Part shown: positions 1 through 64,000 of the stretch, piece after piece
Numbering within the stretch: position 1 is the first letter of the stretch
Layout of the letters: the number at the start of each line of letters is the position of its first letter
NCBI GenBank assembly: GCA_964460615.1
Contig: CAYWPX010000009.1
Location: forward strand, 19,509 to 83,508
Length of the DNA: 64,000 nucleotides
Reading direction: 5' to 3'
Origin: an uncultured Planctomycetia bacterium
GTDB taxonomy: Bacteria > Omnitrophota > Gorgyraeia > CAYWPX01
Position numbers and translations under genes: made by a program
Notes under the pieces: generated by a model
What the model saw: only the letters and a program-made list of their open reading frames with translations
Databases searched by the model: none
Told to the model about the DNA's origin: nothing

Positions 1-772
1 CCCGCCTGATAGAGTTATGTTTTTTTGTGATACTGCTCTCCCCGATCGTCTGGGTACCATCCTTATGTTCGGCAATTAATATGACTTTCTCCAGAGTTGA
101 TGGTATAACATTGCCTCTAATGGCCAGAACCTTACTGGATTCCTTTACAGCTTTTTCAAAATCCCCCGTTACCTTTGACATTGCAGTTATGAAAAGGTTG
201 CCAAAATTATGGCCCGCCAAACCTGATCCTTCTTCAAATCTGAACTGAAAAAGTTTGCCCATCAAAGGCTCTGCGTCGGCAAGTGCCACAAGGCAGTTTC
301 TAATATCTCCGGGAGGTAGAACATCTAATTCCTGCCTCAATCTACCCGAAGACCCTCCGTCATCTGCAACAGTAACAATAGCGGTAATATTAGTAGTAAA
401 TTGTTTGAGTCCGTGAAGAAGAACAGATAGTCCGGTACCGCCCCCAATTGTTACAATCTTAGGGCCTTGTTCCAAAAATCTTTTTGAATATAAAAGATCA
501 ATAAGCGAGCCTTCTCTTTCGGCAGGTATAAAAGCCGTTGAGAAAGACTTAATAAGCCTGGTTATACCTGTTATCGCTCCGGCTATTCCGAGTATTACTA
601 TGATACTGGCCCATAATCTGTTATTAGAACGTTGTTCCAATATTAAAACTGCAACTCCCATAGAAAACATGATCATGCTGAATGCAGTAAATAATATCCA
701 ACGCTTTACCCTCATACCAGGGTAAAACCATTTTATGGCCTTAACAAGTTTTTTTGAAAAAAATGACGGCAT
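1..772 (-). CDS. YvcK/CofD-like (UPF0052, gluconeogenesis factor family) protein, 3' end truncated by window edge; N-terminal predicted TM segments
   Basis: Reverse-strand translation starting at ATG (rc of 770-772) gives MPSFFSKKL...IVTIGGGTGLSVLLHGL...VADDGGSSGRLR...PPGDIRNCLVALAD...HNFGNLFITAM, the family-typical GGGTGL and DDGGSSGRL motifs. ORF runs off the window start. Adjacent to ptsN as in conserved ptsN/rapZ/yvcK loci. Confidence 0.7.
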   Translation of the reverse strand, partial: MPSFFSKKLVKAIKWFYPGMRVKRWILFTAFSMIMFSMGVAVLILEQRSNNRLWASIIVILGIAGAITGITRLIKSFSTAFIPAEREGSLIDLLYSKRFLEQGPKIVTIGGGTGLSVLLHGLKQFTTNITAIVTVADDGGSSGRLRQELDVLPPGDIRNCLVALADAEPLMGKLFQFRFEEGSGLAGHNFGNLFITAMSKVTGDFEKAVKESSKVLAIRGNVIPSTLEKVILIAEHKDGTQTIGESSITKKHNSIRR

Positions 773-794
773 TATAAATCTCTATATATTTATC

Positions 795-1259
795 TTAACT
801 TTTCTTTTCGTCTTCTTCGGAAACAATCTTAAGAATAGCTTTCTCATCTTTCGCGTCTTTCAGCATTTCGCGAAAATATTTGTCTTTTAGGAGTCTAGCT
901 ATTCGAGCAAGTGCCTTTAAATGCGGTCCTGCCGATTCTTCAGGAGCAACTAAAAGAAAAAAGATATAAACGGGTTCACCGTCGAGAGATTCAAAATCAA
1001 TGCCTTTTTTGGAGAGTCCGAATGCAGCAACTAATTCGGATACGTTCTTTGATTTGCCGTGGGGGATCCCGATCCCCTGACCTATTCCAGTAGAACCAAG
1101 CTTTTCTCTGGAAAGAAGAATATCTACAAGCTCCTCCTTGTCTTTTATCGCACCGGCCTTGTGGAGAAGCCCCACAAGCTCTTTGATCACTCCTTCTTTG
1201 TCAGTAGCCTTGAGACTGGCACTGACAGCTTTAGAGTTTAAAAAATCCATAATTTTCAT
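795..1259 (-). CDS. ptsN: PTS IIA-like nitrogen regulatory protein PtsN (EIIA-Ntr)
   Basis: 154 aa. GIGIPHGKS phospho-His motif, overall EIIA(Fru/Ntr) fold similarity. Confidence 0.8.
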   Translation of the reverse strand: MKIMDFLNSKAVSASLKATDKEGVIKELVGLLHKAGAIKDKEELVDILLSREKLGSTGIGQGIGIPHGKSKNVSELVAAFGLSKKGIDFESLDGEPVYIFFLLVAPEESAGPHLKALARIARLLKDKYFREMLKDAKDEKAILKIVSEEDEKKS

Positions 1260-1445
1260 CTGGTGTACTCCTTATTTTAGACTATCCATTAGTAAGCAAA
1301 AAATCATTTTAATTAGTTTAATTTGCTTTCTTGAATAATTTACTGAATACATTCTTATAAGAAAATTGTTTTCTGAAATTCTTGTTTTAGAATTTCCCTC
1401 CCGAACCCAAAAACTTGATGAGGGAGTACAAATTAATTTCAAATA

Positions 1446-1521
1446 TGGAGCGGGAGGCGGGATTCGAACCCGTGACATCAACCTTGGCAAGGTTGCGCTC
1501 TACCAGCTGAGCTACTCCCGC
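1446..1521 (-). tRNA. tRNA-Gly (anticodon GCC), encoded CCA
   Basis: rc reads GCGGGAGTAGCTCAGCTGGTAGAGCGCAACCTTGCCAAGGTTGATGTCACGGGTTCGAATCCCGCCTCCCGCTCCA. Cloverleaf with anticodon loop TTGCCAA. Confidence 0.85.
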
Positions 1522-1617
1522 GAAACAATCAAATGAACAAAAAAATTAACTTATTTAAGGTCCTTCAGTTGCTCCAGTTTGTCGCAACTTCAGGATCAAA
1601 TCTTGCTTCGCAAGATT

Positions 1618-1702
1618 TGGTGGGCAAGGAGAGAGTTGAACTCTCAAGGGTTACCCCATACGGTCCTAAGCCGTACGCGTATGCCAGTTCCGCCACTTGC
1701 CC
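1618..1702 (-). tRNA. tRNA-Leu (anticodon TAG), long variable arm, encoded CCA
   Basis: rc reads GGGCAAGTGGCGGAACTGGCATACGCGTACGGCTTAGGACCGTATGGGGTAACCCTTGAGAGTTCAACTCTCTCCTTGCCCACCA. Anticodon stem TACGG/CCGTA, loop CTTAGGA. Confidence 0.8.
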
Positions 1703-1763
1703 GATACAGAATTAGATAAAACTACCTTGATTTAATCGGGTAATTACCCTTATTCTCCTACCC

Positions 1764-2012
1764 TATCAAAAAATTTGGTACCCCCAACAGGGGTCGTCTA
1801 CTACGTTTCGCTGATTGCTCAACTGCGTAGACTCACCTCATTTGCTTACGCTCCGTGACTCGGAGCTTATCCTCGCCTGCCGTAAGGCGGCTCGGCGCAA
1901 ATTCGCTTCTGAAATTCTTTTTTTGAATTTCATCCCGAGATTGTTTGATATAAAACAATCGAGGGGGTATTCCTATCAGAATTATCAAATTTGGTACCCC
2001 CAACAGGGGTCG
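1764..2012. repeat. ~30-bp direct repeats (1764-1796 and 1983-2012) = duplicated 3' terminus of tRNA-Lys(CTT), flanking a ~190-bp non-coding insert
   Basis: tatcaaa(aa)atttggtacccccaacaggggtcg occurs twice. The second copy is the genuine tRNA 3' end (T-loop to CCA); the first is followed by unrelated hairpin-rich sequence. Confidence 0.8.
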
Positions 2013-2067
2013 AACCTGTGACACCCTGATTAAGAGTCAGGTGCTCTACCAACTGAGCTATGGGGGC
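1992..2067 (-). tRNA. tRNA-Lys (anticodon CTT), encoded CCA
   Basis: rc reads GCCCCCATAGCTCAGTTGGTAGAGCACCTGACTCTTAATCAGGGTGTCACAGGTTCGACCCCTGTTGGGGGTACCA. Anticodon loop CTCTTAA. Confidence 0.8.
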
Positions 2068-2354
2068 AACTACAAATCAAAAATTCAATTTAAAACATCA
2101 AAAACAGTATAAACTCATTAACCATAGCCCACTTACAATGAATCTTATGGCACAATAAGTATTATGAGCAAATTCCCTTAATAAATTGAAGCTAAATTAT
2201 AACAAAATATTAGATAAGAGTCAACTATGGTTTTAGAAATAATTTTTTGAGCAATTTCTAAATATAATTATAAAGAACAGGCGCTTCTAAGCATTTTTTA
2301 GCCTAATTTATGCCATTATAACTCAGATTCCCGGGTCTAAAGATTAAAAAAGAA

Positions 2355-2536
2355 CATCTTTATTAAATTCTGGCGCGCCCGGCAGCTTGTCCGCCAATGA
2401 ATTGTGGCGGAGAGTCGACATTCTTTACTAATTTCCTTTGAAACATCTAATTCTGGCGCGCCCGGCAGCTTGTCCGCCAATGAATTGTGGCGGAGAGTCG
2501 ACATTCTTTACTAATTTCCTTTGAAACATCTAATTC
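2355..2536. repeat. Tandem 83-bp repeat (2.2 copies); each unit begins with the 3'-terminal 18 nt of tRNA-Arg plus a hairpin (ccgccaatgaattgtggcgg). The last unit runs into the real tRNA.
   Basis: ttctggcgcgcccggcagcttgtccgccaatgaattgtggcggagagtcgacattctttactaatttcctttgaaacatctaa is present at 2368-2450 and 2451-2533, then ttctggcgcgcccggcag continues as tRNA-Arg. Confidence 0.85.
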
Positions 2537-2613
2537 TGGCGCGCCCGGCAGGAGTCGAACCTGCGACCAAGTGGTTCGAAGCCACCTACTCTATCCAGCT
2601 GAGCTACGGGCGC
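2537..2613 (-). tRNA. tRNA-Arg (anticodon TCG), encoded CCA
   Basis: rc reads GCGCCCGTAGCTCAGCTGGATAGAGTAGGTGGCTTCGAACCACTTGGTCGCAGGTTCGACTCCTGCCGGGCGCGCCA. Anticodon loop CTTCGAA. Confidence 0.75.
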
Positions 2614-2663
2614 AAAAATTACACACAAATTAATTTTACTACTCAATTGGATAGTTATACTTT

Positions 2664-2795
2664 AGTAGGTGGCTTAGAGCCACCTACTCCCTGCCTGCCG
2701 GCCCTCTGAAATCTAAAAGATTTCGAGGCCTTTAGTCCCGGAAATGCGTAGCATTTCACGGGGCAGGCAGGTATCCAGCTGAGCTACGGGCGCAA
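2664..2795 (-). pseudogene. tRNA-Arg-derived fragment (5' acceptor/D-arm and anticodon stem-loop, no T-arm) interrupted by an 82-bp palindrome-ended element
   Basis: rc reads GCGCCCGTAGCTCAGCTGGATA + [CCTGCCTGCC...GGCAGGCAGG] + GAGTAGGTGGCTCTAAGCCACCTACT. The first 22 nt are identical to the tRNA-Arg 5' end and no 3' half follows. Confidence 0.6.
2690..2771. mobile_element. MITE-like element: 12-bp terminal inverted repeats CCTGCCTGCCGG / (G)GGGCAGGCAGG enclosing ~58 bp with two internal hairpins; inserted in the pseudo-tRNA
   Basis: Termini match the dispersed 20-bp palindrome found at 47217, 47237, 52923 and 60007. Interior hairpins tgaaatct/agatttca and gaaatgc/gcatttc. Confidence 0.5.
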
Positions 2796-2844
2796 AAACA
2801 TTAAAATTCTATGGTGTTACTTAAAAAGATCCCTGATCCCAAGG

Positions 2845-3954
2845 TTATTGCTGCATTTTTTGCAACTGATTAATTATCTCATCCATAACGGCAAACCCGA
2901 TTGCATATTTGACCTTTGGCCCTATATTGATCGAGGGTTTTTCAACAGGTCCTTTTATTACAAAATCAAAAATTACCTCTCCTCTTCCTGACATAAGGTA
3001 TGGCTTTAGTTTATCCACTGCCACCTGTAAAAAGGTTGTTCCTTCCATCCCTTCTTTGATATCCAGTTCAAGTTTATTAAAGGTCATTGTTGTCAGAGAA
3101 TCTATATTGCCGCTATGCATGGCTATCTTTGTATCGGACCCAAACCTGGCCTCATGCACTAAAAAAGGGATCTTATTCTCAAAATAGGGTAAAAATTTCA
3201 TCAGATCAATATTGCCGGTAGTGATCGTACACTCGGTATCCACTCTATCGTTATGAATAGCCGCATTACCATTTACCAGAACATCACCATCTTCCGGTTC
3301 TTCAATAATATTAAAATTCAAAGAATATACCGTTTGGATAATATCATCGCTACCCAGGGTATTGGAAATTTCTGATGCAACATTTTTGCATATCAATAAA
3401 TCGGTCCCTTTGGCCAGATAATTATCTCTAAAATTTACAATTGAGTCTTTTATAGTGATTTTCTTTATACTTTTTAATGAATTATAAATTGAAGACGCTG
3501 AAGAGAAACCGGACTCCCCGGCATAAGCCAACCTAGACGGGTCTAAATTCAGAAGTTTCATCTTAGATTTATTTTGAACAAAATTAGCAATATTAAACCG
3601 GCCTTTATAATTCCGCTCGACATTCAATACGGCCTTTTGTATCAGAATTTCTTTAATAAAAAGCTTCTTTTCTTTTTCAAATTTTTCTTTATCAAAAGCA
3701 ATTGAACACAATTCTGCATTCAAAAGAGTCTTGTTTTCAAAATCCATCGTATCTGGTATGGTAAAACCCTTAAAATCCACCGTCCCTTTATCGAGGCTAA
3801 ATGAAATACTTTCAAATTTGAGAGGCCTACCCAAAATTTCACTTAATTTATCCTCAATAAGAACCTTTCCATAAAATTTCATATACAAAGCTATAGCCAA
3901 AACAATAGCTATGGCCAAAGCCAAAACTATGATGAAAATTTTTGAGTATTTCAT
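2845..3954 (-). CDS. AsmA-like outer-membrane assembly/biogenesis protein (N-terminal TM anchor)
   Basis: 369 aa. N-terminal hydrophobic anchor, and a C-terminal region (..GPVEKPSINIGPKV..) resembling AsmA-family C-termini. Length is shorter than canonical AsmA. Confidence 0.4.
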   Translation of the reverse strand: MKYSKIFIIVLALAIAIVLAIALYMKFYGKVLIEDKLSEILGRPLKFESISFSLDKGTVDFKGFTIPDTMDFENKTLLNAELCSIAFDKEKFEKEKKLFIKEILIQKAVLNVERNYKGRFNIANFVQNKSKMKLLNLDPSRLAYAGESGFSSASSIYNSLKSIKKITIKDSIVNFRDNYLAKGTDLLICKNVASEISNTLGSDDIIQTVYSLNFNIIEEPEDGDVLVNGNAAIHNDRVDTECTITTGNIDLMKFLPYFENKIPFLVHEARFGSDTKIAMHSGNIDSLTTMTFNKLELDIKEGMEGTTFLQVAVDKLKPYLMSGRGEVIFDFVIKGPVEKPSINIGPKVKYAIGFAVMDEIINQLQKMQQ

Positions 3955-3955
3955 G

Positions 3956-4123
3956 TTAGTTTTTATCGGTGTGGCTAGAAGTGCCGAACGAATAGTGCAT
4001 TAAGGTGTGTTCGATCATCCCCACTTTGTAATAAAGGTCTGACATTATAACACAGCTTCCAACAATATAGACCGCTAAGGCCGCTATAAGGAACTTAATA
4101 AAAATTGGGTTCGTTTTTTTCAT
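3956..4123 (-). CDS. small hydrophobic protein (55 aa), possible membrane peptide upstream of the asmA-like gene
   Basis: MKKTNPIFIKFLIAALAVYIVGSCVIMSDLYYKVGMIEHTLMHYSFGTSSHTDKN. GGAGA RBS 8 nt upstream. Stop is 2 nt before the asmA-like start. Not in the ORF track (<60 aa). Confidence 0.3.
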   Translation of the reverse strand: MKKTNPIFIKFLIAALAVYIVGSCVIMSDLYYKVGMIEHTLMHYSFGTSSHTDKN

Positions 4124-4159
4124 AAATATTCTCCATTAATATCATTTTCCCGTCGTCTA

Positions 4160-4188
4160 ATGTTATAATAAAGGCTATCCTTTGTCAA
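4160..4188 (-). promoter_or_regulatory. putative sigma70 promoter (TTGACA-17-TAACAT) for the small ORF/asmA-like operon
   Basis: rc of 4183-4188 = TTGACA, rc of 4160-4165 = TAACAT, 17-bp spacer, ~35 nt upstream of the ATG at 4123. Confidence 0.35.
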
Positions 4189-4227
4189 GGCAATAGTTAG
4201 TTAAAACCTAGCTTTCAGCAAAAAATA

Positions 4228-4617
4228 CTATTCCGCTTTTTCCTCATGAACCCCCATCTCATCTTCATCCTCGCCTACAGATCTTCCGGCCTCTGTTTCA
4301 GAGTGAACATCCATCTCACTATCGCTTTCCATAACAGATCTGCCCTTTTCCCATTCTGAGTGGCTGGTTATTGGATTTTTCGGCTCGGGGAAGTTCTCCT
4401 CATCCAAAAAGCCTTCTCCGGAGGCATTCTCATCAAGTGCTGCATCGGGGTCTTCTTCGCCTTCGGCTTTAATACCAAAATCATCATTTAAAACATCCGG
4501 AATTTCCGGGCTATCATACTCTGAGTTATCGTTTGAATCATCACAAAAAGAATAACCTGGATAAAACAATAACAAAAAGAGCCCCGCGATCATAAAATAA
4601 AAAAATTTATTTTTCAT
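4228..4617 (-). CDS. secreted acidic protein, hypothetical (signal peptide, Asp/Glu-rich, internal repeat)
   Basis: 129 aa. N-terminal hydrophobic signal peptide, internal repeat S/TE..GRSV.E.DSEMDVHSE. Confidence 0.45.
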   Translation of the reverse strand: MKNKFFYFMIAGLFLLLFYPGYSFCDDSNDNSEYDSPEIPDVLNDDFGIKAEGEEDPDAALDENASGEGFLDEENFPEPKNPITSHSEWEKGRSVMESDSEMDVHSETEAGRSVGEDEDEMGVHEEKAE

Positions 4618-4642
4618 GGCATATCTCCTGAATTTTCCCCTT

Positions 4643-4675
4643 AAAAAAAATACCCAAGCATATTTTGCTTGGGTA
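4643..4675 (-). terminator. rho-independent terminator after ORF 4743-4925
   Basis: Stem tacccaagca/tgcttgggta followed on the minus strand by T8. Confidence 0.7.
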
Positions 4676-4742
4676 ATAACAAATCAACCTGACCAGCTCA
4701 TAGTTTAACCAATAATGTATGCGCATGTAATTAAGGCATTAA

Positions 4743-4925
4743 CTAATTCTGACCTTCAGCACCCGTTTCGAAAACTTTTTGTGCTATCCTTCTTATTCTT
4801 TCAATATCTACATTCTTAAAAACTTCATGAACAGATTCTATAGCGTCTTCGCAATTTGCCTGAAACCAATGTCTTTCAAGCTTAAGCTTTTTTTCTATAT
4901 CCTCATCCGTTATATCATCTTTCAT
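4743..4925 (-). CDS. hypothetical small protein (60 aa)
   Basis: ORF with downstream terminator; no recognisable family. Confidence 0.4.
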   Translation of the reverse strand: MKDDITDEDIEKKLKLERHWFQANCEDAIESVHEVFKNVDIERIRRIAQKVFETGAEGQN

Positions 4926-5010
4926 TTTTCCACCTTTCGGTTTTATAGTTTAAGTATACACTAATTTCTTAGAAAATACACCTAAATTTATACTAATTTC
5001 AAAATTTAGC

Positions 5011-5391
5011 TTAGTATACATCCAAGTCATTCAGGCGTTTATCAGAGATCCCAAAATGATGGGCTATCTCATGCTGGAGAGTATGTTTGATCTCTTCATA
5101 AATGTCCAAAGAATTCTCTTTGCACTCCTTTTCAATATTTTGTTTGAACAGAGTTATCTTATCGGGCAAAACCATACCATAATAATGAGTCCTCTCTTTT
5201 AAAGGAACTCCGTGATATAAACCAAGAATGCGCCCTTTTCGGCTAAGCCCAAGGTCCCTGGCAAGCTTAGCATTAAACCTTTCTTCAATGACAACATCCA
5301 CATTGTCGAGTTTATCTTTATATGCCTTAGGCAGCTCTTCAAGAGCTTTTAAGACCAATTTTTCAAACTCAACACGAGTCATATGATCCAT
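5011..5391 (-). CDS. zincin-like minimal metallopeptidase (DUF1025/COG3824-like)
   Basis: 126 aa with C-terminal HEIAHHFG zinc-binding HExxH motif typical of this small family. Confidence 0.6.
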   Translation of the reverse strand: MDHMTRVEFEKLVLKALEELPKAYKDKLDNVDVVIEERFNAKLARDLGLSRKGRILGLYHGVPLKERTHYYGMVLPDKITLFKQNIEKECKENSLDIYEEIKHTLQHEIAHHFGISDKRLNDLDVY

Positions 5392-5644
5392 CTCATTCCC
5401 ATAAGATCATTAATAAATTTCTTACCTATTTACACTTTTAGGCTTCTCTAGCGTCCCTTATAGCTATTACAGAAAATTTATTTTGCATATACCACAAACC
5501 CCACCACTGATATACGGGGCTTTACAACCCCCCCCACAACCTCTTACGATCCAAGACAAAAACAACTTATCAATGACCGGCAATATTATCTTACGATAAT
5601 ATCATTTGAATGTCAAATCAACTAATGGCAGACTCATACTTAAC

Positions 5645-5690
5645 CAAAAAAAATGGCGCTAGTAAGCAATATCATTGCATACAAGCGCCA
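5645..5690 (-). terminator. rho-independent terminator after ORF 5709-6380
   Basis: GC stem tggcgc...gcgcca with nested hairpin, followed on the minus strand by T9. Confidence 0.7.
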
Positions 5691-5708
5691 CTTTGTATTA
5701 ACTTTAAA

Positions 5709-6380
5709 TTATTTTACCTGTTCGGATAAATCAGTCCAAGGCCAAGTGCTATCAAATGCGTATCCAGGGTTATCTTCCGGATTAGGCAATAAGAACATTG
5801 CCAGATTTCCTACTCCGTACGCTTCTCGGCTCAACCAGAACCACACACCTTTTCCAAACCCAACAAAAGGCTTGTCCTCTTTTGCGCCTTTTATTGCCTG
5901 GCCAGGAAGTTCGGCTATGCCCAAGAATGTATCAGCTGCACCACTAACAAGTTTTTTGCCTACAGGCATTACTAAACCTTCTTTAAGGTCCGGCTTAAAA
6001 ATATCATACTTTGTCCCTTTTTCCCAAGCATACTCTGCATCTAAAGGAACGCCTACGCCTTTATTATCTGCAGGGTTTGCCGTCCAAAATCCAAACAATT
6101 CCAATGCTCCCCAGCCTGTACGTCCGGCAGCATGGCTAATACCGCTAAATATACCGACGATCGCGCCGGTAGTCTTTGACAAAGCTTCATTTTCAATCGG
6201 TTCAATCCCGTTCTCCCAGCCCTTGTAGATCTGGACAGGGAGTTCTACTATGCCTGTCACTAAATTAATAAAACCTCTGACGGCTTTCTTGCCCATTCCC
6301 TGAGCAATAGTATCGTCAGCCGCACTTGCTGTTGATGCTATCATCATAATAGCAATGATGATTACCATTAACTTACGCAT
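5709..6380 (-). CDS. secreted protein with duplicated G-x-x-E-L-P-x-Q-x-x-K-G motif domain (resembles exosortase-associated small secreted protein families)
   Basis: 223 aa. Signal peptide ending SASA, internal duplication RGFINLVTGIVELPVQIYKG / SGAADTFLGIAELPGQAIKG. The overlapping + ORF 5653-6228 was judged spurious. Confidence 0.5.
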   Translation of the reverse strand: MRKLMVIIIAIMMIASTASAADDTIAQGMGKKAVRGFINLVTGIVELPVQIYKGWENGIEPIENEALSKTTGAIVGIFSGISHAAGRTGWGALELFGFWTANPADNKGVGVPLDAEYAWEKGTKYDIFKPDLKEGLVMPVGKKLVSGAADTFLGIAELPGQAIKGAKEDKPFVGFGKGVWFWLSREAYGVGNLAMFLLPNPEDNPGYAFDSTWPWTDLSEQVK

Positions 6381-6515
6381 TTACGCCTCCTTTGTTTTTA
6401 TTAATATATAAAGACTCATAGTATTCCCGTAGTTCCTAACAGAGTAGTTTACATTAGCATTATTTTAATGTCAAGAATTTATAATTTCAGATATAAAATT
6501 GTCATCTCAAAATCC

Positions 6516-6893
6516 TTATTCCCTGATCTCTTCAATTCTAACTTTTATAATGCCGGATTCTAGATCGGCAATTTGTGAAAATGCTGCTTTGCTAAGATCG
6601 ATTATTATACCTTTTTTATAAATGTGGCTCGCTGGGCCGAAATTATTATGCCTTACCACGACGCATTTGTTATTTTCGATATTACAGACTTTATATGATT
6701 TACCGAAATCGGTCTTACGCATTGCGCATGTAAGATCAAGTTCGTTAAATTTCTCCCCTGAAGCCGTTGATGTAGCTGTATACCAGGAAGCCATCCCTGC
6801 TTTGGGATAAGCTCCGGGAAAAGATGTGCTATTTAAACATCCGGAAATGCCTAAAAGATAAACCATAAATAAATTAAATACAATCTTATTCAT
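6516..6893 (-). CDS. rlpA: RlpA-like lipoprotein (double-psi beta-barrel domain)
   Basis: 125 aa. Lipobox LGISGC, and GMASWYTATSTASGEKF...VVVRHNNFGP...IDLSKAAFSQI, matching the RlpA DPBB signature. Confidence 0.7.
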   Translation of the reverse strand: MNKIVFNLFMVYLLGISGCLNSTSFPGAYPKAGMASWYTATSTASGEKFNELDLTCAMRKTDFGKSYKVCNIENNKCVVVRHNNFGPASHIYKKGIIIDLSKAAFSQIADLESGIIKVRIEEIRE

Positions 6894-6909
6894 TAAATTT
6901 TTACAAAAA

Positions 6910-7278
6910 TTATCCGATAAATTTTTTTATTTTAGCTATCAGGTCTTCTGCTTTAAACGGTTTTATCACACAATCGTCCGCGCACATATTCTTAGATTTT
7001 TCGGAAAGCATAAGACTGGAAATATTTGCAGTAAAAAAAATTATCGGTATGGGTTTAAACTTAACGTTACTCTTTAGTATTTTACAAAGCTCTTCACCTT
7101 GCATCCCCGGAAGCCGCAAATCCAATAATATCAGATCAGGCGGGGTTTTTTCTATCAAAGCCAATCCGTCTTCAGCAGTACCTGCCGATATGACTTTGTA
7201 ACCTAATCTTTCCAATCTTACGGTCACAATGATGCACATGTCCGGTTCATCGTCTATAATAAGAATATTTTTCGCCAT
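6910..7278 (-). CDS. single-domain response regulator (REC only)
   Basis: Start taken at MAKNILIIDDEPD (ATG rc 7276-7278) directly after the HK stop. DD...D(LILLD)...T...KPF receiver motifs. The longer ORF-track version overlaps the kinase. Confidence 0.8.
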   Translation of the reverse strand: MAKNILIIDDEPDMCIIVTVRLERLGYKVISAGTAEDGLALIEKTPPDLILLDLRLPGMQGEELCKILKSNVKFKPIPIIFFTANISSLMLSEKSKNMCADDCVIKPFKAEDLIAKIKKFIG

Positions 7279-7279
7279 T

Positions 7280-8725
7280 TTAAGTCCCACTTTTTTTAAT
7301 AGGTAAAGTAAAACTAAAACATGCGCCCTTTTCAAACTCGGATTCAGCCCAGATTTTGCCCTTATGCTTTTCAATGATATCCTTGCAAATAGCAAGCCCC
7401 AGACCAGTACCTCCGGACCTCTTATTGAGCTGAATAAATCTATCAAAAAGCTTAGGCATATCCTCTTTCTTTATCCCGAGACCGGTATCTTTGACGCTAA
7501 CCTTGATAAAACCATTATATAGCGATGTGCTGACTTCTATACTTCCGGATTCGGTAAATTTAAGCGAATTGTCTATCAGATTAACAAGAACCTGGGCGAC
7601 TTTGTCATGGTCAAATACTATCTTAGGCAAATTTTTATCGAGTTTAATCACAAAATCCAAATTTTTTTTCTTCACAAGCGATCCCATCATTTCATATATT
7701 TCACTGATAACATCATTTATATCGTTAATTTTCATCCTGAATTCCATTCTTCCTGACTCAAGCTTCTGAAAATCCAGAACTGCATTTACAAGCCTGGCAA
7801 GCCTGTCCATATTTCTATTGGCCAGACTAAGTAAATTCTTCTGCTCCTCATTTATCTCCCCGGTAACTTCATCAAAAACAATATCAATACCTGCCCTAAT
7901 AGCGGTCAGAGGTGTACGAAGTTCGTGAGAAACCATATCAATAAAATCGGCTTTTATCTTAATTGCCTTCTGCAATTCTTCATTTACCTTAGCCAGGTGT
8001 TCCTGATAACTTTTTAATTTCGCTTCTGTCTTTTTACGTTCTTCGATCTCTATCTGCAATTTCCTTAACGCTACTGCCATATCAGCCCGGGTGGCTTCGT
8101 CGCTTGAAAGAAGATTGTTGATCTCGTTTTCTATCGAACGCTTTGAAGGTTTTATGACAAATTCATCATAAGCATTCCCTTTTGAAACAAATTTCGTCTG
8201 AACTGCCCAGCAATTTGTTTTGAATAATAATGAGAAGTACCCTGCCATTTTCCCGGCCAGCATTCCGCTTCCCCATGAGACCCCTAATGCTTTTTGAAAT
8301 TCTCCCTCCCAGGAGTTCCTTATAGAGACAACTGCTGTTTTCTTTATTTTATCAAGTTTTTTAAGTTTCCAAGCGCCCCATCCGGCAACAGCGGCAATAT
8401 TAGCAATGGCTTTAAAGCCTTCCCTAAAATCCTTGTATTGTGAAATTACCTCCCAGTCATCCTTGCAGCTTGCTCGCCCCTGGCTCTGTTGGGCCAGGAA
8501 AAATCTCTTAGTCCCTACCATGGACTGAACTCCTGACATCAGGCCGGCAAGCGAAGAACCTATCCACATCATAATAACCGGTAGATCTTCAAAAGTCGTT
8601 GTGCCCTCTTTAACATTCCACCTAATATTAACATCTGAAACAATAGCCTTATTAATGCCGGTATTTTTGACTTTATATTTATCCAGACTTGGTTTTATAA
8701 TTTTAGAATATTTATTTGCTGCCAT
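7280..8725 (-). CDS. sensor histidine kinase (HisKA + HATPase_c) with ~220-aa N-terminal domain of unknown family, no obvious TM helices
   Basis: H-box SHELRTPLTAI; N, G1 (DTGLGI) and G2 (GGTGLGL) boxes; coiled-coil linker. Confidence 0.85.
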   Translation of the reverse strand: MAANKYSKIIKPSLDKYKVKNTGINKAIVSDVNIRWNVKEGTTTFEDLPVIMMWIGSSLAGLMSGVQSMVGTKRFFLAQQSQGRASCKDDWEVISQYKDFREGFKAIANIAAVAGWGAWKLKKLDKIKKTAVVSIRNSWEGEFQKALGVSWGSGMLAGKMAGYFSLLFKTNCWAVQTKFVSKGNAYDEFVIKPSKRSIENEINNLLSSDEATRADMAVALRKLQIEIEERKKTEAKLKSYQEHLAKVNEELQKAIKIKADFIDMVSHELRTPLTAIRAGIDIVFDEVTGEINEEQKNLLSLANRNMDRLARLVNAVLDFQKLESGRMEFRMKINDINDVISEIYEMMGSLVKKKNLDFVIKLDKNLPKIVFDHDKVAQVLVNLIDNSLKFTESGSIEVSTSLYNGFIKVSVKDTGLGIKKEDMPKLFDRFIQLNKRSGGTGLGLAICKDIIEKHKGKIWAESEFEKGACFSFTLPIKKSGT

Positions 8726-8755
8726 AACACACCTCTTTCATACGCAAATGATAGT

Positions 8756-8787
8756 TCTAAAAAGAAAACCCCATGCATTACCATGGG
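8756..8787 (-). terminator. hairpin ccccatg/catgggg followed by a T-tract on the minus strand
   Basis: Seen in sequence between the GIY-YIG gene and the HK gene. Confidence 0.45.
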
Positions 8788-8964
8788 GCAACGAAAATAT
8801 TCATCCTCATTCTTAAATAGAAGCCAGATAATTTTATCCTTAAGGAGTTCATAGGCTTATATCATTCTTTTTCAAGCTAATTGCTGCGTAGGAAAATAGG
8901 AGGAAAATAGGGACAGCGACCGTTAATTTTAAATTAAATTAGGCGAGACCCCTTTTTCCTTCAA

Positions 8965-9219
8965 TTAGGCTAATTGTGGACTAAAAAACTTTTCTTTAAT
9001 TCTCCGTCGCCCTGTAGTTGATTTGTAAAATTTTTCCTTCTGTCTAGCTTCCTTAAGCGTTTCGAACTCTTCTGTATGTATTATGTTATACGGTCGATAT
9101 GGGCGTGACGCTTTGACTCTCCCGGCATTATGCAACGCTAATCGCTTATTCACATCATCGGCAACGCCGGTATACGTTCTCGTTTTCCTTTCATTGAGCA
9201 AGATATAGACATAATGCAT
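8965..9219 (-). CDS. GIY-YIG nuclease superfamily protein (UPF0213/YhbQ-like)
   Basis: 84 aa from MHYVYILLNERKTRTYTGVADDVNKRLALHNAG...EEFETLKEA, matching the YhbQ/YazA family. The longer ORF-track version (to 9345) overlaps tRNA-Ser and is rejected. Confidence 0.75.
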   Translation of the reverse strand: MHYVYILLNERKTRTYTGVADDVNKRLALHNAGRVKASRPYRPYNIIHTEEFETLKEARQKEKFYKSTTGRRRIKEKFFSPQLA

Positions 9220-9300
9220 ATCTGTTTCTGTATGGCGGATCCGCCTCGCCAGCTTCGCTGGCAGGCGAGATTTCGCCATCTCGCCAACTTTGTTGGCGGA

Positions 9301-9390
9301 TGGCGGAGAGGGAGAGATTCGAACTCTCGGTACCTTGCGGTACACGCGCTCTCCAAGCGCGCGCCATAAACCGGACTAGGCGACCTCTCC
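9301..9390 (-). tRNA. tRNA-Ser (anticodon GGA), long variable arm, encoded CCA
   Basis: rc reads GGAGAGGTCGCCTAGTCCGGTTTATGGCGCGCGCTTGGAGAGCGCGTGTACCGCAAGGTACCGAGAGTTCGAATCTCTCCCTCTCCGCCA. Anticodon stem CGCGC/GCGCG, loop TTGGAGA. Confidence 0.75.
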
Positions 9391-9858
9391 TAGAAAATTG
9401 TGAAGCAATTTTCACTCTGAATTTTGACGAGAAAAATATCGAAGAAATTTTTCCGTCGTTATAAATTCAGAGTAATTCATAAAATTTCGTTGCATCTCGC
9501 CAAATTTTTGCTCTGGCGCAAAAATAATTAAATTTCATTCGTTATGGCGGCGCCGCTTGCTCCCTGCTCGGCTTGTTAAACTCAAAAGTCTTTTATCAAA
9601 TGAAATCCCGCGTTAGCGGGGTCTCCTCGCCACGGTCGCCAGCGGCATCTCGCCAAATTTTTGCTCTGGCGCAAAAATTTGGCGGAAGGTGAAGGATTCG
9701 AACCCTCGAAGGGATTACTCCCTTAACGGTTTTCAAGACCGCCGCATTCAACCGCTCTGCCAACCTTCCTAGAAATTGTGAAACAATTTCACTCTGAATT
9801 TTGACAAGAAAAATATCGAAGAGATTTTTCTGTCGGTTTAAATTCAGAGTTACCTTAT
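9391..9858. repeat. Tandemly duplicated tRNA-Ser unit: ~90-bp upstream segment with 11-bp inverted repeats (actctgaattt...aaattcagagt) + tRNA + downstream 13-bp-stem palindrome gccaaatttttgc-tctggc-gcaaaaatttggc
   Basis: 9391-9480 ~ 9770-9858 (~85% identity). gcatctcgccaaatttttgctctggcgcaaaaat occurs at 9493-9527 and 9648-9682. A degenerate version lies at 9270-9300. Confidence 0.8.
9680..9769 (-). tRNA. tRNA-Ser (anticodon TGA), encoded CCA
   Basis: rc reads GGAAGGTTGGCAGAGCGGTTGAATGCGGCGGTCTTGAAAACCGTTAAGGGAGTAATCCCTTCGAGGGTTCGAATCCTTCACCTTCCGCCA. Closely resembles canonical bacterial tRNA-Ser(UGA). Confidence 0.85.
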
Positions 9859-10066
9859 AATAAACTATTTTGCGGCTCCGCCGCATTTCCCTGACTCGCT
9901 TCGCTCGCTCCATGGGCGCCTCGCTAACGCTTCGGTAGCAACCGCCCCCTGCATTTTTCTTTCGCAAACCATGCGAAATAAAATAACCGCAGGGGCTCCG
10001 CTTCGCTTCGTCTGCCATTTCCCTATTTGCAAAAGTGTTTTATTATAACCTTAATGCCCTATTATG

Positions 10067-10738
10067 TCAACTGAGCGAAAGAAATTGATTAACAACCAGG
10101 ACATAAATATCTTTAGTCCTAGTATAAGAGTCCACCATAAAATCCTGGAAATTAAAACCATTAAATAGGAGACTTATTAAAAATCCCGTAATTGCCACAT
10201 TTACGGTAACCACAAGAACTGTCGCCAAAACCTGCCCCATACTTACAAGATCAGGCTGCTCAACCTTTAAAGTATCTATTGTCATAACCAGATGCATAGC
10301 AAACGTAAATCCCAACAGTCCCATAAAGATCGTAAGAATGCCGTCTAAGTTAAAAGAGGATATTAAAACAAAATATATTATTGCAAGTATTATAGGGATT
10401 ACCGGAATAAAATAAGGGCTGGTAGAAATAAACAGATTGTTCTTGGTGCCTGTAACGCTACCTCCCTTTTTAGTTACTTTAAACTTCTTCACCTTCCCCA
10501 GGCACAACCATATGGAAATAGCATGCACCAGCTCATGCCCGAATACATACAAATAGGTCGGTTTAAATAAAAATAAGTGCACGATGACATACAATACGAT
10601 ACCTAGGAAAAAAACCCTCTGCCCGGTGCTGTTAAAATCGGTGATATTATTGATCTGATAGATAAAAGCAACTGAGATACCCACGGCTATGGGTATTGCA
10701 ATGATCCCTATGAATAATTTTATAAATTTTCCGAACAT
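10067..10738 (-). CDS. polytopic membrane protein with HExxH motif (putative membrane zinc metalloprotease, DUF3267-like)
   Basis: 223 aa. ~6 hydrophobic segments, and HELVHA at the start of a TM helix. Confidence 0.45.
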   Translation of the reverse strand: MFGKFIKLFIGIIAIPIAVGISVAFIYQINNITDFNSTGQRVFFLGIVLYVIVHLFLFKPTYLYVFGHELVHAISIWLCLGKVKKFKVTKKGGSVTGTKNNLFISTSPYFIPVIPIILAIIYFVLISSFNLDGILTIFMGLLGFTFAMHLVMTIDTLKVEQPDLVSMGQVLATVLVVTVNVAITGFLISLLFNGFNFQDFMVDSYTRTKDIYVLVVNQFLSLS

Positions 10739-12022
10739 TTAAGGCGTTATCTTTTCCTTGCCGTCAAAATACTTCCGAAGCGCTTCCGGGATAGCAATAG
10801 ATCCGTCGATCTGTTGGTAATTTTCCATTATCGCTATCACCAGCCTCGCTAACGCCACTCCGGAAGCATTGAGCGTATGGACATATTCGGTTTTAGGTTT
10901 ACGGTTTTCGGTTTTGGATCTGAATCTAATATTAGCGCGCCTTGCCTGAAAATCTTCAAAGTTTGAACAACTCGAAACTTCCAAATTCATCTGGCTCCCT
11001 GGAGCCCATAACTCCAAGTCATAACATTTCGCAGCTGAAAACCCTATCCCTTGGGTGGAAAGGAGCACCACCCTATACGGAAGATTTAATAACTGTAAAA
11101 CTTTCTCAGCATTTTGTAATAGTTTCTCATGTTCATCATAAGACGTTTCGGGCTTTACAAATTTCACAAGCTCAATCTTATCAAACTGATGAACTCTCGT
11201 CATTCCTCTTGTCTCTTTACCGTAAGAACCGGCTTCTCTTCTGAAGCAGGCCGAATAGGCAGTATAGTAAATGGGTAGCTTTTCTTCATCGAGTATCTCA
11301 TCCCTAAAAATATTTGTTATGGGTACTTCGGCGGTAGGGATCAAAAATAAGTCGTCATATTTAAGGGTATACATATCTTCTTCAAATTTTGGCAGTTGGC
11401 CTGTACCTATCATACTGTTTCTATTTACCAAAAATGGAGGGAAAATTTCCGTATAACCATGCTCAGTTGTATGCAGATCAAGCATGAAGTTAATTAGCGC
11501 CCTTTCCAGCCTTGCTCCCATCCCTTTAAAAAGAATAAAGCTTGATGCAGTTATTTTGGTCGCTCTGGGAAAGTCAATAATATCCAATAACTCAGCTAGC
11601 TCCGTATGCGTCCTAGGCTTAAAGTCAAACTCCCTATGTTTTCCCCATTCCTTAACTACTTTGTTTGCTTCATGTTCTGAACCAATTGGCACAGATGAAT
11701 GCGGAATATTTGGGATAGTATATACAATATTAGCAATATTTTGGTCTAATTCCCCCACTCTTTTATCTAAAATCTCAATATTTTGGGATATCATTTTTAG
11801 ACCTTCTATCTTATCCTTAGCGTTGACCTTTTGAGCCATTAAACGGCCTATCTCTTCACTGGCCTTATTCTTTTGGCTCTTAAGGCTCTCGACCTCGGTT
11901 ACAATTTTACGCCTCTCTGAATCTAAGGATAAAAGCTCATCCAGATCCATTGTATAGTTTCTATTCTTAAGCGCCTCTTTTACTTTATCCGGATTTTCCC
12001 TAATAAATTTTATGTCTAACAT
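10739..12022 (-). CDS. serS: seryl-tRNA synthetase
   Basis: 427 aa. N-terminal coiled-coil arm, class II motifs 2 and 3 (FRRE..., GSGLA-like), full-length SerRS similarity. Confidence 0.95.
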   Translation of the reverse strand: MLDIKFIRENPDKVKEALKNRNYTMDLDELLSLDSERRKIVTEVESLKSQKNKASEEIGRLMAQKVNAKDKIEGLKMISQNIEILDKRVGELDQNIANIVYTIPNIPHSSVPIGSEHEANKVVKEWGKHREFDFKPRTHTELAELLDIIDFPRATKITASSFILFKGMGARLERALINFMLDLHTTEHGYTEIFPPFLVNRNSMIGTGQLPKFEEDMYTLKYDDLFLIPTAEVPITNIFRDEILDEEKLPIYYTAYSACFRREAGSYGKETRGMTRVHQFDKIELVKFVKPETSYDEHEKLLQNAEKVLQLLNLPYRVVLLSTQGIGFSAAKCYDLELWAPGSQMNLEVSSCSNFEDFQARRANIRFRSKTENRKPKTEYVHTLNASGVALARLVIAIMENYQQIDGSIAIPEALRKYFDGKEKITP

Positions 12023-12162
12023 TTACGATCCCCTTTTCAATCTGTACTGCGTCTTGAGTAGAGAGTACTGCGGTATATGCGCAATACACCGTACGCCGTA
12101 CGAAATACTATCCTTTAATCACACCTATTGCCTACCGCCTTTGGCGATACGGCCTGAAGCTA

Positions 12163-13626
12163 TCAACCCTTTATAACTCCTATTGGTCGCATCTTGCAGA
12201 CTCTTTTTGCGAGACCCGCCTCATGGACTACATTAACAACATCATTTACATCTTTATATGCTTCAGGCGCTTCTTCTAGTAATGTTTCTCTGCCTGTAGA
12301 TTTGACTATTATACCTTTATTTTCCAATTCGCGCGAGAGATTTCTTCCTTTTAGACTTCTGATCGCAGCACCCCTCGAAAGCATCCGTCCGGCACCATGA
12401 CAAGTAGAACCAAAGGTTTCATCTTCAGCCTTTTTTGTTCCGACTAATAAATACGAATTTCTACCCATATCTCCCGGTATTATAACCGGTTGGCCTATGG
12501 TTTTGTATTTAAGGGGAATATCAGGATGATTTGGCCCAAAGGACCTCGTCGCACCTTTTCTATGAACACATAATAATTTTTCTTTACCATTTATATTATA
12601 TTTTTCTAATTTAGCAATATTATGAGCAACATCATAAATAAGGTCCATACCAAGATCTCTGGAAGATTTTTTGAAAACTTTTTCAAATACATTTCGCGCT
12701 ATATGCATAAGGCACTGCCTATTGGCCCAGGCATAATTAGCTGCGCATCTCATAGCTCCCAGATATTTCTTTCCTTCCGGTGAATTCACCGGAACTGAGG
12801 CAAGCTGCCTATCGGGAACTTGAATATTGTACTTAGATAGTAAATGGATCATATCTTTAGCATATTCATCGCATATCTGATACCCCAACCCCCTTGAGCC
12901 TGAGTGGATCATTAGAACAACACTTCCGACTTCAATACCAAACACCTTGGCTGCAATTTTATCGAAAATTTCATCAACTACCTGCACTTCCATAAAATGG
13001 TTTCCCGAACCAAGAGTCCCTGACTGGTTCTTTCCTCTTTCGTAGGCTCTATCTGAAACTGCGGACGGATCCGCCCCTTCAATAAATCCGCCCGATTCGG
13101 TATATTCTATATCTTCTTTCCTTCCATAGCCTTTTTTCTCTATAACCCACCTTGAACCCTTTAAAAGAAGCTCCCTTTCTTCGAGCGCAGAGATCCTTAC
13201 ATCTCCTTTAGATCCAACGCCTGCAGGTACGTCGTTAAAAAGCGCATACACCAGATCCTTTAGAACCGGCCTGATATCATCTTCAAACAAATTTGTCCTA
13301 ACTAACCTTACCCCACAATTTATATCATAGCCCACTCCGCCGGGCGAAACTACTCCGCCGTTTTCTATATCTGTTGCAGCGACGCCTCCTATAGGAAAAC
13401 CATACCCCCAATGAATATCAGGCATAGCCAAAGAAGCGTTTACTATTCCGGGCAAAGTGGCTACATTTGCAACCTGCTCCATAGCCTTATCTTTAAAGAT
13501 ATCCTTGAGCATTCCTTCACTTGAATAGATAATACCCGGTACCCGCATGCCTTCTTTATAAGATTTTGGTATACGCCATCTGTAGTCGTCAATCTTTTCT
13601 ATGGGTATGTTTATTGTATCTGGCAT
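12163..13626 (-). CDS. rtcB: RNA-splicing ligase RtcB (3'-phosphate/5'-OH RNA ligase)
   Basis: 487 aa. GGVGYDINCGVR, HSGSRGLG, HNIA and CVHRKGATR motifs. Confidence 0.95.
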   Translation of the reverse strand: MPDTINIPIEKIDDYRWRIPKSYKEGMRVPGIIYSSEGMLKDIFKDKAMEQVANVATLPGIVNASLAMPDIHWGYGFPIGGVAATDIENGGVVSPGGVGYDINCGVRLVRTNLFEDDIRPVLKDLVYALFNDVPAGVGSKGDVRISALEERELLLKGSRWVIEKKGYGRKEDIEYTESGGFIEGADPSAVSDRAYERGKNQSGTLGSGNHFMEVQVVDEIFDKIAAKVFGIEVGSVVLMIHSGSRGLGYQICDEYAKDMIHLLSKYNIQVPDRQLASVPVNSPEGKKYLGAMRCAANYAWANRQCLMHIARNVFEKVFKKSSRDLGMDLIYDVAHNIAKLEKYNINGKEKLLCVHRKGATRSFGPNHPDIPLKYKTIGQPVIIPGDMGRNSYLLVGTKKAEDETFGSTCHGAGRMLSRGAAIRSLKGRNLSRELENKGIIVKSTGRETLLEEAPEAYKDVNDVVNVVHEAGLAKRVCKMRPIGVIKG

Positions 13627-13727
13627 TTTTAAATTCCTTTAGCTATAAGGCAATTAGATAATTGAGTGATTGGTTTAATTTTTTACCTAATCGCATTATA
13701 ACCTAATCACTATTTTTTATATACGAG

Positions 13728-14144
13728 CTACACATCAAAAATAATCTCTGCGCTATACATATCACCGGCCTTTGTTATCTTAAAATCGTGATATGTCACG
13801 CCCTTGACTTCGGCTTTAAGCACATGCCTTCTCTTATCAAAATCGTCACCAACAATTTCGGCAACGATCTCGCAATCAGCCAGTTTTTTTATTTTAATTT
13901 TTTTAATAAGAAATTCTCTGGAGGTATAAAAATAAAGGAGCTCGCTTAAAAAATTTATAAGCAGCTCCTCCAAGTTCGGGGCCTTGATAGAAACTTCTTT
14001 TTTCAAGGCCCCTTTAATTTTTTTTGTATCACTAAGAACATCAAATAAAGCTAAAGCCGAATTAGTAAAAAGCGTTTTAAGGGTTTTCCCATGCGCTCTT
14101 ACGCCTATGTCTGCAGTATGATCAAAATACTCAAAGCGCTTCAT
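13728..14144 (-). CDS. archease (RtcB activator)
   Basis: 138 aa. Signature FEYFDHTADIGVRAHG at the N-terminus; located immediately upstream of rtcB. Confidence 0.85.
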   Translation of the reverse strand: MKRFEYFDHTADIGVRAHGKTLKTLFTNSALALFDVLSDTKKIKGALKKEVSIKAPNLEELLINFLSELLYFYTSREFLIKKIKIKKLADCEIVAEIVGDDFDKRRHVLKAEVKGVTYHDFKITKAGDMYSAEIIFDV

Positions 14145-14155
14145 GAAAATTATTA

Positions 14156-15220
14156 CTAATCCTTTTTGACAATTGACTTAACCGCTTCCATTATCTCTAT
14201 GGGAACTGCAATTACGACTGTGTTTGAAGCTGTGGGCCCAAGGCCGTCAATCGTCTGCAACGTCCTAAGCTGCATAGCTCCCGGGGATTTTAGCATTGTC
14301 TCTGCCGCTGCAGCCAGATTTAAAGCTGCCAATTTATCACCTTCCGCTTTTGTAATTGTGGCGCGCTTTTCTCTTTCGGCGGAGGCCTGCCTTGACATCA
14401 TTTTCTTCAATTCTTCGGGCATATCTATATCCTGGATCTTTATTGTAGTTACCTCCAGGCCCCAGTTTTTGCTCTCTTTTTCCACAATACTCTCTATCTC
14501 TTTACCTATCTGCTCACGTTCGGTAAGAAGCTGATCCAACGACATCCCTCCGACAACGTCCCTTAAAGCAGCGAGAGCGTACTGGCTCATAGCATAAGAA
14601 TAATTTTGCACCTCTATAATAGCATCTTCTACTTTTATTACCTTGAAATATACAACTCCGTTAATAGAAACAGGTACATTATCTTTTGTAATAACCTGCT
14701 GTTTTGGTATATCAAGCGTGAGAACCCTTGTATCAACCATTGCCACATTGTCAACGACCGGAATAATGAAAAATAAACCAGGGCCTTTAATTCCTAAGAA
14801 TTTCCCCAATCTCAATACTATCCCTCTTTCCCACTGCGCAGCTATTCTTACAGCCGAAGAGGCCAAAATAGCCAGTAAAAAAGTTATAACAAAAAATAAA
14901 CCTCCTGTAAAATTATTCACCTGAAAAACCCCGAAGCTGAATATCCCTCCAAGTATCATTACAACAAAAAATATTAGTGTCGGTATACCGCTGAACATGA
15001 ACTCCTCCTTTTTTAATTGAACCTTATTTTTGATTTCATCCAATGAAACGGTTTTCAATAGATCCTGAAAACTACTGTTATCATTTAGGGAATTTTTTAA
15101 ATAATTTCTTATTGATTCATCACTTTCAGAAGCTTGTCGATTCTGGGATTTTGTTTTGGCGCTACTAACCGCTGAAATTATAAATATTACGACTATCAAT
15201 ACAAATATTAGGTCAAACAT
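14156..15220 (-). CDS. SPFH/band-7 (stomatin/HflC-like) membrane protein
   Basis: 354 aa. N-terminal TM segments, then an SPFH core (...YFKVIKVEDAIIEVQNYSYAMSQYALAALRDVVG...) and a coiled-coil tail. Confidence 0.8.
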   Translation of the reverse strand: MFDLIFVLIVVIFIISAVSSAKTKSQNRQASESDESIRNYLKNSLNDNSSFQDLLKTVSLDEIKNKVQLKKEEFMFSGIPTLIFFVVMILGGIFSFGVFQVNNFTGGLFFVITFLLAILASSAVRIAAQWERGIVLRLGKFLGIKGPGLFFIIPVVDNVAMVDTRVLTLDIPKQQVITKDNVPVSINGVVYFKVIKVEDAIIEVQNYSYAMSQYALAALRDVVGGMSLDQLLTEREQIGKEIESIVEKESKNWGLEVTTIKIQDIDMPEELKKMMSRQASAEREKRATITKAEGDKLAALNLAAAAETMLKSPGAMQLRTLQTIDGLGPTASNTVVIAVPIEIMEAVKSIVKKD

Positions 15221-15244
15221 ATTATAGCCAGATCCTTTTTAGGC

Positions 15245-16567
15245 TTATTTAGCCAATTTCGCTTCATCAAGCTCAGACATAAGGTACTTAACCTTTGCCA
15301 CTAAAATATAATAATCCTTGGTAAATTTAAGCAGATTGAACTGAGATCTCATATAGTTAAAATTTGAATCAATAATATCGCTCTGATCAACATCGCCTCT
15401 TTGATAAAGTGTAAATGACATATTAAGCGCCTCGTCTGCATCGCTAAACACAGAGCGCTGGCTTGATAATAATTTCTTTGTCTTCTCCAGATTTGCCGTG
15501 GCTTCTTCAAGGTCAAGTCGGATCTCATCCTTTATAAATCTTTCTACGGTCTCTAAGCGCGAATATTCGGACCTTAGCTGTGAAATTTGGGATGAATTAT
15601 CAAACCCGTCAAACAACGGAAGCTTAAAGTTGAGCACCAAAGACCAGTTATACTCATATGACCCGCCTAGATTAAATTTATTTGAGCTTTCGTAAAATGT
15701 GCTTTTCAAGCTTGCTTGGGGAGCATAACGCGAATACGCGGCATTAAGGGCCTGCTTACCGATCTTACTGGAGAGCTCCGCGACTTTTACGGTTAAATTG
15801 GTATTATAAACTTTATTGGACAGATCTTTTATATCATAATTGGTCATATTCTTCTCTTCGGGACAAACCAACTCCCCGATCACTGAAATTGTTTCGGGGC
15901 CGGGGATCATAAGTAATTTTTTTAATCTAGTTTCAAGGGTCTTTTTCTCCTTTTCAAAATTCAGAGAATCGGATTCAAGATTTTCGACCTCGATCTTTGA
16001 TCTCAGGATCTCGTATTTATGTACCTCCCCGGTCTTACTCATCCCCATAAGGTTGGAAGAGTAGCCTTCCATCCTGTTAATTGCCCTGGCGTTTAATTCC
16101 TCGAGTTTTTCATTCAAAAGAAGCTCATAATAAGTATTGATTATATCGTATATGATCTTGTTGCGCTTCTCATAATAAGCCTGCAGCTCTTTTTCAAGTG
16201 AGAGTCGGGCTTTTAAATAGTTGTAATAACTTTCTCCGCCTTTAAAAAGGTCCTGATTGATCTGGATATTCCCAACACTAGGCGCCTGCAAGAATGTCTC
16301 ATCCGCGACTCTCCCGGCCCCCGGAGAATCAGCCGAAATATAATTATAATTAGCATATATTTTCGGTAAAAATGCCGAAAAATTCTGTAATAGGTAGGCC
16401 CTGGCTTTTTTTACGTTTTCTTTGGCGATCTTAAGATCGGTATTTCTCGATAGCCCGGTTTCAATACATGCTTTCAGATTTAAGGGCTCTTTAAACTCCT
16501 CACCGGATACGGAATTAATTTTTAGAACGAATATAAAAACAACAAAAAATAAAAGGATTTTTTTCAT
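15245..16567 (-). CDS. TolC-like outer membrane efflux/channel protein (OEP family)
   Basis: 440 aa. Signal peptide, two tandem OEP-type repeats with coiled-coil and beta signatures. Confidence 0.6.
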   Translation of the reverse strand: MKKILLFFVVFIFVLKINSVSGEEFKEPLNLKACIETGLSRNTDLKIAKENVKKARAYLLQNFSAFLPKIYANYNYISADSPGAGRVADETFLQAPSVGNIQINQDLFKGGESYYNYLKARLSLEKELQAYYEKRNKIIYDIINTYYELLLNEKLEELNARAINRMEGYSSNLMGMSKTGEVHKYEILRSKIEVENLESDSLNFEKEKKTLETRLKKLLMIPGPETISVIGELVCPEEKNMTNYDIKDLSNKVYNTNLTVKVAELSSKIGKQALNAAYSRYAPQASLKSTFYESSNKFNLGGSYEYNWSLVLNFKLPLFDGFDNSSQISQLRSEYSRLETVERFIKDEIRLDLEEATANLEKTKKLLSSQRSVFSDADEALNMSFTLYQRGDVDQSDIIDSNFNYMRSQFNLLKFTKDYYILVAKVKYLMSELDEAKLAK

Positions 16568-16571
16568 ATTT

Positions 16572-17876
16572 TTATCTATACTCCGGCCTGTTGTCCCAAA
16601 CTTTTTTGGGCAAATAATTACTTCTCAAAAATGACATTCTAAAAAATTCAAGAAGATACGCAAACATACTGACCGCCCTCAAAAATAAGCTGTAGAAAAA
16701 AAAGATCGGGGAATATAATACAAACACCCAGTCCCTGCCCGGATCATCCGAAAGAAGAGCCACAATAGTAAATTGGATAAAATTCATAATAGTATAATAC
16801 AACAGCGTTACTATAACTATAAAAGGAAAAATCTGGGGAAAAAATATTGCTATCAAAATAAAATACAAAGGAAAAATGAATAAAAGCACAAGATTAAAAA
16901 AAAGATCCAAAACGCCTGCGATAAAATCACCTATTTTAAACGAATGAAAATCAAGAAGATTTCTGTGTTTTCTTAAATTTATACTCACATAACATCTGTC
17001 CCAACGTATCCTCTGCTTGGCCAGTCTAATCCACGTATCAGGGACTTCTGTCAACGCTATGGCCTTGGGCGCAAACGCAACTTTAAACCCGAGCTTTCTT
17101 GTCTTTATTGTTAAATCAAGGTCCTCGCCTGTCTCCGGGTCAGCCCCTTTCAGGTCAGTCATTACTTCGCGCCTATAGCTCGAAAAAGCACCTGAGGCGA
17201 TCTGAAGCAAATCCGTAAAAGCAAGCCATCTTCTCGAAATACTAATACACATGCCGTACTCAGCGGCCTGAAGGCGCGTAACAAGATTCTCTTTGTCATT
17301 ATACACCTTCAAATTGCCGCTTACTACACCAACCCTCTTATCTCTAAACGGCTTCACGGCTTCGGATATCGCATTACGATGTACCAGAGTATCGCCGTCA
17401 AAACCCATGATAATTTCTCCTTTAGAGAAATTTAAACCATAATTTATAGCTGAGGGCTTTCCCCCTCTTTCGGTTTTACGGAAAAATTTTATCAATCCCT
17501 TAGACTCAAAATTTCTGCAAATTTCGGGAGTATTATCTTCGGATTTATCATCAACAACAATTATTTCAAAGTTCGGGTAGTCATTCTCTAAAAAAGAATT
17601 TATGGTATTCTTTAGCCTTATACCTTCATTGTAAACGGGCAAAATAACACTCACAAAAGGCTTGTATTCTAACGAGCTCTCTTCATCCTTCTTTTCGCTT
17701 CCGAAAATCTCCAAAAAAAGAATTATTGAATTTCCGATATAATAACGCGTGGTATCAAATAATAGCGCCGGTCCAAAAAGAAAGACTATCTCGAATGGAG
17801 AGCGCGACATAACATTATCTATAGAAAATGCTATGTATTCACCGACCAAATTTATAAAATCAAAAATTATATGCAT
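16572..17876 (-). CDS. processive family-2 glycosyltransferase (PgaC/cellulose/hyaluronan-synthase-like), membrane-embedded
   Basis: 434 aa. VILPVYNEG, VVDDKSED, DGDT and the processive-synthase QRIRW motif. One N-terminal and ~4 C-terminal TM helices. Confidence 0.85.
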   Translation of the reverse strand: MHIIFDFINLVGEYIAFSIDNVMSRSPFEIVFLFGPALLFDTTRYYIGNSIILFLEIFGSEKKDEESSLEYKPFVSVILPVYNEGIRLKNTINSFLENDYPNFEIIVVDDKSEDNTPEICRNFESKGLIKFFRKTERGGKPSAINYGLNFSKGEIIMGFDGDTLVHRNAISEAVKPFRDKRVGVVSGNLKVYNDKENLVTRLQAAEYGMCISISRRWLAFTDLLQIASGAFSSYRREVMTDLKGADPETGEDLDLTIKTRKLGFKVAFAPKAIALTEVPDTWIRLAKQRIRWDRCYVSINLRKHRNLLDFHSFKIGDFIAGVLDLFFNLVLLFIFPLYFILIAIFFPQIFPFIVIVTLLYYTIMNFIQFTIVALLSDDPGRDWVFVLYSPIFFFYSLFLRAVSMFAYLLEFFRMSFLRSNYLPKKVWDNRPEYR

Positions 17877-18595
17877 TATTTAAATATTTTACAGTGGACC
17901 GACATGCCAAACTTAAAATATTTATTAAAATCATCTGATGCATCAAGCGGGAATATCCTGACTTTAAAAACTTTCTCCGGTAAATAATAGTACCTTGAAA
18001 ACATTTTGGGCATTTGATCTATCTCGGCATAAACAAACTCTATCTTACCCTTAATTTTTTTGTCTTTAATGCTCGACCAGACCTCGGCCTCCTGCCCCAC
18101 TCTCACGTTATTGATAAAGCGAGCAGGAACAAATGCATCTATCCAATACCGTTTGGGTTTTGTAACACTATAAATCACATCTCCTTTGTTAACTATATCC
18201 CCAACGGATTTATTTTTTTTGACTATCACCATTTCATAGCTTGCCCTTATGTCTTTGGATAATCCTCCGGCTTCGTCAGAAGCTTTGATGAGAGCAATCG
18301 TACTCCCCTCTTCAACCCTTGCGCCTGTTTCAGCATAAAGCTGGCTTATCTTTCCGTCTATAGGGGAAGTAATGCTAGATAGATCCATATTCTCCATTTC
18401 TAGCTGCATTGGACCCATTACTACACCATTAACAAATAAAGTATCCAATGTCAAAAACCTCCAAACAACAAATGGTGTAGCTAAAAATATTATAAAGAAT
18501 ACAAACTTGACTATTTTCGGCAGACCCTTCTTAGGGCTTTGACGTTCGGCTTGAGCCTTATTTACAGTAAACGCCTCTATCTTTCTTAGTCTCAT
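17876..18595 (-). CDS. HlyD-like periplasmic adaptor / membrane-fusion protein (short form)
   Basis: 239 aa. N-terminal TM anchor, biotin-lipoyl-like SPIDGKISQLYAETGARVEEG and a beta-barrel domain. 1-nt overlap with the GT2 gene. Confidence 0.55.
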   Translation of the reverse strand: MRLRKIEAFTVNKAQAERQSPKKGLPKIVKFVFFIIFLATPFVVWRFLTLDTLFVNGVVMGPMQLEMENMDLSSITSPIDGKISQLYAETGARVEEGSTIALIKASDEAGGLSKDIRASYEMVIVKKNKSVGDIVNKGDVIYSVTKPKRYWIDAFVPARFINNVRVGQEAEVWSSIKDKKIKGKIEFVYAEIDQMPKMFSRYYYLPEKVFKVRIFPLDASDDFNKYFKFGMSVHCKIFK

Positions 18596-20049
18596 ATAGT
18601 TTTCCCTGACATATTAATTAGTTTATTTAATAGCTCTTCATCAGTTCTGCCATCCTCAGGGTAAGAAACTGACGATACTTTAACGTTAATATGCTCCCTA
18701 CTGGTATACTCATTAAGCTTTTTATTTATAAAACGTTCCAGCTCCAGGGCCTTAGATTTATCGGCCTCCGGAAGAAGAGTAATTAAAGCGCTCTTGTCGT
18801 AACGGGCGTGTATGTTTATTTTCCAGAGATTCTCCTTTAGAAGGGTCGCTATGTCATTAAGCATCCTCCTGGCTCCACTAAAACCGGCCTTTTTGGTCAA
18901 TTCATCAAAATTGAGGACATTCACCATAACAATGGAAAAATGCTCTTTGAATTTTTCAGCACGGTCTAACTCCTCATCAAGTCTTTTCTTAAAATACCGG
19001 TTACTATATACCTCAACATCAGTATCAAGCAGTATCTGGTCCATGTTCAAATCTATAAATCTCCCCGACTCTACAACACCAGCCGCATCTTCGGTAATAG
19101 GATATTTAAATATATCCTGCCTCATAGCATTATCGATCTCAAATATTTTTTTGCAATTCCTGCATTGAGCGCTTACATCCGGTTCGGTGAACTTTTCTCC
19201 GTTATCATTACATACGAAACTTTGCCCCGGCTTATCATAATCCACCCCTATCTGCTTTAATTCATGCTCGCATTTTGGGCAGATGTACTGCGTCCCCTTT
19301 TTAAATTCTTCTTCAATGCCGGTATAGCCGCACCTGAAATGGTGGATCATTTCAACTATTGATATATTTGCGCTATGGGTAGTCGGACACGTCTCTCTGA
19401 TATTTATATCGTGATGCATGCAATATGGGCATAGAAGGACCCTGTCAAAAAATCTTTTTTCAAAACACCCTTTATTAACCAAAAATTCGATATGATCTAT
19501 TTCGCTTCCGTCATTGACTTTAAAAAAATTTGCGGCAATTGGATAGCCATAACCGCTCAGGGAATTCATATTATATTCCGGGATCAATTCCTTAATGTTA
19601 TTATCCAGCATACTTTTCAGGAAATCCACTCTCAACTTGTCTTCTTTGGATATGACCGGAGGTTGAGTGGTTTTTTTAGCCCTCCTCAAAACAACTTCTA
19701 TCCTGGCTATAAGCTCCTGGGCATCATAGGGTTTGGTTATGTAATCATCTATACCGAATTTAAAAAATTTTACCTTATCTTCCATACCGGATCTCGCGGT
19801 AAGGGCAATGGCAGGAATAGCTGATTTTTTGGCATCGGCATGCAACTTCTGAAGGACTTCAAATCCATCCATCCCGGGCATCATAATATCAAGGAGTATC
19901 AAATCCGGAGTATTGGTATCCGTATAGAGCAGAGCTTCTTTGCCGCTTAAAACACTATGAACATTGAACCCCGCGTTTTCCAATCTCATAGTTAAAAGCC
20001 GGCTAACATCCGGTTCATCATCTACAATAAGAATATTCCCTTTTGCCAT
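18592..20049 (-). CDS. response regulator: REC + Cys-rich (zinc-ribbon-like) middle domain + degenerate GGDEF domain
   Basis: 485 aa. REC motifs (VDDE, LILLDIMMPGMDG, ALTA, KPY). CPYC..C..C..CPKC..C..CRNC cluster. C-terminal GGDEF fold with RYDKSAL replacing RYGGDEF and no RxxD I-site. Confidence 0.75.
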   Translation of the reverse strand: MAKGNILIVDDEPDVSRLLTMRLENAGFNVHSVLSGKEALLYTDTNTPDLILLDIMMPGMDGFEVLQKLHADAKKSAIPAIALTARSGMEDKVKFFKFGIDDYITKPYDAQELIARIEVVLRRAKKTTQPPVISKEDKLRVDFLKSMLDNNIKELIPEYNMNSLSGYGYPIAANFFKVNDGSEIDHIEFLVNKGCFEKRFFDRVLLCPYCMHHDINIRETCPTTHSANISIVEMIHHFRCGYTGIEEEFKKGTQYICPKCEHELKQIGVDYDKPGQSFVCNDNGEKFTEPDVSAQCRNCKKIFEIDNAMRQDIFKYPITEDAAGVVESGRFIDLNMDQILLDTDVEVYSNRYFKKRLDEELDRAEKFKEHFSIVMVNVLNFDELTKKAGFSGARRMLNDIATLLKENLWKINIHARYDKSALITLLPEADKSKALELERFINKKLNEYTSREHINVKVSSVSYPEDGRTDEELLNKLINMSGKTI

Positions 20050-20070
20050 ATTTTTATCCTCTGGTAAATG

Positions 20071-21456
20071 CTATTGTTTTATATTTAATTCTTCCGGATG
20101 GTTTGTATAATATTTTTTCATTTTAATCAAAATATCATCCATTGAAGTGGAAGGTATAAAATTTAAAATTCTTTCAAGCTTCCTCAGATCAGGAATGCGC
20201 TTTCTTATATCCTCAAAATTGGTCCCATAATATTTTTCGTAATCTTCAAATTTTATTTGCGAAGAACTTCCGGTAATATTTATTATACGCTGGGCAAGGT
20301 CACTTATGGTTATATTATTATTACTTCCGAGATTTATCAGCTGACCGTTTGCATCTTTGGAATTAGCAAGTCTTATGATTATCTCTACGGCGTCTTCAAC
20401 ATATGTAAAACACCTGGACTGTTTCCCGTCCCCGTAAATAACAAGCGGTTTATTATTAAAGGCGTTATAAAAGAATCTCGGTATAACCATTCCAAAATTC
20501 CCGACCTGACCCGGGCCTACTATATTAAAAAGCCTTACCACAACAACCGGGAGATTCCTTTCCTTATGATACGCTATCGTGAGAAATTCATCAAGTAATT
20601 TTGAACAAGCATAGCTCCACCTGTTAACATCAGGGGGCCCGATAACGACATCATTATCCTCTCTAAAAGGAAGCTGGTCGGATTTGCCGTAGACTTCGGA
20701 GGTTGAGGTGAGAAAAACCTTGATATGTTTTTGTGAAGCATATTTCAGGACTAACTCAGTCCCGTAAGTATCATTTATTATGGTATCAAGAGGCCTGTCG
20801 ACAACATTTTTAACTCCTACCGTAGCCGCTAAGTGATATATCATATCGACTTTATCTATCAGTTTACTTATAAGCGCTTCATCAGTAACAGATCCTCTCG
20901 TTAAATTAAAATTTTTTAAACCTGCCATATCCTCAATATTTTTTTCTCTGCCCGTAGAAAAATCATCTAATACATAGACGTTATATTTCATTTTTACAAG
21001 CACCCTTGCCAAATGCGAGCCTATAAAACCGGCCCCACCGGTAACAAGAATATTATTAATGGTATTTTTGGCGGCATCCTTTGACCTTCGTAAGACTGCA
21101 TTAACTCTGCTTATGAATTCCTCTGCCTCAAATGGCTTTGTTATATAATCATCCGCTCCCAGATCAAGGCATTTAACCATGTTTGACGACGATTGATCCG
21201 CCGTAAGCATTATAACCGGGATAAAAGCGGTTTTTCTATCAGAGCGGATCTTTGCCAATAGAGTATACCCGTCCATATCAGGCATCTCGATATCCATAAT
21301 GATAATATCGGGGATCTCTTTTTTTAAATATTCCAGGGCATCAATCCCGCTTGCGACTGCGGAAGCAATAAAGCCGGATTTATTTAAGCGCGGCAGAAGC
21401 ACCTTGCCGACTTCCCTTTCATCATCGATTATTAATACTTTTGGTACTGGCGACAT
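20071..21456 (-). CDS. REC domain fused to NAD-dependent sugar-nucleotide epimerase/dehydratase (extended SDR, UDP-glucuronate decarboxylase/UXS-like)
   Basis: 461 aa. N-terminal REC (IDDE, IIIMDIEMPDMDG, MLTA, KPF), then VTGGAGFIGSH Rossmann, catalytic SxS...YACSK (YxxxK). Confidence 0.85.
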   Translation of the reverse strand: MSPVPKVLIIDDEREVGKVLLPRLNKSGFIASAVASGIDALEYLKKEIPDIIIMDIEMPDMDGYTLLAKIRSDRKTAFIPVIMLTADQSSSNMVKCLDLGADDYITKPFEAEEFISRVNAVLRRSKDAAKNTINNILVTGGAGFIGSHLARVLVKMKYNVYVLDDFSTGREKNIEDMAGLKNFNLTRGSVTDEALISKLIDKVDMIYHLAATVGVKNVVDRPLDTIINDTYGTELVLKYASQKHIKVFLTSTSEVYGKSDQLPFREDNDVVIGPPDVNRWSYACSKLLDEFLTIAYHKERNLPVVVVRLFNIVGPGQVGNFGMVIPRFFYNAFNNKPLVIYGDGKQSRCFTYVEDAVEIIIRLANSKDANGQLINLGSNNNITISDLAQRIINITGSSSQIKFEDYEKYYGTNFEDIRKRIPDLRKLERILNFIPSTSMDDILIKMKKYYTNHPEELNIKQ

Positions 21457-21461
21457 ACGTC

Positions 21462-22802
21462 CTATCTCCTATTCTTTCTATCCAGGATGATCCTTCTGAT
21501 TTCAGCCCTGATCTTATCCGGATCGTGACGGACTACTTCTGTTTCATTTGCTATATCGGCTATAACAATACGAGCTTTAGTAATTTTTTTGATTTCGTTG
21601 ATATCATTAATAAAGACGGGGAATTGATTTTTTTTGGAATATTTTTTTACTGAACTCTTGGATAATTTATTTGTATCGTTTATTAATATATAATCCAAGC
21701 TATCCGATTTAAGATATTTTATAATTTCGCTGATATGATTAGCCGCATCAAACCCGTAAGTTTCACCCGGTTTTGTCATAAGATTGCATATATACACCTT
21801 AACTGCGGGCGAATCTATTATAGCATCTCTTATGGCTTTAACTAATAAATTTGTTATAATACTGGTAAACAGATCTCCCGGGCCGATTGTAACCATATCA
21901 GAATTAATGATCGACGAACAAGCGCCTGTATCGGCTTTCGAAGGAGGCTCGTGCCAGCAATCGATGATCTTCAGGGATTTGTCCCGCCCAACCCCAAGAT
22001 CAATATTGCTTTCGCCTTTAATAACTTTACCATTTTCAAATTTTGCACATAAGGTAGGATTTGTTATTGTGGCAGGATTTACTATCCCTTTAATATTAAG
22101 TATGTCGCCCATGGCCCTGACCGCTTCAGGCATCGAGCCGGTAATATCGGATAAGGCAGTGATAAGCAAATTACCTAAGCTATGACCGCTAAGGCCCGGG
22201 GCCTTTTTAAATCTGTACTGCATTACTTTATCCATTAGATCCGGAGTGGTGGATAGAGCGACCAGATTCCTTCTTATGTCTCCCGCCGGGATCCCGCCAA
22301 AAGCCGCCTTAAGCCTTCCCGACGAACCGCCATCATCACTGGTGCTTACTATGGAGGTCAAAAATACATCATCGAGTTCCTTTAACCCCATTAAGAGATT
22401 AAATAATCCCGTCCCTCCCCCAATAGATGAGACCCTGTACTTTTTTTCAAATACTGCTTTGACTTTTAATAGGATCTCCCTGTGGTTAAAAGGCTTGGAC
22501 AAAAAGTCCTTGGAGCCGTATTTTTGAAAATCAAAGACATCCTCCAGGCTTTCGGAGAGAGAAGAAATAAAAAAAGGGATTTTAGAAACTTCAACAATAT
22601 TAAGGTTTTTTTGGAATAATACAGGATTGCTTTTGTAGGAATCTTTATCAAATACTATAATGTCCGGCGAGAAATCGATCAATGCAGATTTCAAAGTTTC
22701 GAAATCAAATACTCTTTTAACCTCTAAAACAAGTTTTGATAGAAAAGGCTTGATATCTTCTACAAACTTATCGTTTCCAATCAATAAAAATCTTTTATTC
22801 AT
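21462..22802 (-). CDS. REC-like receiver domain fused to YvcK/CofD-like (UPF0052) domain
   Basis: 446 aa. N-terminal ~125 aa with receiver pattern (LIGND, IIVFDKD, FFISS, SKPF), then IGGGTGLFNLL, DDGGSSGRL and PAGDIRRNLVALS motifs of the YvcK family. Confidence 0.75.
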   Translation of the reverse strand: MNKRFLLIGNDKFVEDIKPFLSKLVLEVKRVFDFETLKSALIDFSPDIIVFDKDSYKSNPVLFQKNLNIVEVSKIPFFISSLSESLEDVFDFQKYGSKDFLSKPFNHREILLKVKAVFEKKYRVSSIGGGTGLFNLLMGLKELDDVFLTSIVSTSDDGGSSGRLKAAFGGIPAGDIRRNLVALSTTPDLMDKVMQYRFKKAPGLSGHSLGNLLITALSDITGSMPEAVRAMGDILNIKGIVNPATITNPTLCAKFENGKVIKGESNIDLGVGRDKSLKIIDCWHEPPSKADTGACSSIINSDMVTIGPGDLFTSIITNLLVKAIRDAIIDSPAVKVYICNLMTKPGETYGFDAANHISEIIKYLKSDSLDYILINDTNKLSKSSVKKYSKKNQFPVFINDINEIKKITKARIVIADIANETEVVRHDPDKIRAEIRRIILDRKNRR

Positions 22803-22871
22803 TAAGATTTTTCCTATGAAAATTGTTGTGTAGATGATTGGAGCAAATTTTGCAACTTTTAATCAGATTGA

Positions 22872-22900
22872 AATATTTGCTTTAAGTATTTATCTGTCAA
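22872..22900 (-). promoter_or_regulatory. candidate promoter (TTGACA-17-AATATT) upstream of the REC-fusion operon
   Basis: rc of 22895-22900 = TTGACA; -10-like AATATT at 22872-22877; ~70 nt upstream of the ATG at 22802. Weak -10. Confidence 0.3.
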
Positions 22901-23079
22901 ACAATTATATCATAGGGCATTGATATTTCAATATAAATATAAATGGCCAATAATGACACAAGCTGTAGCTATTTCAATGCATTCAAATGACCCATTTCGG
23001 TCTAAAAACAAAAAAATATGGCAAAGATGCATAGAAGCAAACAAATACTTTTCTTCCAAAATCTTTGCCATTAAAGCTC

Positions 23080-23190
23080 TTATTTTTTACAGACACATTC
23101 ACTCGCTTTCTTTTTGCATCCGCTGCAAACCCCTTTTTCGATTGGCTTGCCACAATTCTTACACGGTGTACACCCGCAAACTTCGCACAT
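23080..23190 (-). CDS. small Cys-rich peptide (36 aa, 11 Cys), metallothionein-like or precursor-peptide-like
   Basis: MCEVCGCTPCKNCGKPIEKGVCSGCKKKASECVCKK. GGGGGTGA Shine-Dalgarno 6 nt upstream. TATAAT-like -10 ~70 nt upstream. Not in the ORF track (<60 aa). Confidence 0.4.
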   Translation of the reverse strand: MCEVCGCTPCKNCGKPIEKGVCSGCKKKASECVCKK

Positions 23191-23411
23191 GTTAATCACC
23201 CCCGCTCTAAGATCTTTCTATATGGAATTGCCAAAAAAATGTTAAAAATTAATATTAATTATACAGCATATTAAAAAAAAGAAAATTGGCAGATTCTATT
23301 ACTATTTGACTTTTTTCTACCTATAGATAATTTAGAATGTTTTGCATATGCTCTTAATAGGGGTAAGCACATATTCTTAAGATATTGTAAAATTCCATAA
23401 TTTTAGAATCC

Positions 23412-23965
23412 AAAATTAAGAAATTTTAGCAACAATCGCATGGACAAAAAATAAACCTCTTATTTTTTTAAGAGGTTTTAATTGAATTTTGCCCCTCGTT
23501 TTGCCTAAATTGCTTCTTCTCGACGCAATTTACGGCAACTCGGGATTGGTGAGCCGCCCGTGACTCTCCCGACGCAATCCTTTGGATAGGTCGGGATTCC
23601 GACTTACCTGTTTTATGGGTAACGTCGGAAGAACACGGCGTATCTACCAATGAATAAAATTGAAAGACTGAGAGGGTATATGTCCATGCGCTTAAAATAG
23701 TACTAAAATTCCTTAATTTTCAAGAACACAAAATTAAGAAATTTTAGTATTAATCGCATGGACAAAAAATAAACCTCTTATTTTTTTAAGAGGTTTTAAT
23801 TGAATTTTGCCCCTCGTTTTGCCTAAATTGCTTCTTCTCGACGCAATTTACGGCAACTCGGGATTGGTGAGCCGCCCGTGACTCTCCCGACGCAATCCTT
23901 TGGATAGGTCGGGATTCCGACTTACCTGTTTTATGGGTAACGTCGGAAGAACACGGTGTATTTGG
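23412..23965. repeat. Two ~232-bp direct repeats (23412-23643 and 23731-23960, period ~319 bp). Each contains a bidirectional terminator hairpin and the 3'-terminal 20 nt of tRNA-Lys(TTT).
   Basis: Near-identical blocks. tggtgagccgcccgtgactc at 23548-23566 and 23865-23884 equals the tRNA 3' end at 24143-24162. ORFs 23468-23650 and 23786-24001 lie inside the repeats and are likely spurious. Confidence 0.85.
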
Positions 23966-24103
23966 TATTAACGGTATCGGGATTGGGGGGCTATTACGCA
24001 CATGCTCTTAAAGAGAAATGCCGATATTCTTAAGATATTGTAAAAATTCCTTAATTTTAATTACAAAATTAAGGAATTTTTACAATAAGAATATGGACCA
24101 AAA

Positions 24104-24142
24104 TAAAAAATCATTCTTAATTTTAAGAATGATTTTTTATTT
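24104..24142. terminator. bidirectional rho-independent terminator abutting the tRNA-Lys(TTT) 3' end
   Basis: aaaaaatcattcttaa-tttt-aagaatgatttttt: perfect 11-bp stem flanked by A- and T-tracts. Confidence 0.7.
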
Positions 24143-24218
24143 TGGTGAGCCGCCCGTGACTCGAACACGGCACAACCACATTAAAAGTGTGGTGCTCTAC
24201 CTGATGAGCTAGCGGCCC
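24143..24218 (-). tRNA. tRNA-Lys (anticodon TTT), encoded CCA
   Basis: rc reads GGGCCGCTAGCTCATCAGGTAGAGCACCACACTTTTAATGTGGTTGTGCCGTGTTCGAGTCACGGGCGGCTCACCA. Anticodon loop CTTTTAA. Confidence 0.85.
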
Positions 24219-24566
24219 ACGTTAAACTTAAATCTAAATTTCAATACTAGGCAATCTGACTGATGTCGCTTTGTTGATGTCCCAAAAAACTTAAGTTTTT
24301 TGGGATGAATTAGCTCTTGATCCTTAAAAACTCGTTTTTCTGCCTGCTGCCTTAGGGCAGTCAGGCAGTAATCATGATCTAATTCTACGGCCCACGTTAA
24401 ACTTAAATCTAAATTTCAATACTAGGCAATCTGACTGATGTCGCTTTGTTGATGTCCCAAAAAACTTAAGTTTTTTGGGATGAATTAGCTCTTGATCCTT
24501 AAAAACTCGTTTTTCTGCCTGCTGCCTTAGGGCAGTCAGGCAGTAATCATGATCTAATTCTACGGC
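24216..24566. repeat. Tandem 175-bp repeat x2 (+ partial third) between frr and tRNA-Lys(TTT). Each unit carries a perfect 24-bp palindrome cccaaaaaacttaagttttttggg and an imperfect GC hairpin ctgcctgctgcc-ttag-ggcagtcaggcag.
   Basis: Units 24216-24390 and 24391-24565 are near-identical; the unit boundary includes the first nt of the tRNA 5' end (cggccc). Confidence 0.85.
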
Positions 24567-24588
24567 CCCCTTTAATTCAAAATCTAAA

Positions 24589-25149
24589 CTATATCGCTGT
24601 TAGTTCTTTTTCTTTTGCAGCTAAAACCTGATCAACTTCTTTTATAGTCTTATCTGTAAGCTTCTGGATATCGTCCTGACCCTTGAAGCTGTCATCTTCT
24701 GTGATGAGGTGGTCTTTTTCACCTTTTTTAATATGTTCATTTGCATCGCGTCTGATCGCCCTAAGAGAAACCCTGGCGTCTTCTGCCAGTTTCTTAACAA
24801 CCTTTGTAAGTTCTTCGCGCCTTTCCTGTGTAAGCTGTGGTATTGAGATCCTTACAACTTTGCCATCATTGATTGGATTAGCTCCGAGATCTGATTTCTG
24901 GATAGCTTTTTCAATCTCTCCTAAAGCATTCAAGTCCCAAGGCTGAATGACAATAAGTTTCGGATCGGGAGCAGAAATATTGCCAAGCTGCTTTATCGGA
25001 GTCATAGTCCCGTAATAATCGACCTTTATGCTTTCAACTAAAGATGCCGACGCCCGGCCGGTACGAACAGTAGATAGATCCCTGTGTAATACTTCCATGG
25101 TCTTTTTCATCTTCATTTCTGTATCGTGGATAATATCTTTTACCGACAT
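24589..25149 (-). CDS. frr: ribosome recycling factor
   Basis: 186 aa, full-length RRF similarity. Confidence 0.95.
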   Translation of the reverse strand: MSVKDIIHDTEMKMKKTMEVLHRDLSTVRTGRASASLVESIKVDYYGTMTPIKQLGNISAPDPKLIVIQPWDLNALGEIEKAIQKSDLGANPINDGKVVRISIPQLTQERREELTKVVKKLAEDARVSLRAIRRDANEHIKKGEKDHLITEDDSFKGQDDIQKLTDKTIKEVDQVLAAKEKELTAI

Positions 25150-25151
25150 AT

Positions 25152-25868
25152 TTACCCCCTCACAAGAGTTCCAATTTTTTCACCGGTTAAAACTTTTTTG
25201 ATATTTCCGTGCTTTGTCAAATTAAACACTATTAACGGCAACCCGTTATCCATACAGAGGCTTATAGCAGTTGAATCCATAACCTTTAAGCCTTTTTTGA
25301 GTACGTCTATATATTTAACCTCTTTAAAAAATTTCGCATTTTTATATTTCATAGGATCCTGTGAGTAAACACCGTCAACCTTTGTCGCTTTAAGTATTAC
25401 ATCGGCATTAATCTCAACAGCCCTTAAAACTGCCGTAGTGTCAGTAGTAAAATAAGGATTGCCTGTTCCGGCTACAAAGATCACTATCCTTCTTTTTTCT
25501 AAATGTCTGATAGCTCTCCGCCTAATATACGGCTCGGCGACCTGCTGAATATTTATTGCAGTCATTACTCTGGTATACGTCCCAAGCTTTTCCAATGAAT
25601 CCTGCAGAGCCAATCCGTTTACAACCGTAGCAAGCATACCCATATAATCCGCAGTAGAACGGTCTATACCGAGCTTTTCAAGTGTTGCGCCTCTGACTAT
25701 ATTGCCGCCGCCAATAACAACCGCAACCTGAATACCAAGGTCATGGACCTCTTTGATCTGCTTACAAATAGAATTAACTGTTTTGGGATCAATTCCGTAA
25801 CCAAGATTTCCCTGGAGGGCTTCACCACTGAGTTTTATTACGATTCTTTTATATGCAGCTTTTGCCAT
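25152..25868 (-). CDS. pyrH: UMP kinase
   Basis: 238 aa. KLSGEAL and GGGNIVRG motifs. Confidence 0.95.
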
Positions 25869-25935
25869 TGATTGTAGCTCATAGTTCAGAGCTCATGGCT
25901 CATAGAAAAATCTACAAGCCATTAGCTTAAGTTTT

Positions 25936-26538
25936 TTATTCGCCTAATTGGAATCTTACAAATCTCTTTATCAGGATATTCTCGCCGATCTTACCTACTA
26001 AGACGCTCAAAAGATCCTTTATTTTAATTGCCTGATCTTTAATAAAAGGCTGCTCTAATAAACAAACCTCTTCATAATATTTTGATAATCTTCCCTGAAC
26101 GATCTTCTCTACAACTGCATCGGGCTTGCCTTTTGCTGCGCCTTCTTTGGCCTGAACCGTCAAGATCTCGATTTCCCGATCAATAGAAGCCTGAGGGACC
26201 TCATCCTTTTTGACATAAAGAGGATTTGCTGCGGCAACCTGCATAGCTACATCTTTGACAAATCTCTTAAAGTCCTCATTTTTTGCAACAAAATCCGTTT
26301 CGCAGTTAACTTCAACCAATACGCCTATTTTCCCGCCAAGGTGTATATAGCTTTCGATTACACCCTGCTTTGCTTCTCGGGTGGCTTTCTTTTCGGCTTT
26401 AGCTGCGCCTTTTTTTCTTAGTATCTCAATAGCCTTCTCTTCATTGCCGCCTGCTTCTTTAAGGGCTTCCTTGCAATCCATCATTCCGGCGCCCGTTCTT
26501 TCTCTTAATTGTTTAACTAAATTTGCATCTATATTCAT
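25936..26538 (-). CDS. tsf: elongation factor Ts
   Basis: 200 aa. LRERTGAGMMDCKEAL signature. Confidence 0.95.
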   Translation of the reverse strand: MNIDANLVKQLRERTGAGMMDCKEALKEAGGNEEKAIEILRKKGAAKAEKKATREAKQGVIESYIHLGGKIGVLVEVNCETDFVAKNEDFKRFVKDVAMQVAAANPLYVKKDEVPQASIDREIEILTVQAKEGAAKGKPDAVVEKIVQGRLSKYYEEVCLLEQPFIKDQAIKIKDLLSVLVGKIGENILIKRFVRFQLGE

Positions 26539-26542
26539 TTTA

Positions 26543-27436
26543 TTACCTCTTTTTAGTTTTTCTGTCCTTTAAAGAAGAATCTGCGGCAGTCTTGACCTTT
26601 TTCTTGCCTTTACCTATCTTCTCCACACCTTCACCTTCGGTCAAATCTGCCCCGATAAGCTTTTCAACAATGGTCTCATCAACATTAATATGAGATTCCT
26701 CTTCCATATCTTTATCTGATTCGATCTGCTCTGAAGACTTAGCAAAGTTGGTTCTGCCTTCCAGTACAGAATCGCTGATCAAAGAAGTGATAAGCTTTAT
26801 TGATTTGATAGCATCATCATTACCCGGTATAGGATAATCAATTATGTCCGGGTCGCTATTGGTATCAACCAGCGCAACTACAGGTATGCCAAGTTTTTTG
26901 GCTTCTTTTACAGCAATCTCTTCATTTTTAGCATCAATTATGAATATAGCGGATGGGAGAGTGGCTATATTCTTAACGCCTTCAAGATTTTTCTTAAGTT
27001 TATTGAGTTCCTTATTTAGCTGGGATTCTTCTTTTTTGGAATAAAGCTTGATTGAACCGTCTTCCTTCATCCCCTCAATTTCCTTCATTCTTTTGATGCT
27101 CTTTCTCACCGTCTGGAAATTAGTTAAAAGGCCTCCGAGCCATCTCTGGTTTACATAGAACATGTTGCATTTCATGGCTTCGGTCTTGATTATTTCCTGA
27201 GACTGTCTTTTGGTGCCTACAAAAAGGATATTGCCGCCTTTACTAGCGACATCCTTTAGAAAATTGCAAGCTTTCATAAGAAGCCCTGTTGTCTTCTGAA
27301 GATCTACTATATATATCCCATTTCGTTCCCCGAAAATGTATGGCTTCATCTTGGGATTCCATTTCTTTGTCTGATGACCAAAATGCACCCCTGCCTCCAG
27401 AAGTTGTTTCATTAGTTCTGTTTCCTGAATATTCAA
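26543..27436 (-). CDS. rpsB: 30S ribosomal protein S2 (with Lys/Glu-rich C-terminal extension)
   Basis: 297 aa. S2 core; the rpsB-tsf-pyrH-frr order is conserved. Confidence 0.95.
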
Positions 27437-27551
27437 CTCTAATCCTCCTTAGTTACTTATCATTATTTGTGATATATCTTTATTCGGCTATTGCCAAATT
27501 TTCATGAATTTCTTATTATACCAAATATTTCTCATATTTCAACTAGTTTTT

Positions 27552-29381
27552 TTAAATTTTATTGTCCATGGCATCGGCAAACTGAATATGATAAAGCTTC
27601 TTGTAAAGCCCCCCTTTTTGGACCAAGTCATCATGAATACCCTCTTCAACAATGGTGCCTCTTTCAAGGACTATTATACGGCTGGCATTTTTGACGGTTG
27701 AAAGCCTATGCGCTATGACAAAGACGGTCCTATTCCTTATCAGTTTATCTATTGCGTCCTGAACCAGCTTCTCTGATTCGCTGTCAAGCTGGCTGGTGGC
27801 CTCGTCGAGGATCAATATAGGAGGATTTTTTAAAAGAGCCCTTGCAATCGCAAGCCTCTGTTTTTCACCCCCGGAAAGCCTGAAACCCCTTTCGCCAATC
27901 ATAGTATCGTAACCTTTTGGAAGTTTAGCTATAAAATCATGCGCATTTGCGGTTTTGGCTGCATTTATTATAGCCTCTATGGGATACTCTCTATTGCCAT
28001 ACGAAATATTCGCTGCGATCGTATCGTTGAACAAGAAGGTATCCTGGGTAACTATGCCTATCTGCCTTCTTAACGACTTTAGGTTCACCTCTTTTACATT
28101 AAACCCATCAACCTCCAGAATACCCTCAGTAACATCATAAAACCTCGGTATCAGATTAACCAGCGTAGTCTTGCCGACTCCGCTTGGCCCTACTATGGCA
28201 ATCACCTCACCGGCTTTTACGTTAAGATTTATATTCTTAAGAACCTCTGTTTTATCATATTTGAAACCTACATTTTTAAATCCCACTTCGCCTTTTATTT
28301 TATCAAGAACCCTGGCGTTATCTTTCTCAACTATAGTAGAAACCTCATCTAAAACTTCATATATCCTAGTACTCGCTGCTGTGGCCATCTCTATAGCCCC
28401 GTATATTTTACTTAAGGCCTTAAAAGGCTTCAATAGGAGCAGTATGGACGTAATTATCGTAACCAAGGCGCCTGCGGTAATAGTATTGTTTATAATTGCC
28501 CTCCCGCCGAACCACACAAGGATCGCTATACAGAATATGGACATTGCTTCAGTAAGGGGGTTTATTGCGGTCATCCTTTTTACGGATTTCATGGTAAGTT
28601 TATAAAAAGCCCTATTCTGATCAGCAAATCTCCTTTCCTCTTCCGTCTCATTCGCAAAGGCCTTAACTATCAGGTTTCCTGCTATGGTCTCATATAGGGT
28701 TGTGTTTATATCTGCCATCTTCTCCTGAGTCTGCTGGCTGATCTTTCTAAGGTGTTTGCCAATTCTTATGACCGGGTACATTATTGCGGGAACAAGCGCG
28801 ATGCTGAATAAAATAAGCCACCATGGGATCGAGTAAAAGTACTTAACGCCTATGACAACAACAATATAGGTGATAATATCTATGGGTTGCTTAAAAAGGT
28901 TCGCTACAGAATCAGAAATAGTGTCTCTGACAAGAGTCGCATCATATGTCACGCGGGAAACCAGTTTTCCAGTAGGATTTTTGGAATAATAGTCAAGAGG
29001 AAGGCTTAAGAGTTTCTTATATATCTTATTTTTTAGGTCCCTTATGACCCTTTCGGAAACGTCTCTCATAAGGTATGTCTGCCAAAAAGTAAAAAATTCC
29101 CTTAAAAATAAGGAAATTATCACAAATAGAAGCATAAAATTCAATAGGTCGAGTTTCGGGATATCATTGATCTTATCAATGAAAGCCACGGCGAACTGGG
29201 GGATCTTGATCGAAGAGCTTATCTCTATCTTGCTGTTAGATACAACCCTGTCCACAAGCGGTATTATGGTCCAGAGTGAAATACCGCTAAAAAGCGAACT
29301 CAAGATCATACACAGAACAGCGCTTAAAAATATACCTATATGGGCCCTAAGAAGGCCTATTAACCTAAAATAATCTTTCAT
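27552..29381 (-). CDS. msbA: ABC transporter permease/ATPase fusion, MsbA-like lipid exporter
   Basis: 609 aa. 6-TM domain + Walker A GPSGVGKT, signature LSGGEKQR, Walker B ILILDEATS. Confidence 0.8.
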   Translation of the reverse strand: MKDYFRLIGLLRAHIGIFLSAVLCMILSSLFSGISLWTIIPLVDRVVSNSKIEISSSIKIPQFAVAFIDKINDIPKLDLLNFMLLFVIISLFLREFFTFWQTYLMRDVSERVIRDLKNKIYKKLLSLPLDYYSKNPTGKLVSRVTYDATLVRDTISDSVANLFKQPIDIITYIVVVIGVKYFYSIPWWLILFSIALVPAIMYPVIRIGKHLRKISQQTQEKMADINTTLYETIAGNLIVKAFANETEEERRFADQNRAFYKLTMKSVKRMTAINPLTEAMSIFCIAILVWFGGRAIINNTITAGALVTIITSILLLLKPFKALSKIYGAIEMATAASTRIYEVLDEVSTIVEKDNARVLDKIKGEVGFKNVGFKYDKTEVLKNINLNVKAGEVIAIVGPSGVGKTTLVNLIPRFYDVTEGILEVDGFNVKEVNLKSLRRQIGIVTQDTFLFNDTIAANISYGNREYPIEAIINAAKTANAHDFIAKLPKGYDTMIGERGFRLSGGEKQRLAIARALLKNPPILILDEATSQLDSESEKLVQDAIDKLIRNRTVFVIAHRLSTVKNASRIIVLERGTIVEEGIHDDLVQKGGLYKKLYHIQFADAMDNKI

Positions 29382-29528
29382 TGTTTTCCTTTTTGTATCT
29401 TAAAGAATACTTATATTAACACAAAATATTACTTCCTACAAGGAAAATTTATCTTGCGAAATCCCCCTTAGAATGCTATAATTTTAAGAATTATATAACT
29501 ATTAATTAAGTACTAAATAAGGAACAAT

Positions 29529-30464
29529 TTGGTGGAAAACAAATTAAGAGTCGGTGTGGTAGGCCTCGGCCACTTGGGCGCCCATCATGCAAGGGTATAT
29601 TCCTTACTTCCTAATGCGAGCCTCGTAGGCTGCTCGGATATAAATCAGGAATTAGCCGAAAATATAGCTAAAAAATTCCATTCAAAGGCATTTACTAACT
29701 ACAAAGATCTATTTGGGAAGGTTGATGCGGTAAGCATCGTTACTCCCACTGCTTTACACTATCAGATAGCTAAAGACTTCCTTGAGGCAGGCATCAATGT
29801 CTTGATCGAAAAACCTATTACCAAATCTCTTGAAGAAGCTGACAAGCTCCTGGAGATCCAAAAAAATAAGAACCTTATTCTCCAGGTCGGGCATATCGAA
29901 AGGTTCAACCCCGCCATTAGCGCAATAGCTGACGTGATAAATGAGCCCATATTTATCGAATGCCACAGGCTTAGCACATATCTAAAAAGAGCTATTGAAG
30001 TGGGCGTAGTACTGGACCTTATGATACATGATATCGATATAATACTCGAACTGATCAACTCCGACGTGGAATCGATAGAAGCAATCGGCGGGAATATACT
30101 CTCTAAGACAGAGGATGTTGCCAATGTAAGGATCAAATTCAAAAATGGCGCCGTGGCCAATATTACTGCCAGCCGCATGGCCTATCAGGCAAAAAGAAAA
30201 ATACGGATCTTTCAAAAAGATGCCTATATCGTACTGGATTATATCAACCAAGGCGCTTATCTGTTCAAAAAAGAAGGCGATAAGATCACAAGGCACAAAC
30301 TAGACGCTGAAAAAATCGAACCTCTCAAAAAAGAACTAGAATCTTTCGTTGACTGTGTAATAAACAAAAAAAGGCCTATTGTTTCCGGCGAAGAAGCCAG
30401 AAAGGCCCTTGCCGTAGCGATCGACATCACAAAAAAGATCCAATCCCTAAAATATGGCAACTAA
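29529..30464 (+). CDS. Gfo/Idh/MocA-family NAD(P)-dependent oxidoreductase
   Basis: 311 aa. N-terminal Rossmann VGVVGLGHLGAHHA, EKP motif; overlaps the lpxB start by 11 nt. Confidence 0.8.
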   Translation: MVENKLRVGVVGLGHLGAHHARVYSLLPNASLVGCSDINQELAENIAKKFHSKAFTNYKDLFGKVDAVSIVTPTALHYQIAKDFLEAGINVLIEKPITKSLEEADKLLEIQKNKNLILQVGHIERFNPAISAIADVINEPIFIECHRLSTYLKRAIEVGVVLDLMIHDIDIILELINSDVESIEAIGGNILSKTEDVANVRIKFKNGAVANITASRMAYQAKRKIRIFQKDAYIVLDYINQGAYLFKKEGDKITRHKLDAEKIEPLKKELESFVDCVINKKRPIVSGEEARKALAVAIDITKKIQSLKYGN

Positions 30465-31593
30465 AAAAATCCTCATAATCGCCCCCGAGCCTTCAGGCGA
30501 TCTTCATGGATCAAATCTTATAATAAATCTTAAAAAAATAATGCCTGAATGTCTTTTTTATGGCATCGGCGGCAAATTGATGAAAAATGCCGGCGTAAAT
30601 ATTCTATTTGAATCCGATATAGCCGTTGTAGGCATATCCGAAATAGCAAAACACATCTTTGAAATAAAACGAGTATTTAAGGGCCTGGTCAAAAGCCTTG
30701 AAGAGTATAAATTCGATCTGGTTATACTTGTTGATTTCCCCGGGTTCAACCTAAAATTTTCTTCGGAAGTCAATAAAAGAAATATACCGCTAATTTATTA
30801 TATCAGCCCTCAGGTCTGGGCCTGGGGGAAAAATAGGATTAAAGTTATCAAAAGGAATGTTGATAAAATTATCGTATTTTTCAAGTTCGAGGAAGAGCTT
30901 TATAAAAAATACGGCATAAACGCAGAATTTGTCGGCCATCCGCTGATCGATGTTGTTAAGCCCAACACAACTAGAATTGAATGGCGGAAAACCAACAACC
31001 TTCCGCTAGATAAGACCCTTATATCGCTATTACCCGGGTCCAGGACCAGGGTAATTGAACATCTTCTCCCTTTAATGCTCAAAAGTGCCGAGCTAATAAA
31101 AAAGGAACTGCCTAACACCGAATTTCTTGTCCTGAAATTCCCTGATATCAACCGGGAACTTTACGATAAATTCATAAATAATTCTTCTCTTAACATTAAG
31201 ATTGTCGAAGGCGATCTTTTTAATGCGCTCAATGCCTCGGATTTTAGCATCGGAGCATCCGGGACCTCAAGCCTCGAAACTGCCATCATAGGTACTCCTA
31301 TGGTTATAACATATAAGTTCTCGAATCTTTCATTTTTACTAATTAGAATAGCGGCGAGAATTAATTTTATCGGGCTTCCGAATATCATAGCTAATAAACT
31401 GATAGTTAAGGAGTTTCTGCAGCTAAACGCAACCCCTCGGAAAATCTCTAAAGAGGTAATAAGCACTCTGAAAGACCCCCAGAAAATCTCGACAATAAAG
31501 AATGACCTCGAGAAAGTACGCCTTAGCCTTGGCGAGCCCGGGGCAAGTGTCAAAGCAGCTAAAGCAATCCAAGCATTCTTAAATAAAAAATAA
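30454..31593 (+). CDS. lpxB: lipid-A-disaccharide synthase
   Basis: 379 aa. Full-length LpxB similarity (APEPSGDLHG, ISPQVWAW). Confidence 0.9.
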   Translation: MATKKILIIAPEPSGDLHGSNLIINLKKIMPECLFYGIGGKLMKNAGVNILFESDIAVVGISEIAKHIFEIKRVFKGLVKSLEEYKFDLVILVDFPGFNLKFSSEVNKRNIPLIYYISPQVWAWGKNRIKVIKRNVDKIIVFFKFEEELYKKYGINAEFVGHPLIDVVKPNTTRIEWRKTNNLPLDKTLISLLPGSRTRVIEHLLPLMLKSAELIKKELPNTEFLVLKFPDINRELYDKFINNSSLNIKIVEGDLFNALNASDFSIGASGTSSLETAIIGTPMVITYKFSNLSFLLIRIAARINFIGLPNIIANKLIVKEFLQLNATPRKISKEVISTLKDPQKISTIKNDLEKVRLSLGEPGASVKAAKAIQAFLNKK

Positions 31594-31755
31594 TGCGATC
31601 ATAATTTCAAATTAATCGCATAATGACAAATAATATAATTATTTAATTGCCTTAAGACAGGCTTTTTTATTCCTAGATTCCCGCCTAATGCTTGCGGGAA
31701 TGACAGCTTTTTTTAAAATTTGGAGTTAACCGAGAGATAAAAGCTTTTGGGATTT

Positions 31756-32562
31756 TTAAATTATTATAACGGAGATATTGTTCTGATCGGCAAGTTTTAT
31801 GAGGGCTTCTTTATCAATAAGGTAGGTCTTCTTTCTCTCAAGCGCAAGCACTGACGCCTTGGCCTGTATAAGGCTTTCTATGGTCTTAATACCGACTAAC
31901 GGAACATCAAAACGCATATCCTGTTTCGGGCGGGCAACTTTAATTATTACGGCTCCAGGGCCGCAAAGACTTCCGCCGCGCTTAATTGTTTCATCGGTGC
32001 CTTCTACTCCTTCGACTGTAACTATAGATTTATTTTTCACCACTATGGTTTGCCCGATATCAAGCCCGGCGACTTTTTTGGCGATCTTATAGCCAAACTT
32101 GATATCACTAAGCTCTTCTTTTGAAGGAATTCTTTTTGTAAGAACTCCTTTTTCTGGAATTAATTCCTTAAGGTAATCGGTAGGTTTTTTTAAATAAAGA
32201 CCGAGCCACCACAACTTATTAGCAGCGCTCTTAAGGAGCGTTTCATCGCGTTTATCGCGGCTAGTTTTTAAAACTTCCTCCGCCAATTTGTCTTTAATTA
32301 TATCTTTGTATAAATGAGTTTTTTTGACCCATCCGAGCATAACAAGATCCCTTACGCCTTCCGATTTAAAGATGTTTATGACCTTCTCGGGCTCTCCGAT
32401 AGAAACCCAGTAAGTCTTATCGGAGACTTTTTCGATCTCAGGAGATGCCATGCCATTAAGTGCAACGGTGATCACATTAATCCCTTTATTTTTTACAATA
32501 TTTGTAAAAATGATCGGAAGATCTCCGCCGCCGGATATTAAACCAATTTTTTTCTTTGACAT
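31756..32562 (-). CDS. lpxI: UDP-2,3-diacylglucosamine hydrolase LpxI (DUF1009)
   Basis: 268 aa. N-terminal IGLISGGGDLP and overall LpxI-family similarity; located in the lipid A cluster. Confidence 0.7.
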   Translation of the reverse strand: MSKKKIGLISGGGDLPIIFTNIVKNKGINVITVALNGMASPEIEKVSDKTYWVSIGEPEKVINIFKSEGVRDLVMLGWVKKTHLYKDIIKDKLAEEVLKTSRDKRDETLLKSAANKLWWLGLYLKKPTDYLKELIPEKGVLTKRIPSKEELSDIKFGYKIAKKVAGLDIGQTIVVKNKSIVTVEGVEGTDETIKRGGSLCGPGAVIIKVARPKQDMRFDVPLVGIKTIESLIQAKASVLALERKKTYLIDKEALIKLADQNNISVIII

Positions 32563-32576
32563 TTTTTATGATTTTA

Positions 32577-33899
32577 TTAGGCTGATACGCCAAACATAAG
32601 CTCAGCTTCAACGACAACCTGTCCGTCAACTTTGCCTTTGGCGCTCACTTGGGCAATTCGTGAACGGGCTTTTAAAATTTCCACTTCCATGATCAGCTGA
32701 TCGCCCGGGAGAACCGGTTTTCTGAATTTTGCTTTATCTATGGCCATGAAAAAAGCGAGTTTTCCGATATTCTCAGTTCTTGATAATAAAAGCAGACCTC
32801 CTACCTGAGCCATAGCTTCTATCATAAGTACGCCGGGCATAATAGGATTGCCGGGAAAATGCCCCTGAAAAAAAGGCTCATTCATGGTAACATTCTTAAC
32901 TCCGACAACTCGTTTTTCTTTTTCTATCTCAATGATCTTATCGACAAGTAAAAAAGGATACCTATGAGGAAGAACTCTTCTGATCTCATTAATGTCAATA
33001 GTCCCTTTGGAAAGATCAAGAGGCCTTGGCCCCTCCTTAAGAAGTCCGGATTGAGCTATAATTTTTTCCACCAATTTCATATTAGTATGATGCCCGCTCT
33101 TAACTGCAATAAAATTACCTTTAAGAGGTGCACCTAAAATATAGAGGTCCCCTAACAGGTCCAAGACCTTGTGCCTTACATATTCGTCGTTAAATCTAAG
33201 AGAATTTTTTATAGGCAGGCCATCTTTACCGATAACAAGGTTATTGTCATAATTACCGCCCTTTCCCATCCCTTTAAGCTGTATCTTCTCTACATCATCA
33301 TCAAAACAAAAGGTCCTGGCCGAAGATATCTCTTTTTCAAAGATCGCTTCCCTATTCTTCAGGTCGCCAAAATCAATACTTAAATACTGAGAGCCGACAT
33401 TATTCCTGTTAAAACTCATCAGATATGAGAGTTTAAAAGTATCAGATGGAAAGGCCTGGATAGTGGCCGTCGGGGTGTCTATAATAAAAGGCTCTTTTAT
33501 CTCTAAGATTTTTTTTGGTTCATCAAATTCTTTTTTTCCGGCCTTCTTTAGGGCTTCAAGGATCTCCTTAGAGCTGCCGTCCATTATGGGGAACTCTTCA
33601 GAATCTATCTCAATAATAATATCATCTATGCCAAATGCCCATAAGGATGCCAATAGATGCTCGATAGTGCTCACTCTAGCGCTATCTTTTACCAGATTTG
33701 TCTGCATGGATTCAAGCTTAAGCTTTTCAACATTTAAAAAACTTAAGTCGACCTCAGTCTTACCCGGCAGGTCTACTCTGATGAATTTTATTCCTGAATT
33801 AACCGTAGCAGGGATCAATTTAACGGATACCTTTTTGCCGCTATGTATTCCTATTCCTTTAAGAAATGCTTCATTTAAAATAGTGGCTCTTTTCTCCAT
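32577..33899 (-). CDS. lpxC: bifunctional UDP-3-O-acyl-GlcNAc deacetylase / 3-hydroxyacyl-ACP dehydratase (LpxC-FabZ fusion)
   Basis: 440 aa. N-terminal LpxC fold (HTNMKL region); C-terminal FabZ hot-dog (RYPFLLVDKI..., GHFPG). Confidence 0.9.
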   Translation of the reverse strand: MEKRATILNEAFLKGIGIHSGKKVSVKLIPATVNSGIKFIRVDLPGKTEVDLSFLNVEKLKLESMQTNLVKDSARVSTIEHLLASLWAFGIDDIIIEIDSEEFPIMDGSSKEILEALKKAGKKEFDEPKKILEIKEPFIIDTPTATIQAFPSDTFKLSYLMSFNRNNVGSQYLSIDFGDLKNREAIFEKEISSARTFCFDDDVEKIQLKGMGKGGNYDNNLVIGKDGLPIKNSLRFNDEYVRHKVLDLLGDLYILGAPLKGNFIAVKSGHHTNMKLVEKIIAQSGLLKEGPRPLDLSKGTIDINEIRRVLPHRYPFLLVDKIIEIEKEKRVVGVKNVTMNEPFFQGHFPGNPIMPGVLMIEAMAQVGGLLLLSRTENIGKLAFFMAIDKAKFRKPVLPGDQLIMEVEILKARSRIAQVSAKGKVDGQVVVEAELMFGVSA

Positions 33900-34936
33900 T
33901 AAACTTTTTCCTCTTCTATCTTTTTGATCCTATCCCTAAGCTCTTTAACCTCTTTATTAAGATCCCCTAATCTCGAGATATAAGCCAATGTCCTTCTGAC
34001 TTCCCCTGCCGGCTTTGCCGGACTCCATAAAACTATCTGATTTGGCTCAAGGGATTTAGTAACACCGGCCTGCGAGCCCACGACTACATTTTCGCCTATT
34101 GTGATATGCCCATTAATGCCTGCCTGGGCAGCTATGATACAATTATCCAGAATCTTTGCGCTTCCGGCAATGCCGGCCTGCCCGATCACAAGACAATTTT
34201 TGCCGATCTTGACATTATGCGCGATCTGGACAAGATTATCTATCTTTGTCCCTCTTCCGATCACAGTCGAATCAAACCGGGCTCTATCGATGCTGACATT
34301 TGAACCGATCTCCACATCGTCCTCGATAATCACTGTGCCGATCTGAGGTATCTTTTTATGCATCCCATCGATCTGCGCATAACCAAACCCGTCACTCCCC
34401 ACCACCGTACCGGAGTGAATAATACAATTATTGCCGATCAAAACATTTTCCCTTATTGTGACATTCGGATAAATTAAAACATTGGCTCCGATTTTTGTAT
34501 TTTTCCCTATGTAGACCAAAGGATAGATAATAGACCCATCACCTACCGCTGCCCCATCTTCAATGATAGAATTTGCCCCCACCGAAACGCTTTTACCAAG
34601 CTTTGCGCCCGGGGAGATAACTGCACTTTTATTTATCCCGTTTACAGGATGATTAAACTGCGCTTTAGCAAACCTCTCCATCACCAGGCTAAAACCCAAT
34701 GAAGGATTCTCGACCTTTAAGAGCGCTGCCTTGGCAGTACCGGTAAAATTCTTGGACACAATAACACAGGCGGCTCCGGTAGTACTAAGGAACGATTCAT
34801 ATCTCGGGTTACCTAAAAAAGTAATTTCATTGGCCCCTGCATCCTCAATACTGGAAGCGCCCTCTATGACAATATTCTCATCGCCAACAATTTCACCGTT
34901 GATCAGATTTGCTATTTCTTTAAGTTTAAAAGACAT
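33899..34936 (-). CDS. lpxD: UDP-3-O-acylglucosamine N-acyltransferase
   Basis: 345 aa. Left-handed beta-helix hexapeptide repeats; LpxD N-terminal domain. Confidence 0.9.
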   Translation of the reverse strand: MSFKLKEIANLINGEIVGDENIVIEGASSIEDAGANEITFLGNPRYESFLSTTGAACVIVSKNFTGTAKAALLKVENPSLGFSLVMERFAKAQFNHPVNGINKSAVISPGAKLGKSVSVGANSIIEDGAAVGDGSIIYPLVYIGKNTKIGANVLIYPNVTIRENVLIGNNCIIHSGTVVGSDGFGYAQIDGMHKKIPQIGTVIIEDDVEIGSNVSIDRARFDSTVIGRGTKIDNLVQIAHNVKIGKNCLVIGQAGIAGSAKILDNCIIAAQAGINGHITIGENVVVGSQAGVTKSLEPNQIVLWSPAKPAGEVRRTLAYISRLGDLNKEVKELRDRIKKIEEEKV

Positions 34937-35484
34937 TATTTTTTAACGTCCTTTTTTGCTTTAGGAAGGCTATTATTTTTATACCCGTCGTTCAATAATT
35001 TAATAACAGGATCCGTAAGATTACCGGCATCGTCCCCATAAAGAAGGGCTTCGGAATCTATGATCATGCTGTAGCCTTGTTTCTTGGCATAATCATTTAT
35101 AACTCCCTCAATATCATCCAGCACTTCGCCGCTCGATGAGCTGCCTTCTTTTGCTATCTCTTCTTTGGTCTTAGTGTCAAATTCCTGCAAAGTTCTTATC
35201 TTATCGTCGATAACGGGGTCCTTCTCGCTTTTTGCCTTATCGCTTAAAAGTTCTGCTTCGTCCTTCAAACGCTTAATGTCATCGACCATTCTTTTTCTTT
35301 CAGAATCTTTAAGCTTGGCCTTATCCTCAAGGCTCTTTTTAAGTTCTTTTGATTTTTCATATTCAAAAAATACTCTTGTCAGATTAACATATCCGACCTT
35401 CTGCTGGCCTTCTGCAAACGTAACCGATATCGGCGCTATCAGGCCTATAACTAATGTTGTTACCAAAATTTTTGCATATTTCAT
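34936..35484 (-). CDS. skp: periplasmic chaperone Skp/OmpH
   Basis: 182 aa. Signal peptide, coiled-coil-rich OmpH family; between bamA and lpxD as usual. Confidence 0.75.
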   Translation of the reverse strand: MKYAKILVTTLVIGLIAPISVTFAEGQQKVGYVNLTRVFFEYEKSKELKKSLEDKAKLKDSERKRMVDDIKRLKDEAELLSDKAKSEKDPVIDDKIRTLQEFDTKTKEEIAKEGSSSSGEVLDDIEGVINDYAKKQGYSMIIDSEALLYGDDAGNLTDPVIKLLNDGYKNNSLPKAKKDVKK

Positions 35485-35570
35485 TGTACTCTCCTTGTAA
35501 TTTTTTATCTTTATTCTATGTACTGTGTACTAAGAACTGTGTACCTGCCTCGCCGGCAGGCGGGCTGCTT

Positions 35571-37997
35571 TTAGAATCCCCTGCTTACGCTAAAATAAAA
35601 TCTCGGCTTCTTCTTTTCTCCTTCAAGATTACTTAAAGGATACCCTAGATCTAGGCTGACCGGGCCGATCGGCGTCTTTACCCTTACGCCAACACCGGTC
35701 CCATATTTTAGGCTCGAGGAAGCAAAGTTGCTGGCCTTTTCCCAGACATTACCGCCGTCAAAAAATACAGCGCCTTTTAAAAGCTTCTCATATATAGGAA
35801 AAGTTACCTCAGCATTTGCTACAAACATAGAATTACCACCAACAAAATCTCCGGTAAGAGGGTCTTTCGGGCCGACGCTTCTTTCCTTATAACCTCTGAT
35901 AGTATACTGGCCTCCGGCAAAAAATCTTTCATAAATAGGAACGTCGTTTGAACCGCTGAATTTATTGGCAAATCCACCTTGCCCTTTAAGCTGGAAAACA
36001 ATCTTTTCAAAAAGGCTGTAGTAGTATTCTCCCGAAGCAAAATATTTATAAAAATTCTTGTCGCCTCCAAGAAAACCTCCGGTCTCCTGAAATGAAGTGG
36101 CCAAATAATAACCTCTTGTGGGATTATATATATTGTCCCTTTTATCATACGACAATGAAGGGATAAGGCTGCTGATAGTATTCTTTCCTTCTTCATTCAA
36201 AAGTGCCTGCGATGCGCCGGAATCTATATCGTTGATATTCACCTCTTCGAGCTTGTACGTCAAATTGCCTCTAAAAGCATCCGTAAACTCCTTACCGAGC
36301 CTTACGTCTCCGCCGGTTGTGGTCTCATTATAGGCATAACCAACTGCCTTATCATGCATTCTTCTATAGGCATCAAAACCAAATTCGTAAGGGAACCCCA
36401 ACACCCAGGGGTCCGTCCAGCTAAGTTCATAATTCTGCCTGACAGTACTTACCTCGGCTCTAATATTCAAGCGCTGTCCGGCTCCGGTAAAGGTAGGGAA
36501 ATTCAATAGATCAAAATTTTTCTGGGCCACTTCAGCAAAACCAAGGAACGCATCCACTGAACTATAGCCACCACCAAAGCTAAATTCACCCGTCTTAGTC
36601 TCTTTTACATTTACTATAAGATTTTTTTTGTTAGGCTCACTGCCTGATTCGGTGTCAAAAGATACCTCGTCAAAATAACCCAGATTATAAAGTCTTTCTT
36701 TAGATCTTCTTATTTTCGAACCGTCAAATTTTTCCCCGGGGAAAAACCTTAATTCACGCCTGACTACGACATCTTTTGTCCTGATGTTACCCTTTATCTT
36801 TATCTTATCGATGTACGTAAGGTCATTCTCAACAACTGAATAAAAGATCTCGATCTTGGCATTGTCTTTATCTACCGCTATGTCAGAGTTCAGCTCACAA
36901 GACATGTAACCCCTGTCATAATAATATTGCTGGAGATAATCAATATCCATTCTCATACCTTCGTTTGAGAAAGGCTTACCCTCTTTCATCTTAATGTGTT
37001 TCCTGATATCTGACTCAGGAAAAATTTTATTTCCGGTAATATTTACTTTTTTGACAGTATATTTTTTGCCTTCCGTCACATTAATAGTTACGAAAAGCAG
37101 GTCCTTTTTTTCATTATATTTTAAGTCAGGGTCTATCATGACATCCAGATACCCGGCGCTTTCATAGAAGGCCTTCAGCTTATCAATATCCGCCTCAAAA
37201 ACCTCTTCTTTGAAGAATCCTGATATCCAAAGCCAATGCGGCCTTGTTGTCATGACCTTTAGAAGTTCTTTGGATCTGATCGCCTTATTCCCTTTGAAAG
37301 TTATTGATTTTACGATAACCTTGGACTTTTCATCAATAATAATATGAATAGCCGCTCTGTTAGTCTCTTCATTTAGTTTAACTTCATAATTTATGTCCGT
37401 AAGCGGAAAACCCTTCTTTTCATATAATTTCTTAAGCTCTATTATGTCTGACTTCAACTTCCCAAGGTCCAACATCTCTTCAGGCGCGGACTTCATCTCT
37501 TTTTTTAAGACCTTCTCCTTTATCGCCCTATTGCCTTCGAACACTATGGAATCAATAACCGGTTTTTCCGTTACCTTAAAAATTACCTTGATACCGTCAT
37601 CAAAATCAGAGACATCTATTGCAATATCCGTAAAATACCCCAAATTATACAACCTTTTAAGGTCATCATTAAGAATGTCCTGTGAAAAAACATCCCCGGG
37701 CCTGATCTTTATTTTTGCTATTATAGTGCTGGAAGAGATAGACTTGTTGCCGTCAACATCGACAACCTTGATGATTTTAACTTGAGGTTTTTTTGTTTCA
37801 ATTAAGTTAGAACTCTCGTTACCATTGGAAGTTGCCTCTGATGAGTTCACAGGCTTAGGGTTATCGGCCTTAGCGCCCAGGTTAATGTCATTAGCACTAT
37901 TATTATTTAATTGCGCTGAATCTTCAGAGAAGGAGTTTGTGCTTAAGCTAAAAAATATGAATATACCTGTTACAATTGCAAAAAACTTTTTTCCCAT
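35571..37997 (-). CDS. bamA: outer membrane protein assembly factor BamA
   Basis: 808 aa. Signal peptide, five POTRA repeats, C-terminal Omp85 beta-barrel ending in aromatic F. Confidence 0.9.
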   Translation of the reverse strand: MGKKFFAIVTGIFIFFSLSTNSFSEDSAQLNNNSANDINLGAKADNPKPVNSSEATSNGNESSNLIETKKPQVKIIKVVDVDGNKSISSSTIIAKIKIRPGDVFSQDILNDDLKRLYNLGYFTDIAIDVSDFDDGIKVIFKVTEKPVIDSIVFEGNRAIKEKVLKKEMKSAPEEMLDLGKLKSDIIELKKLYEKKGFPLTDINYEVKLNEETNRAAIHIIIDEKSKVIVKSITFKGNKAIRSKELLKVMTTRPHWLWISGFFKEEVFEADIDKLKAFYESAGYLDVMIDPDLKYNEKKDLLFVTINVTEGKKYTVKKVNITGNKIFPESDIRKHIKMKEGKPFSNEGMRMDIDYLQQYYYDRGYMSCELNSDIAVDKDNAKIEIFYSVVENDLTYIDKIKIKGNIRTKDVVVRRELRFFPGEKFDGSKIRRSKERLYNLGYFDEVSFDTESGSEPNKKNLIVNVKETKTGEFSFGGGYSSVDAFLGFAEVAQKNFDLLNFPTFTGAGQRLNIRAEVSTVRQNYELSWTDPWVLGFPYEFGFDAYRRMHDKAVGYAYNETTTGGDVRLGKEFTDAFRGNLTYKLEEVNINDIDSGASQALLNEEGKNTISSLIPSLSYDKRDNIYNPTRGYYLATSFQETGGFLGGDKNFYKYFASGEYYYSLFEKIVFQLKGQGGFANKFSGSNDVPIYERFFAGGQYTIRGYKERSVGPKDPLTGDFVGGNSMFVANAEVTFPIYEKLLKGAVFFDGGNVWEKASNFASSSLKYGTGVGVRVKTPIGPVSLDLGYPLSNLEGEKKKPRFYFSVSRGF

Positions 37998-38026
37998 ATT
38001 TTCCTTTGGTAATATTATTAAAAGTC

Positions 38027-39373
38027 TTACATCTCTCTTTTTGAAAGATTCTCAAATCTTGTAAATTCATTTATAAATGCTAATTTTACGGTTCCTACCG
38101 GGCCATTACGCTGTTTTGCTATTATCGCTTCAGCAAGTCCTTTATTCTCTTCGGTAGGATTGTAATACTCTTCTCTTAATAAAAACACTACGAGGTCCGC
38201 ATCCTGTTCAATTGCCCCTGATTCCCTCAGGTCGGAAAGCTGCGGCCTATGACCCTCTCTGGATTCTACGCCTCGTGAAAGCTGGCTTACCGCGATTACC
38301 GGAACTTTGATCTCTCTTGCTAAAGCCTTAAGGGAGCGGGTGATATCGGATATCTCCTGCTGCCTATTTTCGGATCTTTGTTTTCCCTGTAACAACTGCA
38401 AATAGTCAAGGATCAATAACTGAATATCATATTGAGCTTTAAGCCGCCTTGCTTTGGCCCGAAGCTGTAACACTGTTACATTGGAGCTATCGTCAATATA
38501 AATAGGAGCTTCGGAAAGCTTGCCTGCGGCATTGACCAGGCGAGGCCAGTCGGATTGGCTAAGAAAACCGGTCCTGACCTTATGAGCGTTTACTTTCGCA
38601 TGTGAACAGAGCATCCTCTGAACCAGCTGTTCTTTTGACATTTCAAGGCTGAAAAAAGCGATCGGTTTTTTTTCAACAACCCCGGCAAATTCCGCCATGC
38701 ATGTAACAAAAGCTGACTTACCCATGGATGGCCTTCCCGCTACTATCACTAGATCAGATGGTTGTAAGCCGGCTGTCATGATATCAAACTCATGAAAACC
38801 GGTCGCAATACCTGTAATATTTTCTTTTCTCTGGTAAAGATTGTCTATGGACTCAATGCTGTCTTTTATAATATCTTTTATCGAAGCAGCATTATTCTCG
38901 ATGGTGCGACTCGTGATATCAAAGATCATCTGTTCAGCCTTGTCCAAAAGGCCGTCAACCTCTTTCTCCGTCTCAAAAGCATCGGTAACAATCTGCGTGG
39001 CGGTCGAAATTAGGTGTCTAAGGATATATTTTTCTTTGATTATCTGGGCGTAATGCTCAATATTGGCGGCTGTAGGTACGCTGGAGACAAGACTTGTAAG
39101 GTATGAGGCCCCTCCGATATCTTCGAGTGAGCCTGATTTTTTGAGCTCTTCGATAAGAGTAACAAGATCTACTGCTTTGCTTTTTAGATAAAGACTGGTT
39201 ATAGCAAGAAAAATTCTGCGGTGGGCTTCTTTATAGAAAACCTTTTCGTCAATAACCTCTATGGCTTTCCCGATGGCCTCCTCCTCTATGAGCATAGACC
39301 CTAAAACCGCGATCTCTGCCTCAATACTCTGAGGAGGAACTTTATCTAACTTATTTTCTAAAATTGACTCCAT
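38027..39373 (-). CDS. dnaB: replicative DNA helicase
   Basis: 448 aa. Walker A GRPSMGKS, DnaB N-terminal and C-terminal domains. Confidence 0.95.
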   Translation of the reverse strand: MESILENKLDKVPPQSIEAEIAVLGSMLIEEEAIGKAIEVIDEKVFYKEAHRRIFLAITSLYLKSKAVDLVTLIEELKKSGSLEDIGGASYLTSLVSSVPTAANIEHYAQIIKEKYILRHLISTATQIVTDAFETEKEVDGLLDKAEQMIFDITSRTIENNAASIKDIIKDSIESIDNLYQRKENITGIATGFHEFDIMTAGLQPSDLVIVAGRPSMGKSAFVTCMAEFAGVVEKKPIAFFSLEMSKEQLVQRMLCSHAKVNAHKVRTGFLSQSDWPRLVNAAGKLSEAPIYIDDSSNVTVLQLRAKARRLKAQYDIQLLILDYLQLLQGKQRSENRQQEISDITRSLKALAREIKVPVIAVSQLSRGVESREGHRPQLSDLRESGAIEQDADLVVFLLREEYYNPTEENKGLAEAIIAKQRNGPVGTVKLAFINEFTRFENLSKREM

Positions 39374-39432
39374 AGTATTAAAAAAAATTCCTCGAGGGAC
39401 TGGCCTGTTTAACCAAAAAGTTTAAATATCGA

Positions 39433-39876
39433 TCAACCCTTGACTACCCAGAACTTCAAGTCTGCAGTAACTTCAGGATGTAGTTTAATTTTTGCTTCGT
39501 ATTCACCAAGCTTATTTACTGAATCAGGAACGGAGATCTGCTTCTTATCAACTTTGATCCCCTCGCTTAAAAGCGCTTTCGCGATATCATCTGAGGTAAC
39601 AGAACCGTATATCTTATCTTCTTCACCGACACTGGCCTGAATAGTGCAAGAGATGCCGGCCAATTTTGTAACTACTAAAAGCGCGTTCTCTTTTTCCTTG
39701 GCCTTCTGGATGTCTCTTCTTTTCTTTTCAGCTTCAATTACCTTAAGATTTTCAGCGGTCGCAAGCATGGCTAATTTATTAGGAATAAGATAATTTCTGG
39801 CGAAACCATCCTTAACGTCTACTACCTCCCACGCCTTGCCAATGCTTTTTATATCATCTTTTAGAATAACTTTCAT
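39433..39876 (-). CDS. rplI: 50S ribosomal protein L9
   Basis: 147 aa, L9 N-terminal and C-terminal domains. Confidence 0.9.
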   Translation of the reverse strand: MKVILKDDIKSIGKAWEVVDVKDGFARNYLIPNKLAMLATAENLKVIEAEKKRRDIQKAKEKENALLVVTKLAGISCTIQASVGEEDKIYGSVTSDDIAKALLSEGIKVDKKQISVPDSVNKLGEYEAKIKLHPEVTADLKFWVVKG

Positions 39877-39886
39877 GTCTTGCCCC

Positions 39887-40156
39887 CTATTCCGCTACAA
39901 AAGGCAAAAAAGCGACCATTCTTGAGATCTTAATAGCTCGAGCTATCATTCTCTGGTGTTTCGCGCAATTGCCGGAGATTCTCGATGGAAGGATTTTCCC
40001 TCTTTCGGTTACAAACTTCTGGATTCTTGCAGTATCTTTATAGTCAACACTATGTACCTTATCCTGGCAGAATCTGCAGAATTTTTTCTTAAAGACCTTT
40101 TTTTCTCTGGCCTTCTTAAATTTTGTTTTATCTTTAAAATCTTTTTTTACGAACAT
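39887..40156 (-). CDS. rpsR: 30S ribosomal protein S18
   Basis: 89 aa, S18 signature region. Confidence 0.9.
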
Positions 40157-40279
40157 TATTCCTCCATTTTACTTTTACTATTGCCTCTAATTCATTCTAC
40201 TCAACTAGAATACCCTTGATCAAAATCAGGTATCATTTATTTTATCGGCCCCCGCCTCATTTGAAAATTCGCAGGGCCC

Positions 40280-40738
40280 TTAAAAAGGAATTTCATCCTT
40301 AGAGCTATCTTTAGAAGACCCTTCTTCGAGCGGAATATCTTCAGACATGTCAATAGAATCGCTTGAAGCGTCACTTGCTGGCGCTTTTGCTCCCTGCTGA
40401 GCTCCTTGAGCCCTGCCTAAAAATTGGATCCTATCGGCCCTGACCTCAAGAGTGCTCCTTTTTTCACCGTTGGCGCCGTCCCATGCTCTATACATAAGCC
40501 TGCCTTCAATGAATATGGGGCTTCCCTTTGAGAGATACTCTCCGCAAAGCTCAGCAGTCCTGCCCCAAGCAACTACTCTGATAAAACAGGTCTCCTGTTT
40601 CTTCTCACCCTGTTGGGTATTGTAAATGCTGTTGACAGCCAGTCCAAGCGTTGCTACCGCTGTACCGCTGGGCACATAACGAAGCTCAGGGTCTCTGGTT
40701 AAATTTCCGATCAAAAGAACCTTGTTCAAATTAGCCAT
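40280..40738 (-). CDS. ssb: single-stranded DNA-binding protein
   Basis: 152 aa. OB fold, acidic C-terminal tail ending DEIPF. Confidence 0.95.
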   Translation of the reverse strand: MANLNKVLLIGNLTRDPELRYVPSGTAVATLGLAVNSIYNTQQGEKKQETCFIRVVAWGRTAELCGEYLSKGSPIFIEGRLMYRAWDGANGEKRSTLEVRADRIQFLGRAQGAQQGAKAPASDASSDSIDMSEDIPLEEGSSKDSSKDEIPF

Positions 40739-40820
40739 AATACACCTCTTTTTACGAACACAACTATTACTTATCTCAATCTCTATTTATTGTAACAACA
40801 TAAAGAATAGCGATGTAATA

Positions 40821-41117
40821 TTATGCCGTAACTTCTTCTTTAGCTATTATAATAAACCTTATGATATTTATATTAAGGTAGAGCGCTTTCTTCAGCTCCG
40901 CTACTAATGAAGTCTTTGAATCAAACTCTATCCTATAATAATTTCCTTCACGGCATTTTTTGATCTTATAGGCAAGTTTTCTTTTGCCCATCTTCTCGGA
41001 ATTGACTATATTGCCGGAACCTTTTTTAATAAGCTCCATAATCCCGGAGAATATATCATCCGCATCTTTATCATTTAAAGCCGGATTTACGATAAATATT
41101 CCTTCATAAGCTTTCAA
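40821..41117 (-). CDS. rpsF: 30S ribosomal protein S6
   Basis: 98 aa, S6 family. Confidence 0.9.
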   Translation of the reverse strand: MKAYEGIFIVNPALNDKDADDIFSGIMELIKKGSGNIVNSEKMGKRKLAYKIKKCREGNYYRIEFDSKTSLVAELKKALYLNINIIRFIIIAKEEVTA

Positions 41118-41176
41118 CTCTAATCACCTCACTTTTTTATCCTATCACAGAATCCTGTTTCCTGCAATATTAACTA

Positions 41177-41752
41177 TTAGATTTCTATTTTATGGCCGTT
41201 ATACTTGGCCATACTCTCTTTGATCCCCTCTTTGATCCATAAGCTGATCGCATCGGTCGAAACGTCAAGTACGCTATCCAGGATCTTCAGCTCGCTTTTC
41301 TTAAAATTCTCAAGCACAAAATCGCTTAAGTCCATTTTTTCCGGTTTTGGGCCGACTCCGATCCTTAGCCTTGAAAAATCATCACTGCCAATGGTTGCTA
41401 TAACGGACTTTAGCCCGTTATGACCGCCTGCCGAGCCGCTTTCCCTGAGCCTCAAAGTACCGAGCTCAATGTGAATATCATCAGAGATTATAAGAAGGTC
41501 CTCTAAATTTATTCCTTCTTTAACAATAAGCTGCTTAACGGCATTTCCCGATAAGTTCATAAAAGTTAACGGGAAAAGAAGTATAATATCTTCTCCGTCA
41601 AATTTCGTTTTTGCAAAGATCGAATTGTATCTCGTTTTATTTAAAGGTACTTCATAACGTTCGGCAAACCTTGCCACTGCCAAAAAACCAGCGTTGTGCC
41701 TCGTATGCAGATAATCTTTGCCCGGATTTCCTAGGCCTATAAGAGCTTTCAC
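41177..41752 (-). CDS. pth: peptidyl-tRNA hydrolase
   Basis: 191 aa. GLGNPG...HNAGF motifs. Confidence 0.95.
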   Translation of the reverse strand: MKALIGLGNPGKDYLHTRHNAGFLAVARFAERYEVPLNKTRYNSIFAKTKFDGEDIILLFPLTFMNLSGNAVKQLIVKEGINLEDLLIISDDIHIELGTLRLRESGSAGGHNGLKSVIATIGSDDFSRLRIGVGPKPEKMDLSDFVLENFKKSELKILDSVLDVSTDAISLWIKEGIKESMAKYNGHKIEI

Positions 41753-42465
41753 TATTTCTTCTCTTCTTTTGCCTCTGGCTTTTTCTTTTCTTCTTCGCCT
41801 TCTTCGCCTTCTTTAGCAACTTTTTCTTTCCTGATAAGTTCCGGCTCGACTGCGCCCTCGACAACTTCTTCTTTCGGTTTTTCAACGATCGGATGCTCGA
41901 CCATCAATACCCTGATCTCAGGATCATTCAAGATCTTAATTGAATCTTTTACTTTGAGGTCCTTTACAAATATCGAATCACCGATCTTCAATTGAGCTAT
42001 ATCAACTTCTATCTTTTCCGGTATCTCCGTAGGTAAGCATTCAACATGTACTTTCCAAAGCAGTTTCTCGAGTATACCTTTATCCTGAGTGACACCTATC
42101 GCTTCGCCTCTTGTAACAATCGGGACTTCAACCTTGATACGCTCGCTAAGAGATATCTCTATAAAATCCACATGAAGCACCAGGTCCTTAAAAGGATGGC
42201 GCTGTATATCTTTTATAAGAACAGTCTTATCGGCAATTTTACTTTTTGTTTCTTTGGAAGGTTCCAGTTTAAGGTCTATGATCGCATTGGACCCGGCTTT
42301 GGTGTGCGTCACTTTAGCAAAGTCCTTTGGATCAAGTTGAATACTAAGCGCCTCTTCGCCGCCCTTGTAAACAACGGCAGGAATAATATTCTGCGCCCTT
42401 AAGGTCTTGACACCTTTTTTCCCTTTTAGATCACGTACTTCGGCTTTTAATTGCAATCGTTCCAT
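41752..42465 (-). CDS. rplY: 50S ribosomal protein L25 / general stress protein Ctc (with Lys/Glu-rich C-terminal tail)
   Basis: 237 aa. L25 N-terminal beta-barrel + Ctc C-terminal domain. Confidence 0.9.
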   Translation of the reverse strand: MERLQLKAEVRDLKGKKGVKTLRAQNIIPAVVYKGGEEALSIQLDPKDFAKVTHTKAGSNAIIDLKLEPSKETKSKIADKTVLIKDIQRHPFKDLVLHVDFIEISLSERIKVEVPIVTRGEAIGVTQDKGILEKLLWKVHVECLPTEIPEKIEVDIAQLKIGDSIFVKDLKVKDSIKILNDPEIRVLMVEHPIVEKPKEEVVEGAVEPELIRKEKVAKEGEEGEEEKKKPEAKEEKK

Positions 42466-42493
42466 TTAATTTGTTCCTCCAATCAACGTTTCT

Positions 42494-43444
42494 TTAAATA
42501 GATGAATCAAATAAACTGCTTATCGATTCCTCATTATGAATTCTCTTTATCGCCTCACCTAGAAGCGGAGCTATTGAGAGAACTTTTATTTTTGGGTCCT
42601 TTTTTGTATCATCAAGTGGTATGGTATTGCAAACCACGAGTTCTTTTAGGTCTGATTTCCTCACTCTTTCCATCGCAGGCCCGGATAATATCGGGTGAGT
42701 AATAGCGGCATAAATATCTTTGGCGCCGTGTTTTTTCAAGGCAGCAGCAGCCTCTACCAGGGATCCTGCCGTAGCGACGATATCGTCAACTATCACTACG
42801 TTCCTATTTTTCACTTCACCCATAATATTCATTACTTCAATTTCGGCATCATTCATCCTTCTTTTGTCTACGACAGCCAGATCTGATTTAAATTTTTTTG
42901 CAAACGCCCTTGCGGTCTTCACCCCGCCGACATCCGGAGAAACAACTACGAGGTCCTTTAACTGCAGTTTTGAAAAATAATCAAAAAATACATTCGACGC
43001 AAATAGGTGGTCTAATGGTATGTCAAAAAAACCCTGCAACTGCGGGGCATGGAGATCTATCGTTAAAACCCTATGCGCGCCAGCAGCCGTAATAATATTG
43101 GCTACCAATTTCGCCGTTATAGGGACCCTTGGCTGGTCCTTTCTGTCTTGCCTTGCATAACCAAAATACGGGAGCACTGCCGTGATCCTTTTTGCCGACG
43201 CCCTTCTTAAAGCATCGATCATAATAAGGAGCTCCATAATATTTTCATTAACCGGCGGGCATGTCGGCTGTACTAAAAAAACATCCTTGCCTCTTACGTC
43301 CTGATTCAGCTTAACCCTGATCTCTCCCTCGCTAAACCTATCTACCATTGCATCTCCGAGAGGGATACTAAGATAATCGCATAGCTCTTTAGCTAAAGCC
43401 CTGTTTCCATTCCCGCTAAAAACCAATAGTCCGTTAAATTTCAT
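42494..43444 (-). CDS. prs: ribose-phosphate pyrophosphokinase
   Basis: 316 aa. PRPP-binding DLHAPQ and VVSPDVGG motifs. Confidence 0.95.
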   Translation of the reverse strand: MKFNGLLVFSGNGNRALAKELCDYLSIPLGDAMVDRFSEGEIRVKLNQDVRGKDVFLVQPTCPPVNENIMELLIMIDALRRASAKRITAVLPYFGYARQDRKDQPRVPITAKLVANIITAAGAHRVLTIDLHAPQLQGFFDIPLDHLFASNVFFDYFSKLQLKDLVVVSPDVGGVKTARAFAKKFKSDLAVVDKRRMNDAEIEVMNIMGEVKNRNVVIVDDIVATAGSLVEAAAALKKHGAKDIYAAITHPILSGPAMERVRKSDLKELVVCNTIPLDDTKKDPKIKVLSIAPLLGEAIKRIHNEESISSLFDSSI

Positions 43445-43474
43445 AAATTTGTCCTTTTTATTATGGAAAAATTA

Positions 43475-44737
43475 TTATCTCTTTTTTTTAATGGGTTTAG
43501 CGGGTATACCGACTACTATTCCGCCGTTTGGAACATTTTTATTCTTTGTCACAACTGACCCGGCGCCGGTTACGGCACTTTTTCCTATTTTGACCGGCGC
43601 GATCAAAACTGTACCGCTTCCGATGAAAGAATTATCGCCTATTTCTGTTTTGGATTTATTCTTTCCGTCATAATTGGCAACTATAGTCCCGCATCCGATG
43701 TTAACGGAATTCCCGACTTCAGCATCGCCAAGATAGGTATGATGCTTAACTTTTGAATTCTCGCCGACCTTAGTCCTTACAACTTCAACAAAATTTCCTA
43801 TTTCGGAATTATCCGCAATGGATGAGCCCGGCCTGATCCTTGCAAAAGGCCCTATCTTGCAATTTTTCCCTATTATTACTCCCGATTCTATGATGGTATG
43901 AGAATAAATAATGGAATCTATGCCGATCTTAACATTACTGGCGATATAGGTATTAGCCGGATCTTTTATTGTAACACCGCTAAGCATGAAGGAATCGAGG
44001 ACCCTGCGCCTTGTAACGCTCTCTGCCTTTGCTAACTCAATACGCGAATTTATACCTATGATCTCATCAGTATCTTTTGTTGTATATGTCTCGATCTTTT
44101 TACCGGATCTAGCAATTATACCGATAGTATCGGTAAGAAAATATTCGTTCTTTTTATTATTATTTTTAACCATTGAAAGGGCCTTAAATAGGTCCTTTGA
44201 CTTATAAAAATAAGCCCCTACATTTATCTCTTCAATGGCCTTTTCAAAAATAGTTGCGTCTAACTCTTCGGTGATCTTTATAACTCTGCCCTCATCGTCC
44301 CTGACGATCCTCCCGTAGCTGGTAGGATCTTTTAAAAAAGTAGTGAGAATTGTGCAAGAACTTTTGGTTGACCTGTGGGCATTGAGTAATTCTCTGATAG
44401 TCTCTTCTTTTACGAGAGGCGCATCACCGCAAAGAACCAGAACATCCCCATCAAAATCCGACAGCTCCGACTTTGCCTGATTCACGGCATCGCCTGAACC
44501 AAGAAGCGATCTCTGGATTACAAATTTAACATTATCCTTAATGGCCTTTTTTACAACTTCGTGCTTATACCCCAGCACTACAATGGTCTTTGCCGCGCCT
44601 ACAGCCTTAGGAAGATCAAGAACATAATCAATCATCGGACGCTCCAATATCTCATGAAGTATTTTAGGCACTTCCGATCTCATTCTTGTCCCACGTCCGG
44701 CAGCAAGTATTACACAGGCTAAAGTCTTATCGTTCAT
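43475..44737 (-). CDS. glmU: bifunctional GlcNAc-1-P uridyltransferase / GlcN-1-P acetyltransferase GlmU-like
   Basis: 420 aa. N-terminal LAAGRGTRM nucleotidyltransferase + C-terminal hexapeptide LbH; glmU-prs order is conserved. Confidence 0.8.
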   Translation of the reverse strand: MNDKTLACVILAAGRGTRMRSEVPKILHEILERPMIDYVLDLPKAVGAAKTIVVLGYKHEVVKKAIKDNVKFVIQRSLLGSGDAVNQAKSELSDFDGDVLVLCGDAPLVKEETIRELLNAHRSTKSSCTILTTFLKDPTSYGRIVRDDEGRVIKITEELDATIFEKAIEEINVGAYFYKSKDLFKALSMVKNNNKKNEYFLTDTIGIIARSGKKIETYTTKDTDEIIGINSRIELAKAESVTRRRVLDSFMLSGVTIKDPANTYIASNVKIGIDSIIYSHTIIESGVIIGKNCKIGPFARIRPGSSIADNSEIGNFVEVVRTKVGENSKVKHHTYLGDAEVGNSVNIGCGTIVANYDGKNKSKTEIGDNSFIGSGTVLIAPVKIGKSAVTGAGSVVTKNKNVPNGGIVVGIPAKPIKKKR

Positions 44738-44739
44738 AA

Positions 44740-46017
44740 TTAGGCGATCTTTTTCTTTTTATCTTTTTTTACAATCAATTCGATCTTTTTTGTATTATTA
44801 ATGATCTTTTCGTCCACAATGCACTCCGTGATACCGCTCTCAGAAGGAAGTTCATACATGGCCTCCAGCATGATTTCCTCCACGATCGACCTAAGGCCTC
44901 TGGCACCGGTTTCTTTATTAATAGCTTCGGTGGCAATCGCCTCTAGCGCATCATCAGTAAATGAAAGTTTTATATTTTCCATTTCAAAGAATTTCTTATA
45001 CTGAGAAACCAGTGAATTTTTTGGTTCAGTAAGAATCTTTATAAGATCATTTTTAGAAAGCGCGCTGAGGGTAGCTATGACAGGGAATCTTCCGATAAAT
45101 TCCGGGATCATGCCGAACTTTACAACATCCCTCGGGTCAACCTTCAAAAGCGCCTCGGCCTGATCAATTTTTTTATTAAGCGCCTTGGCGCCAAACCCTA
45201 TCTCGCCTTTTCCAAGCCTTTTCTCTACGATCTTGTCCAATCCGTTAAAGGTACCGCCGCATATAAAAAGAATATTAGATGTATCAACCTGAATGTACTC
45301 CGCCTGCGGATGCTTTCTCCCTCCGGTAGGAGGAACATTGGCAGTTGTGCCTTCTATGATCTTTAAAAGAGCCTGCTGAACTCCCTCTCCGGATACGTCT
45401 CTTGTGATTGAGACATTCTCCTGGGTCTTGCCTATCTTATCGATCTCATCTATATAAACAATGCCGATCTCGGCTTTCTTGACATCGTTATCCGCAGCCT
45501 GTAAAAGCCTGAGTATTACATTTTCCACATCCTCCCCGACATATCCAGCCTGGGTAAGACTAGTGGCGTCGCTAATGGCAAACGGCACATTCAATATCTT
45601 GGCTAAAGTTCTGGCTAAAAGTGTTTTCCCTGAGCCTGTAGGGCCGATCAAAAGTATATTGGATTTCTCAAGCTCAACATCATCACCCGATTTAGAAGAC
45701 TTTGAAACGATCCTTTTATAATGATTGTAAACTCCTACGGAAAGCTGTCTTTTCGCCCTGTCCTGCCCGACAATATATTTATCGAGTATATTTTTAATTT
45801 CAGAAGGTTTTGGAACATTAGTAAAAAGCGGCTCGGAATCCTTTTTAAGAGGTTTTTCATCTTTAATGAGGATCTTATTGCATAGCTTTACGCAAGCTTC
45901 GCATATAAGTCCTGATTGGCCCTTAAAAAATTTACCGGCTTCATTTTTTGTTCTTCCGCAGAACGAGCATTTTTCCTGTATCATTTGAATATTTACCTCA
46001 TTTCCCTTAATGTCCAA
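44740..46017 (-). CDS. clpX: ATP-dependent Clp protease ATP-binding subunit ClpX
   Basis: 425 aa. N-terminal C4 zinc finger (CSFCGR...CEAC), Walker [12 protein letters not shown]-like loop region. True start may be the internal Met ([11 protein letters not shown]). Confidence 0.95.
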
Positions 46018-46150
46018 AAATCTTTTCTAGCTTTCTTAGTAGTAAATTTAAAGGTAAATTCGTTCATTGATTGAAGCCATTCAAGTTTTTTCTTTGGAGA
46101 TATTTTCATAAATTTCAATAAGCGTTCTTTTTCACTTGCATCTTTCAAAA

Positions 46151-46648
46151 TCATCTCATTTCCCTTATCTTTTTTATCTTCTTCAAATTTTCAACGTCGA
46201 CTTTGTCAATGAGACGCCCTGTATTTTTCTTCATCAATATAAGATCATCTAACGATATAACCGGTAAAGCAATGTCACCGCTTTTAATAACCAAACTATT
46301 CTTTTTAGCCTTTTCGTAAGAAAGAGGGGATTTTATTATAATATCAACTTCTTTTAATTCATCTTCTTTATAAAAATTAAAAGCTTTTAAATGTTTATTT
46401 TTAATCCAATCTTCCCGTGTTTTTTTATCCGCCAAACCCATAGGTTCAACGGGTTGTTTAACAATATAACCGTTCTTCTTCAGGATAGTTACAACTTTTG
46501 CAAGATTATCATCACTCATTTCTACAAGTATATCCATATCAAGCGTGCTTCTTAAATATCCCAAAAGATTCAGAGCTATGCCCCCCACTAAAACATACTT
46601 TACTTTCTTTTTCTGAAATGCACGTAATATATTTTCGTAGATTATCAC
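46151..46648 (-). CDS. minimal nucleotidyltransferase-fold protein (MNT-like; G-x12-D-x-D)
   Basis: 165 aa. YVLVGGIALNLLGYLRSTLDMDILV matches the Pol-beta-superfamily NTase core of antitoxin-type MNT proteins. Confidence 0.5.
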   Translation of the reverse strand: MIIYENILRAFQKKKVKYVLVGGIALNLLGYLRSTLDMDILVEMSDDNLAKVVTILKKNGYIVKQPVEPMGLADKKTREDWIKNKHLKAFNFYKEDELKEVDIIIKSPLSYEKAKKNSLVIKSGDIALPVISLDDLILMKKNTGRLIDKVDVENLKKIKKIREMR

Positions 46649-46664
46649 AGCTCTTATTCCTCTA

Positions 46665-46976
46665 CTAATTCCTATTTATTTTATCTAATTCAACTCTAAT
46701 TCTAGATAAAACTAAACTTGTTACGGCGCGTATTTTCCTCAGCTCTTCTATTCTAAAAGATATAAGCGAGTTATCGTTCCAATCCTCCTTAGACAAAAGC
46801 AATCCTTGATGTGCAATTTTATTTCTATCTGGTTTGATGTTTTTTAATTCTCTTATTAAACGATCATTATTACTTAATTTCTCAAATTTAGTGATTAATT
46901 GTCCTAAAGAATCCTCTTCTATCCATTTTTGAGTACATTTAAAAGGAACTGCTCCAGAAAGCTTGTTTCTTATCAT
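46665..46976 (-). CDS. HEPN-like small protein (Rx4H motif)
   Basis: 103 aa. PDRNKIAHQG resembles the HEPN/HepT RNxxxH catalytic motif; immediately upstream of the MNT-like gene. Confidence 0.35.
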   Translation of the reverse strand: MIRNKLSGAVPFKCTQKWIEEDSLGQLITKFEKLSNNDRLIRELKNIKPDRNKIAHQGLLLSKEDWNDNSLISFRIEELRKIRAVTSLVLSRIRVELDKINRN

Positions 46977-47216
46977 CTTTATAGCAACTGTTATGTATGT
47001 TTTTAATGCAAATTCTATGAGTTAAAAATTATATAAAGTAGGAATAATTTCATCAATATATTCTTTATAATTGTTTTTTTCATTTTTCCTTATAACAATA
47101 TAACAATTAAAATTTATAAGAACTGTACCTATTTTTGCTTATTCTATTGTTCTATTGCTCAATTTTCAATTGCTCTACCAAAATTTGCCAAAAACAAATT
47201 CTGGTTGCCCGGTAAG

Positions 47217-47256
47217 CCTGCCTGCCGGCAGGCAGGCCTGCCTGCCGGCAGGCAGG
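47217..47256. repeat. two tandem copies of the perfect 20-bp palindrome CCTGCCTGCCGGCAGGCAGG, inserted inside a duplicated copy of the tRNA-Gln 3' end
   Basis: tggttgcccggtaag|PAL|PAL|gattcgg versus the genuine tRNA 3' end tggttgcccggtaaggattcg at 47392-47412. Confidence 0.9.
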
Positions 47257-47391
47257 GATTCGGCGCCCTTCGTACGGCTTCGCTTACGCTACGCCAGTTA
47301 CTACGGGTCGGCCACCCGCCTCATCTACATATTCTCCTTTTCGTCGAATATATGAGGCTCCCTTCGAATCCTTACTTGTAGTTAATAATTT

Positions 47392-47465
47392 TGGTTGCCC
47401 GGTAAGGATTCGAACCTTAACGCTCAGACCCAAATTCTGATGTGCTACCATTACACTACCGGGCA
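47392..47465 (-). tRNA. tRNA-Gln (anticodon TTG), encoded CCA
   Basis: rc reads TGCCCGGTAGTGTAATGGTAGCACATCAGAATTTGGGTCTGAGCGTTAAGGTTCGAATCCTTACCGGGCAACCA. Anticodon stem TCAGA/TCTGA, loop ATTTGGG. Confidence 0.75.
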
Positions 47466-47585
47466 ATAAAGTTTTTTGAATGAGCTTATCTTATTAAGTC
47501 ATGCGATCATGATGATCCATAAAAGATCTGGTTCACCGCACTACCGGGCAATGTCAAGGTTCCTTCACACCAATAATACTATTTC

Positions 47586-47632
47586 AAAAAAAGACATTTT
47601 AGGCAGTACCATGTATCTGATACTGCCTAAAA
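47586..47632 (-). terminator. rho-independent terminator downstream of spoVG
   Basis: 12-bp perfect stem ttttaggcagta/tactgcctaaaa, T-tract 4 nt after the hairpin on the minus strand. Confidence 0.55.
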
Positions 47633-47670
47633 TTTAATTGCTTTTATATTAAAGCTTATAACTTAAAATG

Positions 47671-48135
47671 TTAAAGCTCTATATCGCCTTCTGTATCCAT
47701 CCCATGGTCAACGCTGATAGGCTTATTGCCGATACTAGATTCGCTTTTAGGCTCCTTTTTCTCCTGTTCATATGCATCCAAAACCTTCTTCTGGATGTAT
47801 TCCCTGCATTCAAGAGTAATAGGATGAGCAATATCTTTATGTTCGGACTGTCTGGCCGATTCATCCTGAGCGGTAATATGAGTCTTTTGCTCAATCACCG
47901 GCAGACTTGCGCCGCACTGGTTGCAGAACTTGCTGCGAACAGTATTTTTATAATTACATTTTGGGCATGGCTCTTTAACTTTCCTTGATGGCATAGCTAC
48001 AAAAAGCCCTTTATTGCCTTCGATAACTTTAATATTCCTTACGACGAAAGCATTATCGATAGTTATCGTCGCATAAGCTTTCAATTTTTTATCTGCACCG
48101 CTTTTTAAAAAAACCCTAACTTCCGTAATTTCCAT
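47671..48135 (-). CDS. spoVG: SpoVG-family protein with inserted C4 zinc-ribbon
   Basis: 154 aa. MEITEVRVF...ATITIDNAFVVRNIKVIEGNKGLFVAMPSRK ... DIAHPIT matches the SpoVG core. ~45 aa with CPKC...CNQC inserted between AMPSRK and DIAHPI. Confidence 0.75.
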   Translation of the reverse strand: MEITEVRVFLKSGADKKLKAYATITIDNAFVVRNIKVIEGNKGLFVAMPSRKVKEPCPKCNYKNTVRSKFCNQCGASLPVIEQKTHITAQDESARQSEHKDIAHPITLECREYIQKKVLDAYEQEKKEPKSESSIGNKPISVDHGMDTEGDIEL

Positions 48136-48156
48136 TTGAAAAATACTCCTTTCATT

Positions 48157-49044
48157 CTAAGATGTAACTTTAGTCTTTGCTAATATAAATCTCCAATCGT
48201 CCTGCCTCTTATAGCAAGCCTCGTATCTCTTAATAAGGCTCCTCGCCACCTCCTTGTTTTCAACAATACCAAAAATTGTGGGGCCACTTCCTGTTATCCT
48301 GGCCCCTAAGGTATTTAAAGAAAGCTCTCTAAGAGCCTCCTTAATTTTTGCATCTTCTTTAATAACAACCGATTCCAGATCGTTAAAAAGAGATTTTGCC
48401 AATAGCTTTAGGTCAAATTGTTCTAAATTACGACGTGTTATTTTAACATTGCTACTCTGGTTTGTCAAGCCTAAATTAAGCTTATTATATATATCTTTTG
48501 TAGCCTTTTTTGATGGCCTAAAAAGAAGAATTAGCCAGAATTCCTTGGTACAATTTATCTCTTCTAGCACTTCTCCTATGCCTTTAGCCAATGCATAGGG
48601 TTTGTCATATACAAAAAAAGGAACATCTGCGCCCAATTTGACTGAAATGGAGATTAATTCATCTTTATTGATACCCATTTCAAACAACTTATTGATCCCA
48701 ATTAGCGTTGCAGCCGCATCTGAGCTTCCCCCTCCTAATCCGCTAGCTAAAGGAATGTTCTTTTTTACGAATATATCAACGCCTTTATCTCTGATCCCCT
48801 TTAAATCAAAAAGCATTTTTGCGGCTTTATAGCACAAATTATCTGATATCTCTAAATTATTAAGAGCTTGATCGTTTGAATTAACGGTTATTAATCTATC
48901 ATTTCTAATTTTTAAGGAAATTTCATCGGAAAGGTCAAGTTTGGCAAAAATTGTCTCAATTTCATGATATGAATCGGGCCTTTTGCCTATTACTTTCAGG
49001 CAAAGATTGATTTTGGCGGGAGCGAGTAAGGTAATGCTTTCCAT
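48157..49044 (-). CDS. ispE: 4-diphosphocytidyl-2-C-methyl-D-erythritol kinase
   Basis: 295 aa. PAKINL and PLASGLGGGSSDAAA GHMP-kinase motifs. Confidence 0.9.
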   Translation of the reverse strand: MESITLLAPAKINLCLKVIGKRPDSYHEIETIFAKLDLSDEISLKIRNDRLITVNSNDQALNNLEISDNLCYKAAKMLFDLKGIRDKGVDIFVKKNIPLASGLGGGSSDAAATLIGINKLFEMGINKDELISISVKLGADVPFFVYDKPYALAKGIGEVLEEINCTKEFWLILLFRPSKKATKDIYNKLNLGLTNQSSNVKITRRNLEQFDLKLLAKSLFNDLESVVIKEDAKIKEALRELSLNTLGARITGSGPTIFGIVENKEVARSLIKRYEACYKRQDDWRFILAKTKVTS

Positions 49045-49146
49045 AGTATGAATTAATTTCTTATAGCTTCAGGCTGCGAGCTTCAGGCCGCATACAAAAA
49101 TCATATCCTTAAGGATTTTAGGCTTGAAGCTAGTGGCTTGGAGCCT

Positions 49147-50103
49147 CTAAGTCTTTTTTTCCTTGCCCTTAGTGAGGGCAACCAGTTCTTTGGCTTTATT
49201 GACAATATTTTCTTCAGTGAGATTAAATACCTTGAAAAGTTCTTCAAGTTCTCCGGATTCCCCGCACCTATCTTTGATCCCGATAAATGTCATTGGCACC
49301 GGATAGTTCTGTGATACAACTTCGCTCACGGCACTTCCTAGCCCCCCGTAAACCGTATGCTCTTCACATGTCAAAATGCATCCGGTTTTCTTGGCAGATT
49401 CTAAAATCAATTTTTCATCGAGAGGACGTAGCGTATGAATATTAATGACCCTTGCTTCAATGCCGGACTTAAGAAGCTCTTCTCTGGCCTTAAGCGCATA
49501 GTAACACATATTCCCGCAACTCGTTATCGTAATATCCTTGCCATCAGCAAGTATCGTACCTTTGCCGATCTCAAAATCGTCTTCTTCTTTAGTGATAACA
49601 GGGACATTTGACCTTCCCAGCCTTATATAGACAGGGCCCGGAAATTCCGCCGCTTTAATAGTTGCTTTCTTTGCTTCGATAAAATCGCACGGAACGATCA
49701 TCGTCATATGCGGAAGCGCTCTCATAAGCGCTATCTCTTCTATCGCCTGATGCGTATATCCATCAGGGCCTGTAGCAATGCCGCCATGCGTCCCGATAAT
49801 CTTTACATTTAACTTCATATAAGAAATAGATACTCTTATCTGATCCCAAGCGCGGCCGCTGGCAAAAACGCCAAAAGTGGCAGCAAAGGGAATTTTCCCG
49901 CAAAGAGCCATTCCGGCTGCCGTAGAGAACATATCTTGTTCGGCGACGCCCATCCCGAAAAACCTGTCAGGAAATTCTTTCTGAAACCATGATGCTCTGG
50001 TCGAATCTGTCAAGTCGGCGCACAGCACAACTACGTCTTTATTTTTCTTTGCCGCTTCTATAACTCCTTTTCCAAATCCATCTCTAGTAGGGATCATTTC
50101 CAT
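49147..50103 (-). CDS. tkt: transketolase, C-terminal (pyrimidine-binding) subunit
   Basis: 318 aa; split transketolase. Confidence 0.9.
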   Translation of the reverse strand: MEMIPTRDGFGKGVIEAAKKNKDVVVLCADLTDSTRASWFQKEFPDRFFGMGVAEQDMFSTAAGMALCGKIPFAATFGVFASGRAWDQIRVSISYMKLNVKIIGTHGGIATGPDGYTHQAIEEIALMRALPHMTMIVPCDFIEAKKATIKAAEFPGPVYIRLGRSNVPVITKEEDDFEIGKGTILADGKDITITSCGNMCYYALKAREELLKSGIEARVINIHTLRPLDEKLILESAKKTGCILTCEEHTVYGGLGSAVSEVVSQNYPVPMTFIGIKDRCGESGELEELFKVFNLTEENIVNKAKELVALTKGKEKKT

Positions 50104-50215
50104 GTTATATCCTTTAAATTATGTCTCAAGTCACAGGTCTGCCTGCAAAGCAGGCGATGTCACAGGTTAAATAATCATATAATAACCTGAGACATGCGAC
50201 TTGCAACATGAAACA

Positions 50216-51052
50216 TTACAATTTTTTCTCAGCTTCTTCCAATTCCTTTAAAGCCTTTTCCAATTCATCTTTCTTTGGCGCAATACCGTGCCATTCGGCT
50301 TTGTTTTCAACAAATGATACGCCTTTACCTTTTACAGTATGAGCGATTATTACTGTGGGCTTTCCTTTGATCTCGTCAGCCTTATCCAAAGCAATCATAA
50401 GATCTTTGACGTTATGTCCATCGACTTCGATAGTATGCCATCCGAAAGCCTTCCATTTTTCAGTCATAGAAGTCATATCCTTCACATCGCAGCAAAACCC
50501 GTCTATCTGAAGCCTGTTAAAATCTATGATCCCGCATACATTATCAAGCTTGTAATGACTGGATGTCATAGCAGCTTCCCAGATCTGGCCTTCATTGGTT
50601 TCACCGTCGCCCATAAGGCAATAAACTTTATATTTCAATTTATCAAGCCTGGCTGCAAAAGCCATGCCATTAGCCAGCGATAGACCCTGACCAAGTGATC
50701 CGGTAGATGCTTCAATACCCGGCAGGCCGATATATGGGTGGCCCTGAAGCCTTGAGCCTATCTTTCGAAGCGTTGAAAGCTCCTCTTTTGGAAAAAACCT
50801 TAAGCTAGAAAGCACCGCATAAAGCGCCGGACAGGCATGACCTTTAGATAAAACAAATCTATCCCTGTCGGTCATTTTTGGATTTTTCGGGTCCACGTTC
50901 ATCTTGTAATAATAAAGTGCTATCAATATCTCCACTATAGAAAGCGACCCGCCGGTATGCCCGCTTTTTGCTAAAAATAACATATTAAGGATATCTTTTC
51001 TTATTGAAAAAGCTAAACGCTCAAGATCTTTTATATCAACATTTTTTTTCAT
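50216..51052 (-). CDS. tkt: transketolase, N-terminal (TPP-binding) subunit
   Basis: 278 aa. GHTGGSLS and GDGETNEG TPP-binding motifs. Confidence 0.9.
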   Translation of the reverse strand: MKKNVDIKDLERLAFSIRKDILNMLFLAKSGHTGGSLSIVEILIALYYYKMNVDPKNPKMTDRDRFVLSKGHACPALYAVLSSLRFFPKEELSTLRKIGSRLQGHPYIGLPGIEASTGSLGQGLSLANGMAFAARLDKLKYKVYCLMGDGETNEGQIWEAAMTSSHYKLDNVCGIIDFNRLQIDGFCCDVKDMTSMTEKWKAFGWHTIEVDGHNVKDLMIALDKADEIKGKPTVIIAHTVKGKGVSFVENKAEWHGIAPKKDELEKALKELEEAEKKL

Positions 51053-51068
51053 AAAATATTTTCTTTTT

Positions 51069-52739
51069 TTAAGGCTTTTGGCCTAAAGATTGAAGTTTTT
51101 CCTTAACTTTCAAATTGGTTGGGTCCAGTTTCAAAGACTTTTCCCAGCACTCTTTTGCTTTTATCGGATCACCCTTTTTTAAATATATATCCCCCAGATG
51201 CTCCATTATAACCGGATCATCCATGATTTTTGACGCCTTATCTATTTCAACAAATGCGTCGTCGATCTTATCCATTTTATAATACACCCACCCCAATGAA
51301 TCCAGGTATGCAGCGTTTTGAGGGTCTAGTTGTAATGCCTTCATAATAAATTTAAGAGCTTCGTCCAGATTTTTCCCTTCTTCAGCCCATGCATATCCCA
51401 GATAATTATATGCATCTGCAAAACTCGGGTCAAGTTCAATTACCTTTTTAAAAGTTTGCTCAGATTCTGTTTTCCTATTTAATTTGTCCAACGAAACAGC
51501 TATAAAAAAATATATCCTTGGATCCTCAGGATATTTAAGTTTGCCTTTATTGTATGTATCAAGAGCTGTTTTATCATCTTTAAGGGACGAATAACAATAA
51601 CCCAGCGATAGATATAACGAAGGGTCTTCTAGGCCGTTATTAAGAGCCTGGTTCAATTCCTTTATAGCACCTAGATAATTCTTTTCTTTAATGTATACTT
51701 GAGCAACTCCCACATACCCATTTACAGCCTTTGGATCTAATTTTAGGATAAGTTCGAATGATTTTAAGGCTTCATCTAATCTATCGGTATCATAGTAGAC
51801 CTGGCCCAGCTTTTCATGTATCTTATAATTCAAAGGGTCCATCTCAATAGCCTTTTCGTAAAACTTAATAGCACCCTCCGGATTTTTTTTAGTCTCCTCA
51901 AGAATCCCAAGCGCCAGGTATGCCTCAACATAAGAAGGATCCAGCTTTATAGCTTCATTAAAATATTTGGAAGCTAATTCTATGTTATTAATTTTAGTGT
52001 AAAGGATCCCGAGATTAAACCTTATATCAGCAGAATTGGCATCGAGATCAAGAAGCTTTTCAAAGATCAAAACAGCTTCGCTGTTCTTGTTTTGCACAAC
52101 ATATAAATCAGCAAGAGATCCGAGTGCATCCTTATCGTCAGGATGTTTCTTCAGGACCTCTTTGTATATCTTTACCGCTTCATCGTACTTTTTTTCAGTC
52201 AGATAAGTAAGGGCAATAAGAAAGTCTATTTTTGTATCTTCCGGAGAGATCTTCTTAGCCAGGCCAAACTCTTCGATAGCCTTATCAAACTCCCCTAAAA
52301 CAAGATAGGCTGTCCCTACTTTTGTATGAGGCCTGGGACTCTCGGGATCAAAAAATGAAGCCTTGTAAAATTCACCGACTGCGCTTTTATAATCTCCGGC
52401 ATTTTCATAAAAATTACCCATCAGATAATGACTAATCGCTTTTGAGAGAGTCCTGTCCTTTTGAGTAAAAATATCGGAATCTGACAGATATAATTCTTTG
52501 ATCTGAAGCAGCTCTTCGCTTTTTCTTTGGGCAGGCTTTATAATAAAATCATCTATGGCTTTAGTTACACTCTGACCCGAGGCAGATATTTTGTCAAATA
52601 TCCCCCTAAAAGTACCCGCCAAAGGCATATTTGCCTTTGGCGGAGCTTTTGAAACTATTGCCTTTGCAAGAACACCTGCTAAAATCAATAGCAGGAATAT
52701 CACTGCAATGACTATTGTTTTCTTATTCTTTAACTTCAC
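51069..52739 (-). CDS. TPR-repeat protein with N-terminal TM anchor
   Basis: 556 aa; >10 tetratricopeptide repeats. Confidence 0.8.
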   Translation of the reverse strand: MKLKNKKTIVIAVIFLLLILAGVLAKAIVSKAPPKANMPLAGTFRGIFDKISASGQSVTKAIDDFIIKPAQRKSEELLQIKELYLSDSDIFTQKDRTLSKAISHYLMGNFYENAGDYKSAVGEFYKASFFDPESPRPHTKVGTAYLVLGEFDKAIEEFGLAKKISPEDTKIDFLIALTYLTEKKYDEAVKIYKEVLKKHPDDKDALGSLADLYVVQNKNSEAVLIFEKLLDLDANSADIRFNLGILYTKINNIELASKYFNEAIKLDPSYVEAYLALGILEETKKNPEGAIKFYEKAIEMDPLNYKIHEKLGQVYYDTDRLDEALKSFELILKLDPKAVNGYVGVAQVYIKEKNYLGAIKELNQALNNGLEDPSLYLSLGYCYSSLKDDKTALDTYNKGKLKYPEDPRIYFFIAVSLDKLNRKTESEQTFKKVIELDPSFADAYNYLGYAWAEEGKNLDEALKFIMKALQLDPQNAAYLDSLGWVYYKMDKIDDAFVEIDKASKIMDDPVIMEHLGDIYLKKGDPIKAKECWEKSLKLDPTNLKVKEKLQSLGQKP

Positions 52740-52922
52740 TACTAACCACCTAAAAGCTGTAGATTTTCTTAAAAAATCACTATCTTTCTCTCTTTTTATG
52801 TCTATCTCTTCTCAATCTTTTTTTTCTTTTATGCTTAGCCATTTTTTTGCGTTTTCTTTTTCTTCCGCAAGGCATGCTGTACCCCTTTCTATTTAGCTCT
52901 TGGCTCATAGTTACCTATGAGC

Positions 52923-52942
52923 CCTGCCTGCCGGCAGGCAGG
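52923..52942. repeat. 20-bp perfect palindrome CCTGCCTGCCGGCAGGCAGG flanked by TATGAGC direct repeats; adjacent hairpin ggctcatag-ttac-ctatgagcc
   Basis: Identical to the copies at 47217, 47237 and 60007. Confidence 0.9.
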
Positions 52943-52954
52943 TATGAGCTCGTA

Positions 52955-53827
52955 TTAATCTATAACCTTATTTAACGGATATTCTATTATCCCCTGGGCC
53001 CCGGCTTTCTTGAGACGGGGGATAAGTATCTTAACCTCTTTTTCATCGATAATAGTATCTACATCACACCACTTATCATCCGAAAGATTTGAAATGGTCG
53101 GTTTTTTCATAGCCGGCAATAAGTCAAGTACATCTTTGAGTTTAGATTTTTCGATATTCATTTTAAGCCCGACTTTTGATTCGGATAGAAGCGCCCCTTC
53201 AAGCAAAAGGGCAATGCTGTCAATCTTGAACTTTTTATCCGGATCTTTATACGCTTCATTATTGGCCACCAAACATGTAGATGACTCACAAACAGTTTCA
53301 ACTATCCTGAGTTTGTTTGCCCTTAGCGACCTCCCGGTCTCAGTGAGCTCTACAATAGCATCCACTAACCCCGCGCTGACCTTAACCTCGGTAGCGCCCC
53401 AGCTAAATTCAACCTCAGCCGTAACCCCGTTTTTTTTCAAGAAATCCTTTGTTACCTTTACCAATTCCGTCGCGATCATTTTCCCTTCAAGATCCTTTAC
53501 GAATTTGATGTCGGAGCTTTCGGGAACAGCTATAACCCACTTCACAGAACCAAGGCCCTGTTTAGCATAGTGAAATGTCTTCACCACCGTTACCTTGGAT
53601 CCATTCTCTTTTATCCAGTCTGCCCCGGTTAAACCGCAGTCAAGAGCCCCATGTTCAACATACCTTGACATCTCCTGAGCCCTCAAAAGAATAGGGTCGA
53701 TCTGGTCATCATCAATAGAAGGAAAATAAGACCTATCCCCGACCGATACCTTGAAACCAGCCTTTTTGAACATATTGAACGTAGCTTCCTGAAGGCTGCC
53801 CTTTGGAAGCCCTAATTTTAATTTCAT
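52955..53827 (-). CDS. hisG: ATP phosphoribosyltransferase (long form with C-terminal regulatory domain)
   Basis: 290 aa. [10 protein letters not shown]-terminus and HisG-long architecture. Confidence 0.8.
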
Positions 53828-54025
53828 ACTTTATCCTTTTCACATTAAATTATTAAGTAATGCACTAAATTTTAACTCATTTACCCCTACATTGTCAAGG
53901 CAATTATTAAGGCAAAGTAGCTACAAATTATAAAAATCGATAACAACTTTTGTTTATACATAAAAGAAAATAAGAGCATTATAAGATGAAAAATCTTACT
54001 GCCCATTTTACGGTTTGACAATAGG

Positions 54026-54054
54026 CCTATTTAGTGATATAAAATATAAGGAGG
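54026..54054 (+). promoter_or_regulatory. sigma70-type promoter for rubrerythrin (TTGACA-17-TATAAA)
   Basis: TTGACA at 54026-54031, TATAAA at 54049-54054, ~50 nt upstream of the ATG. Nearby inverted repeat TAAGAT-N5-ATCTTA (53992-54008). Confidence 0.5.
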
Positions 54055-54105
54055 TACTCCTAAACATAAGGTCATCTATTAGCAAGCAAACTATGGGAGA
54101 AATTT

Positions 54106-54750
54106 ATGACTATAAAGAATAACTTTTTGGTAATTTGCGCTGTTTTATTCATGTCTTTATTTCTGATCACCGGAATTTCAGCGGCTCTTAACACAGATGA
54201 GACCACAGAACGATCAGTAACCACTTTGGACAACCTATTGACAGCTTATAACGGCGAAAGCAACGCCCAGCAAAAATATCTTGATTTTGCCAAAAAGGCC
54301 GATGAAGAAGGTTATGGAAAGATTGCCAGCCTCTTTAGAGCGGCAGCACAAGCCGAGCAGGTCCACTTAGAGCGCCACGCCAAAATAATAAAAAAACTGG
54401 GCGGCACGCCAGTTGCCGTAATAGCCCCAACTGAGGTCAGATCAACAAAAGAAAATCTTGAAAACGCGTTTGATGGCGAGACTTACGAAAACACAAAAAT
54501 GTATCCGGAATTTCTTTCCCAAGCAAAAATCGAAAAAGTAACTGATGCTATAGATGCTTTTGAAGATGCCGCGGCTTCTGAGAAAGTCCATGCTCAGCTT
54601 TATGCAGGCGCCCTAAAAGAAATGGGCAGCTGGAAAACAAAAACCGATTTTTATGTATGCCCGGTATGCGGAAATGTTGTTGAAAAGCTTCCAGGCCAAT
54701 TCTGCCCGATATGCATGGCAGAGACATATAAGTTTGTTACTGTAAATTGA
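54106..54750 (+). CDS. rbr: rubrerythrin (ferritin-like diiron domain + C-terminal rubredoxin-like CxxC...CxxC) with N-terminal signal-peptide-like segment
   Basis: 214 aa. E...EXXH diiron ligand pattern; CPVCGNV...CPICMAE. Confidence 0.8.
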   Translation: MTIKNNFLVICAVLFMSLFLITGISAALNTDETTERSVTTLDNLLTAYNGESNAQQKYLDFAKKADEEGYGKIASLFRAAAQAEQVHLERHAKIIKKLGGTPVAVIAPTEVRSTKENLENAFDGETYENTKMYPEFLSQAKIEKVTDAIDAFEDAAASEKVHAQLYAGALKEMGSWKTKTDFYVCPVCGNVVEKLPGQFCPICMAETYKFVTVN

Positions 54751-54773
54751 TCTAATAAAAAATATTTTACATA

Positions 54774-54810
54774 AGAAATGGGCGTTAAATTCACGCCCAT
54801 TTCTTATTTT
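54774..54810 (+). terminator. rho-independent terminator after rubrerythrin
   Basis: gaaatgggcgt-taaattc-acgcccatttc followed by ttatttt. Confidence 0.7.
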
Positions 54811-54895
54811 ATAAGCTTTCATAAACAGTTTGAAAAATAATCCTTAATATACTATAATAAACCGAACCTAAACTTATTTTATAAGGAGTTATGGC

Positions 54896-56806
54896 ATGTT
54901 AAAATTTTTAAGAAACAAAAAGGTAATGAGAAGAGTTTTTTGGGGATTGGCCATCATCATAATACCTGCATTCACTCTCTGGGGCGTCGGTTCTATGGGT
55001 GACAAATCTGAAAGAAAAAGCAAAAATCTTACATACGCCGGTAAAATCTACAACAAAAAAATATCAATTAGAGATTACCAGGATGCTTACCGCGAAACCG
55101 AGATACAGGCAAAGCTGGCTTATGGCGATAAATTTAATGAGGTCCGAAAATTCTTAAATATAGGCGATCAGGCCTGGGATAGGATTCTTCTTCTGGATGA
55201 ATGCCAAAAAAATAAAATTTCTGTTTCGGATAAAGAGTTGTCTCAAAAGATCGCTTCTTTTAAATTCCTTGAAAGAAAAGGTAAATTTGACATTGAAGTT
55301 TATGAAAGGTTTTTGAAATATTTCTTACAGGTTAACGCCCCATTTTTTGAGAATACAATCCGAAACAGCATAAAGATAACAAAACTTCTTGATATGAAAA
55401 AACCGACCGGCGATATCAAAGAAGAAGAACTTAGAAAATTATATAAAGAAGAAAATGAAAAAGCAAAGATCTCCTATATCTTGTACGACACCAATTCTTT
55501 TAAGAACGATATAAAGATTACGGATGATGAGATAAGTAAATACTATGAATTTAACAAAGACGACTACAAAGTCCCGCCACAACTAAGCATAGATTATCTT
55601 GAGTTTAAATTCTCCGATTTTAATAAGGACATAAAGATCACGGATGATGATATTAAATACTATTATGATTCGCATTTAAATGAATTCAAAAAGCCCGAAG
55701 AGGTCCATGCCAGGCATATACTCGTAAAGACCGAAGCAGAAGCCAAAGAGATACTTGATACTATAAAAGCAAAGAAAAGAACTTTTGAAGACCTGGCCAA
55801 AGAGAAATCCGAGGATCCGGGATCTAAAAGCCAGGGCGGGGATCTGGGTTTTTTTGCTAAAGGCCAAATGGTCAAGGAATTTGAAGATGAATCATTCAGG
55901 CTGAAGCCCGGCGAGATTAGCGAACCCATAAAAACCAACTTTGGCTACCATATAATAAAGGTTGAAGAAAAAAAAGATGCATACACCGAAGACCTTAACA
56001 CCGTTAAAGAAAGGATCCGCGGCGAGATTTTAAACGAAAGATCAAGGGAATCGGCAATCAGTAAAGCCAATGAGGTCTCAAATAAGATACAGGAAAACCC
56101 TGATAATTTTGAAGAGGTCATAAAAGAGAACAAGCTGGAGCTTAAAACCGCCGGTCCCTTTTCCAAAGAAGGAGTAATACCCAATTTAGGATACAATCCC
56201 CTTATACAGGAAGAGGCCTTTAAAATGAATGTAGGTACTATAAGCAAGGTGTTAGCTCAAGACGATCCGAAAGCAGGCCAGGCAGCATATATAATAAGGC
56301 TAAAGGAAAAATTCAAACCCAGGATAAAAAACCTTAGCGAAGTAAAAGAAGAAATTAAAAATACGCTTGTTAATAAAAAAGCCAGCGAACTAGCTCACAA
56401 AAAAGCCAGCGATGACTATGAAGCGATCAAGATAATGCTTGAAGATAATAAGCAATTGGATAGTGTCTCTGATGTGCTGGATGTAGAAGTAAAAAAATCC
56501 AATGAGTTTACAAAAAACTCATTTGTTAACGGCCTTGGCATGGCCAGCGAAATATCAGGGGTGGTTTTTTCGCTTAAGGTAGGAGAGCTGTCCAAACCAT
56601 TTGATATAAAAAGAGGCACACTGATTATAACGCTTGATGAGCTTAGCGGCATAGATGAGAAAAAGTTTAAAGAGGAATCCGAAGAATTCAAAAAACGCCA
56701 GCTTCAGACCAGGGAAAATACATTCGTTGAAGATTACCTTAAAGAACTGCGCGGAAAATCTAAGATAGAAATGAATATTACTTCTTTGGAAGAATTATAT
56801 GAATAA
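54896..56806 (+). CDS. ppiD: periplasmic chaperone/peptidyl-prolyl isomerase PpiD-like (N-terminal TM anchor, parvulin domain)
   Basis: 636 aa. SurA-N-like region, parvulin signature HARHILVK...GGDLGFF...FGYHIIKV. Confidence 0.8.
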   Translation: MLKFLRNKKVMRRVFWGLAIIIIPAFTLWGVGSMGDKSERKSKNLTYAGKIYNKKISIRDYQDAYRETEIQAKLAYGDKFNEVRKFLNIGDQAWDRILLLDECQKNKISVSDKELSQKIASFKFLERKGKFDIEVYERFLKYFLQVNAPFFENTIRNSIKITKLLDMKKPTGDIKEEELRKLYKEENEKAKISYILYDTNSFKNDIKITDDEISKYYEFNKDDYKVPPQLSIDYLEFKFSDFNKDIKITDDDIKYYYDSHLNEFKKPEEVHARHILVKTEAEAKEILDTIKAKKRTFEDLAKEKSEDPGSKSQGGDLGFFAKGQMVKEFEDESFRLKPGEISEPIKTNFGYHIIKVEEKKDAYTEDLNTVKERIRGEILNERSRESAISKANEVSNKIQENPDNFEEVIKENKLELKTAGPFSKEGVIPNLGYNPLIQEEAFKMNVGTISKVLAQDDPKAGQAAYIIRLKEKFKPRIKNLSEVKEEIKNTLVNKKASELAHKKASDDYEAIKIMLEDNKQLDSVSDVLDVEVKKSNEFTKNSFVNGLGMASEISGVVFSLKVGELSKPFDIKRGTLIITLDELSGIDEKKFKEESEEFKKRQLQTRENTFVEDYLKELRGKSKIEMNITSLEELYE

Positions 56807-56833
56807 ATTTTAAAATAAGGACCTGAGCTATAT

Positions 56834-56867
56834 AAAAAAAGACGCCTTTATAGAGGCGTCTTTTTTT
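56834..56867. terminator. bidirectional rho-independent terminator between convergent ppiD-like and DUF1189-like genes
   Basis: aaaaaaa-gacgccttta-tagaggcgtc-ttttttt. Confidence 0.8.
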
Positions 56868-56890
56868 ATTAAATATTCTAGGCTGTGTGA

Positions 56891-57664
56891 CTAGGAGGCG
56901 GACATTTCAGATTTGGTATTGGTTATTCCCATAATAATATAGATCATATAAACACCGCAATAAATAATCCAGAAAAATGGAATATACAATTTGAATATTG
57001 TATTTATTACTCCTAATATTATGCTCGGAGTTAAGGCATAAATACCTATATTAAAAAGATTTTTGTACTTAAGATTTGCTCCGACCGAAACATTCATTAT
57101 TAAAGAAAAAAGGCTGACAAGAAAGACTTGAAAAAATTTAGCAACCATTGCTCCGATGTATACCCCTATAAACATAATCAGACATGCTAAAACAAAAAGC
57201 ACATCCTTTAACCTAGTAAAAATAGTTTTGTCTACAACTAAGTGTTCCGTTCTTGAAAGATCATAAGTATTTACCTGCCCGGATTTATCTTTATAATAGA
57301 GCTTATCTTTTGTAAATAATAATCCCCAATCCCCTTCGACTGAACTGGTTTTCCCCGTGGTATCAATACCAAAGGTAAAGCCGTATCTTTGGGTTTGAAA
57401 AGGCTGTGGCTTGTCAAAAACAACCTTCCCTTTTTGGATTTCAATTTTTCCGATAGTCTGATCATACCACTTAATAGAATTATCTATAAATTGGCTAAAA
57501 TCAACACTGTACCTGACTATTAGTAAAAGCGCTACACATAAAATAAGCACAGAAAGATAACCGATGCTCTTTGAAACGGGCTGATTAGATATCTCTTTAT
57601 AAAAACCGAAATTTACGATTGATTTATAAATACTATTAAAAAAACCGATCTTGGCCTGCGACAT
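56891..57664 (-). CDS. polytopic membrane protein (DUF1189-like)
   Basis: 257 aa. Two TM clusters separated by a soluble ~110-aa domain. Confidence 0.4.
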   Translation of the reverse strand: MSQAKIGFFNSIYKSIVNFGFYKEISNQPVSKSIGYLSVLILCVALLLIVRYSVDFSQFIDNSIKWYDQTIGKIEIQKGKVVFDKPQPFQTQRYGFTFGIDTTGKTSSVEGDWGLLFTKDKLYYKDKSGQVNTYDLSRTEHLVVDKTIFTRLKDVLFVLACLIMFIGVYIGAMVAKFFQVFLVSLFSLIMNVSVGANLKYKNLFNIGIYALTPSIILGVINTIFKLYIPFFWIIYCGVYMIYIIMGITNTKSEMSAS

Positions 57665-57679
57665 GTTTCCCTCCTGAAA

Positions 57680-58129
57680 TTAAGTAAGAAGATCCTTTAA
57701 TTCTCTCATGAATTGATTTATATCTTTAAACTGCCTGTATACGGATGCAAACCTGACATAAGCAATCTCATCCAGGTCTGCCAAAGACTTCATAATAAGC
57801 TCCCCTATCGCCTCACTGGGAACTTCCCTGTCATAATTCTTCTGCAAGGCCCTCTCCAGCGAATCAACGAGTTTTTCGATCTTTTCTACGCTGACAGGCC
57901 TCTTTTCGCAGGCCTTCATAAGCCCTGAAACTATTTTATTTCTATCATAAGGTTCACGCCTGCCGTCTTTTTTTATGACCATCAGAGAAACTTTTTCGAC
58001 ATATTCATAAGTGGTAAAACGTTTTTTGCACTTGAGGCATTCCCGTCTGCGACGGATACTGGTATCAGAGGAATTTGACCTTGAATCTACAACCTTATCC
58101 CTACCGGATCCGCAAAAAGGACATTTCAT
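57680..58129 (-). CDS. nrdR: transcriptional repressor NrdR
   Basis: 149 aa. N-terminal CPFC...CLKC zinc ribbon + ATP-cone. Confidence 0.95.
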
Positions 58130-58149
58130 AGGCTATCGTCTCTTTTCTT

Positions 58150-58617
58150 TTATTTCAATACTCTTACTTTTATTCCTGCTTCGTCAAGAAATTCTTCAGC
58201 CATGCTGTCAGGGTAGCAATCCTGGATAATGATCTCTTTTATACCGGCATTTATCAACATCTTTGCGCATATTATACATGGCTGGTTAGTACAATAGATA
58301 ACGGAATCCTTTAAGCTAACACCGTATAAAGACGCCTGAAGCAAAGCATTCTGTTCAGCATGCAGCCCTCTGCACAGCTCATGGCGCTCGCCTGAAGGGA
58401 TTTTTAGCTTAGTCCTGATACATCCAACCTCAGAACAGTGCTTTATATTGGTAGGAGCCCCATTATACCCGGTAGATAAGAGTCTTCTGTCTTTTACTAT
58501 AACTGCTCCGACCTTGCGTCTTAAACATGTAGAACGGCTAGATACAAGTTTTGCTATCTCAAGAAAATATTGGTCCCAACTGGGCCTGGTATCCGAATGT
58601 TTTTTAGGCATTTTCAA
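58150..58617 (-). CDS. dCMP deaminase (ComEB-like cytidine/deoxycytidylate deaminase)
   Basis: 155 aa. HAEQNAL and PCIICAKML zinc-binding motifs. Confidence 0.9.
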
Positions 58618-59929
58618 TTTCCTTTATCAGTTCCTTATAAAGCGGAAATTTATCAGTAAGCTTGTTTATTTCATCTTTTACAAATTCTATTGTGCTTCCA
58701 TCGCTGGGCCTCGTGATAACGGCATCAATTAAGCCCGCTATTTTTTCCATCTCAGCTTCTTTCATACCGCGGCTGGTAACAGCAGGAACACCTATTCTTA
58801 TACCGCTAGTAACAAACGCGCCCCTTTTATCAAAAGGTATAAGGTTCTTATTAACGGTGATACTCGCTATATCAAGCGCCGTTGCAGCGTCACGGCCGGT
58901 AATCCCTTTTTCTGTAAGGTCGACCAGCATAAGATGGTTATCCGTCCCGCCCGAGACTATCCTGTATCCGTGGGATTGCAGGGCAGATGAAAGAGTCTTA
59001 GCATTTTTGATGATCTGCTTCTGGTAGTTTTTGAATTCATTTGTCATAGCCTCTTTAAAACATACCGCTTTTGCGGCGATCACGTGCATCAAAGGCCCGC
59101 CCTGAATACCAGGAAAAATCTCAGAATCTATTTTTTTTGCATATTCCTTTTTAGAAAGTATCATTCCGGCTCTCGGGCCTCTCAGGGTCTTATGAGTAGT
59201 AGTTGTAACAAAATGCGCATACTCGACCGGGTTTGGATGAAGGCCCGCGGCTACCAACCCTGCAAAATGCGCCATATCGACAAATAGATACGCGCCGGAC
59301 TTATCACAGATCTTTCTCAATTTCTCAAAGTCTATTACCCTTGGATAAGCGCTTGCGCCTGCAAGGATCATTTTTGGATGATGCTCTTTGGCTAGGTCGG
59401 CGATCTCATCATAATCCAGGCATTCGTCCTTCCTTGAAACACCGTAAGAAATAACATTAAAATATCTTCCTGAAAAATTATGGCTGTGCCCGTGCGTCAG
59501 ATGCCCCCCGCACGCAAGATCCATAGCCAAAACCGTATCTCCGATACTAAGCATGGCAAAATATACGGCCATATTGGCTGTCGAACCGGAATGAGGCTGG
59601 ACATTGGCATGTTCTGCGCCAAAAAGTTTTTTGGCGCGTTCTATAGCAAGCGTCTCTATCTCATCTACATATTCGCATCCATTATACCAACGCGCTTTGG
59701 GATACCCTTCGGCATATTTATTAGTTAATGATGAACCTTGGGCTTCAAGAATAGCTTCGGAAACAAAATTTTCACTGGCAATAAGCTCAATCTTTGCATT
59801 TTGTCTTTTTGTCTCTTCTAAAATCAAACTAAAAACTTCCGGATCTGTTGCTTTAAGTCGACGCATCCTAGTTCGCTCCTTTAAAATTATCCCAGATTTT
59901 GAAATTAAATCTTTTGTCTGTAGTTCCAT
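58604..59929 (-). CDS. glyA: serine hydroxymethyltransferase
   Basis: 441 aa. PLP site [12 protein letters not shown]. Confidence 0.95.
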
Positions 59930-60006
59930 TTATTTGATTGATATATTAAATTAGAGCTCTAAATTATTTTACTTTTGGTAGTAATGTTTTTTCTTTAGCT
60001 ATGAGC

Positions 60007-60026
60007 CCTGCCTGCCGGCAGGCAGG
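60007..60026. repeat. 20-bp perfect palindrome CCTGCCTGCCGGCAGGCAGG flanked by TATGAGC direct repeats (glyA-rpiB intergenic)
   Basis: gctatgagc|PAL|tatgagctat. Confidence 0.9.
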
Positions 60027-60037
60027 TATGAGCTATT

Positions 60038-60487
60038 TTATTTAAACTCTTTTCTTTCAATATCTTCTATCTGGCTAACTCTTTTTTTATGCCTATCCTC
60101 GGATATATTTGCTTCTAGCCATACATCAACACATTTTTGTGCTTCCTCTAAAGTTATAAAATTCGCTCCAAAAACAATTACATTGCAGTCATTATGTTCT
60201 CGCATTGATCTGGCAACCTCTTCAAATTGGCAAACTGAGGCCCTTATACCCTTAACCTTATTGGCAACTATCGAAAACCCGACTCCGGTTTTGCAGATAA
60301 GAATACCTCTTTCGCATTTACCGTTAGAAACGGCCTTCCCGACCTCGTATCCTATAGGCGGGTAATCACAGCTAAGAGTATTTTTTGTGCCGAAATCCAT
60401 CACATCAATTTTTTTTGATTTAAGATATTCTACCAGTTTTTCCTTAAGCTCAAATCCGCCATGATCGGCTCCGATTGCAATGCGCAT
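60038..60487 (-). CDS. rpiB: ribose-5-phosphate isomerase B
   Basis: Start taken at MRIAIGADHGGF (AAGGAG RBS 7 nt upstream) rather than the longer ORF-track start. RpiB/LacAB family. Confidence 0.9.
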   Translation of the reverse strand: MRIAIGADHGGFELKEKLVEYLKSKKIDVMDFGTKNTLSCDYPPIGYEVGKAVSNGKCERGILICKTGVGFSIVANKVKGIRASVCQFEEVARSMREHNDCNVIVFGANFITLEEAQKCVDVWLEANISEDRHKKRVSQIEDIERKEFK

Positions 60488-60544
60488 CAAAAACTCCTTA
60501 ATATTTTTATGAGGACAACTTTTTTTAAATTTTCTTAGGGTCAA

Positions 60545-61027
60545 TTAGATCTTTATTATTGCAACCAGCTTATCTATATAAGATTTTATCTGGTCAAAAA
60601 TTTTTTTATAAAATTCTACCGAGTGCCCTATCGGATCAGGGATCTCATGAATATTATCTGAAGCAGTTGAAACATATTCGCCGAAAAGATAGACCTTATC
60701 TTTTGTCTCAGGGTAATTCTCCAAGATCTGCATCTTATGCAGATTTGACATAGTAAGGATCAGATCGGCCTTAGATACCAGCTCTTTTGTCAATTCGCTC
60801 GATTTTTCTTTCGAAACATCTATGCCATGCTCTTTCATTACTTCAATAGTCTCTTCAGTGGGAGATAGCCCGTCTACAGCAAGAGTTCCGGCAGAAAGAA
60901 CCTTTATATCCTTTAAACCTGCCTGTGTTAATTCTTTTGATAAGATCCCCTTAGCCATTACGCTTCTGCAGGTATTACCCGTACAGACAAATAAAATTGA
61001 TTTAGGACGTATTTTTTTATGGCTCAT
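60545..61027 (-). CDS. low-molecular-weight protein-tyrosine phosphatase
   Basis: 160 aa. CTGNTCRS P-loop; DP motif near the C-terminus. Confidence 0.9.
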   Translation of the reverse strand: MSHKKIRPKSILFVCTGNTCRSVMAKGILSKELTQAGLKDIKVLSAGTLAVDGLSPTEETIEVMKEHGIDVSKEKSSELTKELVSKADLILTMSNLHKMQILENYPETKDKVYLFGEYVSTASDNIHEIPDPIGHSVEFYKKIFDQIKSYIDKLVAIIKI

Positions 61028-61034
61028 AATGTTA

Positions 61035-61652
61035 TTATGCTCTGGAGCAAATTTCAGCGACCTCGTGCTTTGAAATTGCTCCCTCCCTTAAAATCTTATA
61101 ATCATCAAAAGTAAAGTCCACAACCGTTGATTCTACCCCAAGCTCTGCTTGACCGGCATCTAAAACTACATCTACCTTATCGCCTAAATCCCGTATGGCC
61201 GTTATAGCATCGGTTGGCGGAACCTTGCCTGATAAGTTTGCACTCGGCGCAACGACAGGAACGCCTGATCCTTCAATAAGCTTTAATGCCACATTATGCT
61301 TTGGCATCCTGAACCCGATACTCTCATCGCCTGAGCTTTTAAGCACCACAGTAAGAGGGCCCGGCCAAAATTTTTCTATAAGTCTATCGGCACTAGGCGG
61401 GATGCTGCATCCTAAATGCTTGATCATCCCCAGATCAGAAATATGTACAGTGAGTTTTTTGCTCACAGGCCTTTTTTTAATTTCATAGATTCTTTTTATA
61501 GCAAAATCATCTAGATAATTTGCTCCTAAACCATACACAGTTTCCGTAGGAAAAATAACTAAGCCGCCGTTTCTTATTACCAAGGCTGCAGTTCTAATAA
61601 TCTTATCGTCAGGAAATTCAGGGTCCAGCTTAAAAACCTTTGCACTAGGCAT
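61035..61652 (-). CDS. tsaC: L-threonylcarbamoyladenylate synthase (TsaC/YrdC/Sua5 family)
   Basis: 205 aa. YrdC fold (FPTETVYGLGA, PSAN). Confidence 0.9.
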   Translation of the reverse strand: MPSAKVFKLDPEFPDDKIIRTAALVIRNGGLVIFPTETVYGLGANYLDDFAIKRIYEIKKRPVSKKLTVHISDLGMIKHLGCSIPPSADRLIEKFWPGPLTVVLKSSGDESIGFRMPKHNVALKLIEGSGVPVVAPSANLSGKVPPTDAITAIRDLGDKVDVVLDAGQAELGVESTVVDFTFDDYKILREGAISKHEVAEICSRA

Positions 61653-61656
61653 AATA

Positions 61657-62163
61657 TTATTTGTTTCTTTCTTTCAAAGACCTATTTTTTTCTTTTACAG
61701 AATCCGCCAGAGACTTTTTATAGGATTCAAGCTTGTTTTCCAAGATCTGATTTGATAAAGCAAGAATCTGAGCGGCCAAGATCCCCGCATTTTTAGCTCC
61801 GGCTTTCCCAATAGCCATTGTCGCCACAGGTATCCCTCCGGGCATCTGGACTATTGAAAATAAAGAGTCAAGGCCTTTCAGGGATCCTGATTCCATTGGC
61901 ACGCCAATAACAGGAAGAGTCGTAAGAGATGCCACTACTCCCGCCAGATGGGCGGCCCCTCCGGCACCGGCAATAATGACCTGTACACCTTTTAACTTTG
62001 CCGTTTTAGCGAATTCAGCTGTTTCATTCGGAGATCTGTGGGCGGAAAGAATGCTTATTTCATAGGGCACAGAAAATTCTTCTAATATTTTCGAAGCCTC
62101 TTCCATTACCTCCAGGTCCGAATCACTTCCCATTATGATACTTACTAAAGGTCTTTTTTTCAT
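61657..62163 (-). CDS. purE: N5-carboxyaminoimidazole ribonucleotide mutase
   Basis: 168 aa. IMGSDSD and AGGAAHL motifs. Confidence 0.95.
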
Positions 62164-62180
62164 ATTCTCTTCTCTTATTT

Positions 62181-63464
62181 TTAGCTATGAGCTAGTTTCA
62201 ATCCTTTTTTCCCGATATCAGTCCTGTAATGCATATTTTCAAAACGAATGAGCCCGCAAGCTTTGTAACAATTTTTTATAGCTTGGGCTAGCGTATCGCC
62301 AAAAGCTGTGACATTTAAAACTCTTCCGCCGTTAGTTACAGCTGATCCTGTTTTATCCAATTTTGTCCCGGCGTGGAACACCATAACATCCTTAAGCTTA
62401 AGTGCTTCCTCAAGGCCTTCGATGGCTTTGCCTGTCTCATATTGCCCGGGGTAGCCTCCTGAAGCAAGCACTACTGTAACCGAGGGCCTTTTATCCCAAA
62501 TAAGCGCTTTATTCTCAAGTTTTCCGTCAATACTGTTCAAGATCGCTTCCACAAAATCGCTTTTTAAGCGCGGTAACACAGCCTGGGTTTCAGGGTCGCC
62601 CAGCCTGACATTAAACTCAAGAACCTTAGGCCCGGAAGTCGTCACCATAATTCCGGCATAAAGGATGCCTTTATAAAATTTATTCTCTTTAGACAATCCT
62701 TCCATCATAGGCTTTACGACCGAATTTTCTATCTCTTTAAAAAGGTTCCTATCAATAATGGGTGCCGGTGAATACGCGCCCATGCCTCCCGTATTAGGCC
62801 CTAGATCGTTATCAAAAATCCTCTTATGGTCCTGGCTGGAGTCTAACATTATATAATTTTTACCGTCACAAAGAACCAGTATCGAAGCCTCTTCGCCGAC
62901 AAGCATCTCTTCGATGATCACTTTATCGCTATTTGAGCCAAAGATCTTTTTTACCATCATATCGTTAATAGCTGCTTCAGCCTCTGCATAATTTTTAGCT
63001 ATAACAACTCCCTTGCCGGCACAAAGGCCGTCAGCCTTTACAACAAGAGGAAATTTTGATGTCTTAAGATAATTTTTCGCAGCTTCAGCTTTGTCAAAAA
63101 CTTCAAAAGAAGCCGTAGGGATGTTGAATTTCCTCATCATCTCCTTGGCAAAAAGTTTACTCCCCTCAAGATTAGCCAGTTCTTTAGTAGGGCCGAAAAT
63201 CTTAAGATTATTTTTATTGAATAGGTCCACTATCCCGAGGACCAGGGGGGTCTCGGGGCCCACTATAGTAAGGTCTATTGAATTATTTTTGGCAAATGTT
63301 AAAAGCCCATCTATGTTATCGGCTTTTATATCAATGCATTTGGCTACTTTGCACATCCCGCCATTGCCCGGAGCTGCGAAGATCATATCCACCGATTTGC
63401 TCTTACTGACCTGATCGCATATTGCATGTTCTCTGCCGCCGGAACCGATAACTAATACTTTCAT
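62181..63464 (-). CDS. purD: phosphoribosylamine--glycine ligase
   Basis: 427 aa. ATP-grasp, full-length PurD similarity. Confidence 0.95.
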
Positions 63465-64000
63465 ATGATTAAACTTTTTTTACCTTTTACGACTTTACCG
63501 ATAACATAATTTTCTATCGATAGTCCGTTTAAAGTTTTAGAAACCTCGCCGACAAATTTCGGATCAATTATTAAGGCCATACCGATCCCCATATTAAATG
63601 TCCTGTACATGTCAGTTTCGGGGACGCAACCGGTTTTTTGGATAACACGAAAAATCTGAGGAACCTCCCATGAAGTTTTATCTACCGCTACGCTCAATCC
63701 CTTACCCTTCGGAAGCACTCTCGGAAGTTTATCGTAAAAAGCTCCTCCGGTTATATGAGAAATACCTTTAATGGCTTTGGTCTTTGAATTCAATTTTTCC
63801 AATAAACATAGAACCGGCTTAACATAAATCTTTGTAGGTTTAATAAGTGCCGTCCCAAACTTTTTAAGGCCCCTTTCGCCCAAAACTTTTCTGGCTAAAG
63901 AATATCCGTTTGAATGTAGCCCGGATGAAGCCAGGCCTATAATTATGTCATTGGGCCTAATATCCTTACCATCTACCAGTTTATTTTTGTCAACAACCCC
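63461..64000 (-). CDS. purM: phosphoribosylformylglycinamidine cyclo-ligase (5' end outside window)
   Basis: C-terminal PurM domain (HITGGAF...FNMGIGMALI). ORF is open to the window end. Confidence 0.9.
   Translation of the reverse strand, partial: GVVDKNKLVDGKDIRPNDIIIGLASSGLHSNGYSLARKVLGERGLKKFGTALIKPTKIYVKPVLCLLEKLNSKTKAIKGISHITGGAFYDKLPRVLPKGKGLSVAVDKTSWEVPQIFRVIQKTGCVPETDMYRTFNMGIGMALIIDPKFVGEVSKTLNGLSIENYVIGKVVKGKKSLII

Follow-up and report, generated by a model that had tools for sequence, protein, structure and literature searches.

A duplicated tRNA 3′ end brackets a structured insert

Why does the 3′ end of a tRNA-Lys(CTT) gene occur a second time, in direct orientation, close to the gene itself, and what is the DNA enclosed by the two copies? 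The locus lies in a 64-kb stretch of DNA that was analysed as a whole and is referred to here as the window. An initial annotation had described a duplication 216 bp away around a structured 190-bp insert with no ORF, and had read this arrangement either as the scar of a tRNA-targeting integrative element or as a small non-autonomous element. The features of the duplication are the following.

1992-2067, minus strand: tRNA-Lys(CTT), intact, with its CCA encoded (ARAGORN; Rfam tRNA, 70.7 bits)
1987-2012, minus strand: proximal repeat copy, consisting of tRNA nt 56-76 within the gene and 5 nt of its 3′ flank (repeat search, 100% identity)
1771-1796, minus strand: distal repeat copy, corresponding to the 3′ tail of the element, with a second tRNA nt 56-76 and 5 flanking nt (repeat search; k-mer scan)
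2196-2224, minus strand: promoter-like site TTGACT-17-TATAAT upstream of tRNA-Lys (11/12, with TG; a consensus match only)

The duplication is real. Positions 1771-1796 and 1987-2012 form an exact direct repeat of 26 nt at a spacing of 216, and the chance expectation of such a match within about 200 positions is ~200 x 4^-26 = ~4e-14. On the tRNA strand, the repeat reads CGACCCCTGTTGGGGGTACCA followed by AATTT; its tRNA part, nt 56-76, runs from C56 of the T-loop to the CCA, which is the span that had been claimed. The layout initially described holds as regards the distance, but the strand had to be corrected: the tRNA and both copies are on the minus strand, and the second copy is located downstream (3′) of the gene. 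When a 3-nt indel is allowed, the similarity of the two copies extends through ..GATA (to 1764), which explains why the limits first given, 1764-1796, reach past 1771. The flanks behind both Lys(CTT) copies share ..AAATTT(TTT)GATA and are unrelated beyond ~10 nt.

The DNA between the repeat copies amounts to 190 bp (1797-1986) and is structured, as proposed. The 221-nt stretch that contains it has a predicted folding energy of -76.2 kcal/mol (z = -5.3 against 200 shuffles), and the hairpin quoted in the initial annotation is part of this fold. Two ORFs can be drawn mechanically, at 1815-2021 on the plus strand (68 aa) and at 1833-2024 on the minus strand (63 aa). Both run into the tRNA and we do not regard them as genes; the insert appears devoid of a credible ORF, and the earlier statement to this effect was correct in substance. 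Because a promoter-like site is present upstream of tRNA-Lys and a promoter/terminator scan revealed no terminator-like site between the Lys, Leu and Gly tRNAs, the element is probably co-transcribed within the Lys-Leu-Gly unit.

A family of structured elements downstream of tRNA genes

Public contigs were scanned with the tRNA-Lys 3′ end. This yielded 2 metagenome and 51 genome loci, designated below by L-numbers; all the comparison sequences are metagenome assemblies. About 19 of the retrieved loci are of the Omnitrophota type and contain the same cluster, tRNA-Arg(TCG)-Lys(CTT)-Leu(TAG)-Gly(GCC)-ptsN. A conserved ORF-less element of ~100-190 nt was found at tRNA-Gly, -Lys, -Leu, -Arg and -Gln in many species, with canonical copies in the related loci and at the tRNA-Gln of the window.

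The element opens with an AU-rich spacer (9-30 nt), followed by a segment of 8-10 nt, named IR-L, that is complementary to tRNA nt 56-63/65 and pairs with the start of the tRNA copy to form helix P1. The case of tRNA-Leu (GGAGTTG versus CAACTCC) shows that IR-L is complementary to the copy rather than repeating the 5′ half of the T-arm. P1 is followed by the joining strand AANRGAG, by P2/P2a with the loop CGAC(R)AAUAGGAG, by a second joining strand CG..U, and by P3 (GGC(C)G(A)CYY...RRGCGCC), after which tRNA nt 56-76 close the element. In canonical copies, the conserved joining strand before P3 reads CG..UGGCCGAY. P3 carries two invariant bulged bases in the A and B types, and its tip varies from 3 to ~60 nt. 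The most conserved segment, UGGCCGAC / GCGCC with the two invariant bulged bases, abuts the tRNA-derived sequence. A three-way junction was recovered from ten copies with RNAalifold, and the same junction is obtained when one copy is folded alone.

A covariance model of ten A-type copies, R1, gave 26 matches at E < 1e-3 in 461 kb, all of them in Omnitrophota-type loci and on the tRNA strand. No R1 match was obtained from 32 loci belonging to other phyla, from the remainder of the window, or from another 87 kb of Omnitrophota sequence with a single tRNA. Among the 26 tabulated copies, 24 follow a tRNA, or another element, at a distance of 7-165 nt, and almost all terminate with the 3′ end of that tRNA. 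The exceptions are L022:197-322, with no tRNA within 196 nt upstream, and the L040 copy, whose tail derives from a different tRNA. In 26 copies, C56 invariably forms the left edge of the duplication, and the tail corresponds to the resident tRNA with 0-1 mismatch in nearly all of them.

In a 40-row alignment of R1 matches, which was fitted to the model and thereby favours the structure, paired cells reach 96.6%, versus 78.5% in shuffles and 35-46% with slid partners, and both sides change in 24 of the 28 pairs. G.U combinations (13) exceed A.C combinations (6), which mildly favours the tRNA-sense strand as the folded one. Overall, covarying stems contrast with joining strands and a P2a loop that are near-invariant.

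Several copies combine parts of different history. In L038, U60 is present in both the resident tRNA and the tail, whereas IR-L matches a C60 allele, resulting in a G.U pair; in L033, IR-L fits a G59 allele, resulting in a C.A mismatch; L040 is a chimera, with the IR-L of tRNA-Lys and the tail of tRNA-Arg. These three cases suggest that IR-L is carried by the element and the tail by the target. In addition, the Lys copy of L038 and the Leu copy of L053 have an identical 54-nt segment from P2 to the junction, with different P1 helices and tails. One module of ~50 nt recurs in the P3 tip at the Gly, Lys and Leu tRNAs alike, and the P2a loop likewise contains nested modules.

Covariance scans for known ncRNA families, a check suggested along with the initial annotation, did not assign the family: against Rfam 15, cmscan of window positions 1-4000 (E <= 5) and of 7 intact-copy loci (E <= 1) returned only tRNAs and chance-level matches. 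A YrlA match was discarded; it scored 23-25 bits against a gathering score of 69 and overlapped tRNA T-arms. The arrangement is not described in the literature found by text searches, and the family is apparently undescribed.

The tRNA-Lys(CTT) insert as a member of the family

When the 190-bp insert was compared by BLAST with all the retrieved loci, only the tRNA part matched, and R1, which models the commonest subtype, did not match the Lys insert at E <= 10. A second covariance model, R2, was therefore built from 12 copies from outside the window (11 of the B type and the C-type copy of L033), so that membership could be tested without circularity. R2 matches positions 1776-1910 on the minus strand with 31.7 bits; the E-value is 3.7e-7 when the whole window is searched and 2.2e-8 when 4 kb are searched with filters off. 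Since R2 contains no sequence from the window, we conclude from this match that the Lys insert is a family member, of a subtype named C; the assignment rests on R2 and on one close relative, L033. The insert can be described as follows, all on the minus strand.

1911-1986 (76 nt), minus strand: long AU-rich spacer separating tRNA and element core (sequence, fold)
1969-1963, minus strand: UACCCCC in the spacer, a complement of the tail's acceptor 3′ strand
1960-1939 and 1931-1911, minus strand: local hairpins in the spacer (fold)
1776-1910, minus strand: element core and tail, C type (R2)
1902-1897 with 1845-1840, minus strand: P2 (AUUUGC/GCAAAU)
1896-1866, minus strand: GCCGAG..CGAGGAUAAG module
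1865-1851, minus strand: hairpin CUCCG/CGGAG
1840-1834, minus strand: joining strand UGAGGUG
1832-1827 with 1801-1796, minus strand: P3 (GUCUAC/GUAGAC)

The core begins 81 nt after tRNA-Lys(CTT) on the same strand, and the tail is identical to the tRNA over 21/21 nt plus 5 flanking nt. The R2 alignment retains P2, the inner module, the hairpin and P3, and shows a deletion at the place of IR-L. Indeed, positions 1797-1991 contain neither ACAGGGGTCG within 2 mismatches nor any of its 7-8-mers within 1. The canonical CG..UGGCCGAY is absent as well; it is replaced by UGAGGUG(A)GUCUAC, which is C-type and common only to L033 (..UGAGGUGGGCCUGCG). By eye, the Lys insert and the tRNA-Gly element of L033 also share GCGCCGAG, CGAGGA(A/U)AAG, CG..AGC and UGAGGUG. 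Their hairpin stems covary (CUCCG/CGGAG versus GCCGC/GCGGC), and P3 of both ends at C56. Because IR-L is lost and P1 cannot form, we read the Lys copy as a probably immobile, eroded relic.

Occupied and empty sites in related loci

A 3′-end copy, counted if within 450 nt downstream, is present at 21/65 tRNAs in the Omnitrophota loci versus 1/45 in the loci of other phyla, which came from the same query (Fisher p = 5e-5). The spacer between the Lys and Leu tRNAs is 1 nt long in L032 and L049 and 15 nt long in L033; elsewhere it measures 121-996 nt (996 in L038). That between the Leu and Gly tRNAs ranges from 9 to 713 nt. Such a wide variation of the spacer lengths indicates that empty sites exist in relatives. 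Both occupied and empty sites are thus present; the duplicated arrangement is not one conserved without any empty site. Together with the R2 match (E 3.7e-7), this favours the small non-autonomous element that the initial annotation had given as its alternative. Tandem arrays of different subtypes behind one tRNA were observed in L027 and L034. The exact protein of the DUF748 neighbour is not on record, and its homologues (<=53% identical) are on contigs without the tRNA cluster; to judge by the named ones, the organism belongs to Candidatus Omnitrophota.

Other kinds of inserts occupy tRNA clusters. LAGLIDADG ORFs are found in those of L038 and L047, one of them preceded by a 5′ fragment, duplicated, of another tRNA-Leu allele, and L007 has a MITE-like insert with a 9-nt direct repeat. 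A small GIY-YIG ORF is located behind the tRNA-Ser of the window. The presence of LAGLIDADG, GIY-YIG and MITE-like inserts points to the Omnitrophota tRNA clusters as general landing pads for selfish DNA. In two other MAGs, of Clostridiales (L046, at tRNA-Glu) and Bdellovibrionales (L056, at tRNA-Arg), inserts of analogous design with unrelated cores were observed; their structured core is closed by a helix formed by an upstream complement and the tRNA 3′-end copy.

Other tRNAs and genes of the window

A k-mer scan of all eight window tRNAs revealed 3′-end copies at four of them, so that the duplication pattern is systematic in the window as well as across the phylum, a point that the initial annotation had missed. 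tRNA-Arg(TCG) is followed by two 100% identical tandem units of 83 nt, each opening with the last 15 nt of the tRNA and 5 flanking nt, and the first 22 nt of this tRNA are duplicated upstream too. Downstream of tRNA-Lys(TTT) are two tandem units of 318 nt, each closing with its last 20 nt, and upstream are tandem units of 175 nt. The last 15 nt of tRNA-Gln(TTG) are repeated 175 nt downstream. Duplications of tRNA 5′ ends also occur, at 2772-2798 in the window and at 857-880 in L038. Two further features of the window resemble the family.

47202-47391, minus strand: second family copy of the window, canonical A type, downstream of tRNA-Gln(TTG) (47392-47465)
1561-1595, minus strand: lone hairpin with the loop GACAAACUGGAG in the tRNA-Leu to tRNA-Gly spacer, a putative family P2a module with no tRNA copy

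The tRNA-Gln element is matched by R1 at 47242-47372 with 95.7 bits, this copy having belonged to the R1 seed, and by the independent R2 with 33.7 bits (E 9.8e-8). Two copies of a 20-nt palindrome, CCTGCCTGCCGGCAGGCAGG (47217-47256), interrupt its tail, CGAAUC|CUUACCGGGCAACCA. Since the Lys copy cannot form P1 and the Gln tail carries palindromes, both family copies of this genome look inactive. The lone hairpin is weakly matched, by R1 partially (E 0.18) and by R2 at 1568-1590 (E 0.013 in 4 kb).

The gene content of the window is that of a housekeeping chromosome, with rpsB-tsf-pyrH-frr, lpx genes, clpX, dnaB, serS and an RtcB-archease pair (12163-14144; Pfam scan). RtcB is the RNA ligase for 2′,3′-cyclic-phosphate and 5′-OH ends.

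Origin of the insert

A tRNA 3′ end that is directly repeated over the T-loop to the CCA is the established attL/attR signature of elements that a tyrosine recombinase integrates into tRNA genes, and the Lys repeat is exact. It might accordingly be asked whether a large integrase-encoding prophage, ICE or island once integrated in tRNA-Lys and then lost nearly all its DNA. We hold such a scar to be highly improbable. A Pfam search identified no integrase, transposase or reverse transcriptase among the ~60 ORFs of >=110 aa of the 64-kb window, and no phage gene was found there either. No viral contig carries this tRNA 3′ end or the element core: in viral contigs, a loose motif gave at least 120 chance matches, R1 confirming 0/80 of those scanned, and neither the strict motif nor the tRNA-Lys tail gave any. 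Phage records had no match, and plasmid records only one marginal match of 32 nt (E 0.9). Moreover, the same compact architecture of ~100-190 nt, with covarying stems, recurs at five tRNA species in many species, and independent deletion remnants would not produce this. Local DNA events without any dedicated element, such as tandem duplication or slippage over the tRNA 3′ end or the error-prone repair of breaks made by the homing endonucleases of these clusters, are another conceivable origin, for which several observations speak. The repeat at tRNA-Arg, with its two identical 83-nt units, is a true tandem one, tRNA-Lys(TTT) has its 318-nt units downstream and 175-nt units upstream, tRNA 5′ ends are duplicated too (window 2772-2798, L038 857-880), LAGLIDADG and GIY-YIG ORFs sit in tRNA clusters, and both Lys(CTT) copies are followed by ..AAATTT(TTT)GATA. 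This origin is nevertheless highly improbable too. Past the first ~10 nt, what follows the two copies is unrelated, and the left boundary is constant at C56 over 26 copies. Above all, local duplication is largely refuted for the Lys locus by the R2 match (E 3.7e-7), which shows the insert to be homologous to elements located at different tRNAs of other genomes.

Selection acting on RNA has to be taken seriously as a rival, as conserved joining strands and covarying stems resemble those of a functional RNA. The element may be a module of the tRNA operon, acting in cis as a processing or regulatory RNA, or as a self-cleaving/ligating ribozyme at GCGCC|C56, that would release or present a tRNA 3′ fragment, its tail and IR-L being kept by selection on the fold. 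In line with this, the joining strands and the P2a loop hardly vary while the stems covary, and the most conserved segment is placed directly at the junction with the tRNA-derived sequence. On inspection, the layout is that of a three-way-junction ribozyme with its cut site at the start of tRNA identity: a 7-nt joining strand, P2, a joining strand of ~5 nt, P3, no joining strand, and P1. In the orthologues L019 versus L028 and L034, a tRNA T-loop substitution is mirrored in the tail and in IR-L, and the match between IR-L and tRNA could also arise if functional modules that have long been resident evolved in concert. The orientation is always that of the tRNA, and the element is probably co-transcribed with it. 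Theta ribozymes (PMC10879173) are a precedent for a ribozyme located 3′ of a tRNA, and the RtcB-archease pair at 12163-14144 is a circumstantial argument. On the other hand, the element is dispensable, since many species are without it at a given tRNA and some clusters are without any, and among its copies, disrupted, nested, truncated or chimeric ones are common. All 21 nt of the tail, the unpaired acceptor strand included, are identical to the tRNA, which is more easily explained by DNA duplication than by selection on the RNA. In addition, no Rfam ribozyme or RNA family matches even at E <= 1-5, the joining strands are not those of the hammerhead and, by inspection, the topology is not HDV-like. 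Weighing both sides, we consider an RNA module of this kind possible but rather unlikely.

With some reserve, we lean towards the view that the Lys insert is an eroded member of a group of small ORF-less structured elements that insert site-specifically 3′ of tRNAs. Such elements would insert at or next to position 55|56 in the T-loop of the tRNA gene. Insertion would duplicate the tRNA 3′ end and leave the gene intact, as in Campbell-type (att-like) integration. Since the stems covary, a folded single strand, either RNA or ssDNA, is likely to matter for the element. The most likely role of P1 would be to offer a machinery that is encoded elsewhere either an imitation of the target duplex or a guide for it. 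Processing of the tRNAs probably removes the element, and the cut is likely to fall in the AU-rich spacer. No mobilising gene is linked to the elements in the window, and no ORF-bearing version of the element was found. Neither excised or circular forms nor polymorphism within a species were observed. Furthermore, a guide borne by the element would need retargeting for five tRNA species, which counts against a mobile element.

We also tentatively consider a doubtful but more far-reaching version, in which the elements would constitute a new ORF-less guided class. IR-L would pair with the 3′ strand of the T-loop/T-stem of a tRNA or its gene, and the three-way-junction core would act at 55|56, either as a ribozyme, maybe with RtcB, or as a folded ssDNA recombination site. 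If a ribozyme, the core might cleave or join RNA, leading to a conjugate of the core and a tRNA 3′ fragment. The analogues in L046 and L056 would then suggest a general and so far overlooked way of colonising tRNA genes.

Other candidates were examined and rejected. The family has a three-way topology like that of the hammerhead and different core sequences, and its helix order is incompatible with membership in the HDV-like ribozymes. A retrovirus-like reading of the complementary strand as a primer-binding site was set aside, as there is no reverse transcriptase and local duplication explains the copy. A split tRNA or a T-loop intron was likewise dismissed, an intact tRNA being located just upstream of every examined copy except L022:197-322.

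Significance

Here, the duplicated T-loop-to-CCA signature belongs to elements of ~100 nt and not to kilobase-scale integrase carriers. Hence, such copies can pass for the att sites of genomic islands, and they inflate the spacers of tRNA clusters in metagenome-assembled genomes. The family combines a covarying fold with a complement of its own target at five tRNA species of a poorly known phylum, and it is absent from Rfam 15. If the elements are mobile, they may point to a new mechanism, perhaps with a guide-based choice of target; if they are RNA modules, they represent a new structured RNA, possibly catalytic, in tRNA operons.

Comparison with known systems

tRNA 3′ ends are classic integration sites, and their known occupants are of kilobase scale and carry an integrase. 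CIMEs are cis-mobilisable elements bounded by att sites. As with tRNA-targeting integrative elements and CIMEs, a direct repeat of the tRNA 3′ end brackets the insert and the tRNA gene is intact; tandem accretion at one tRNA and empty sites in relatives are further common points. In contrast to them, the family is only ~100-190 nt long and ORF-less, with no integrase found nearby (64-kb window), and its core is a covarying three-way junction with an internal complement to the start of the att-like copy.

A strand that folds into a helix imitating the duplex target is reminiscent of integron attC sites and of attP(+) of the CTX phage, although an ssDNA stage is only conjectured here. The conserved extrahelical bases (C and A in P3) and the terminal structure of variable length amount to no more than a resemblance to attC. 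Insertion has a fixed orientation, and units arranged in arrays have one junction sequence in common. Unlike attC and attP(+), however, the family has no RYYYAAC...GTTRRRY core sites according to inspection of the consensus, no IntI or Xer is linked to it, the Pfam search of the window showing no IntI, it forms a three-way junction instead of one long hairpin, and its target is the tRNA T-loop. The elements are also small, ORF-less, strongly folding and intergenic, as are MITEs and the Correia, ERIC, RUP, Rickettsia palindromic and REP elements; like these, they are often nested or decayed and co-transcribed with their neighbours. They differ from MITEs in that their inverted repeat is particular to the host tRNA instead of being constant, their duplication spans 21-33 nt and not 2-10, and copies occur only 3′ of tRNA genes and in a single orientation. 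The Lys copy has no terminal inverted repeats.

Pairing of an internal segment with the flanking target at the junction is found as well in group I introns (IGS/P1-P10), group II introns (EBS-IBS) and IS200/IS605. The family is far too small to accommodate an intron core and has no Rfam intron match, in contrast to mobile introns. It also differs from both mobile introns and IS200/IS605 in that the tRNA is uninterrupted, no protein is encoded, and the pairing, of 8-10 bp, involves the 3′ flank.

Theta ribozymes are minimal HDV-like ribozymes adjoining phage tRNAs, for which a role in tRNA 3′-end maturation has been proposed (Kienbeck et al. 2024, PMC10879173). As in that case (PMC10879173), a small structured RNA is encoded directly beside tRNA genes. 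Unlike theta ribozymes, the family has no Rfam HDV-like match and, by inspection, a helix order that misfits the HDV double pseudoknot; it carries a copy of the tRNA 3′ end, and it is chromosomal in Omnitrophota and not phage-borne. Finally, the family encodes no endonuclease and differs in this respect from free-standing homing endonuclease genes such as segB of phage T4, but in both cases tRNA clusters appear as landing pads for selfish DNA.

Partial tRNA copies around other tRNA genes of the window

Duplicated tRNA ends are found on both sides of tRNA-Arg(TCG):

2366-2531, minus strand: tandem units, 2 x 83 nt, 100% identical, downstream of tRNA-Arg(TCG) (2537-2613)
2772-2798: duplicated tRNA-Arg 5' end (first 22 nt plus 5 flanking nt), upstream of tRNA-Arg, within 2664-2798

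Each 83-nt unit starts with the last 15 nt of tRNA-Arg(TCG) followed by GAATT, and contains a T-loop piece, TCGACTC, then an inserted 26-nt hairpin and then CTGCCGGGCGCGCCA. These tandem units were matched by neither R1 nor R2, the covariance models of the family of ORF-less structured elements located 3' of Omnitrophota tRNAs. On the upstream side, the duplicated 5' end is followed, on the tRNA strand, by an 86-nt insert bounded by CCTGCCTGCC...GGCAGGCAGG, and next by an anticodon-arm-like GGUGG-CUCUAAG-CCACC, in which the anticodon would be CUA if it is taken as a tRNA. Overall, 2664-2798 looks like the 5' half of a tRNA, displaced and interrupted.

Repeats also lie on either side of tRNA-Lys(TTT), and none of these units gave a covariance-model match:

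23547-24142: two ~318-nt units, downstream of tRNA-Lys(TTT) (24143-24218)
24213-24570: tandem units of 175 nt, about 2.1 copies, upstream of tRNA-Lys(TTT)

At the end of each ~318-nt unit, a 63-nt insert with two hairpins separates CCGTGTTC from GAGTCACGGGCGGCTCACCA; taken together, CCGTGTTC and GAGTCACGGGCGGCTCACCA correspond to a T-arm interrupted within its loop. The 175-nt units take in nt 1-6 of the tRNA.

Small repeats and a stand-alone module

A 20-nt palindrome, CCTGCCTGCCGGCAGGCAGG, is repeated in the window at 47217-47256, 52923-52942 and 60007-60026. It is in tandem at the first of these sites, within the tRNA-Gln element, the second family copy of the window. Outside this element, it is intergenic and flanked by ..CTATGAGC and GTATGAGC.., and in this genome its behaviour resembles that of a REP-type repeat.

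Another short sequence recurs in the window and in comparison loci from other genomes (L-numbers):

1522-1617 of the window; L038:1580-1660; also L028 and L043: recurrent stand-alone module

This module opens with a terminator-like hairpin immediately after CCA, and continues as GAUCCUGA..[hairpin, loop GAC(R)AA..GGAG]..GAAGGACC. It has the family's P2a hairpin and carries no tRNA copy.

The tRNA-Ser pair and its surroundings

8965-9222, minus strand: 85-aa ORF with a GIY-YIG nuclease domain (Pfam E 7e-15)
12163-14144, minus strand: RtcB RNA ligase and archease, adjoining serS

The GIY-YIG ORF follows tRNA-Ser(GGA) (9301-9390) at a distance of about 80 nt, and no tRNA-end duplication was detected at this site. 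The tRNA-Ser genes GGA and UGA have near-identical upstream flanks (9391-9460 versus 9770-9840), and a hairpin containing AATTTTTGCTCTGGCGCAAAAAT is repeated as well (9490-9530 versus 9637-9678). Therefore, flanks have been duplicated around different isoacceptors. RtcB and archease are located between the tRNA-Ser pair and the remainder of the region, and the order serS-RtcB-archease is also observed in L180 and L181; a connection with the tRNA-end elements is speculative. Strand bias is extreme across the window, with 8 of 8 tRNAs and nearly all ORFs on the minus strand.

Atypical family copies and inserts in other genomes

In L022:1-322, a family copy terminates in a tRNA-Arg 3' end, and no tRNA-Arg was found upstream in the 196 nt available; every other copy seen has an intact tRNA next to it. 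L040:106-515 is chimeric, with a tRNA-Arg, an Arg-type element start, a tRNA-Lys, and then a Lys-complement element with a tRNA-Arg tail. This suggests recombination between elements, reshuffling tRNA genes.

Inserts of analogous design occur in other phyla:

L046:172-282: insert at tRNA-Glu, Clostridiales MAG
L056:7840-7948: insert behind tRNA-Arg(CCT), Bdellovibrionales MAG

Their design is like that of the Omnitrophota family, and their sequences are unrelated to it. The L046 insert has a four-way junction whose closing helix, 10-11 bp long, pairs CUUAUCGGG with the tRNA-Glu 3'-end copy (z = -3.7); the L056 insert is similar.

Related Omnitrophota tRNA clusters carry further inserts in their spacers:

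L038:857-1494, L047:1604-2122, L048:6380-6889, L053:780-1289: ORFs of LAGLIDADG type (Pfam PF14528), plus one unassigned 169-aa ORF
L007:1035-1213; also L008 and L030: hairpin-rich insert, 170 nt, in the Lys-to-Leu spacer

Upstream of the L038 ORF lies a 5' fragment from a different tRNA-Leu allele, as if the gene had been replaced through a homing event. The 170-nt L007 insert contains no tRNA-end copy. It resembles a MITE, with imperfect terminal inverted repeats and a 9-nt direct repeat, AAATTTCGC, on both sides.

Follow-up and report, generated by a model that had tools for sequence, protein, structure and literature searches.

Behind an intact tRNA-Arg gene of an Omnitrophota bacterium, the last bases of the tRNA recur head to tail in a perfect tandem array, and this layout raises the question of whether the copies were left by a mobile element, form units of a functional RNA, arose by ordinary recombination or were made up by the assembler. 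The DNA that we analysed, hereafter the window, is a stretch of 64,000 nucleotides and is part of the core chromosome of this organism. Homologues of three of its proteins bear Omnitrophica or Omnitrophota names. The ORFs that were scanned with Pfam (nearly all of those of at least 150 aa) are mostly housekeeping genes, including rpsB-tsf-pyrH-frr, lpx genes, bamA, dnaB, ssb, pth, prs, clpX, serS, rtcB and glyA, and Pfam found no integrase, transposase, reverse transcriptase or other mobile-element gene among the window ORFs of at least 150 aa. On the minus strand, the array lies in the order DUF748 gene, pseudo-tRNA-Arg, tRNA-Arg, array, strong promoter-like site, tRNA-Lys(CTT), tRNA-Leu, tRNA-Gly and PTS-EIIA.

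Tandem Repeats Finder (TRF) placed the array at 2366-2551, with a period of 83, 2.2 copies (2.24), 100% matches, no indels and a score of 372. A repeat search of the window delimited the two complete 83-nt copies as 2366-2448 and 2449-2531, and the 18-mer TTCTGGCGCGCCCGGCAG occurs three times (2368, 2451 and 2534), always on the plus strand, when none is expected from 100 shuffles. Both ARAGORN and Rfam map tRNA-Arg(TCG) to 2537-2613 on the minus strand, so that the third, partial copy is the genuine 3' end of the tRNA; the repeat is on the strand of the tRNA, starts directly downstream of it and runs into the gene. Read in the direction of transcription, the order is tRNA, spacer, block, spacer, block. 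The repeated block comprises 20 nt, namely tRNA positions 62-76 (CTGCCGGGCGCGCCA, 15 nt including CCA) and the five trailer nucleotides GAATT, and is present in three exact copies, each with the 3'-terminal 15 nt of the tRNA including CCA. The parts of the locus are as follows.

2537..2613, minus strand: intact tRNA-Arg(TCG) with encoded CCA (ARAGORN; Rfam tRNA, 66.2 bits)
2366..2551, minus strand: tandem array, 83-bp unit x 2.24, 100% identical (TRF and repeat search)
2532..2551, minus strand: block copy 1, CTGCCGGGCGCGCCA followed by GAATT; its 2537-2551 are the last 15 nt of the tRNA
2469..2531, minus strand: spacer copy 1, 63 nt
2473..2494, minus strand: hairpin TCCGCCA-CAATTCAT-TGGCGGA with a 7-bp stem, in spacer copy 1 (fold prediction)
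2495..2501, minus strand: T-loop word TCGACTC (tRNA positions 55-61) in spacer copy 1, 26 nt upstream of the block
2449..2468, minus strand: block copy 2, displaced tRNA 3' fragment
2386..2448, minus strand: spacer copy 2, 63 nt, identical to copy 1
2390..2411, minus strand: identical TCCGCCA...TGGCGGA hairpin in spacer copy 2 (fold prediction)
2412..2418, minus strand: T-loop word TCGACTC in spacer copy 2
2366..2385, minus strand: block copy 3, displaced tRNA 3' fragment, after which unrelated sequence (TAATAAAGATGTTC...) follows

The initial annotation had reported 2.2 tandem copies of an 83-bp unit built from the tRNA-Arg 3' end, and TRF, the repeat search and the 18-mer count all bear this out; the range that it gave, 2355-2536, goes with a correct description but misses each end of the array by about 11-15 bp. 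The hairpin that it saw downstream of the tRNA end is also there, and is better placed between the T-loop word and the remaining tRNA 3' end. The array has no coding capacity, the 63-nt interval contains no real ORF, and exact look-up of a spurious 55-aa ORF across the array returned no record from other assemblies. Using blast, the TCCGCCA...TGGCGGA spacer was not found outside the array within the 64-kb window, and it thus lacks the dispersal of a REP/BIME-like element. A metagenome scan with the 20-nt hairpin core gave four matches, three of them in GC-rich coding DNA and the fourth (L007) consisting of 24 nt within an unrelated hairpin-rich spacer; all four were judged to be chance or uninformative matches.

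Since the copies are completely identical, the source is apparently metagenome-derived and short-k assemblies break at this place, an assembler might have expanded or invented the repeat. We consider this very improbable. A second data set provides a Logan contig of run SRR12487046 (L046) that was reached via a neighbouring protein. Logan is built with k=31. The contig is 100% identical to the window over their common part, which takes in the pseudo-tRNA, tRNA-Arg and 16 nt directly beyond CCA, and it stops at ...CCAGAATTAGATGTTTCA, so that its final 31-mer begins one base ahead of CTGCC and the following 31-mer would fall entirely within the repeat unit. If the CTGCC... block has two left contexts, a k=31 unitig must end precisely where L046 ends, and the break point is therefore exactly the one predicted for a real second left context. 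L046 provides independent support for at least one extra copy of the block in the second data set, and the count of two extra copies comes from the window assembly. The longest internal repeat measures 103 nt and should be resolved with respect to copy number at k above ~105 with 150-nt reads. In addition, arrays at other tRNAs of the window have diverged copies, which is beyond what an assembler would make: a 175-bp array shows 98% identity, and the units linked to tRNA-Lys(TTT) differ by substitutions and indels. Three Logan contigs illustrate that short-k assemblies break at such arrays beside tRNA genes.

A GTDB scan with the 5' 43-mer of tRNA-Arg returned 31 matches, of which 30 are gammaproteobacteria with a convergent tRNA and one is an Omnitrophota genome (L028); this is the only other Omnitrophota tRNA-Arg with a complete trailer, and the trailer contains no fragment. 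A related Omnitrophota contig (L002) ends 24 nt past the CCA of tRNA-Arg. The neighbouring DUF748 protein found no relative in a GTDB scan and no record by exact look-up, and the contigs of relatives that were reached via PTS-EIIA and RRF end at or before the tRNA regions.

On the other side of tRNA-Arg lies a pseudo-tRNA copy, to which the initial annotation had also drawn attention and which repeat search and sequence reading established as real. Its two pieces, 2798..2772 and 2689..2678, jointly correspond to tRNA-Arg nt -5 to +33, with an 82-nt insert exactly between nt 21 and 22.

2772..2798, minus strand: pseudo-tRNA-Arg part 1, TTTTT followed by tRNA nt 1-21/22
2690..2771, minus strand: highly structured 82-nt insert in the D-loop of the pseudo-tRNA (fold z -6.6; blast)
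2665..2689, minus strand: pseudo-tRNA-Arg part 2, GAGTAGGTGGCT (tRNA nt 22-33), extended to a perfect 10-bp palindrome GTAGGTGGCT-CTA-AGCCACCTAC

The ends of the insert are the two arms of a palindrome, CCTGCCTGCC / GGCAGGCAGG, that is found intact at 47216-47256 (twice), 52922-52945 and 60006-60029. Being bounded by the arms of a dispersed palindrome, the 82-nt insert is a split-open REP-like element. The palindrome dispersed in the window (CCTGCCTGCCGGCAGGCAGG) differs from the hairpin of the array. In L002, an intact tRNA-Arg directly follows the DUF748 gene, and the sequence context on the upstream side of this tRNA is similar to that of the pseudo-copy; this placement suggests that the pseudo-tRNA-Arg probably sits at the ancestral position of tRNA-Arg. 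Several other identities were considered for the locus and set aside. Rfam at permissive thresholds, applied to three tRNA neighbourhoods, gave tRNAs only and hence no hammerhead or other ribozyme in the insert; ARAGORN gave no permuted or two-piece tmRNA, and G3:U70 is absent; a split or intron-containing tRNA of the archaeal type does not agree with the bacterial gene content and with a pseudo-copy that has no T arm; and a CAST homing spacer was rejected since the window has no cas or tns genes.

Displaced tRNA ends are not confined to tRNA-Arg. Using an exact-word script, we searched downstream of each of the eight window tRNAs for same-strand copies of at least the last 12 nt of the gene's own tRNA and found such 3' fragments at four of them. 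tRNA-Lys(CTT) has one copy, 204 nt downstream, starting at tRNA position 56; tRNA-Arg has two, 71 and 154 nt downstream, starting at position 62; tRNA-Lys(TTT) has two, 266 and 584 nt downstream, starting at position 57; and tRNA-Gln has one, 178 nt downstream, starting at position 62. Fragments of the tRNA 5' end occur upstream of three of the eight (Arg, Gln and Lys(TTT)). The proposal that tRNA-Arg is a recombination hotspot is therefore true but too narrow. Among 33 tRNAs of other retrieved loci, in which E. coli tyrT and tyrV were purposely included, the pattern was found at two other tRNAs. Upstream of tRNA-Lys(TTT) lies the 175-bp array already mentioned, with 2.1 copies and a junction word of only 6 nt, GGGCCG, which is characteristic of a duplication that arose between short direct repeats. 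The units downstream of the same tRNA have an exceptionally stable predicted RNA fold (z = -9.0), and each includes a terminator hairpin of its own together with an AT-rich palindrome, possibly a promoter or operator. An attempt to recognise the insert behind tRNA-Lys(CTT) as ancestral spacer was abandoned, as its similarity to the Lys-Leu spacer of a relative (L051) is not significant.

The closest known counterpart is found in E. coli. Its tyrT locus was reportedly described by Egan and Landy in 1978 and by Rossi and co-workers in 1981, and Bosl and Kersten are said to have recognised rttR as a processed product of the tyrT transcript in 1991. Downstream of tyrV in E. coli K-12, TRF finds a 178-bp unit in 3.1 copies with 95% identity; the 19 nt that close tRNA-Tyr, AATCCTTCCCCCACCACCA, also close each unit, and a further copy lies in the tyrT-tyrV spacer. 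The region is annotated as rttR/tpr, and the Rfam family RF00391 (RtT) matches four copies in K-12 with 133-138 bits. The annotated rttR (L045, 1267-1437) starts 8 nt past tyrV, and its end coincides with the CCA that closes the next 19-nt fragment. In a set of 5,426 complete E. coli genomes, the number of annotated RtT copies ranges from 0 to 4 and the length between narI and tyrV changes in steps of ~178 bp, indicating that arrays of this type expand and contract; by analogy, the copy number of the Arg array may vary as well.

Judged by its anatomy at the sequence level, the Arg array is the same kind of object as this 178-bp repeat and belongs with it to a class of tRNA-distal tandem repeats. 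Each directly follows a tRNA gene, shares its strand and has a non-integer number of copies (2.2 and 3.1). The units of both close with the 3'-terminal 15-19 nt of the tRNA, CCA included, their fragments start within the T loop or immediately after it, and the abutting T-loop word precedes a hairpin-rich insertion (26 nt in Arg, 68 nt in E. coli). On the other hand, the two share no sequence or covariance-model similarity: RF00391 was found neither in the window at the gathering score (45 bits) nor in 1300-2900 at E <= 10, and no Rfam family matches the Arg unit at E <= 10. The units measure 83 bp and 178 bp, respectively, and the copies are identical in Arg but 95% alike in E. coli. Whereas RtT has a long-range stem in which the fragment start pairs with an upstream complement, and a ...CCA tail, the Arg unit contains no complement to CTGCCGGG and its minimum free energy (MFE) structure shows the 7-bp hairpin only. 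The E. coli region also encodes the basic-peptide ORF tpr, of which the Arg array has no equivalent. Finally, RtT belongs to Enterobacteria, while the Arg array belongs to Omnitrophota and is known here from DNA only.

The two tRNAs with the pattern among the other retrieved loci provide further analogues. One is in the gammaproteobacterium Reinekea marinisedimentorum DSM 15388 (L024), where 3.0 copies of a 160-bp unit with 90% identity follow tRNA-Arg(TCG). The tRNA is the same isoacceptor as in the window, with an identical 5' 43 nt, and each unit holds the 18-nt tRNA 3' end with CCA and has the T-loop word GAGTTCGA 21 nt upstream of the fragment. The spacer is unrelated to that of the window, and each unit has a complement, GGAGAGAT, to the fragment start, as RtT does and the window array does not. 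With copies that are 90% alike, the Reinekea array is older than the Arg array of the window. We know of no description of this 160-bp repeat. The other, in a Cellvibrionales MAG, is a decayed two-copy version in which the terminator is included.

The recurrence of T-loop words ahead of the fragments was examined by asking whether the 22 nt of the tRNA that lie just upstream of the fragment have a word in common with the unit. Eight spacers were compared, and in five of them, representing four loci, the longest common word proves to be the very word that adjoins the fragment in the tRNA. At these four loci, the word recurs 21-68 nt upstream of the fragment, at the distances given here.

Window Arg: TCGACTC at 26 nt
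Window Lys(TTT), both units: (G)CCGTGTTC at 64 nt
E. coli Tyr: AAGGTTCG at 68 nt
Reinekea Arg: GAGTTCGA at 21 nt

Shuffled sequences match the word length in 0.6-4.4% of trials per locus, before the abutting position is required. For Arg, a 7-nt word occurs anywhere in 88 of 2000 shuffles, again before that requirement, so the observation is weak singly and stronger across loci. The presence of the abutting word upstream of the fragment suggests that the units are tRNA portions which extend from the T loop as far as CCA and are interrupted by an insertion with a hairpin. When each spacer was aligned locally to its whole tRNA, residual similarity was not significant. For Arg, TCGACTC-TCCGCCACAATTC may alternatively be an older, decayed copy of TCGACTC-CTGCC...CCAGAATT; under both readings, the hairpin of the array is embedded in tRNA-derived sequence. 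All 3' fragments, whether from the window, E. coli, Reinekea or a further locus (L040), begin at tRNA positions 56-62, in the T loop or the 3' strand of the T stem.

Considering these observations together, we favour, with a probability of roughly 0.55, a young partial duplication of the tRNA-Arg 3' end in the trailer of the single tRNA-Arg(TCG) gene that was expanded by unequal exchange or slippage, and whose transcript would be part of the trailer and trimmed away. Initially, the 3' part of the tRNA, comprising the stretch between T loop and CCA and some adjoining bases, would have been copied to a place ~83 bp beyond the gene, with the 26-nt hairpin segment between this copy and its own T-loop word, or else with a spacer that represents an older decayed tRNA 3' copy. 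Unequal homologous exchange or replication slippage between the two resulting 20-bp direct repeats would then have added one further identical 83-bp unit, giving the observed block-spacer-block-spacer-block. Replication slippage and unequal crossing-over between short direct repeats are established general mechanisms. Duplications of this sort have the same repeat-unit-repeat-unit-repeat layout as the Arg array, with identical copies when young and with no dedicated enzyme, and the 175-bp x 2.1 array with its 6-nt junction word provides an instance within the window. The n.2-copy layout and the perfect identity thus point to exchange or slippage between two flanking direct repeats and, taken with the Lys(TTT) array and the polymorphism in E. 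coli, lead us to regard the step from one to two units as recombinational. Of the two mechanisms offered by the initial annotation, slippage or unequal exchange therefore gains support from the identity, the layout and the Lys(TTT) parallel, and an att core as the cause of the array does not. Elsewhere in this genome, the same process would have affected further tRNA genes, both 5' and 3' of them.

Regarding expression, no terminator was predicted within or after the array and no terminator-like site was found in 2366-2536. The TCCGCCA...TGGCGGA hairpin has no U-tract, being followed by CAAGCUGCC, and is hence not an intrinsic terminator. With no strong terminator between tRNA-Arg and the array, the latter is probably transcribed, and most likely as a tRNA trailer that is subsequently trimmed. 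The main weakness of partial duplication is that random breakpoints should spread along the tRNA, yet they cluster at positions 56-62, which would fit integrases specific for the T loop or the T-stem/acceptor junction, or a structural or selective constraint. Moreover, at 20 bp the founding repeat is longer than chance microhomology would readily explain, and the residual similarity between the Arg spacer and the tRNA is weak (a 7-nt word found in 88 of 2000 shuffles). Duplication between short direct repeats alone thus leaves unaccounted for both the identity of the founding 20-bp repeat with the tRNA 3' end and the clustering of breakpoints in the T loop.

This clustering is what a tyrosine-integrase element would explain whose attP copied the tRNA-Arg 3' end, which integrated at the T-stem/acceptor junction and was later mostly deleted, the array then being formed by repeated integration or recombination between att sites. 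Sublocations of integrase sites within tRNA genes were reportedly defined by Williams in 2002. Like an Islander genomic island, the Arg locus has an intact tDNA and, downstream, a 3' fragment in the same orientation that starts at position 62, the junction, and continues through CCA and 5 nt beyond; the pattern recurs at four tRNAs, all fragments begin within positions 56-62, the site class of many integrases, and viral contigs carry classical 3' halves of tRNA-Arg(ACG) with the identical 20-mer. In the Islander survey, 3760 of 3919 islands have 3' fragments, 1836 lie at the T-stem region site, 125 tandem arrays were recorded, and the T-stem/acceptor junction is the crossover site of many integrases (PMC4383910). 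The same survey demands an integrase gene, an interval of 2-200 kb and a fragment that begins in the anticodon loop, in the T loop or at the T/acceptor junction (PMC4383910), whereas no tyrosine integrase lies between the Arg tDNA and its fragment and the interval measures 63 nt, without cargo. Across the affected tRNAs, intervals are 63-300 bp and gene-free, and no integrase was found among the window ORFs of at least 150 aa. Fragments of the 5' end, which occur in 159 of 3919 islands (4%; PMC4383910), are nearly as frequent in the window as 3' fragments (3/8 tRNAs). The initial annotation had proposed to look for integrases and for circular elements with the 18-bp core; an attP made of block and spacer was not found in the 64-kb window, in IMG/VR or among the collected phages and plasmids, where the spacer had no match either, and the Lys fragment blocks were not found in IMG/VR. 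All matches of an IMG/VR scan with the 20-mer block were to tRNA-Arg(ACG) of unrelated hosts, as genes or as 3' halves, and represent another isoacceptor with an unrelated T arm. Furthermore, att recombination makes no split such as the one that places the T-loop word 26 nt upstream of the fragment, and the split T arm at four loci indicates tRNA 3' portions divided by an insertion and not a product of site-specific recombination. An 83-bp circle would also be an implausible substrate for integration. With a gene-free 83-bp unit, no integrase among these ORFs and no phage or plasmid match, the att core is not supported as the cause of the array, and we regard an integrase origin as unlikely overall, with an att scar being possible for the very first displaced fragment.

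The units could also matter as RNA. A functional trailer RNA of the RtT type would be excised by tRNA 3'-end processing into units that each end in ...CCA and act as a small RNA or as a processing or regulatory decoy, with copy number under selection. E. coli offers a precedent, as rttR ends exactly at the CCA of the fragment and is reported to be a processed product of the tyrT transcript (PMC3318445; bioRxiv 10.1101/2024.07.17.603846), and the neighbouring Lys(TTT) units, with their stable fold, terminator hairpin and possible promoter or operator palindrome, also speak for this reading. The Arg unit, in contrast, folds no better than shuffled sequence (z = +0.2), lacks the closing stem of RtT and matches neither RF00391 nor any other Rfam family at E <= 10; its perfectly identical copies leave no covariation to test, the L028 trailer contains no fragment and the L002 contig stops shortly after CCA. 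An RtT-like processed RNA from the Arg array is thus possible but unsupported, and we hold functional units under selection to be improbable. Also unlikely in our view is that the Arg array is the product of a general, undescribed class in which a T arm is split by a hairpin insertion and the unit ends with the 3' strand of the acceptor and CCA, generated by a T-loop-directed process or kept for an RNA function. Its members would be the four of eight window tRNAs within 64 kb of Omnitrophota DNA, E. coli RtT and Reinekea, and the process might be, for example, a hairpin element that inserts into the T loops of redundant tRNA copies, or copying primed by tRNA 3' fragments.

Irrespective of its origin, the Arg feature belongs to the known tyrT-type kind, and such fragments are unusually frequent in this genome. 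tRNA fragments can be mis-called by annotation pipelines (PMC9897764), and arrays like this one create both mis-callable tRNA fragments and breaks in short-k assemblies, although this practical value is modest. If any of the units are functional, the RNA with z = -9 behind tRNA-Lys(TTT) would be the best candidate. The tyrT/RtT architecture, usually seen as an enterobacterial curiosity, recurs across unrelated phyla with a common anatomy of a T-loop word, a hairpin insertion and then the tRNA 3' end with CCA. Should breakpoints turn out to cluster in the T loop widely and irrespective of integrases, tRNA genes would seem to undergo a process, mutational or selective, that has gone unrecognised, and general clustering would offer a handle on the origin and role of RtT-like RNAs.

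In the tRNA-Lys(CTT)-Leu-Gly cluster, two features were located:

window 1771-1991, region of the tRNA-Lys(CTT) 3' fragment
window 2196-2224, minus strand, promoter-like site 5' of tRNA-Lys(CTT)

The final 21 nt of tRNA-Lys(CTT), together with 5 flanking nt, are duplicated 216 bp 3' of the gene, and the approximately 190 nt between the gene and this copy are GC-rich, with strong predicted structure (z = -5.3). This interval includes the hairpin motif GAAATTC...GAATTTC AGAA, which occurs again 3' of tRNA-Gly at 1363-1388. The promoter-like site is near-consensus (TTGACT-17-TATAAT with extended TG), so the tRNA-Arg gene, along with its 83-bp tandem array, is probably transcribed as a unit separate from the Lys-Leu-Gly genes. 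In both the window (1446-2067) and a related Omnitrophota MAG (L051 4450-4799, GCA_028715645.1), the PTS-EIIA gene has a Lys(CTT)-Leu(TAG)-Gly(GCC) cluster on its 5' side. Unlike the window, however, the MAG cluster has short spacers and is devoid of tRNA fragments, and whereas CCA is encoded in all eight window tRNAs, it is not encoded on the Lys and Leu tRNAs of the MAG.

Duplicated or fragmentary tRNA-linked sequence was also found at the tRNA-Ser and tRNA-Gln genes:

window 9274-9850, duplicated unit of approximately 377 bp containing the tRNA-Ser GGA and TGA genes
window 47198-47552, tRNA-Gln fragment region

In the tRNA-Ser duplication, a 64-nt block precedes each gene on its 5' side (92% identity between blocks), and a 34-nt block is present in two identical copies (9492-9525 and 9645-9678; 100%), the second of which pairs with the tRNA-Ser 3' end as a hairpin. 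The tRNA-Gln gene is flanked by a 5' fragment of 12-14 nt, located 85 bp upstream and adjoining a TTGACA box, and by a 15-nt 3' fragment, located 190 bp downstream and immediately preceded by two tandem CCTGCCTGCCGGCAGGCAGG palindromes.

The CCTGCCTGCCGGCAGGCAGG sequence is also part of a dispersed REP-like element:

window 52922-52945 and 60006-60029, GCTCATA-CCTGCCTGCCGGCAGGCAGG-GCTCATAG, both intergenic
window 52780-52875, minus strand, extremely basic ORF of 31 aa, MPCGRKRKRKKMAKHKRKKRLRRDRHKKRER, directly past the REP-like palindrome

The copy at 52.9 kb lies 5' of this small basic ORF and that at 60.0 kb immediately past the end of a gene. In the pseudo-tRNA-Arg, a partial tRNA-Arg copy, the palindrome (2690-2771) is interrupted by a 62-nt insert with two hairpins. 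No RAYT-type transposase gene was present among window ORFs of at least 150 aa. The sole match to the 31-aa ORF was weak (COX24_C / mS38-like, E = 0.25); the ORF may encode a bS22-type small ribosomal protein.

A counterpart of the Arg array was found in Gammaproteobacteria:

L024 7418-7900 (NZ_SLZR01000004.1, Reinekea marinisedimentorum DSM 15388), tandem array 3' of tRNA-Arg(TCG), period 160 bp, 3.0 copies, 90% identity

In every Reinekea unit, the 18-nt 3' end of the tRNA is accompanied by a T-loop word, 21 nt to its 5' side, and by a sequence complementary to the beginning of the fragment, an architecture resembling that of RtT, the RNA of the tyrT/tyrV-distal 178-bp repeat of E. coli (RF00391); searches of Rfam returned no match to the Reinekea repeat. 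A two-copy, decayed version, terminator included, is found in a Cellvibrionales MAG (L040).

The tRNA-Lys(TTT) gene carries repeats on both sides:

window 24213-24575, tandem array 5' of the gene, period 175 bp, 2.1 copies, 98% identity
window 23452-24142, minus strand, tandem units of approximately 318 bp, two plus a partial third, 3' of the gene
window 23085-23190 (approximate), minus strand, Cys-rich ORF of 36 aa, MCEVCGCTPCKNCGKPIEKGVCSGCKKKASECVCKK

Each 175-bp unit opens with GGGCCG (tRNA nt 1-6); this 5' array is a mirror image of the Arg array. Two Logan contigs, independent assemblies from the same species and from a relative, both stop at most 50 nt past frr, close to this repeat. 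The Cys-rich ORF, for which Pfam gave nothing significant, follows copy 3 of an AT-rich palindrome of approximately 50 nt that forms part of every 318-bp unit, together with a terminator hairpin and an RNA-like segment. The latter is predicted to fold (-82 kcal/mol, z = -9.0) into a long rod-like hairpin incorporating the T-stem halves (CCGTG...CACGG), acceptor 3' strand and CCA of the tRNA. Rfam contained zero matches to the structured segment, which looks like a genuine structured RNA gene that would have originated in the 3' part of the tRNA.

Follow-up and report, generated by a model that had tools for sequence, protein, structure and literature searches.

A putative exopolysaccharide operon with receiver-domain fusion proteins and a TackOD1–GT2 module in an uncultured Omnitrophota bacterium

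The window analyzed here, a 64,000-nt stretch of one contig, originates from an uncultured Omnitrophota bacterium and carries six tightly packed minus-strand genes at positions 15245–22802 (Table 1). All open reading frames matched exactly the boundaries of the six codirectional, nearly overlapping genes proposed in a preliminary description. Junctions calculated from the coordinates were, in order from g1 to g6, +5, +21, −4, −1 and +4 nt, with the start of g4 overlapping the g3 stop by 4 nt and the widest gap of the block located between g2 and g3. A putative promoter about 100 nt 5′ of the g1 start agrees with the consensus at 11 of 12 positions and was the top site in positions 12000–24600; the region upstream of the operon is a tRNA/repeat scar. 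LpxB, LpxI, LpxC-FabZ, LpxD, Skp and BamA, all encoded in the window, indicate a diderm host.

Table 1. Positions of the operon genes and associated features in the window.
Feature	Position	Strand	Assignment
g1	21462–22802	−	REC–YvcK/GlmR
g2	20071–21456	−	REC–UXS-like SDR
g3	18592–20049	−	REC–TackOD1–degenerate GGDEF
g4	17876–18595	−	Short HlyD-like adaptor
g5	16572–17876	−	Processive GT2, QRIRW
g6	15245–16567	−	TolC-like channel
HisKA–HATPase kinase (7280–8725) and downstream REC gene (6910–7446)	6910–8725	−	Candidate phosphodonor only, unlinked to operon
Putative sigma-70-like promoter, TTGAAA-16 nt-TATAAT, extended −10 TG	22904–22931	−	Consensus match only

No histidine kinase gene occurs within or next to the six-gene block of the window. 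The HisKA–HATPase kinase gene lies 6.5 kb from the operon, with SerRS, tRNA-Ser, RtcB, archease and SPFH genes in between, and is not the orphan previously assumed because a REC gene follows it. The lack of a cognate kinase in the operon had been correctly noted but is peculiar to this window: in four relatives (loci L001, L004, L091 and L094), a dCache–HAMP kinase heads the operon directly upstream of the REC–YvcK gene. Adjacent kinases were also found in L006–L009 and L097–L101.

Annotation of the six proteins with Pfam and NCBIfam profiles upheld all earlier domain calls. The g1 protein consists of an atypical receiver (aa 1–120) and a CofD-family domain of the YvcK/GlmR type (aa 121–446), with 270 bits for CofD, 304.6 bits for YvcK TIGR01826 (cutoff 196) and 202 bits against Bacillus halodurans YvcK (2o2z). 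Its receiver scored 19.4 bits, under the Pfam threshold of 30.2; profile–profile comparison (hhalign) backed the fold (probability 99.1%, E 5e-19), substantiating the proposed fusion of REC to a YvcK/CofD-like domain. G-N is found at the position of the Mg-binding acidic pair, with Asp52, Ser and Lys-Pro retained, and G-N/S occupies this site in 113 of 119 REC–YvcK family members. Judged by these residues, the g1 receiver is atypical and may escape phosphorylation. A C-terminal Arg-His presumably corresponds to the UDP-GlcNAc-binding R301 of Bacillus subtilis GlmR. The DDGGSSG motif aligns with an identical motif of B. halodurans YvcK and is taken to be the counterpart of the catalytic D38 and D39 of B. 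subtilis GlmR (PMC13046274).

In g2, a canonical receiver (aa 7–118; Response_reg, 102 bits; residues DD, D, T and K present) precedes a UXS/ArnA-type sugar-nucleotide enzyme of the extended SDR group (aa 135–455; Epimerase, 175 bits), confirming the suggested fusion to a UXS-like epimerase/dehydratase. Human UXS1 (4lk3, 174 bits) is its closest relative among solved structures, and STSEVYG, YxxxK and the QSR arginine all aligned. For specificity, both the g2 SDR and the g5 GT2 scored under every equivalog cutoff. With the Mg-binding acidic pair missing from g1, canonical-looking receivers are confined to g2 and g3, and the earlier claim of phosphorylation control at three points was overstated.

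The g3 protein comprises a canonical receiver (aa 1–125; Response_reg, 105 bits; D10, D11, D54, T84 and K106 invariant), a zinc-ribbon domain (aa 136–317) and a degenerate GGDEF domain (aa 345–474; 55.8 bits). Previously described as Cys-rich and zinc-ribbon-like, the middle domain is indeed present and belongs to the named Pfam family TackOD1 (PF18551, 160.6 bits) of unknown function. No transmembrane (TM) segment was predicted in g3, suggesting a cytoplasmic protein. AF2 modeled the TackOD1 domain with a pLDDT of 92.5 and placed the three domains of full-length g3 on flexible linkers with no confident inter-domain packing (pTM 0.40). Residues 415–422 read ARYDKSAL where GG(D/E)EF is expected, a signature found in 0 of 25 close and 0 of 136 wider relatives; the GGDEF domain of the TackOD1 family is non-catalytic, as had been proposed for g3. 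The RxxD I-site is kept in 103 of 136 diverse TackOD1–GGDEF representatives and, within our locus set, in 34 of 43 non-REC proteins versus 4 of 22 REC-type proteins. The window's receiver-bearing subfamily has lost the I-site arginine, with WxxD/N replacing RxxD (LWKIN, thus WxxN, at g3 residues 408–412), and 2 of 11 conserved TackOD1 cysteines (T224, N283). This family of TackOD1 proteins with a dead GGDEF domain is widespread and uncharacterized. Because the family retains the I-site in most bacteria, its members probably sense c-di-GMP; in the window's subfamily, the lost arginine and canonical receiver point to Asp phosphorylation by a sensor kinase as the on-switch. We infer a g3-type co-activator whose input changed from c-di-GMP to His-Asp phosphorylation.

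Among 87 TackOD1 loci surveyed for linkage, 77 were assessable. A g5-type GT2 gene was adjacent to the TackOD1 gene in 64 of these (60 immediately downstream, four immediately upstream), and in six more an adaptor (MFP) gene alone lay between the two. Where the GT2 gene was downstream, the gap lay between −29 and +148 nt and was most often −4. Locus GC contents spanned 29 to 72%. Redundancy control at 90% identity left 68 TackOD1 clusters, with 60 linked, none unlinked and eight not assessable. Linked GT2s scored 156–600 bits against g5 versus 48–102 bits for unlinked ones, setting apart a distinct synthase clade that includes g5 and always neighbors TackOD1. Around this clade, HlyD-like (HlyD_3) genes were detected in 33 + 10 loci and OEP-like genes in 28 + 7 loci. 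The near-obligate TackOD1–GT2 pairing and the I-site loss in the receiver-bearing subfamily, both missed by the preliminary description, represent the strongest signal of this analysis.

Were g3 instead a DNA-binding response regulator, its phosphorylation would not activate the enzyme directly but induce the synthase operon transcriptionally, with a winged-helix-like edge and the zinc ribbons of TackOD1 binding the promoter. We judge this unlikely: the domain is acidic throughout and its putative recognition helix carries a net negative charge (−1 to −3) in all 25 family members compared, the commonest TackOD1–GT2 junction is a 4-nt overlap typical of complex subunits and Foldseek returned no solved homolog. 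Furthermore, AraC-type regulators are encoded as separate genes in seven TackOD1 loci, and RxxD conservation on the dead GGDEF domain of the wider family suggests nucleotide sensing as in PelD and PssE, which act post-translationally.

Full-length fusions from independent assemblies, mostly Omnitrophota (>100 REC–YvcK, about 85 REC–SDR and about 30 REC–TackOD1–GGDEF clusters), identify these proteins as genuine rather than frameshift artifacts. Of their architectures, REC–YvcK and REC–SDR had earlier not been recognized as characterized, and the literature searched contained no description of either or of a function for TackOD1; within Omnitrophota, the architectures are common, not rare. The block consists of two modules that are also found apart. 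REC–YvcK and (REC-)SDR occur with a different GT2 and no TackOD1 module in L001 and L004, while TackOD1–MFP–GT2–OMF modules without g1–g2 are present in L008, L097, L099 and L100, so that coupling in the window may be loose. REC–YvcK/SDR pairs on contigs of identical size numbered 30. This independence, the 21-nt gap between g2 and g3 and the support of peptidoglycan precursor supply by GlmR/YvcK in Firmicutes (PMC13046274, PMC7525490) would fit a role of g1–g2 outside the polysaccharide pathway, as a general envelope checkpoint exerting GlmR-like UDP-GlcNAc control for peptidoglycan and lipid A upstream of an independent TackOD1–GT2 export operon. Such a role seems improbable, given that a GT2 synthase cluster, though not always of one type, immediately flanks REC–YvcK in six of six inspected loci and that the operon recurs in L091 and L094 in the same nine-gene order, headed there by the dCache–HAMP kinase and a REC gene. 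Moreover, REC–SDR accompanies TackOD1–GT2 without YvcK in L090, L092, L105 and L106, and no promoter-like or terminator-like site stood out in a scan of the g2–g3 gap.

The g4 adaptor (HlyD_3, 66.7 bits) has one TM segment (aa 24–51) and lipoyl and beta-barrel domains but no alpha-helical hairpin; about 110 aa are deleted relative to the 340–370-aa adaptors at other TackOD1 loci. In conventional adaptors, the hairpin normally contacts TolC, and its absence from g4 would count against a tripartite conduit. The g5 protein (Glycos_transf_2, 119 bits) contains the motifs PVYNE80, VDDKS108, DGD160, GEDLD250 and QRIRW288 and a C-terminal TM cluster (314–409). Its nearest curated family is PgaC/IcaA (166 bits, under the 422 cutoff), with 99 bits for NodC and only 35 bits for BcsA, and solved HAS aligns with residues 156–406. 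By these scores, g5 is a PgaC/NodC/HAS-like synthase, not a cellulose synthase. The g6 protein (OEP, 142 bits; TIGR01844, 73.9 bits, under cutoff) features a signal peptide (aa 1–23) and two OEP repeats, and its gene position is matched in L008, L091, L094, L097, L099 and L100. The suggested resemblance to cyanobacterial cellulose systems is strengthened for the GT2–MFP–OMF arrangement by conserved HlyD-like and OEP-like neighbors but does not extend to the synthase type or the hairpin-less adaptor.

The NodC match of g5, its score under the PgaC cutoff, the mostly small-molecule exports of TolC-type systems and the difference of g4 from known polymer conduits would also suit a product of NodC-like chemistry, either a short oligosaccharide that is secreted or a glycan that stays in the periplasm or attached to the outer membrane, with g4 and g6 as an efflux-type exporter, instead of a high-molecular-weight exopolysaccharide (EPS). 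We consider this very unlikely, as QRIRW with a C-terminal TM bundle is typical of processive self-translocating synthases (HAS, BcsA), the HAS alignment covers g5 residues 156–406 and the block encodes no separate ABC, RND or MFS inner-membrane pump. In addition, BgsA/BgsB/TolC shows polymer export via TolC to be feasible (PMC13438883).

On balance, and with modest confidence, we favor a synthase-dependent EPS system in which a two-component phosphorelay feeds into each of two conserved modules. The likely product of the operon is an exported surface polysaccharide, which probably contains HexNAc and perhaps also uronic acid or pentose. In the core module (g3–g6), cytoplasmic g3 would co-activate g5, the inner-membrane GT2, at the post-translational level and be switched on when a sensor kinase phosphorylates its receiver Asp; g5 would polymerize a UDP-sugar and thread the chain through the inner membrane, and membrane-anchored g4 and TolC-like g6 would take it over the periplasm and outer membrane. 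In the supply module, g1 would act as a GlmR/YvcK-type UDP-GlcNAc-binding uridyltransferase/GlmS activator and g2 as a UXS-like UDP-sugar 4-oxidase/decarboxylase-type SDR; as each has an N-terminal receiver, the signal that acts on the core module, or one parallel to it, would also gate the supply of precursors, with the g1 receiver probably working without phosphorylation. From the directly established gene content, domain identities, motif states and neighborhood conservation, we infer physical g3–g5 interaction, activation by phosphorylation and a tripartite conduit.

Like the tripartite BgsA/BgsB/TolC system for Sinorhizobium meliloti mixed-linkage beta-glucan (PMC13438883) and the cyanobacterial cellulose synthase/HlyD-like/TolC system (Xcs), the block combines a processive GT2, an HlyD-like MFP and a TolC-type OMF. 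Both known systems use this OMF type rather than BcsC/PgaA-type porins (PMC13438883; reviews PMC8892547, PMC12430437). Unlike in either, the window's synthase is PgaC/NodC/HAS-like (BcsA, 35 bits) without its own c-di-GMP-binding domain, the operon includes the OMF gene, the adaptor is hairpin-less and the regulator is a separate protein with TackOD1 and degenerate GGDEF domains.

Known activators of EPS synthases include I-site receptors with a degenerate GGDEF domain, such as B. subtilis YdaK and the degenerate REC–GGDEF GIL domain of BcsE. PssE (Listeria pssA-E) binds c-di-GMP via its I-site and is needed for GT2-made EPS (PMC4125290). As with PssE and PelD (Pel), which their systems need for synthase activity, the dead GGDEF protein is encoded in an EPS synthase operon, and most TackOD1 family members hold RxxD at the canonical position. 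In contrast to both, the GGDEF-like domain invariably follows a TackOD1 zinc ribbon and g3 is soluble without TM segments; the window's subfamily has WxxD/N for RxxD and a fused canonical receiver, suggesting phosphorylation, not c-di-GMP, as input. Archaeal REC–TackOD1 response regulators, noted in type IV pilus loci and of 'obscure' function (Galperin et al. 2018, PMC5847659), share with g3 the Pfam domain (160 bits) and a receiver N-terminal to TackOD1, whereas their bacterial counterparts extend C-terminally into a GGDEF-like domain and show linkage to a GT2 synthase.

For the supply module, g1 belongs to the same family as Firmicutes GlmR/YvcK (TIGR01826 above cutoff) and keeps the DD motif. 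Bacillus GlmR is controlled by UDP-GlcNAc and post-translationally by phosphorylation, with PrkC modifying T304 (PMC13046274), whereas g1 has Pro at the aligned position and a fused N-terminal atypical receiver, and its gene resides in an EPS operon rather than in a yvcJ–glmR–whiA context. The arabinose-containing EPS cluster uxs1–uxe–apsS–apsE–apsH of Sinorhizobium, in which signaling input governs output (PMC12560781), likewise places a UDP-xylose-synthase-type SDR in an EPS operon; there, the SDR gene leads the operon and control is transcriptional (c-di-GMP–CuxR, MucR), while in the window the SDR g2 itself bears the receiver domain.

Six open reading frames run in one direction on the minus strand of the window at 15245-22802, with coordinates exactly as in the preliminary description and, from g1 to g6, junctions of +5, +21, -4, -1 and +4 nt calculated from them. 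HMM domain annotation bore out all six domain calls made there: a YvcK-type protein (g1) and an SDR (g2), each behind a receiver domain (REC), a receiver followed by TackOD1 and a degenerate GGDEF domain (GGDEF*, g3), a HlyD-like adaptor (MFP, g4), a glycosyltransferase family 2 synthase (GT2, g5) and a TolC-like outer-membrane channel (OMF, g6). The top sigma-70-like match in 12-24.6 kb, judged by consensus, was TTGAAA-16-TATAAT with TG, ~100 nt upstream of g1. No terminator-like site was found after g6, and genes for SPFH, archease and RtcB follow at short distance, leaving the 3' boundary of the operon uncertain. The window also encodes SurA and a lipid A/outer-membrane biogenesis cluster, indicating a diderm host with LPS, into which an outer-membrane channel fits. 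Taxon labels on homologues of the three fusions assign this host to Candidatus Omnitrophota. An LpxC-FabZ fusion within this cluster is notable on its own.

Upstream of g1, Rfam returned tRNA-Lys only and no riboswitch or other known RNA. The tRNA gene is accompanied by a tandem duplication and by two 239-nt repeats, each containing a copy of the tRNA-Lys 3' end and, behind it, a terminator-like hairpin; the gap looks as if integration or duplication events at the tRNA gene had left their marks there. As the tRNA and repeats occupy the position at which relatives carry a sensor kinase, such a kinase may have been displaced from the operon. The same gap holds a 36-aa ORF with 11 cysteines behind a purine-rich Shine-Dalgarno-like stretch, which could encode a metallothionein-like or RiPP-like peptide or be spurious.

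Coordinates of the operon, its surroundings and selected features of comparison loci (L-numbers, relatives in other genome or metagenome contigs)
Feature	Sequence	Position	Strand	Remark
g1, REC-YvcK	window	21462-22802	minus	
g2, REC-SDR	window	20071-21456	minus	
g3, REC-TackOD1-GGDEF*	window	18592-20049	minus	
g4, HlyD-like adaptor	window	17876-18595	minus	
g5, GT2	window	16572-17876	minus	
g6, TolC-like channel	window	15245-16567	minus	
HisKA-HATPase kinase	window	7280-8725	minus	
REC ORF	window	6910-7446		downstream of kinase
Gap upstream of g1	window	22803-24600		1.8 kb
36-aa ORF	window	23080-23190	minus	MCEVCGCTPCKNCGKPIEKGVCSGCKKKASECVCKK
239-nt repeats	window	23405-23643, 23723-23961		97% identical
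tRNA-Lys(ttt)	window	24143-24218	minus	inside gap
Tandem duplication	window	24213-24562		175 nt, perfect, begins at tRNA-Lys 5' end
Lipid A/outer-membrane cluster	window	29529-37997		LpxB, LpxI, LpxC-FabZ, LpxD, Skp, BamA
LpxC-FabZ fusion	window	32577-33899		
Module A partner set	L001	12333-16255		
Module A partner set	L004	12727-16642		
~285-aa conserved protein	L090	9100-9963		
~285-aa conserved protein	L092	9126-9980		
REC-YvcK and neighbours	L002	1-14100		
Overlapping TackOD1 and GT2 ORFs	L127	7446-10312		

In g3, a canonical receiver precedes TackOD1 (PF18551, 160.6 bits, cut-off 32), which is the named Pfam domain behind the Cys-rich, zinc-ribbon-like region recognized earlier, and a GGDEF-family domain (PF00990, 55.8 bits). 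The zinc ligands C207, C210, H237, C240, C257, C260, C296 and C299 are invariant among close relatives. Two near-universal TackOD1 cysteines (224 and 283) are lost in the window's subfamily, with T and N in g3, so that probably two zinc sites remain rather than three. The GGDEF active site reads ARYDKSAL, with DKSAL in place of GG(D/E)EF, and the intact motif occurred in none of 25 close relatives, 65 locus-set proteins and 136 wider relatives; the degeneracy proposed for g3 is therefore family-wide in this sample, and an active diguanylate cyclase is ruled out. We scored the I-site as an RxxD motif placed precisely five residues ahead of the degenerate A-site. It is present in 103 of 136 diverse representatives with this region and, within the locus set, in 34 of 43 non-REC TackOD1 proteins and 4 of 22 REC-type ones, which mostly have WxxD/N (14/22). 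With W409-K-I-N412 in g3, a c-di-GMP I-site receptor is ruled out for its subfamily (WxxN); the wider TackOD1-GGDEF* family likely consists of such receptors, judging from these motifs. Most TackOD1-GGDEF* proteins thus combine a dead A-site and a conserved I-site, the signature of PssE-type c-di-GMP receptors. Production of a GT2-made EPS depends on PssE, whose Kd for c-di-GMP is 0.79 uM (PMC4125290). From this likeness, we infer c-di-GMP as the ancestral input of the family, which the window's subfamily would have swapped for phosphorylation.

Winged-helix matches of TackOD1 would also allow g3 to act as a DNA-binding regulator, a reading that we down-weighted given a would-be recognition helix that is net-negative in 25/25 relatives. 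No TM segment was found in g3, and its full-length AF2 model comprises three domains with flexible linkers (pTM 0.40). In the non-REC TackOD1 proteins of L108-L172, the N-terminal ~140 aa have no Pfam match, align weakly with receivers (hhalign 47%, E 2e-4) and read 'D-x-I-I-I' where receivers have the phospho-acceptor strand; they may form a degenerate receiver. Such an arrangement would resemble BcsE, which has a REC*-GGDEF* module with a degenerate receiver.

The function of TackOD1 'remains obscure' according to its sole mention in the literature searched, from 2018 (PMC5847659). A profile search of 1.84 billion representatives yielded 2,266 TackOD1 clusters, with E <= 1e-10 for 1,888. For neighborhood analysis, we used 87 TackOD1 loci, comprising 80 metagenome loci from a TackOD1-only alignment and seven obtained by protein look-up (L006-L009, L090-L092); L010-L089 were left out as unrelated response regulators matched through a generic receiver motif. 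A g5-like GT2 lay directly downstream of TackOD1 in 60 of 77 assessable loci (gap -29 to +148 nt, mode -4) and a GT2 directly upstream in four. In six, the GT2 was one gene off with the MFP gene alone between, in three the contig ended right behind the MFP gene and in another three GT2 was absent from the available flanks. One anomalous locus (L127, a high-GC contig) has TackOD1 (516 aa) and GT2 (717 aa) ORFs overlapping by 832 nt in different frames, which could represent a frameshifted regulator-synthase fusion or an ORF-calling artefact. Collapsing TackOD1 at 90% identity gave 68 clusters, with 60 linked, eight not assessable and none unlinked. Locus GC ranged from 29% to 72%, indicating diverse hosts. 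Against g5, TackOD1-linked GT2s scored 156-600 bits and GT2s from loci without TackOD1 48-102 bits, a gap that places g5 in a distinct synthase clade. This co-travel of TackOD1 and GT2 is the strongest signal of the analysis. Neighbor clustering additionally revealed longer versions of adaptor and channel in 28-33 other loci, namely a ~350-aa HlyD_3 adaptor (33 loci, mostly directly upstream) and a ~680-aa OEP-domain protein (28 loci), as well as a short adaptor (10 loci), UDP-glucose dehydrogenase (eight), a 438-aa OMF (seven) and an AraC-type regulator (seven).

The synthase g5 has the motif set of processive membrane GT2 synthases (BcsA/HAS/NodC/PgaC class), with VDDKS108, DGD160, GEDLD250, QRIRW288 and a C-terminal TM bundle (hydrophobic segments 314-409); hyaluronan synthase (HAS) aligns with residues 156-406. 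Its nearest families are PgaC/IcaA (TIGR03937; 166 bits, far under the cut-off of 422), NodC and hyaluronan synthase. Considering this score and the lack of PgaA, PgaB and PgaD homologues within the six-gene block by Pfam domain search, we rejected g5 as a PgaC/IcaA PNAG synthase. Its partners are g6, a TolC-like OEP protein (142 bits) with a signal peptide, and g4, a 239-aa protein (HlyD_3, 66.7 bits) with one TM anchor, a lipoyl domain and a beta-barrel. Adaptor and channel are encoded with the synthase also in L008, L091, L094, L097, L099 and L100, in line with the proposed GT2-MFP-OMF gene set. The reading of these genes as a tripartite exporter held for the lipoyl/beta-barrel adaptor and the OEP channel but not for docking: in an alignment with longer adaptors, g4 has a linker of ~10 residues where 340-370-aa adaptors have ~110, and it lacks the alpha-hairpin for OMF docking, an insert between the lipoyl halves.

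Receivers were assessed by PF00072 (gathering cut-off 30.2 bits) and by the canonical acidic pair, phospho-acceptor Asp, Thr/Ser and Lys. Those of g2 (102 bits) and g3 (105 bits) have DD, D, T and K, and D10, D11, D54, T84 and K106 of g3 are invariant in 25/25 relatives. The N-terminus of g1 scored 19.4 bits, under the cut-off. A comparison of its family (119 members) with REC by hhalign gave a receiver fold (probability 99.1%, E 5e-19, 116 columns), and residues 3-120 match PDB receivers at ~E 2e-5; all three N-terminal regions are thus receiver folds, as first described. In the g1 family, the phospho-acceptor Asp is retained by 109/119 members, Ser/Thr by 119/119 and Lys by 94/119, and g1 itself has Lys-Pro. 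At the acidic pair, 113 of 119 members begin with Gly, whereas the second residue is mostly Ser, Asn or Gly and is Asp in 14 members only; g1 of the window reads G-N. CheY-like receivers need the Mg-binding acidic pair for phosphotransfer. Because this pair is replaced, the g1 receiver is best called atypical and is possibly phosphorylation-independent. Phosphorylation control, initially envisaged at three points of the pathway, accordingly finds the full receiver residue set in g2 and g3 but not in g1.

Full-length REC-YvcK proteins form >100 clusters at 45-56% identity, all named ones from Omnitrophota, and REC-SDR proteins ~85; the nearest SDRs without REC likewise belong to Omnitrophota. 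Tens to >100 full-length homologues of each fusion in independent assemblies, and an identical copy in a Logan assembly, rule out an assembly or frameshift artefact. The architectures, which had not been recognized as characterized, are real but common within this phylum. Thirty REC-YvcK/SDR match pairs agree in the size of their longest contig, indicating a conserved gene pair. Since the SDR receiver is a separate gene in L091 and L094 and missing in L001, it has been fused, split and lost repeatedly.

Behind its 120-residue N-terminal extension, g1 is a YvcK/GlmR-type CofD-family protein (TIGR01826, 304.6 bits, cut-off 196). It aligns with Bacillus halodurans YvcK at 202 bits, with STSDDGGSSG matched to VADDGGSSG, and the residue that we take to correspond to T304 of the B. 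subtilis protein is Pro in g1. In B. subtilis GlmR, D38 and D39 are catalytic and T304 is phosphorylated by PrkC (PMC13046274). The DD and RH motifs are retained in g1, for which uridyltransferase activity, UDP-GlcNAc binding and GlmS stimulation are predicted. In g2, a canonical receiver is joined to an extended SDR whose best solved relative is human UDP-glucuronate decarboxylase UXS1 (174 bits), with aligned GGAGFIGSH, STSEVYG and YACSK (YxxxK) motifs and the QSR arginine. It fell below all equivalog cut-offs (NF008872, 144 versus 294; LegB, 153 versus 475; RmlB, 143 versus 365).

Two modules meet in the operon. In L001 and L004, module A, which comprises (kinase, REC), REC-YvcK and (REC-)SDR, is followed by another set of genes. 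They encode a stand-alone REC, a protein of 276 aa without a Pfam match, a HEAT-repeat protein of 429 aa and a GT2 of 469 aa whose relationship to g5 is only distant (~50 bits). This set may be a second uncharacterized synthase system. Module B, consisting of REC-TackOD1-GGDEF*, short MFP, GT2 and OMF, occurs alone in L008, L097, L099 and L100, with a dCache-HAMP kinase and REC in front. Both are joined in L091 and L094 in the order kinase, REC, REC-YvcK, REC, SDR, g3-like, MFP, GT2 and OMF, so that the gene types of the block do co-occur in relatives, there with a kinase and separate REC genes. REC-SDR and TackOD1-GT2 without YvcK were found in L090, L092, L105 and L106. These four loci lack the MFP/OMF pair and contain, between REC-SDR and REC-TackOD1-GGDEF, a conserved protein of ~285 aa that matches nothing in Pfam. 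L090 (GCA_042576685.1, JBHPEX010000028.1), labelled 'Thermoproteota archaeon', carries LpxB, a sigma-70 factor and the REC-SDR/TackOD1/GT2 set and is probably bacterial DNA that was wrongly binned with an archaeal MAG. In L002 (JGI 3300032138, 461-kb contig), REC-YvcK is flanked on one side by a Bcs-like cellulose cluster (GH8, GGDEF, GT2, BcsB, TPR, UDP-GlcNAc 2-epimerase) and on the other by genes for a DHH phosphoesterase and the c-di-AMP cyclase CdaA, an order echoing the GlmR/c-di-AMP link reported for Bacillus (PMC13046274).

The window's HisKA-HATPase kinase, previously regarded as an orphan that might serve the operon, has its own REC gene, and housekeeping genes lie between it and the operon; we therefore dropped it as a partner. 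Its N-terminal ~250 residues have no Pfam match and thus constitute an unrecognized sensor domain. As called, the accompanying REC ORF overlaps the 3' end of the kinase gene and so probably starts at a later position.

Read from sequence and context, as are all functional statements here, a sensor kinase (dCache-HAMP in relatives) would phosphorylate g3 and probably g2. Phosphorylated g3 would activate g5 at the cytoplasmic membrane face, and g5 would polymerize a polysaccharide and move the chain across the membrane. The putative conduit of g4 and g6 would carry the polymer through the envelope, while g1 and g2 would tune UDP-sugar pools. The PgaC/NodC/HAS-like g5 and its GlmR partner suggest a HexNAc-containing polymer, and the UXS-like SDR, with Ugd in related loci, suggests uronic acid or pentose. 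Overall, the preliminary description was confirmed as an observation and partly supported as an interpretation. Tentatively, and with more doubt than conviction, we propose that TackOD1-GGDEF* proteins are an unrecognized widespread class of dedicated co-activators, with ~2,000 clusters at 50% identity, for a distinct GT2 clade that exports its polymer via its own HlyD-like and OEP-like partners. Most would read c-di-GMP at the kept I-site; in Omnitrophota, the input would have changed to His-Asp phosphorylation, with the relay extended to a GlmR homologue and an SDR by fused receivers. If so, one kinase would gate substrate supply and polymerization without a second messenger.

The linkage gives TackOD1 its first functional context, with ~2,000 protein clusters nearly always beside one synthase clade with adaptor and channel genes, and makes TackOD1-GT2 a candidate for a new family among the synthase-dependent exopolysaccharide systems. 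The interest lies in these EPS machines, in the apparent switch from c-di-GMP to phosphorylation and in the receiver-fused sugar-nucleotide enzymes. Signal rewiring can be followed in the Omnitrophota version as in a natural experiment, since one co-activator scaffold seems to respond to c-di-GMP in most lineages but to phosphorylation here. With receivers fused directly to SDR and GlmR, a two-component system would control metabolic flux at the protein level, which is rare. For Omnitrophota, which are uncultured and often ultra-small and host-associated, a regulated surface polymer would be relevant to attachment.

Among known systems, the block stands apart from PgaC and from active diguanylate cyclases, and g3 itself from I-site receptors. 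For substrate supply, the phosphorylation-regulated GlmR (PMC13046274) is functionally analogous to g1-type REC-YvcK proteins, and the uxs1-aps cluster, in which a UXS heads an EPS operon (PMC12560781), is a precedent for the placement of g2. The proposed mode of working of g3 and g5 resembles that of PssE/PelD-type receptor-activated synthases, and that proposed for g4-g6 resembles the tripartite BgsA/BgsB/TolC (PMC13438883) and cyanobacterial Xcs (PMC12430437) systems.
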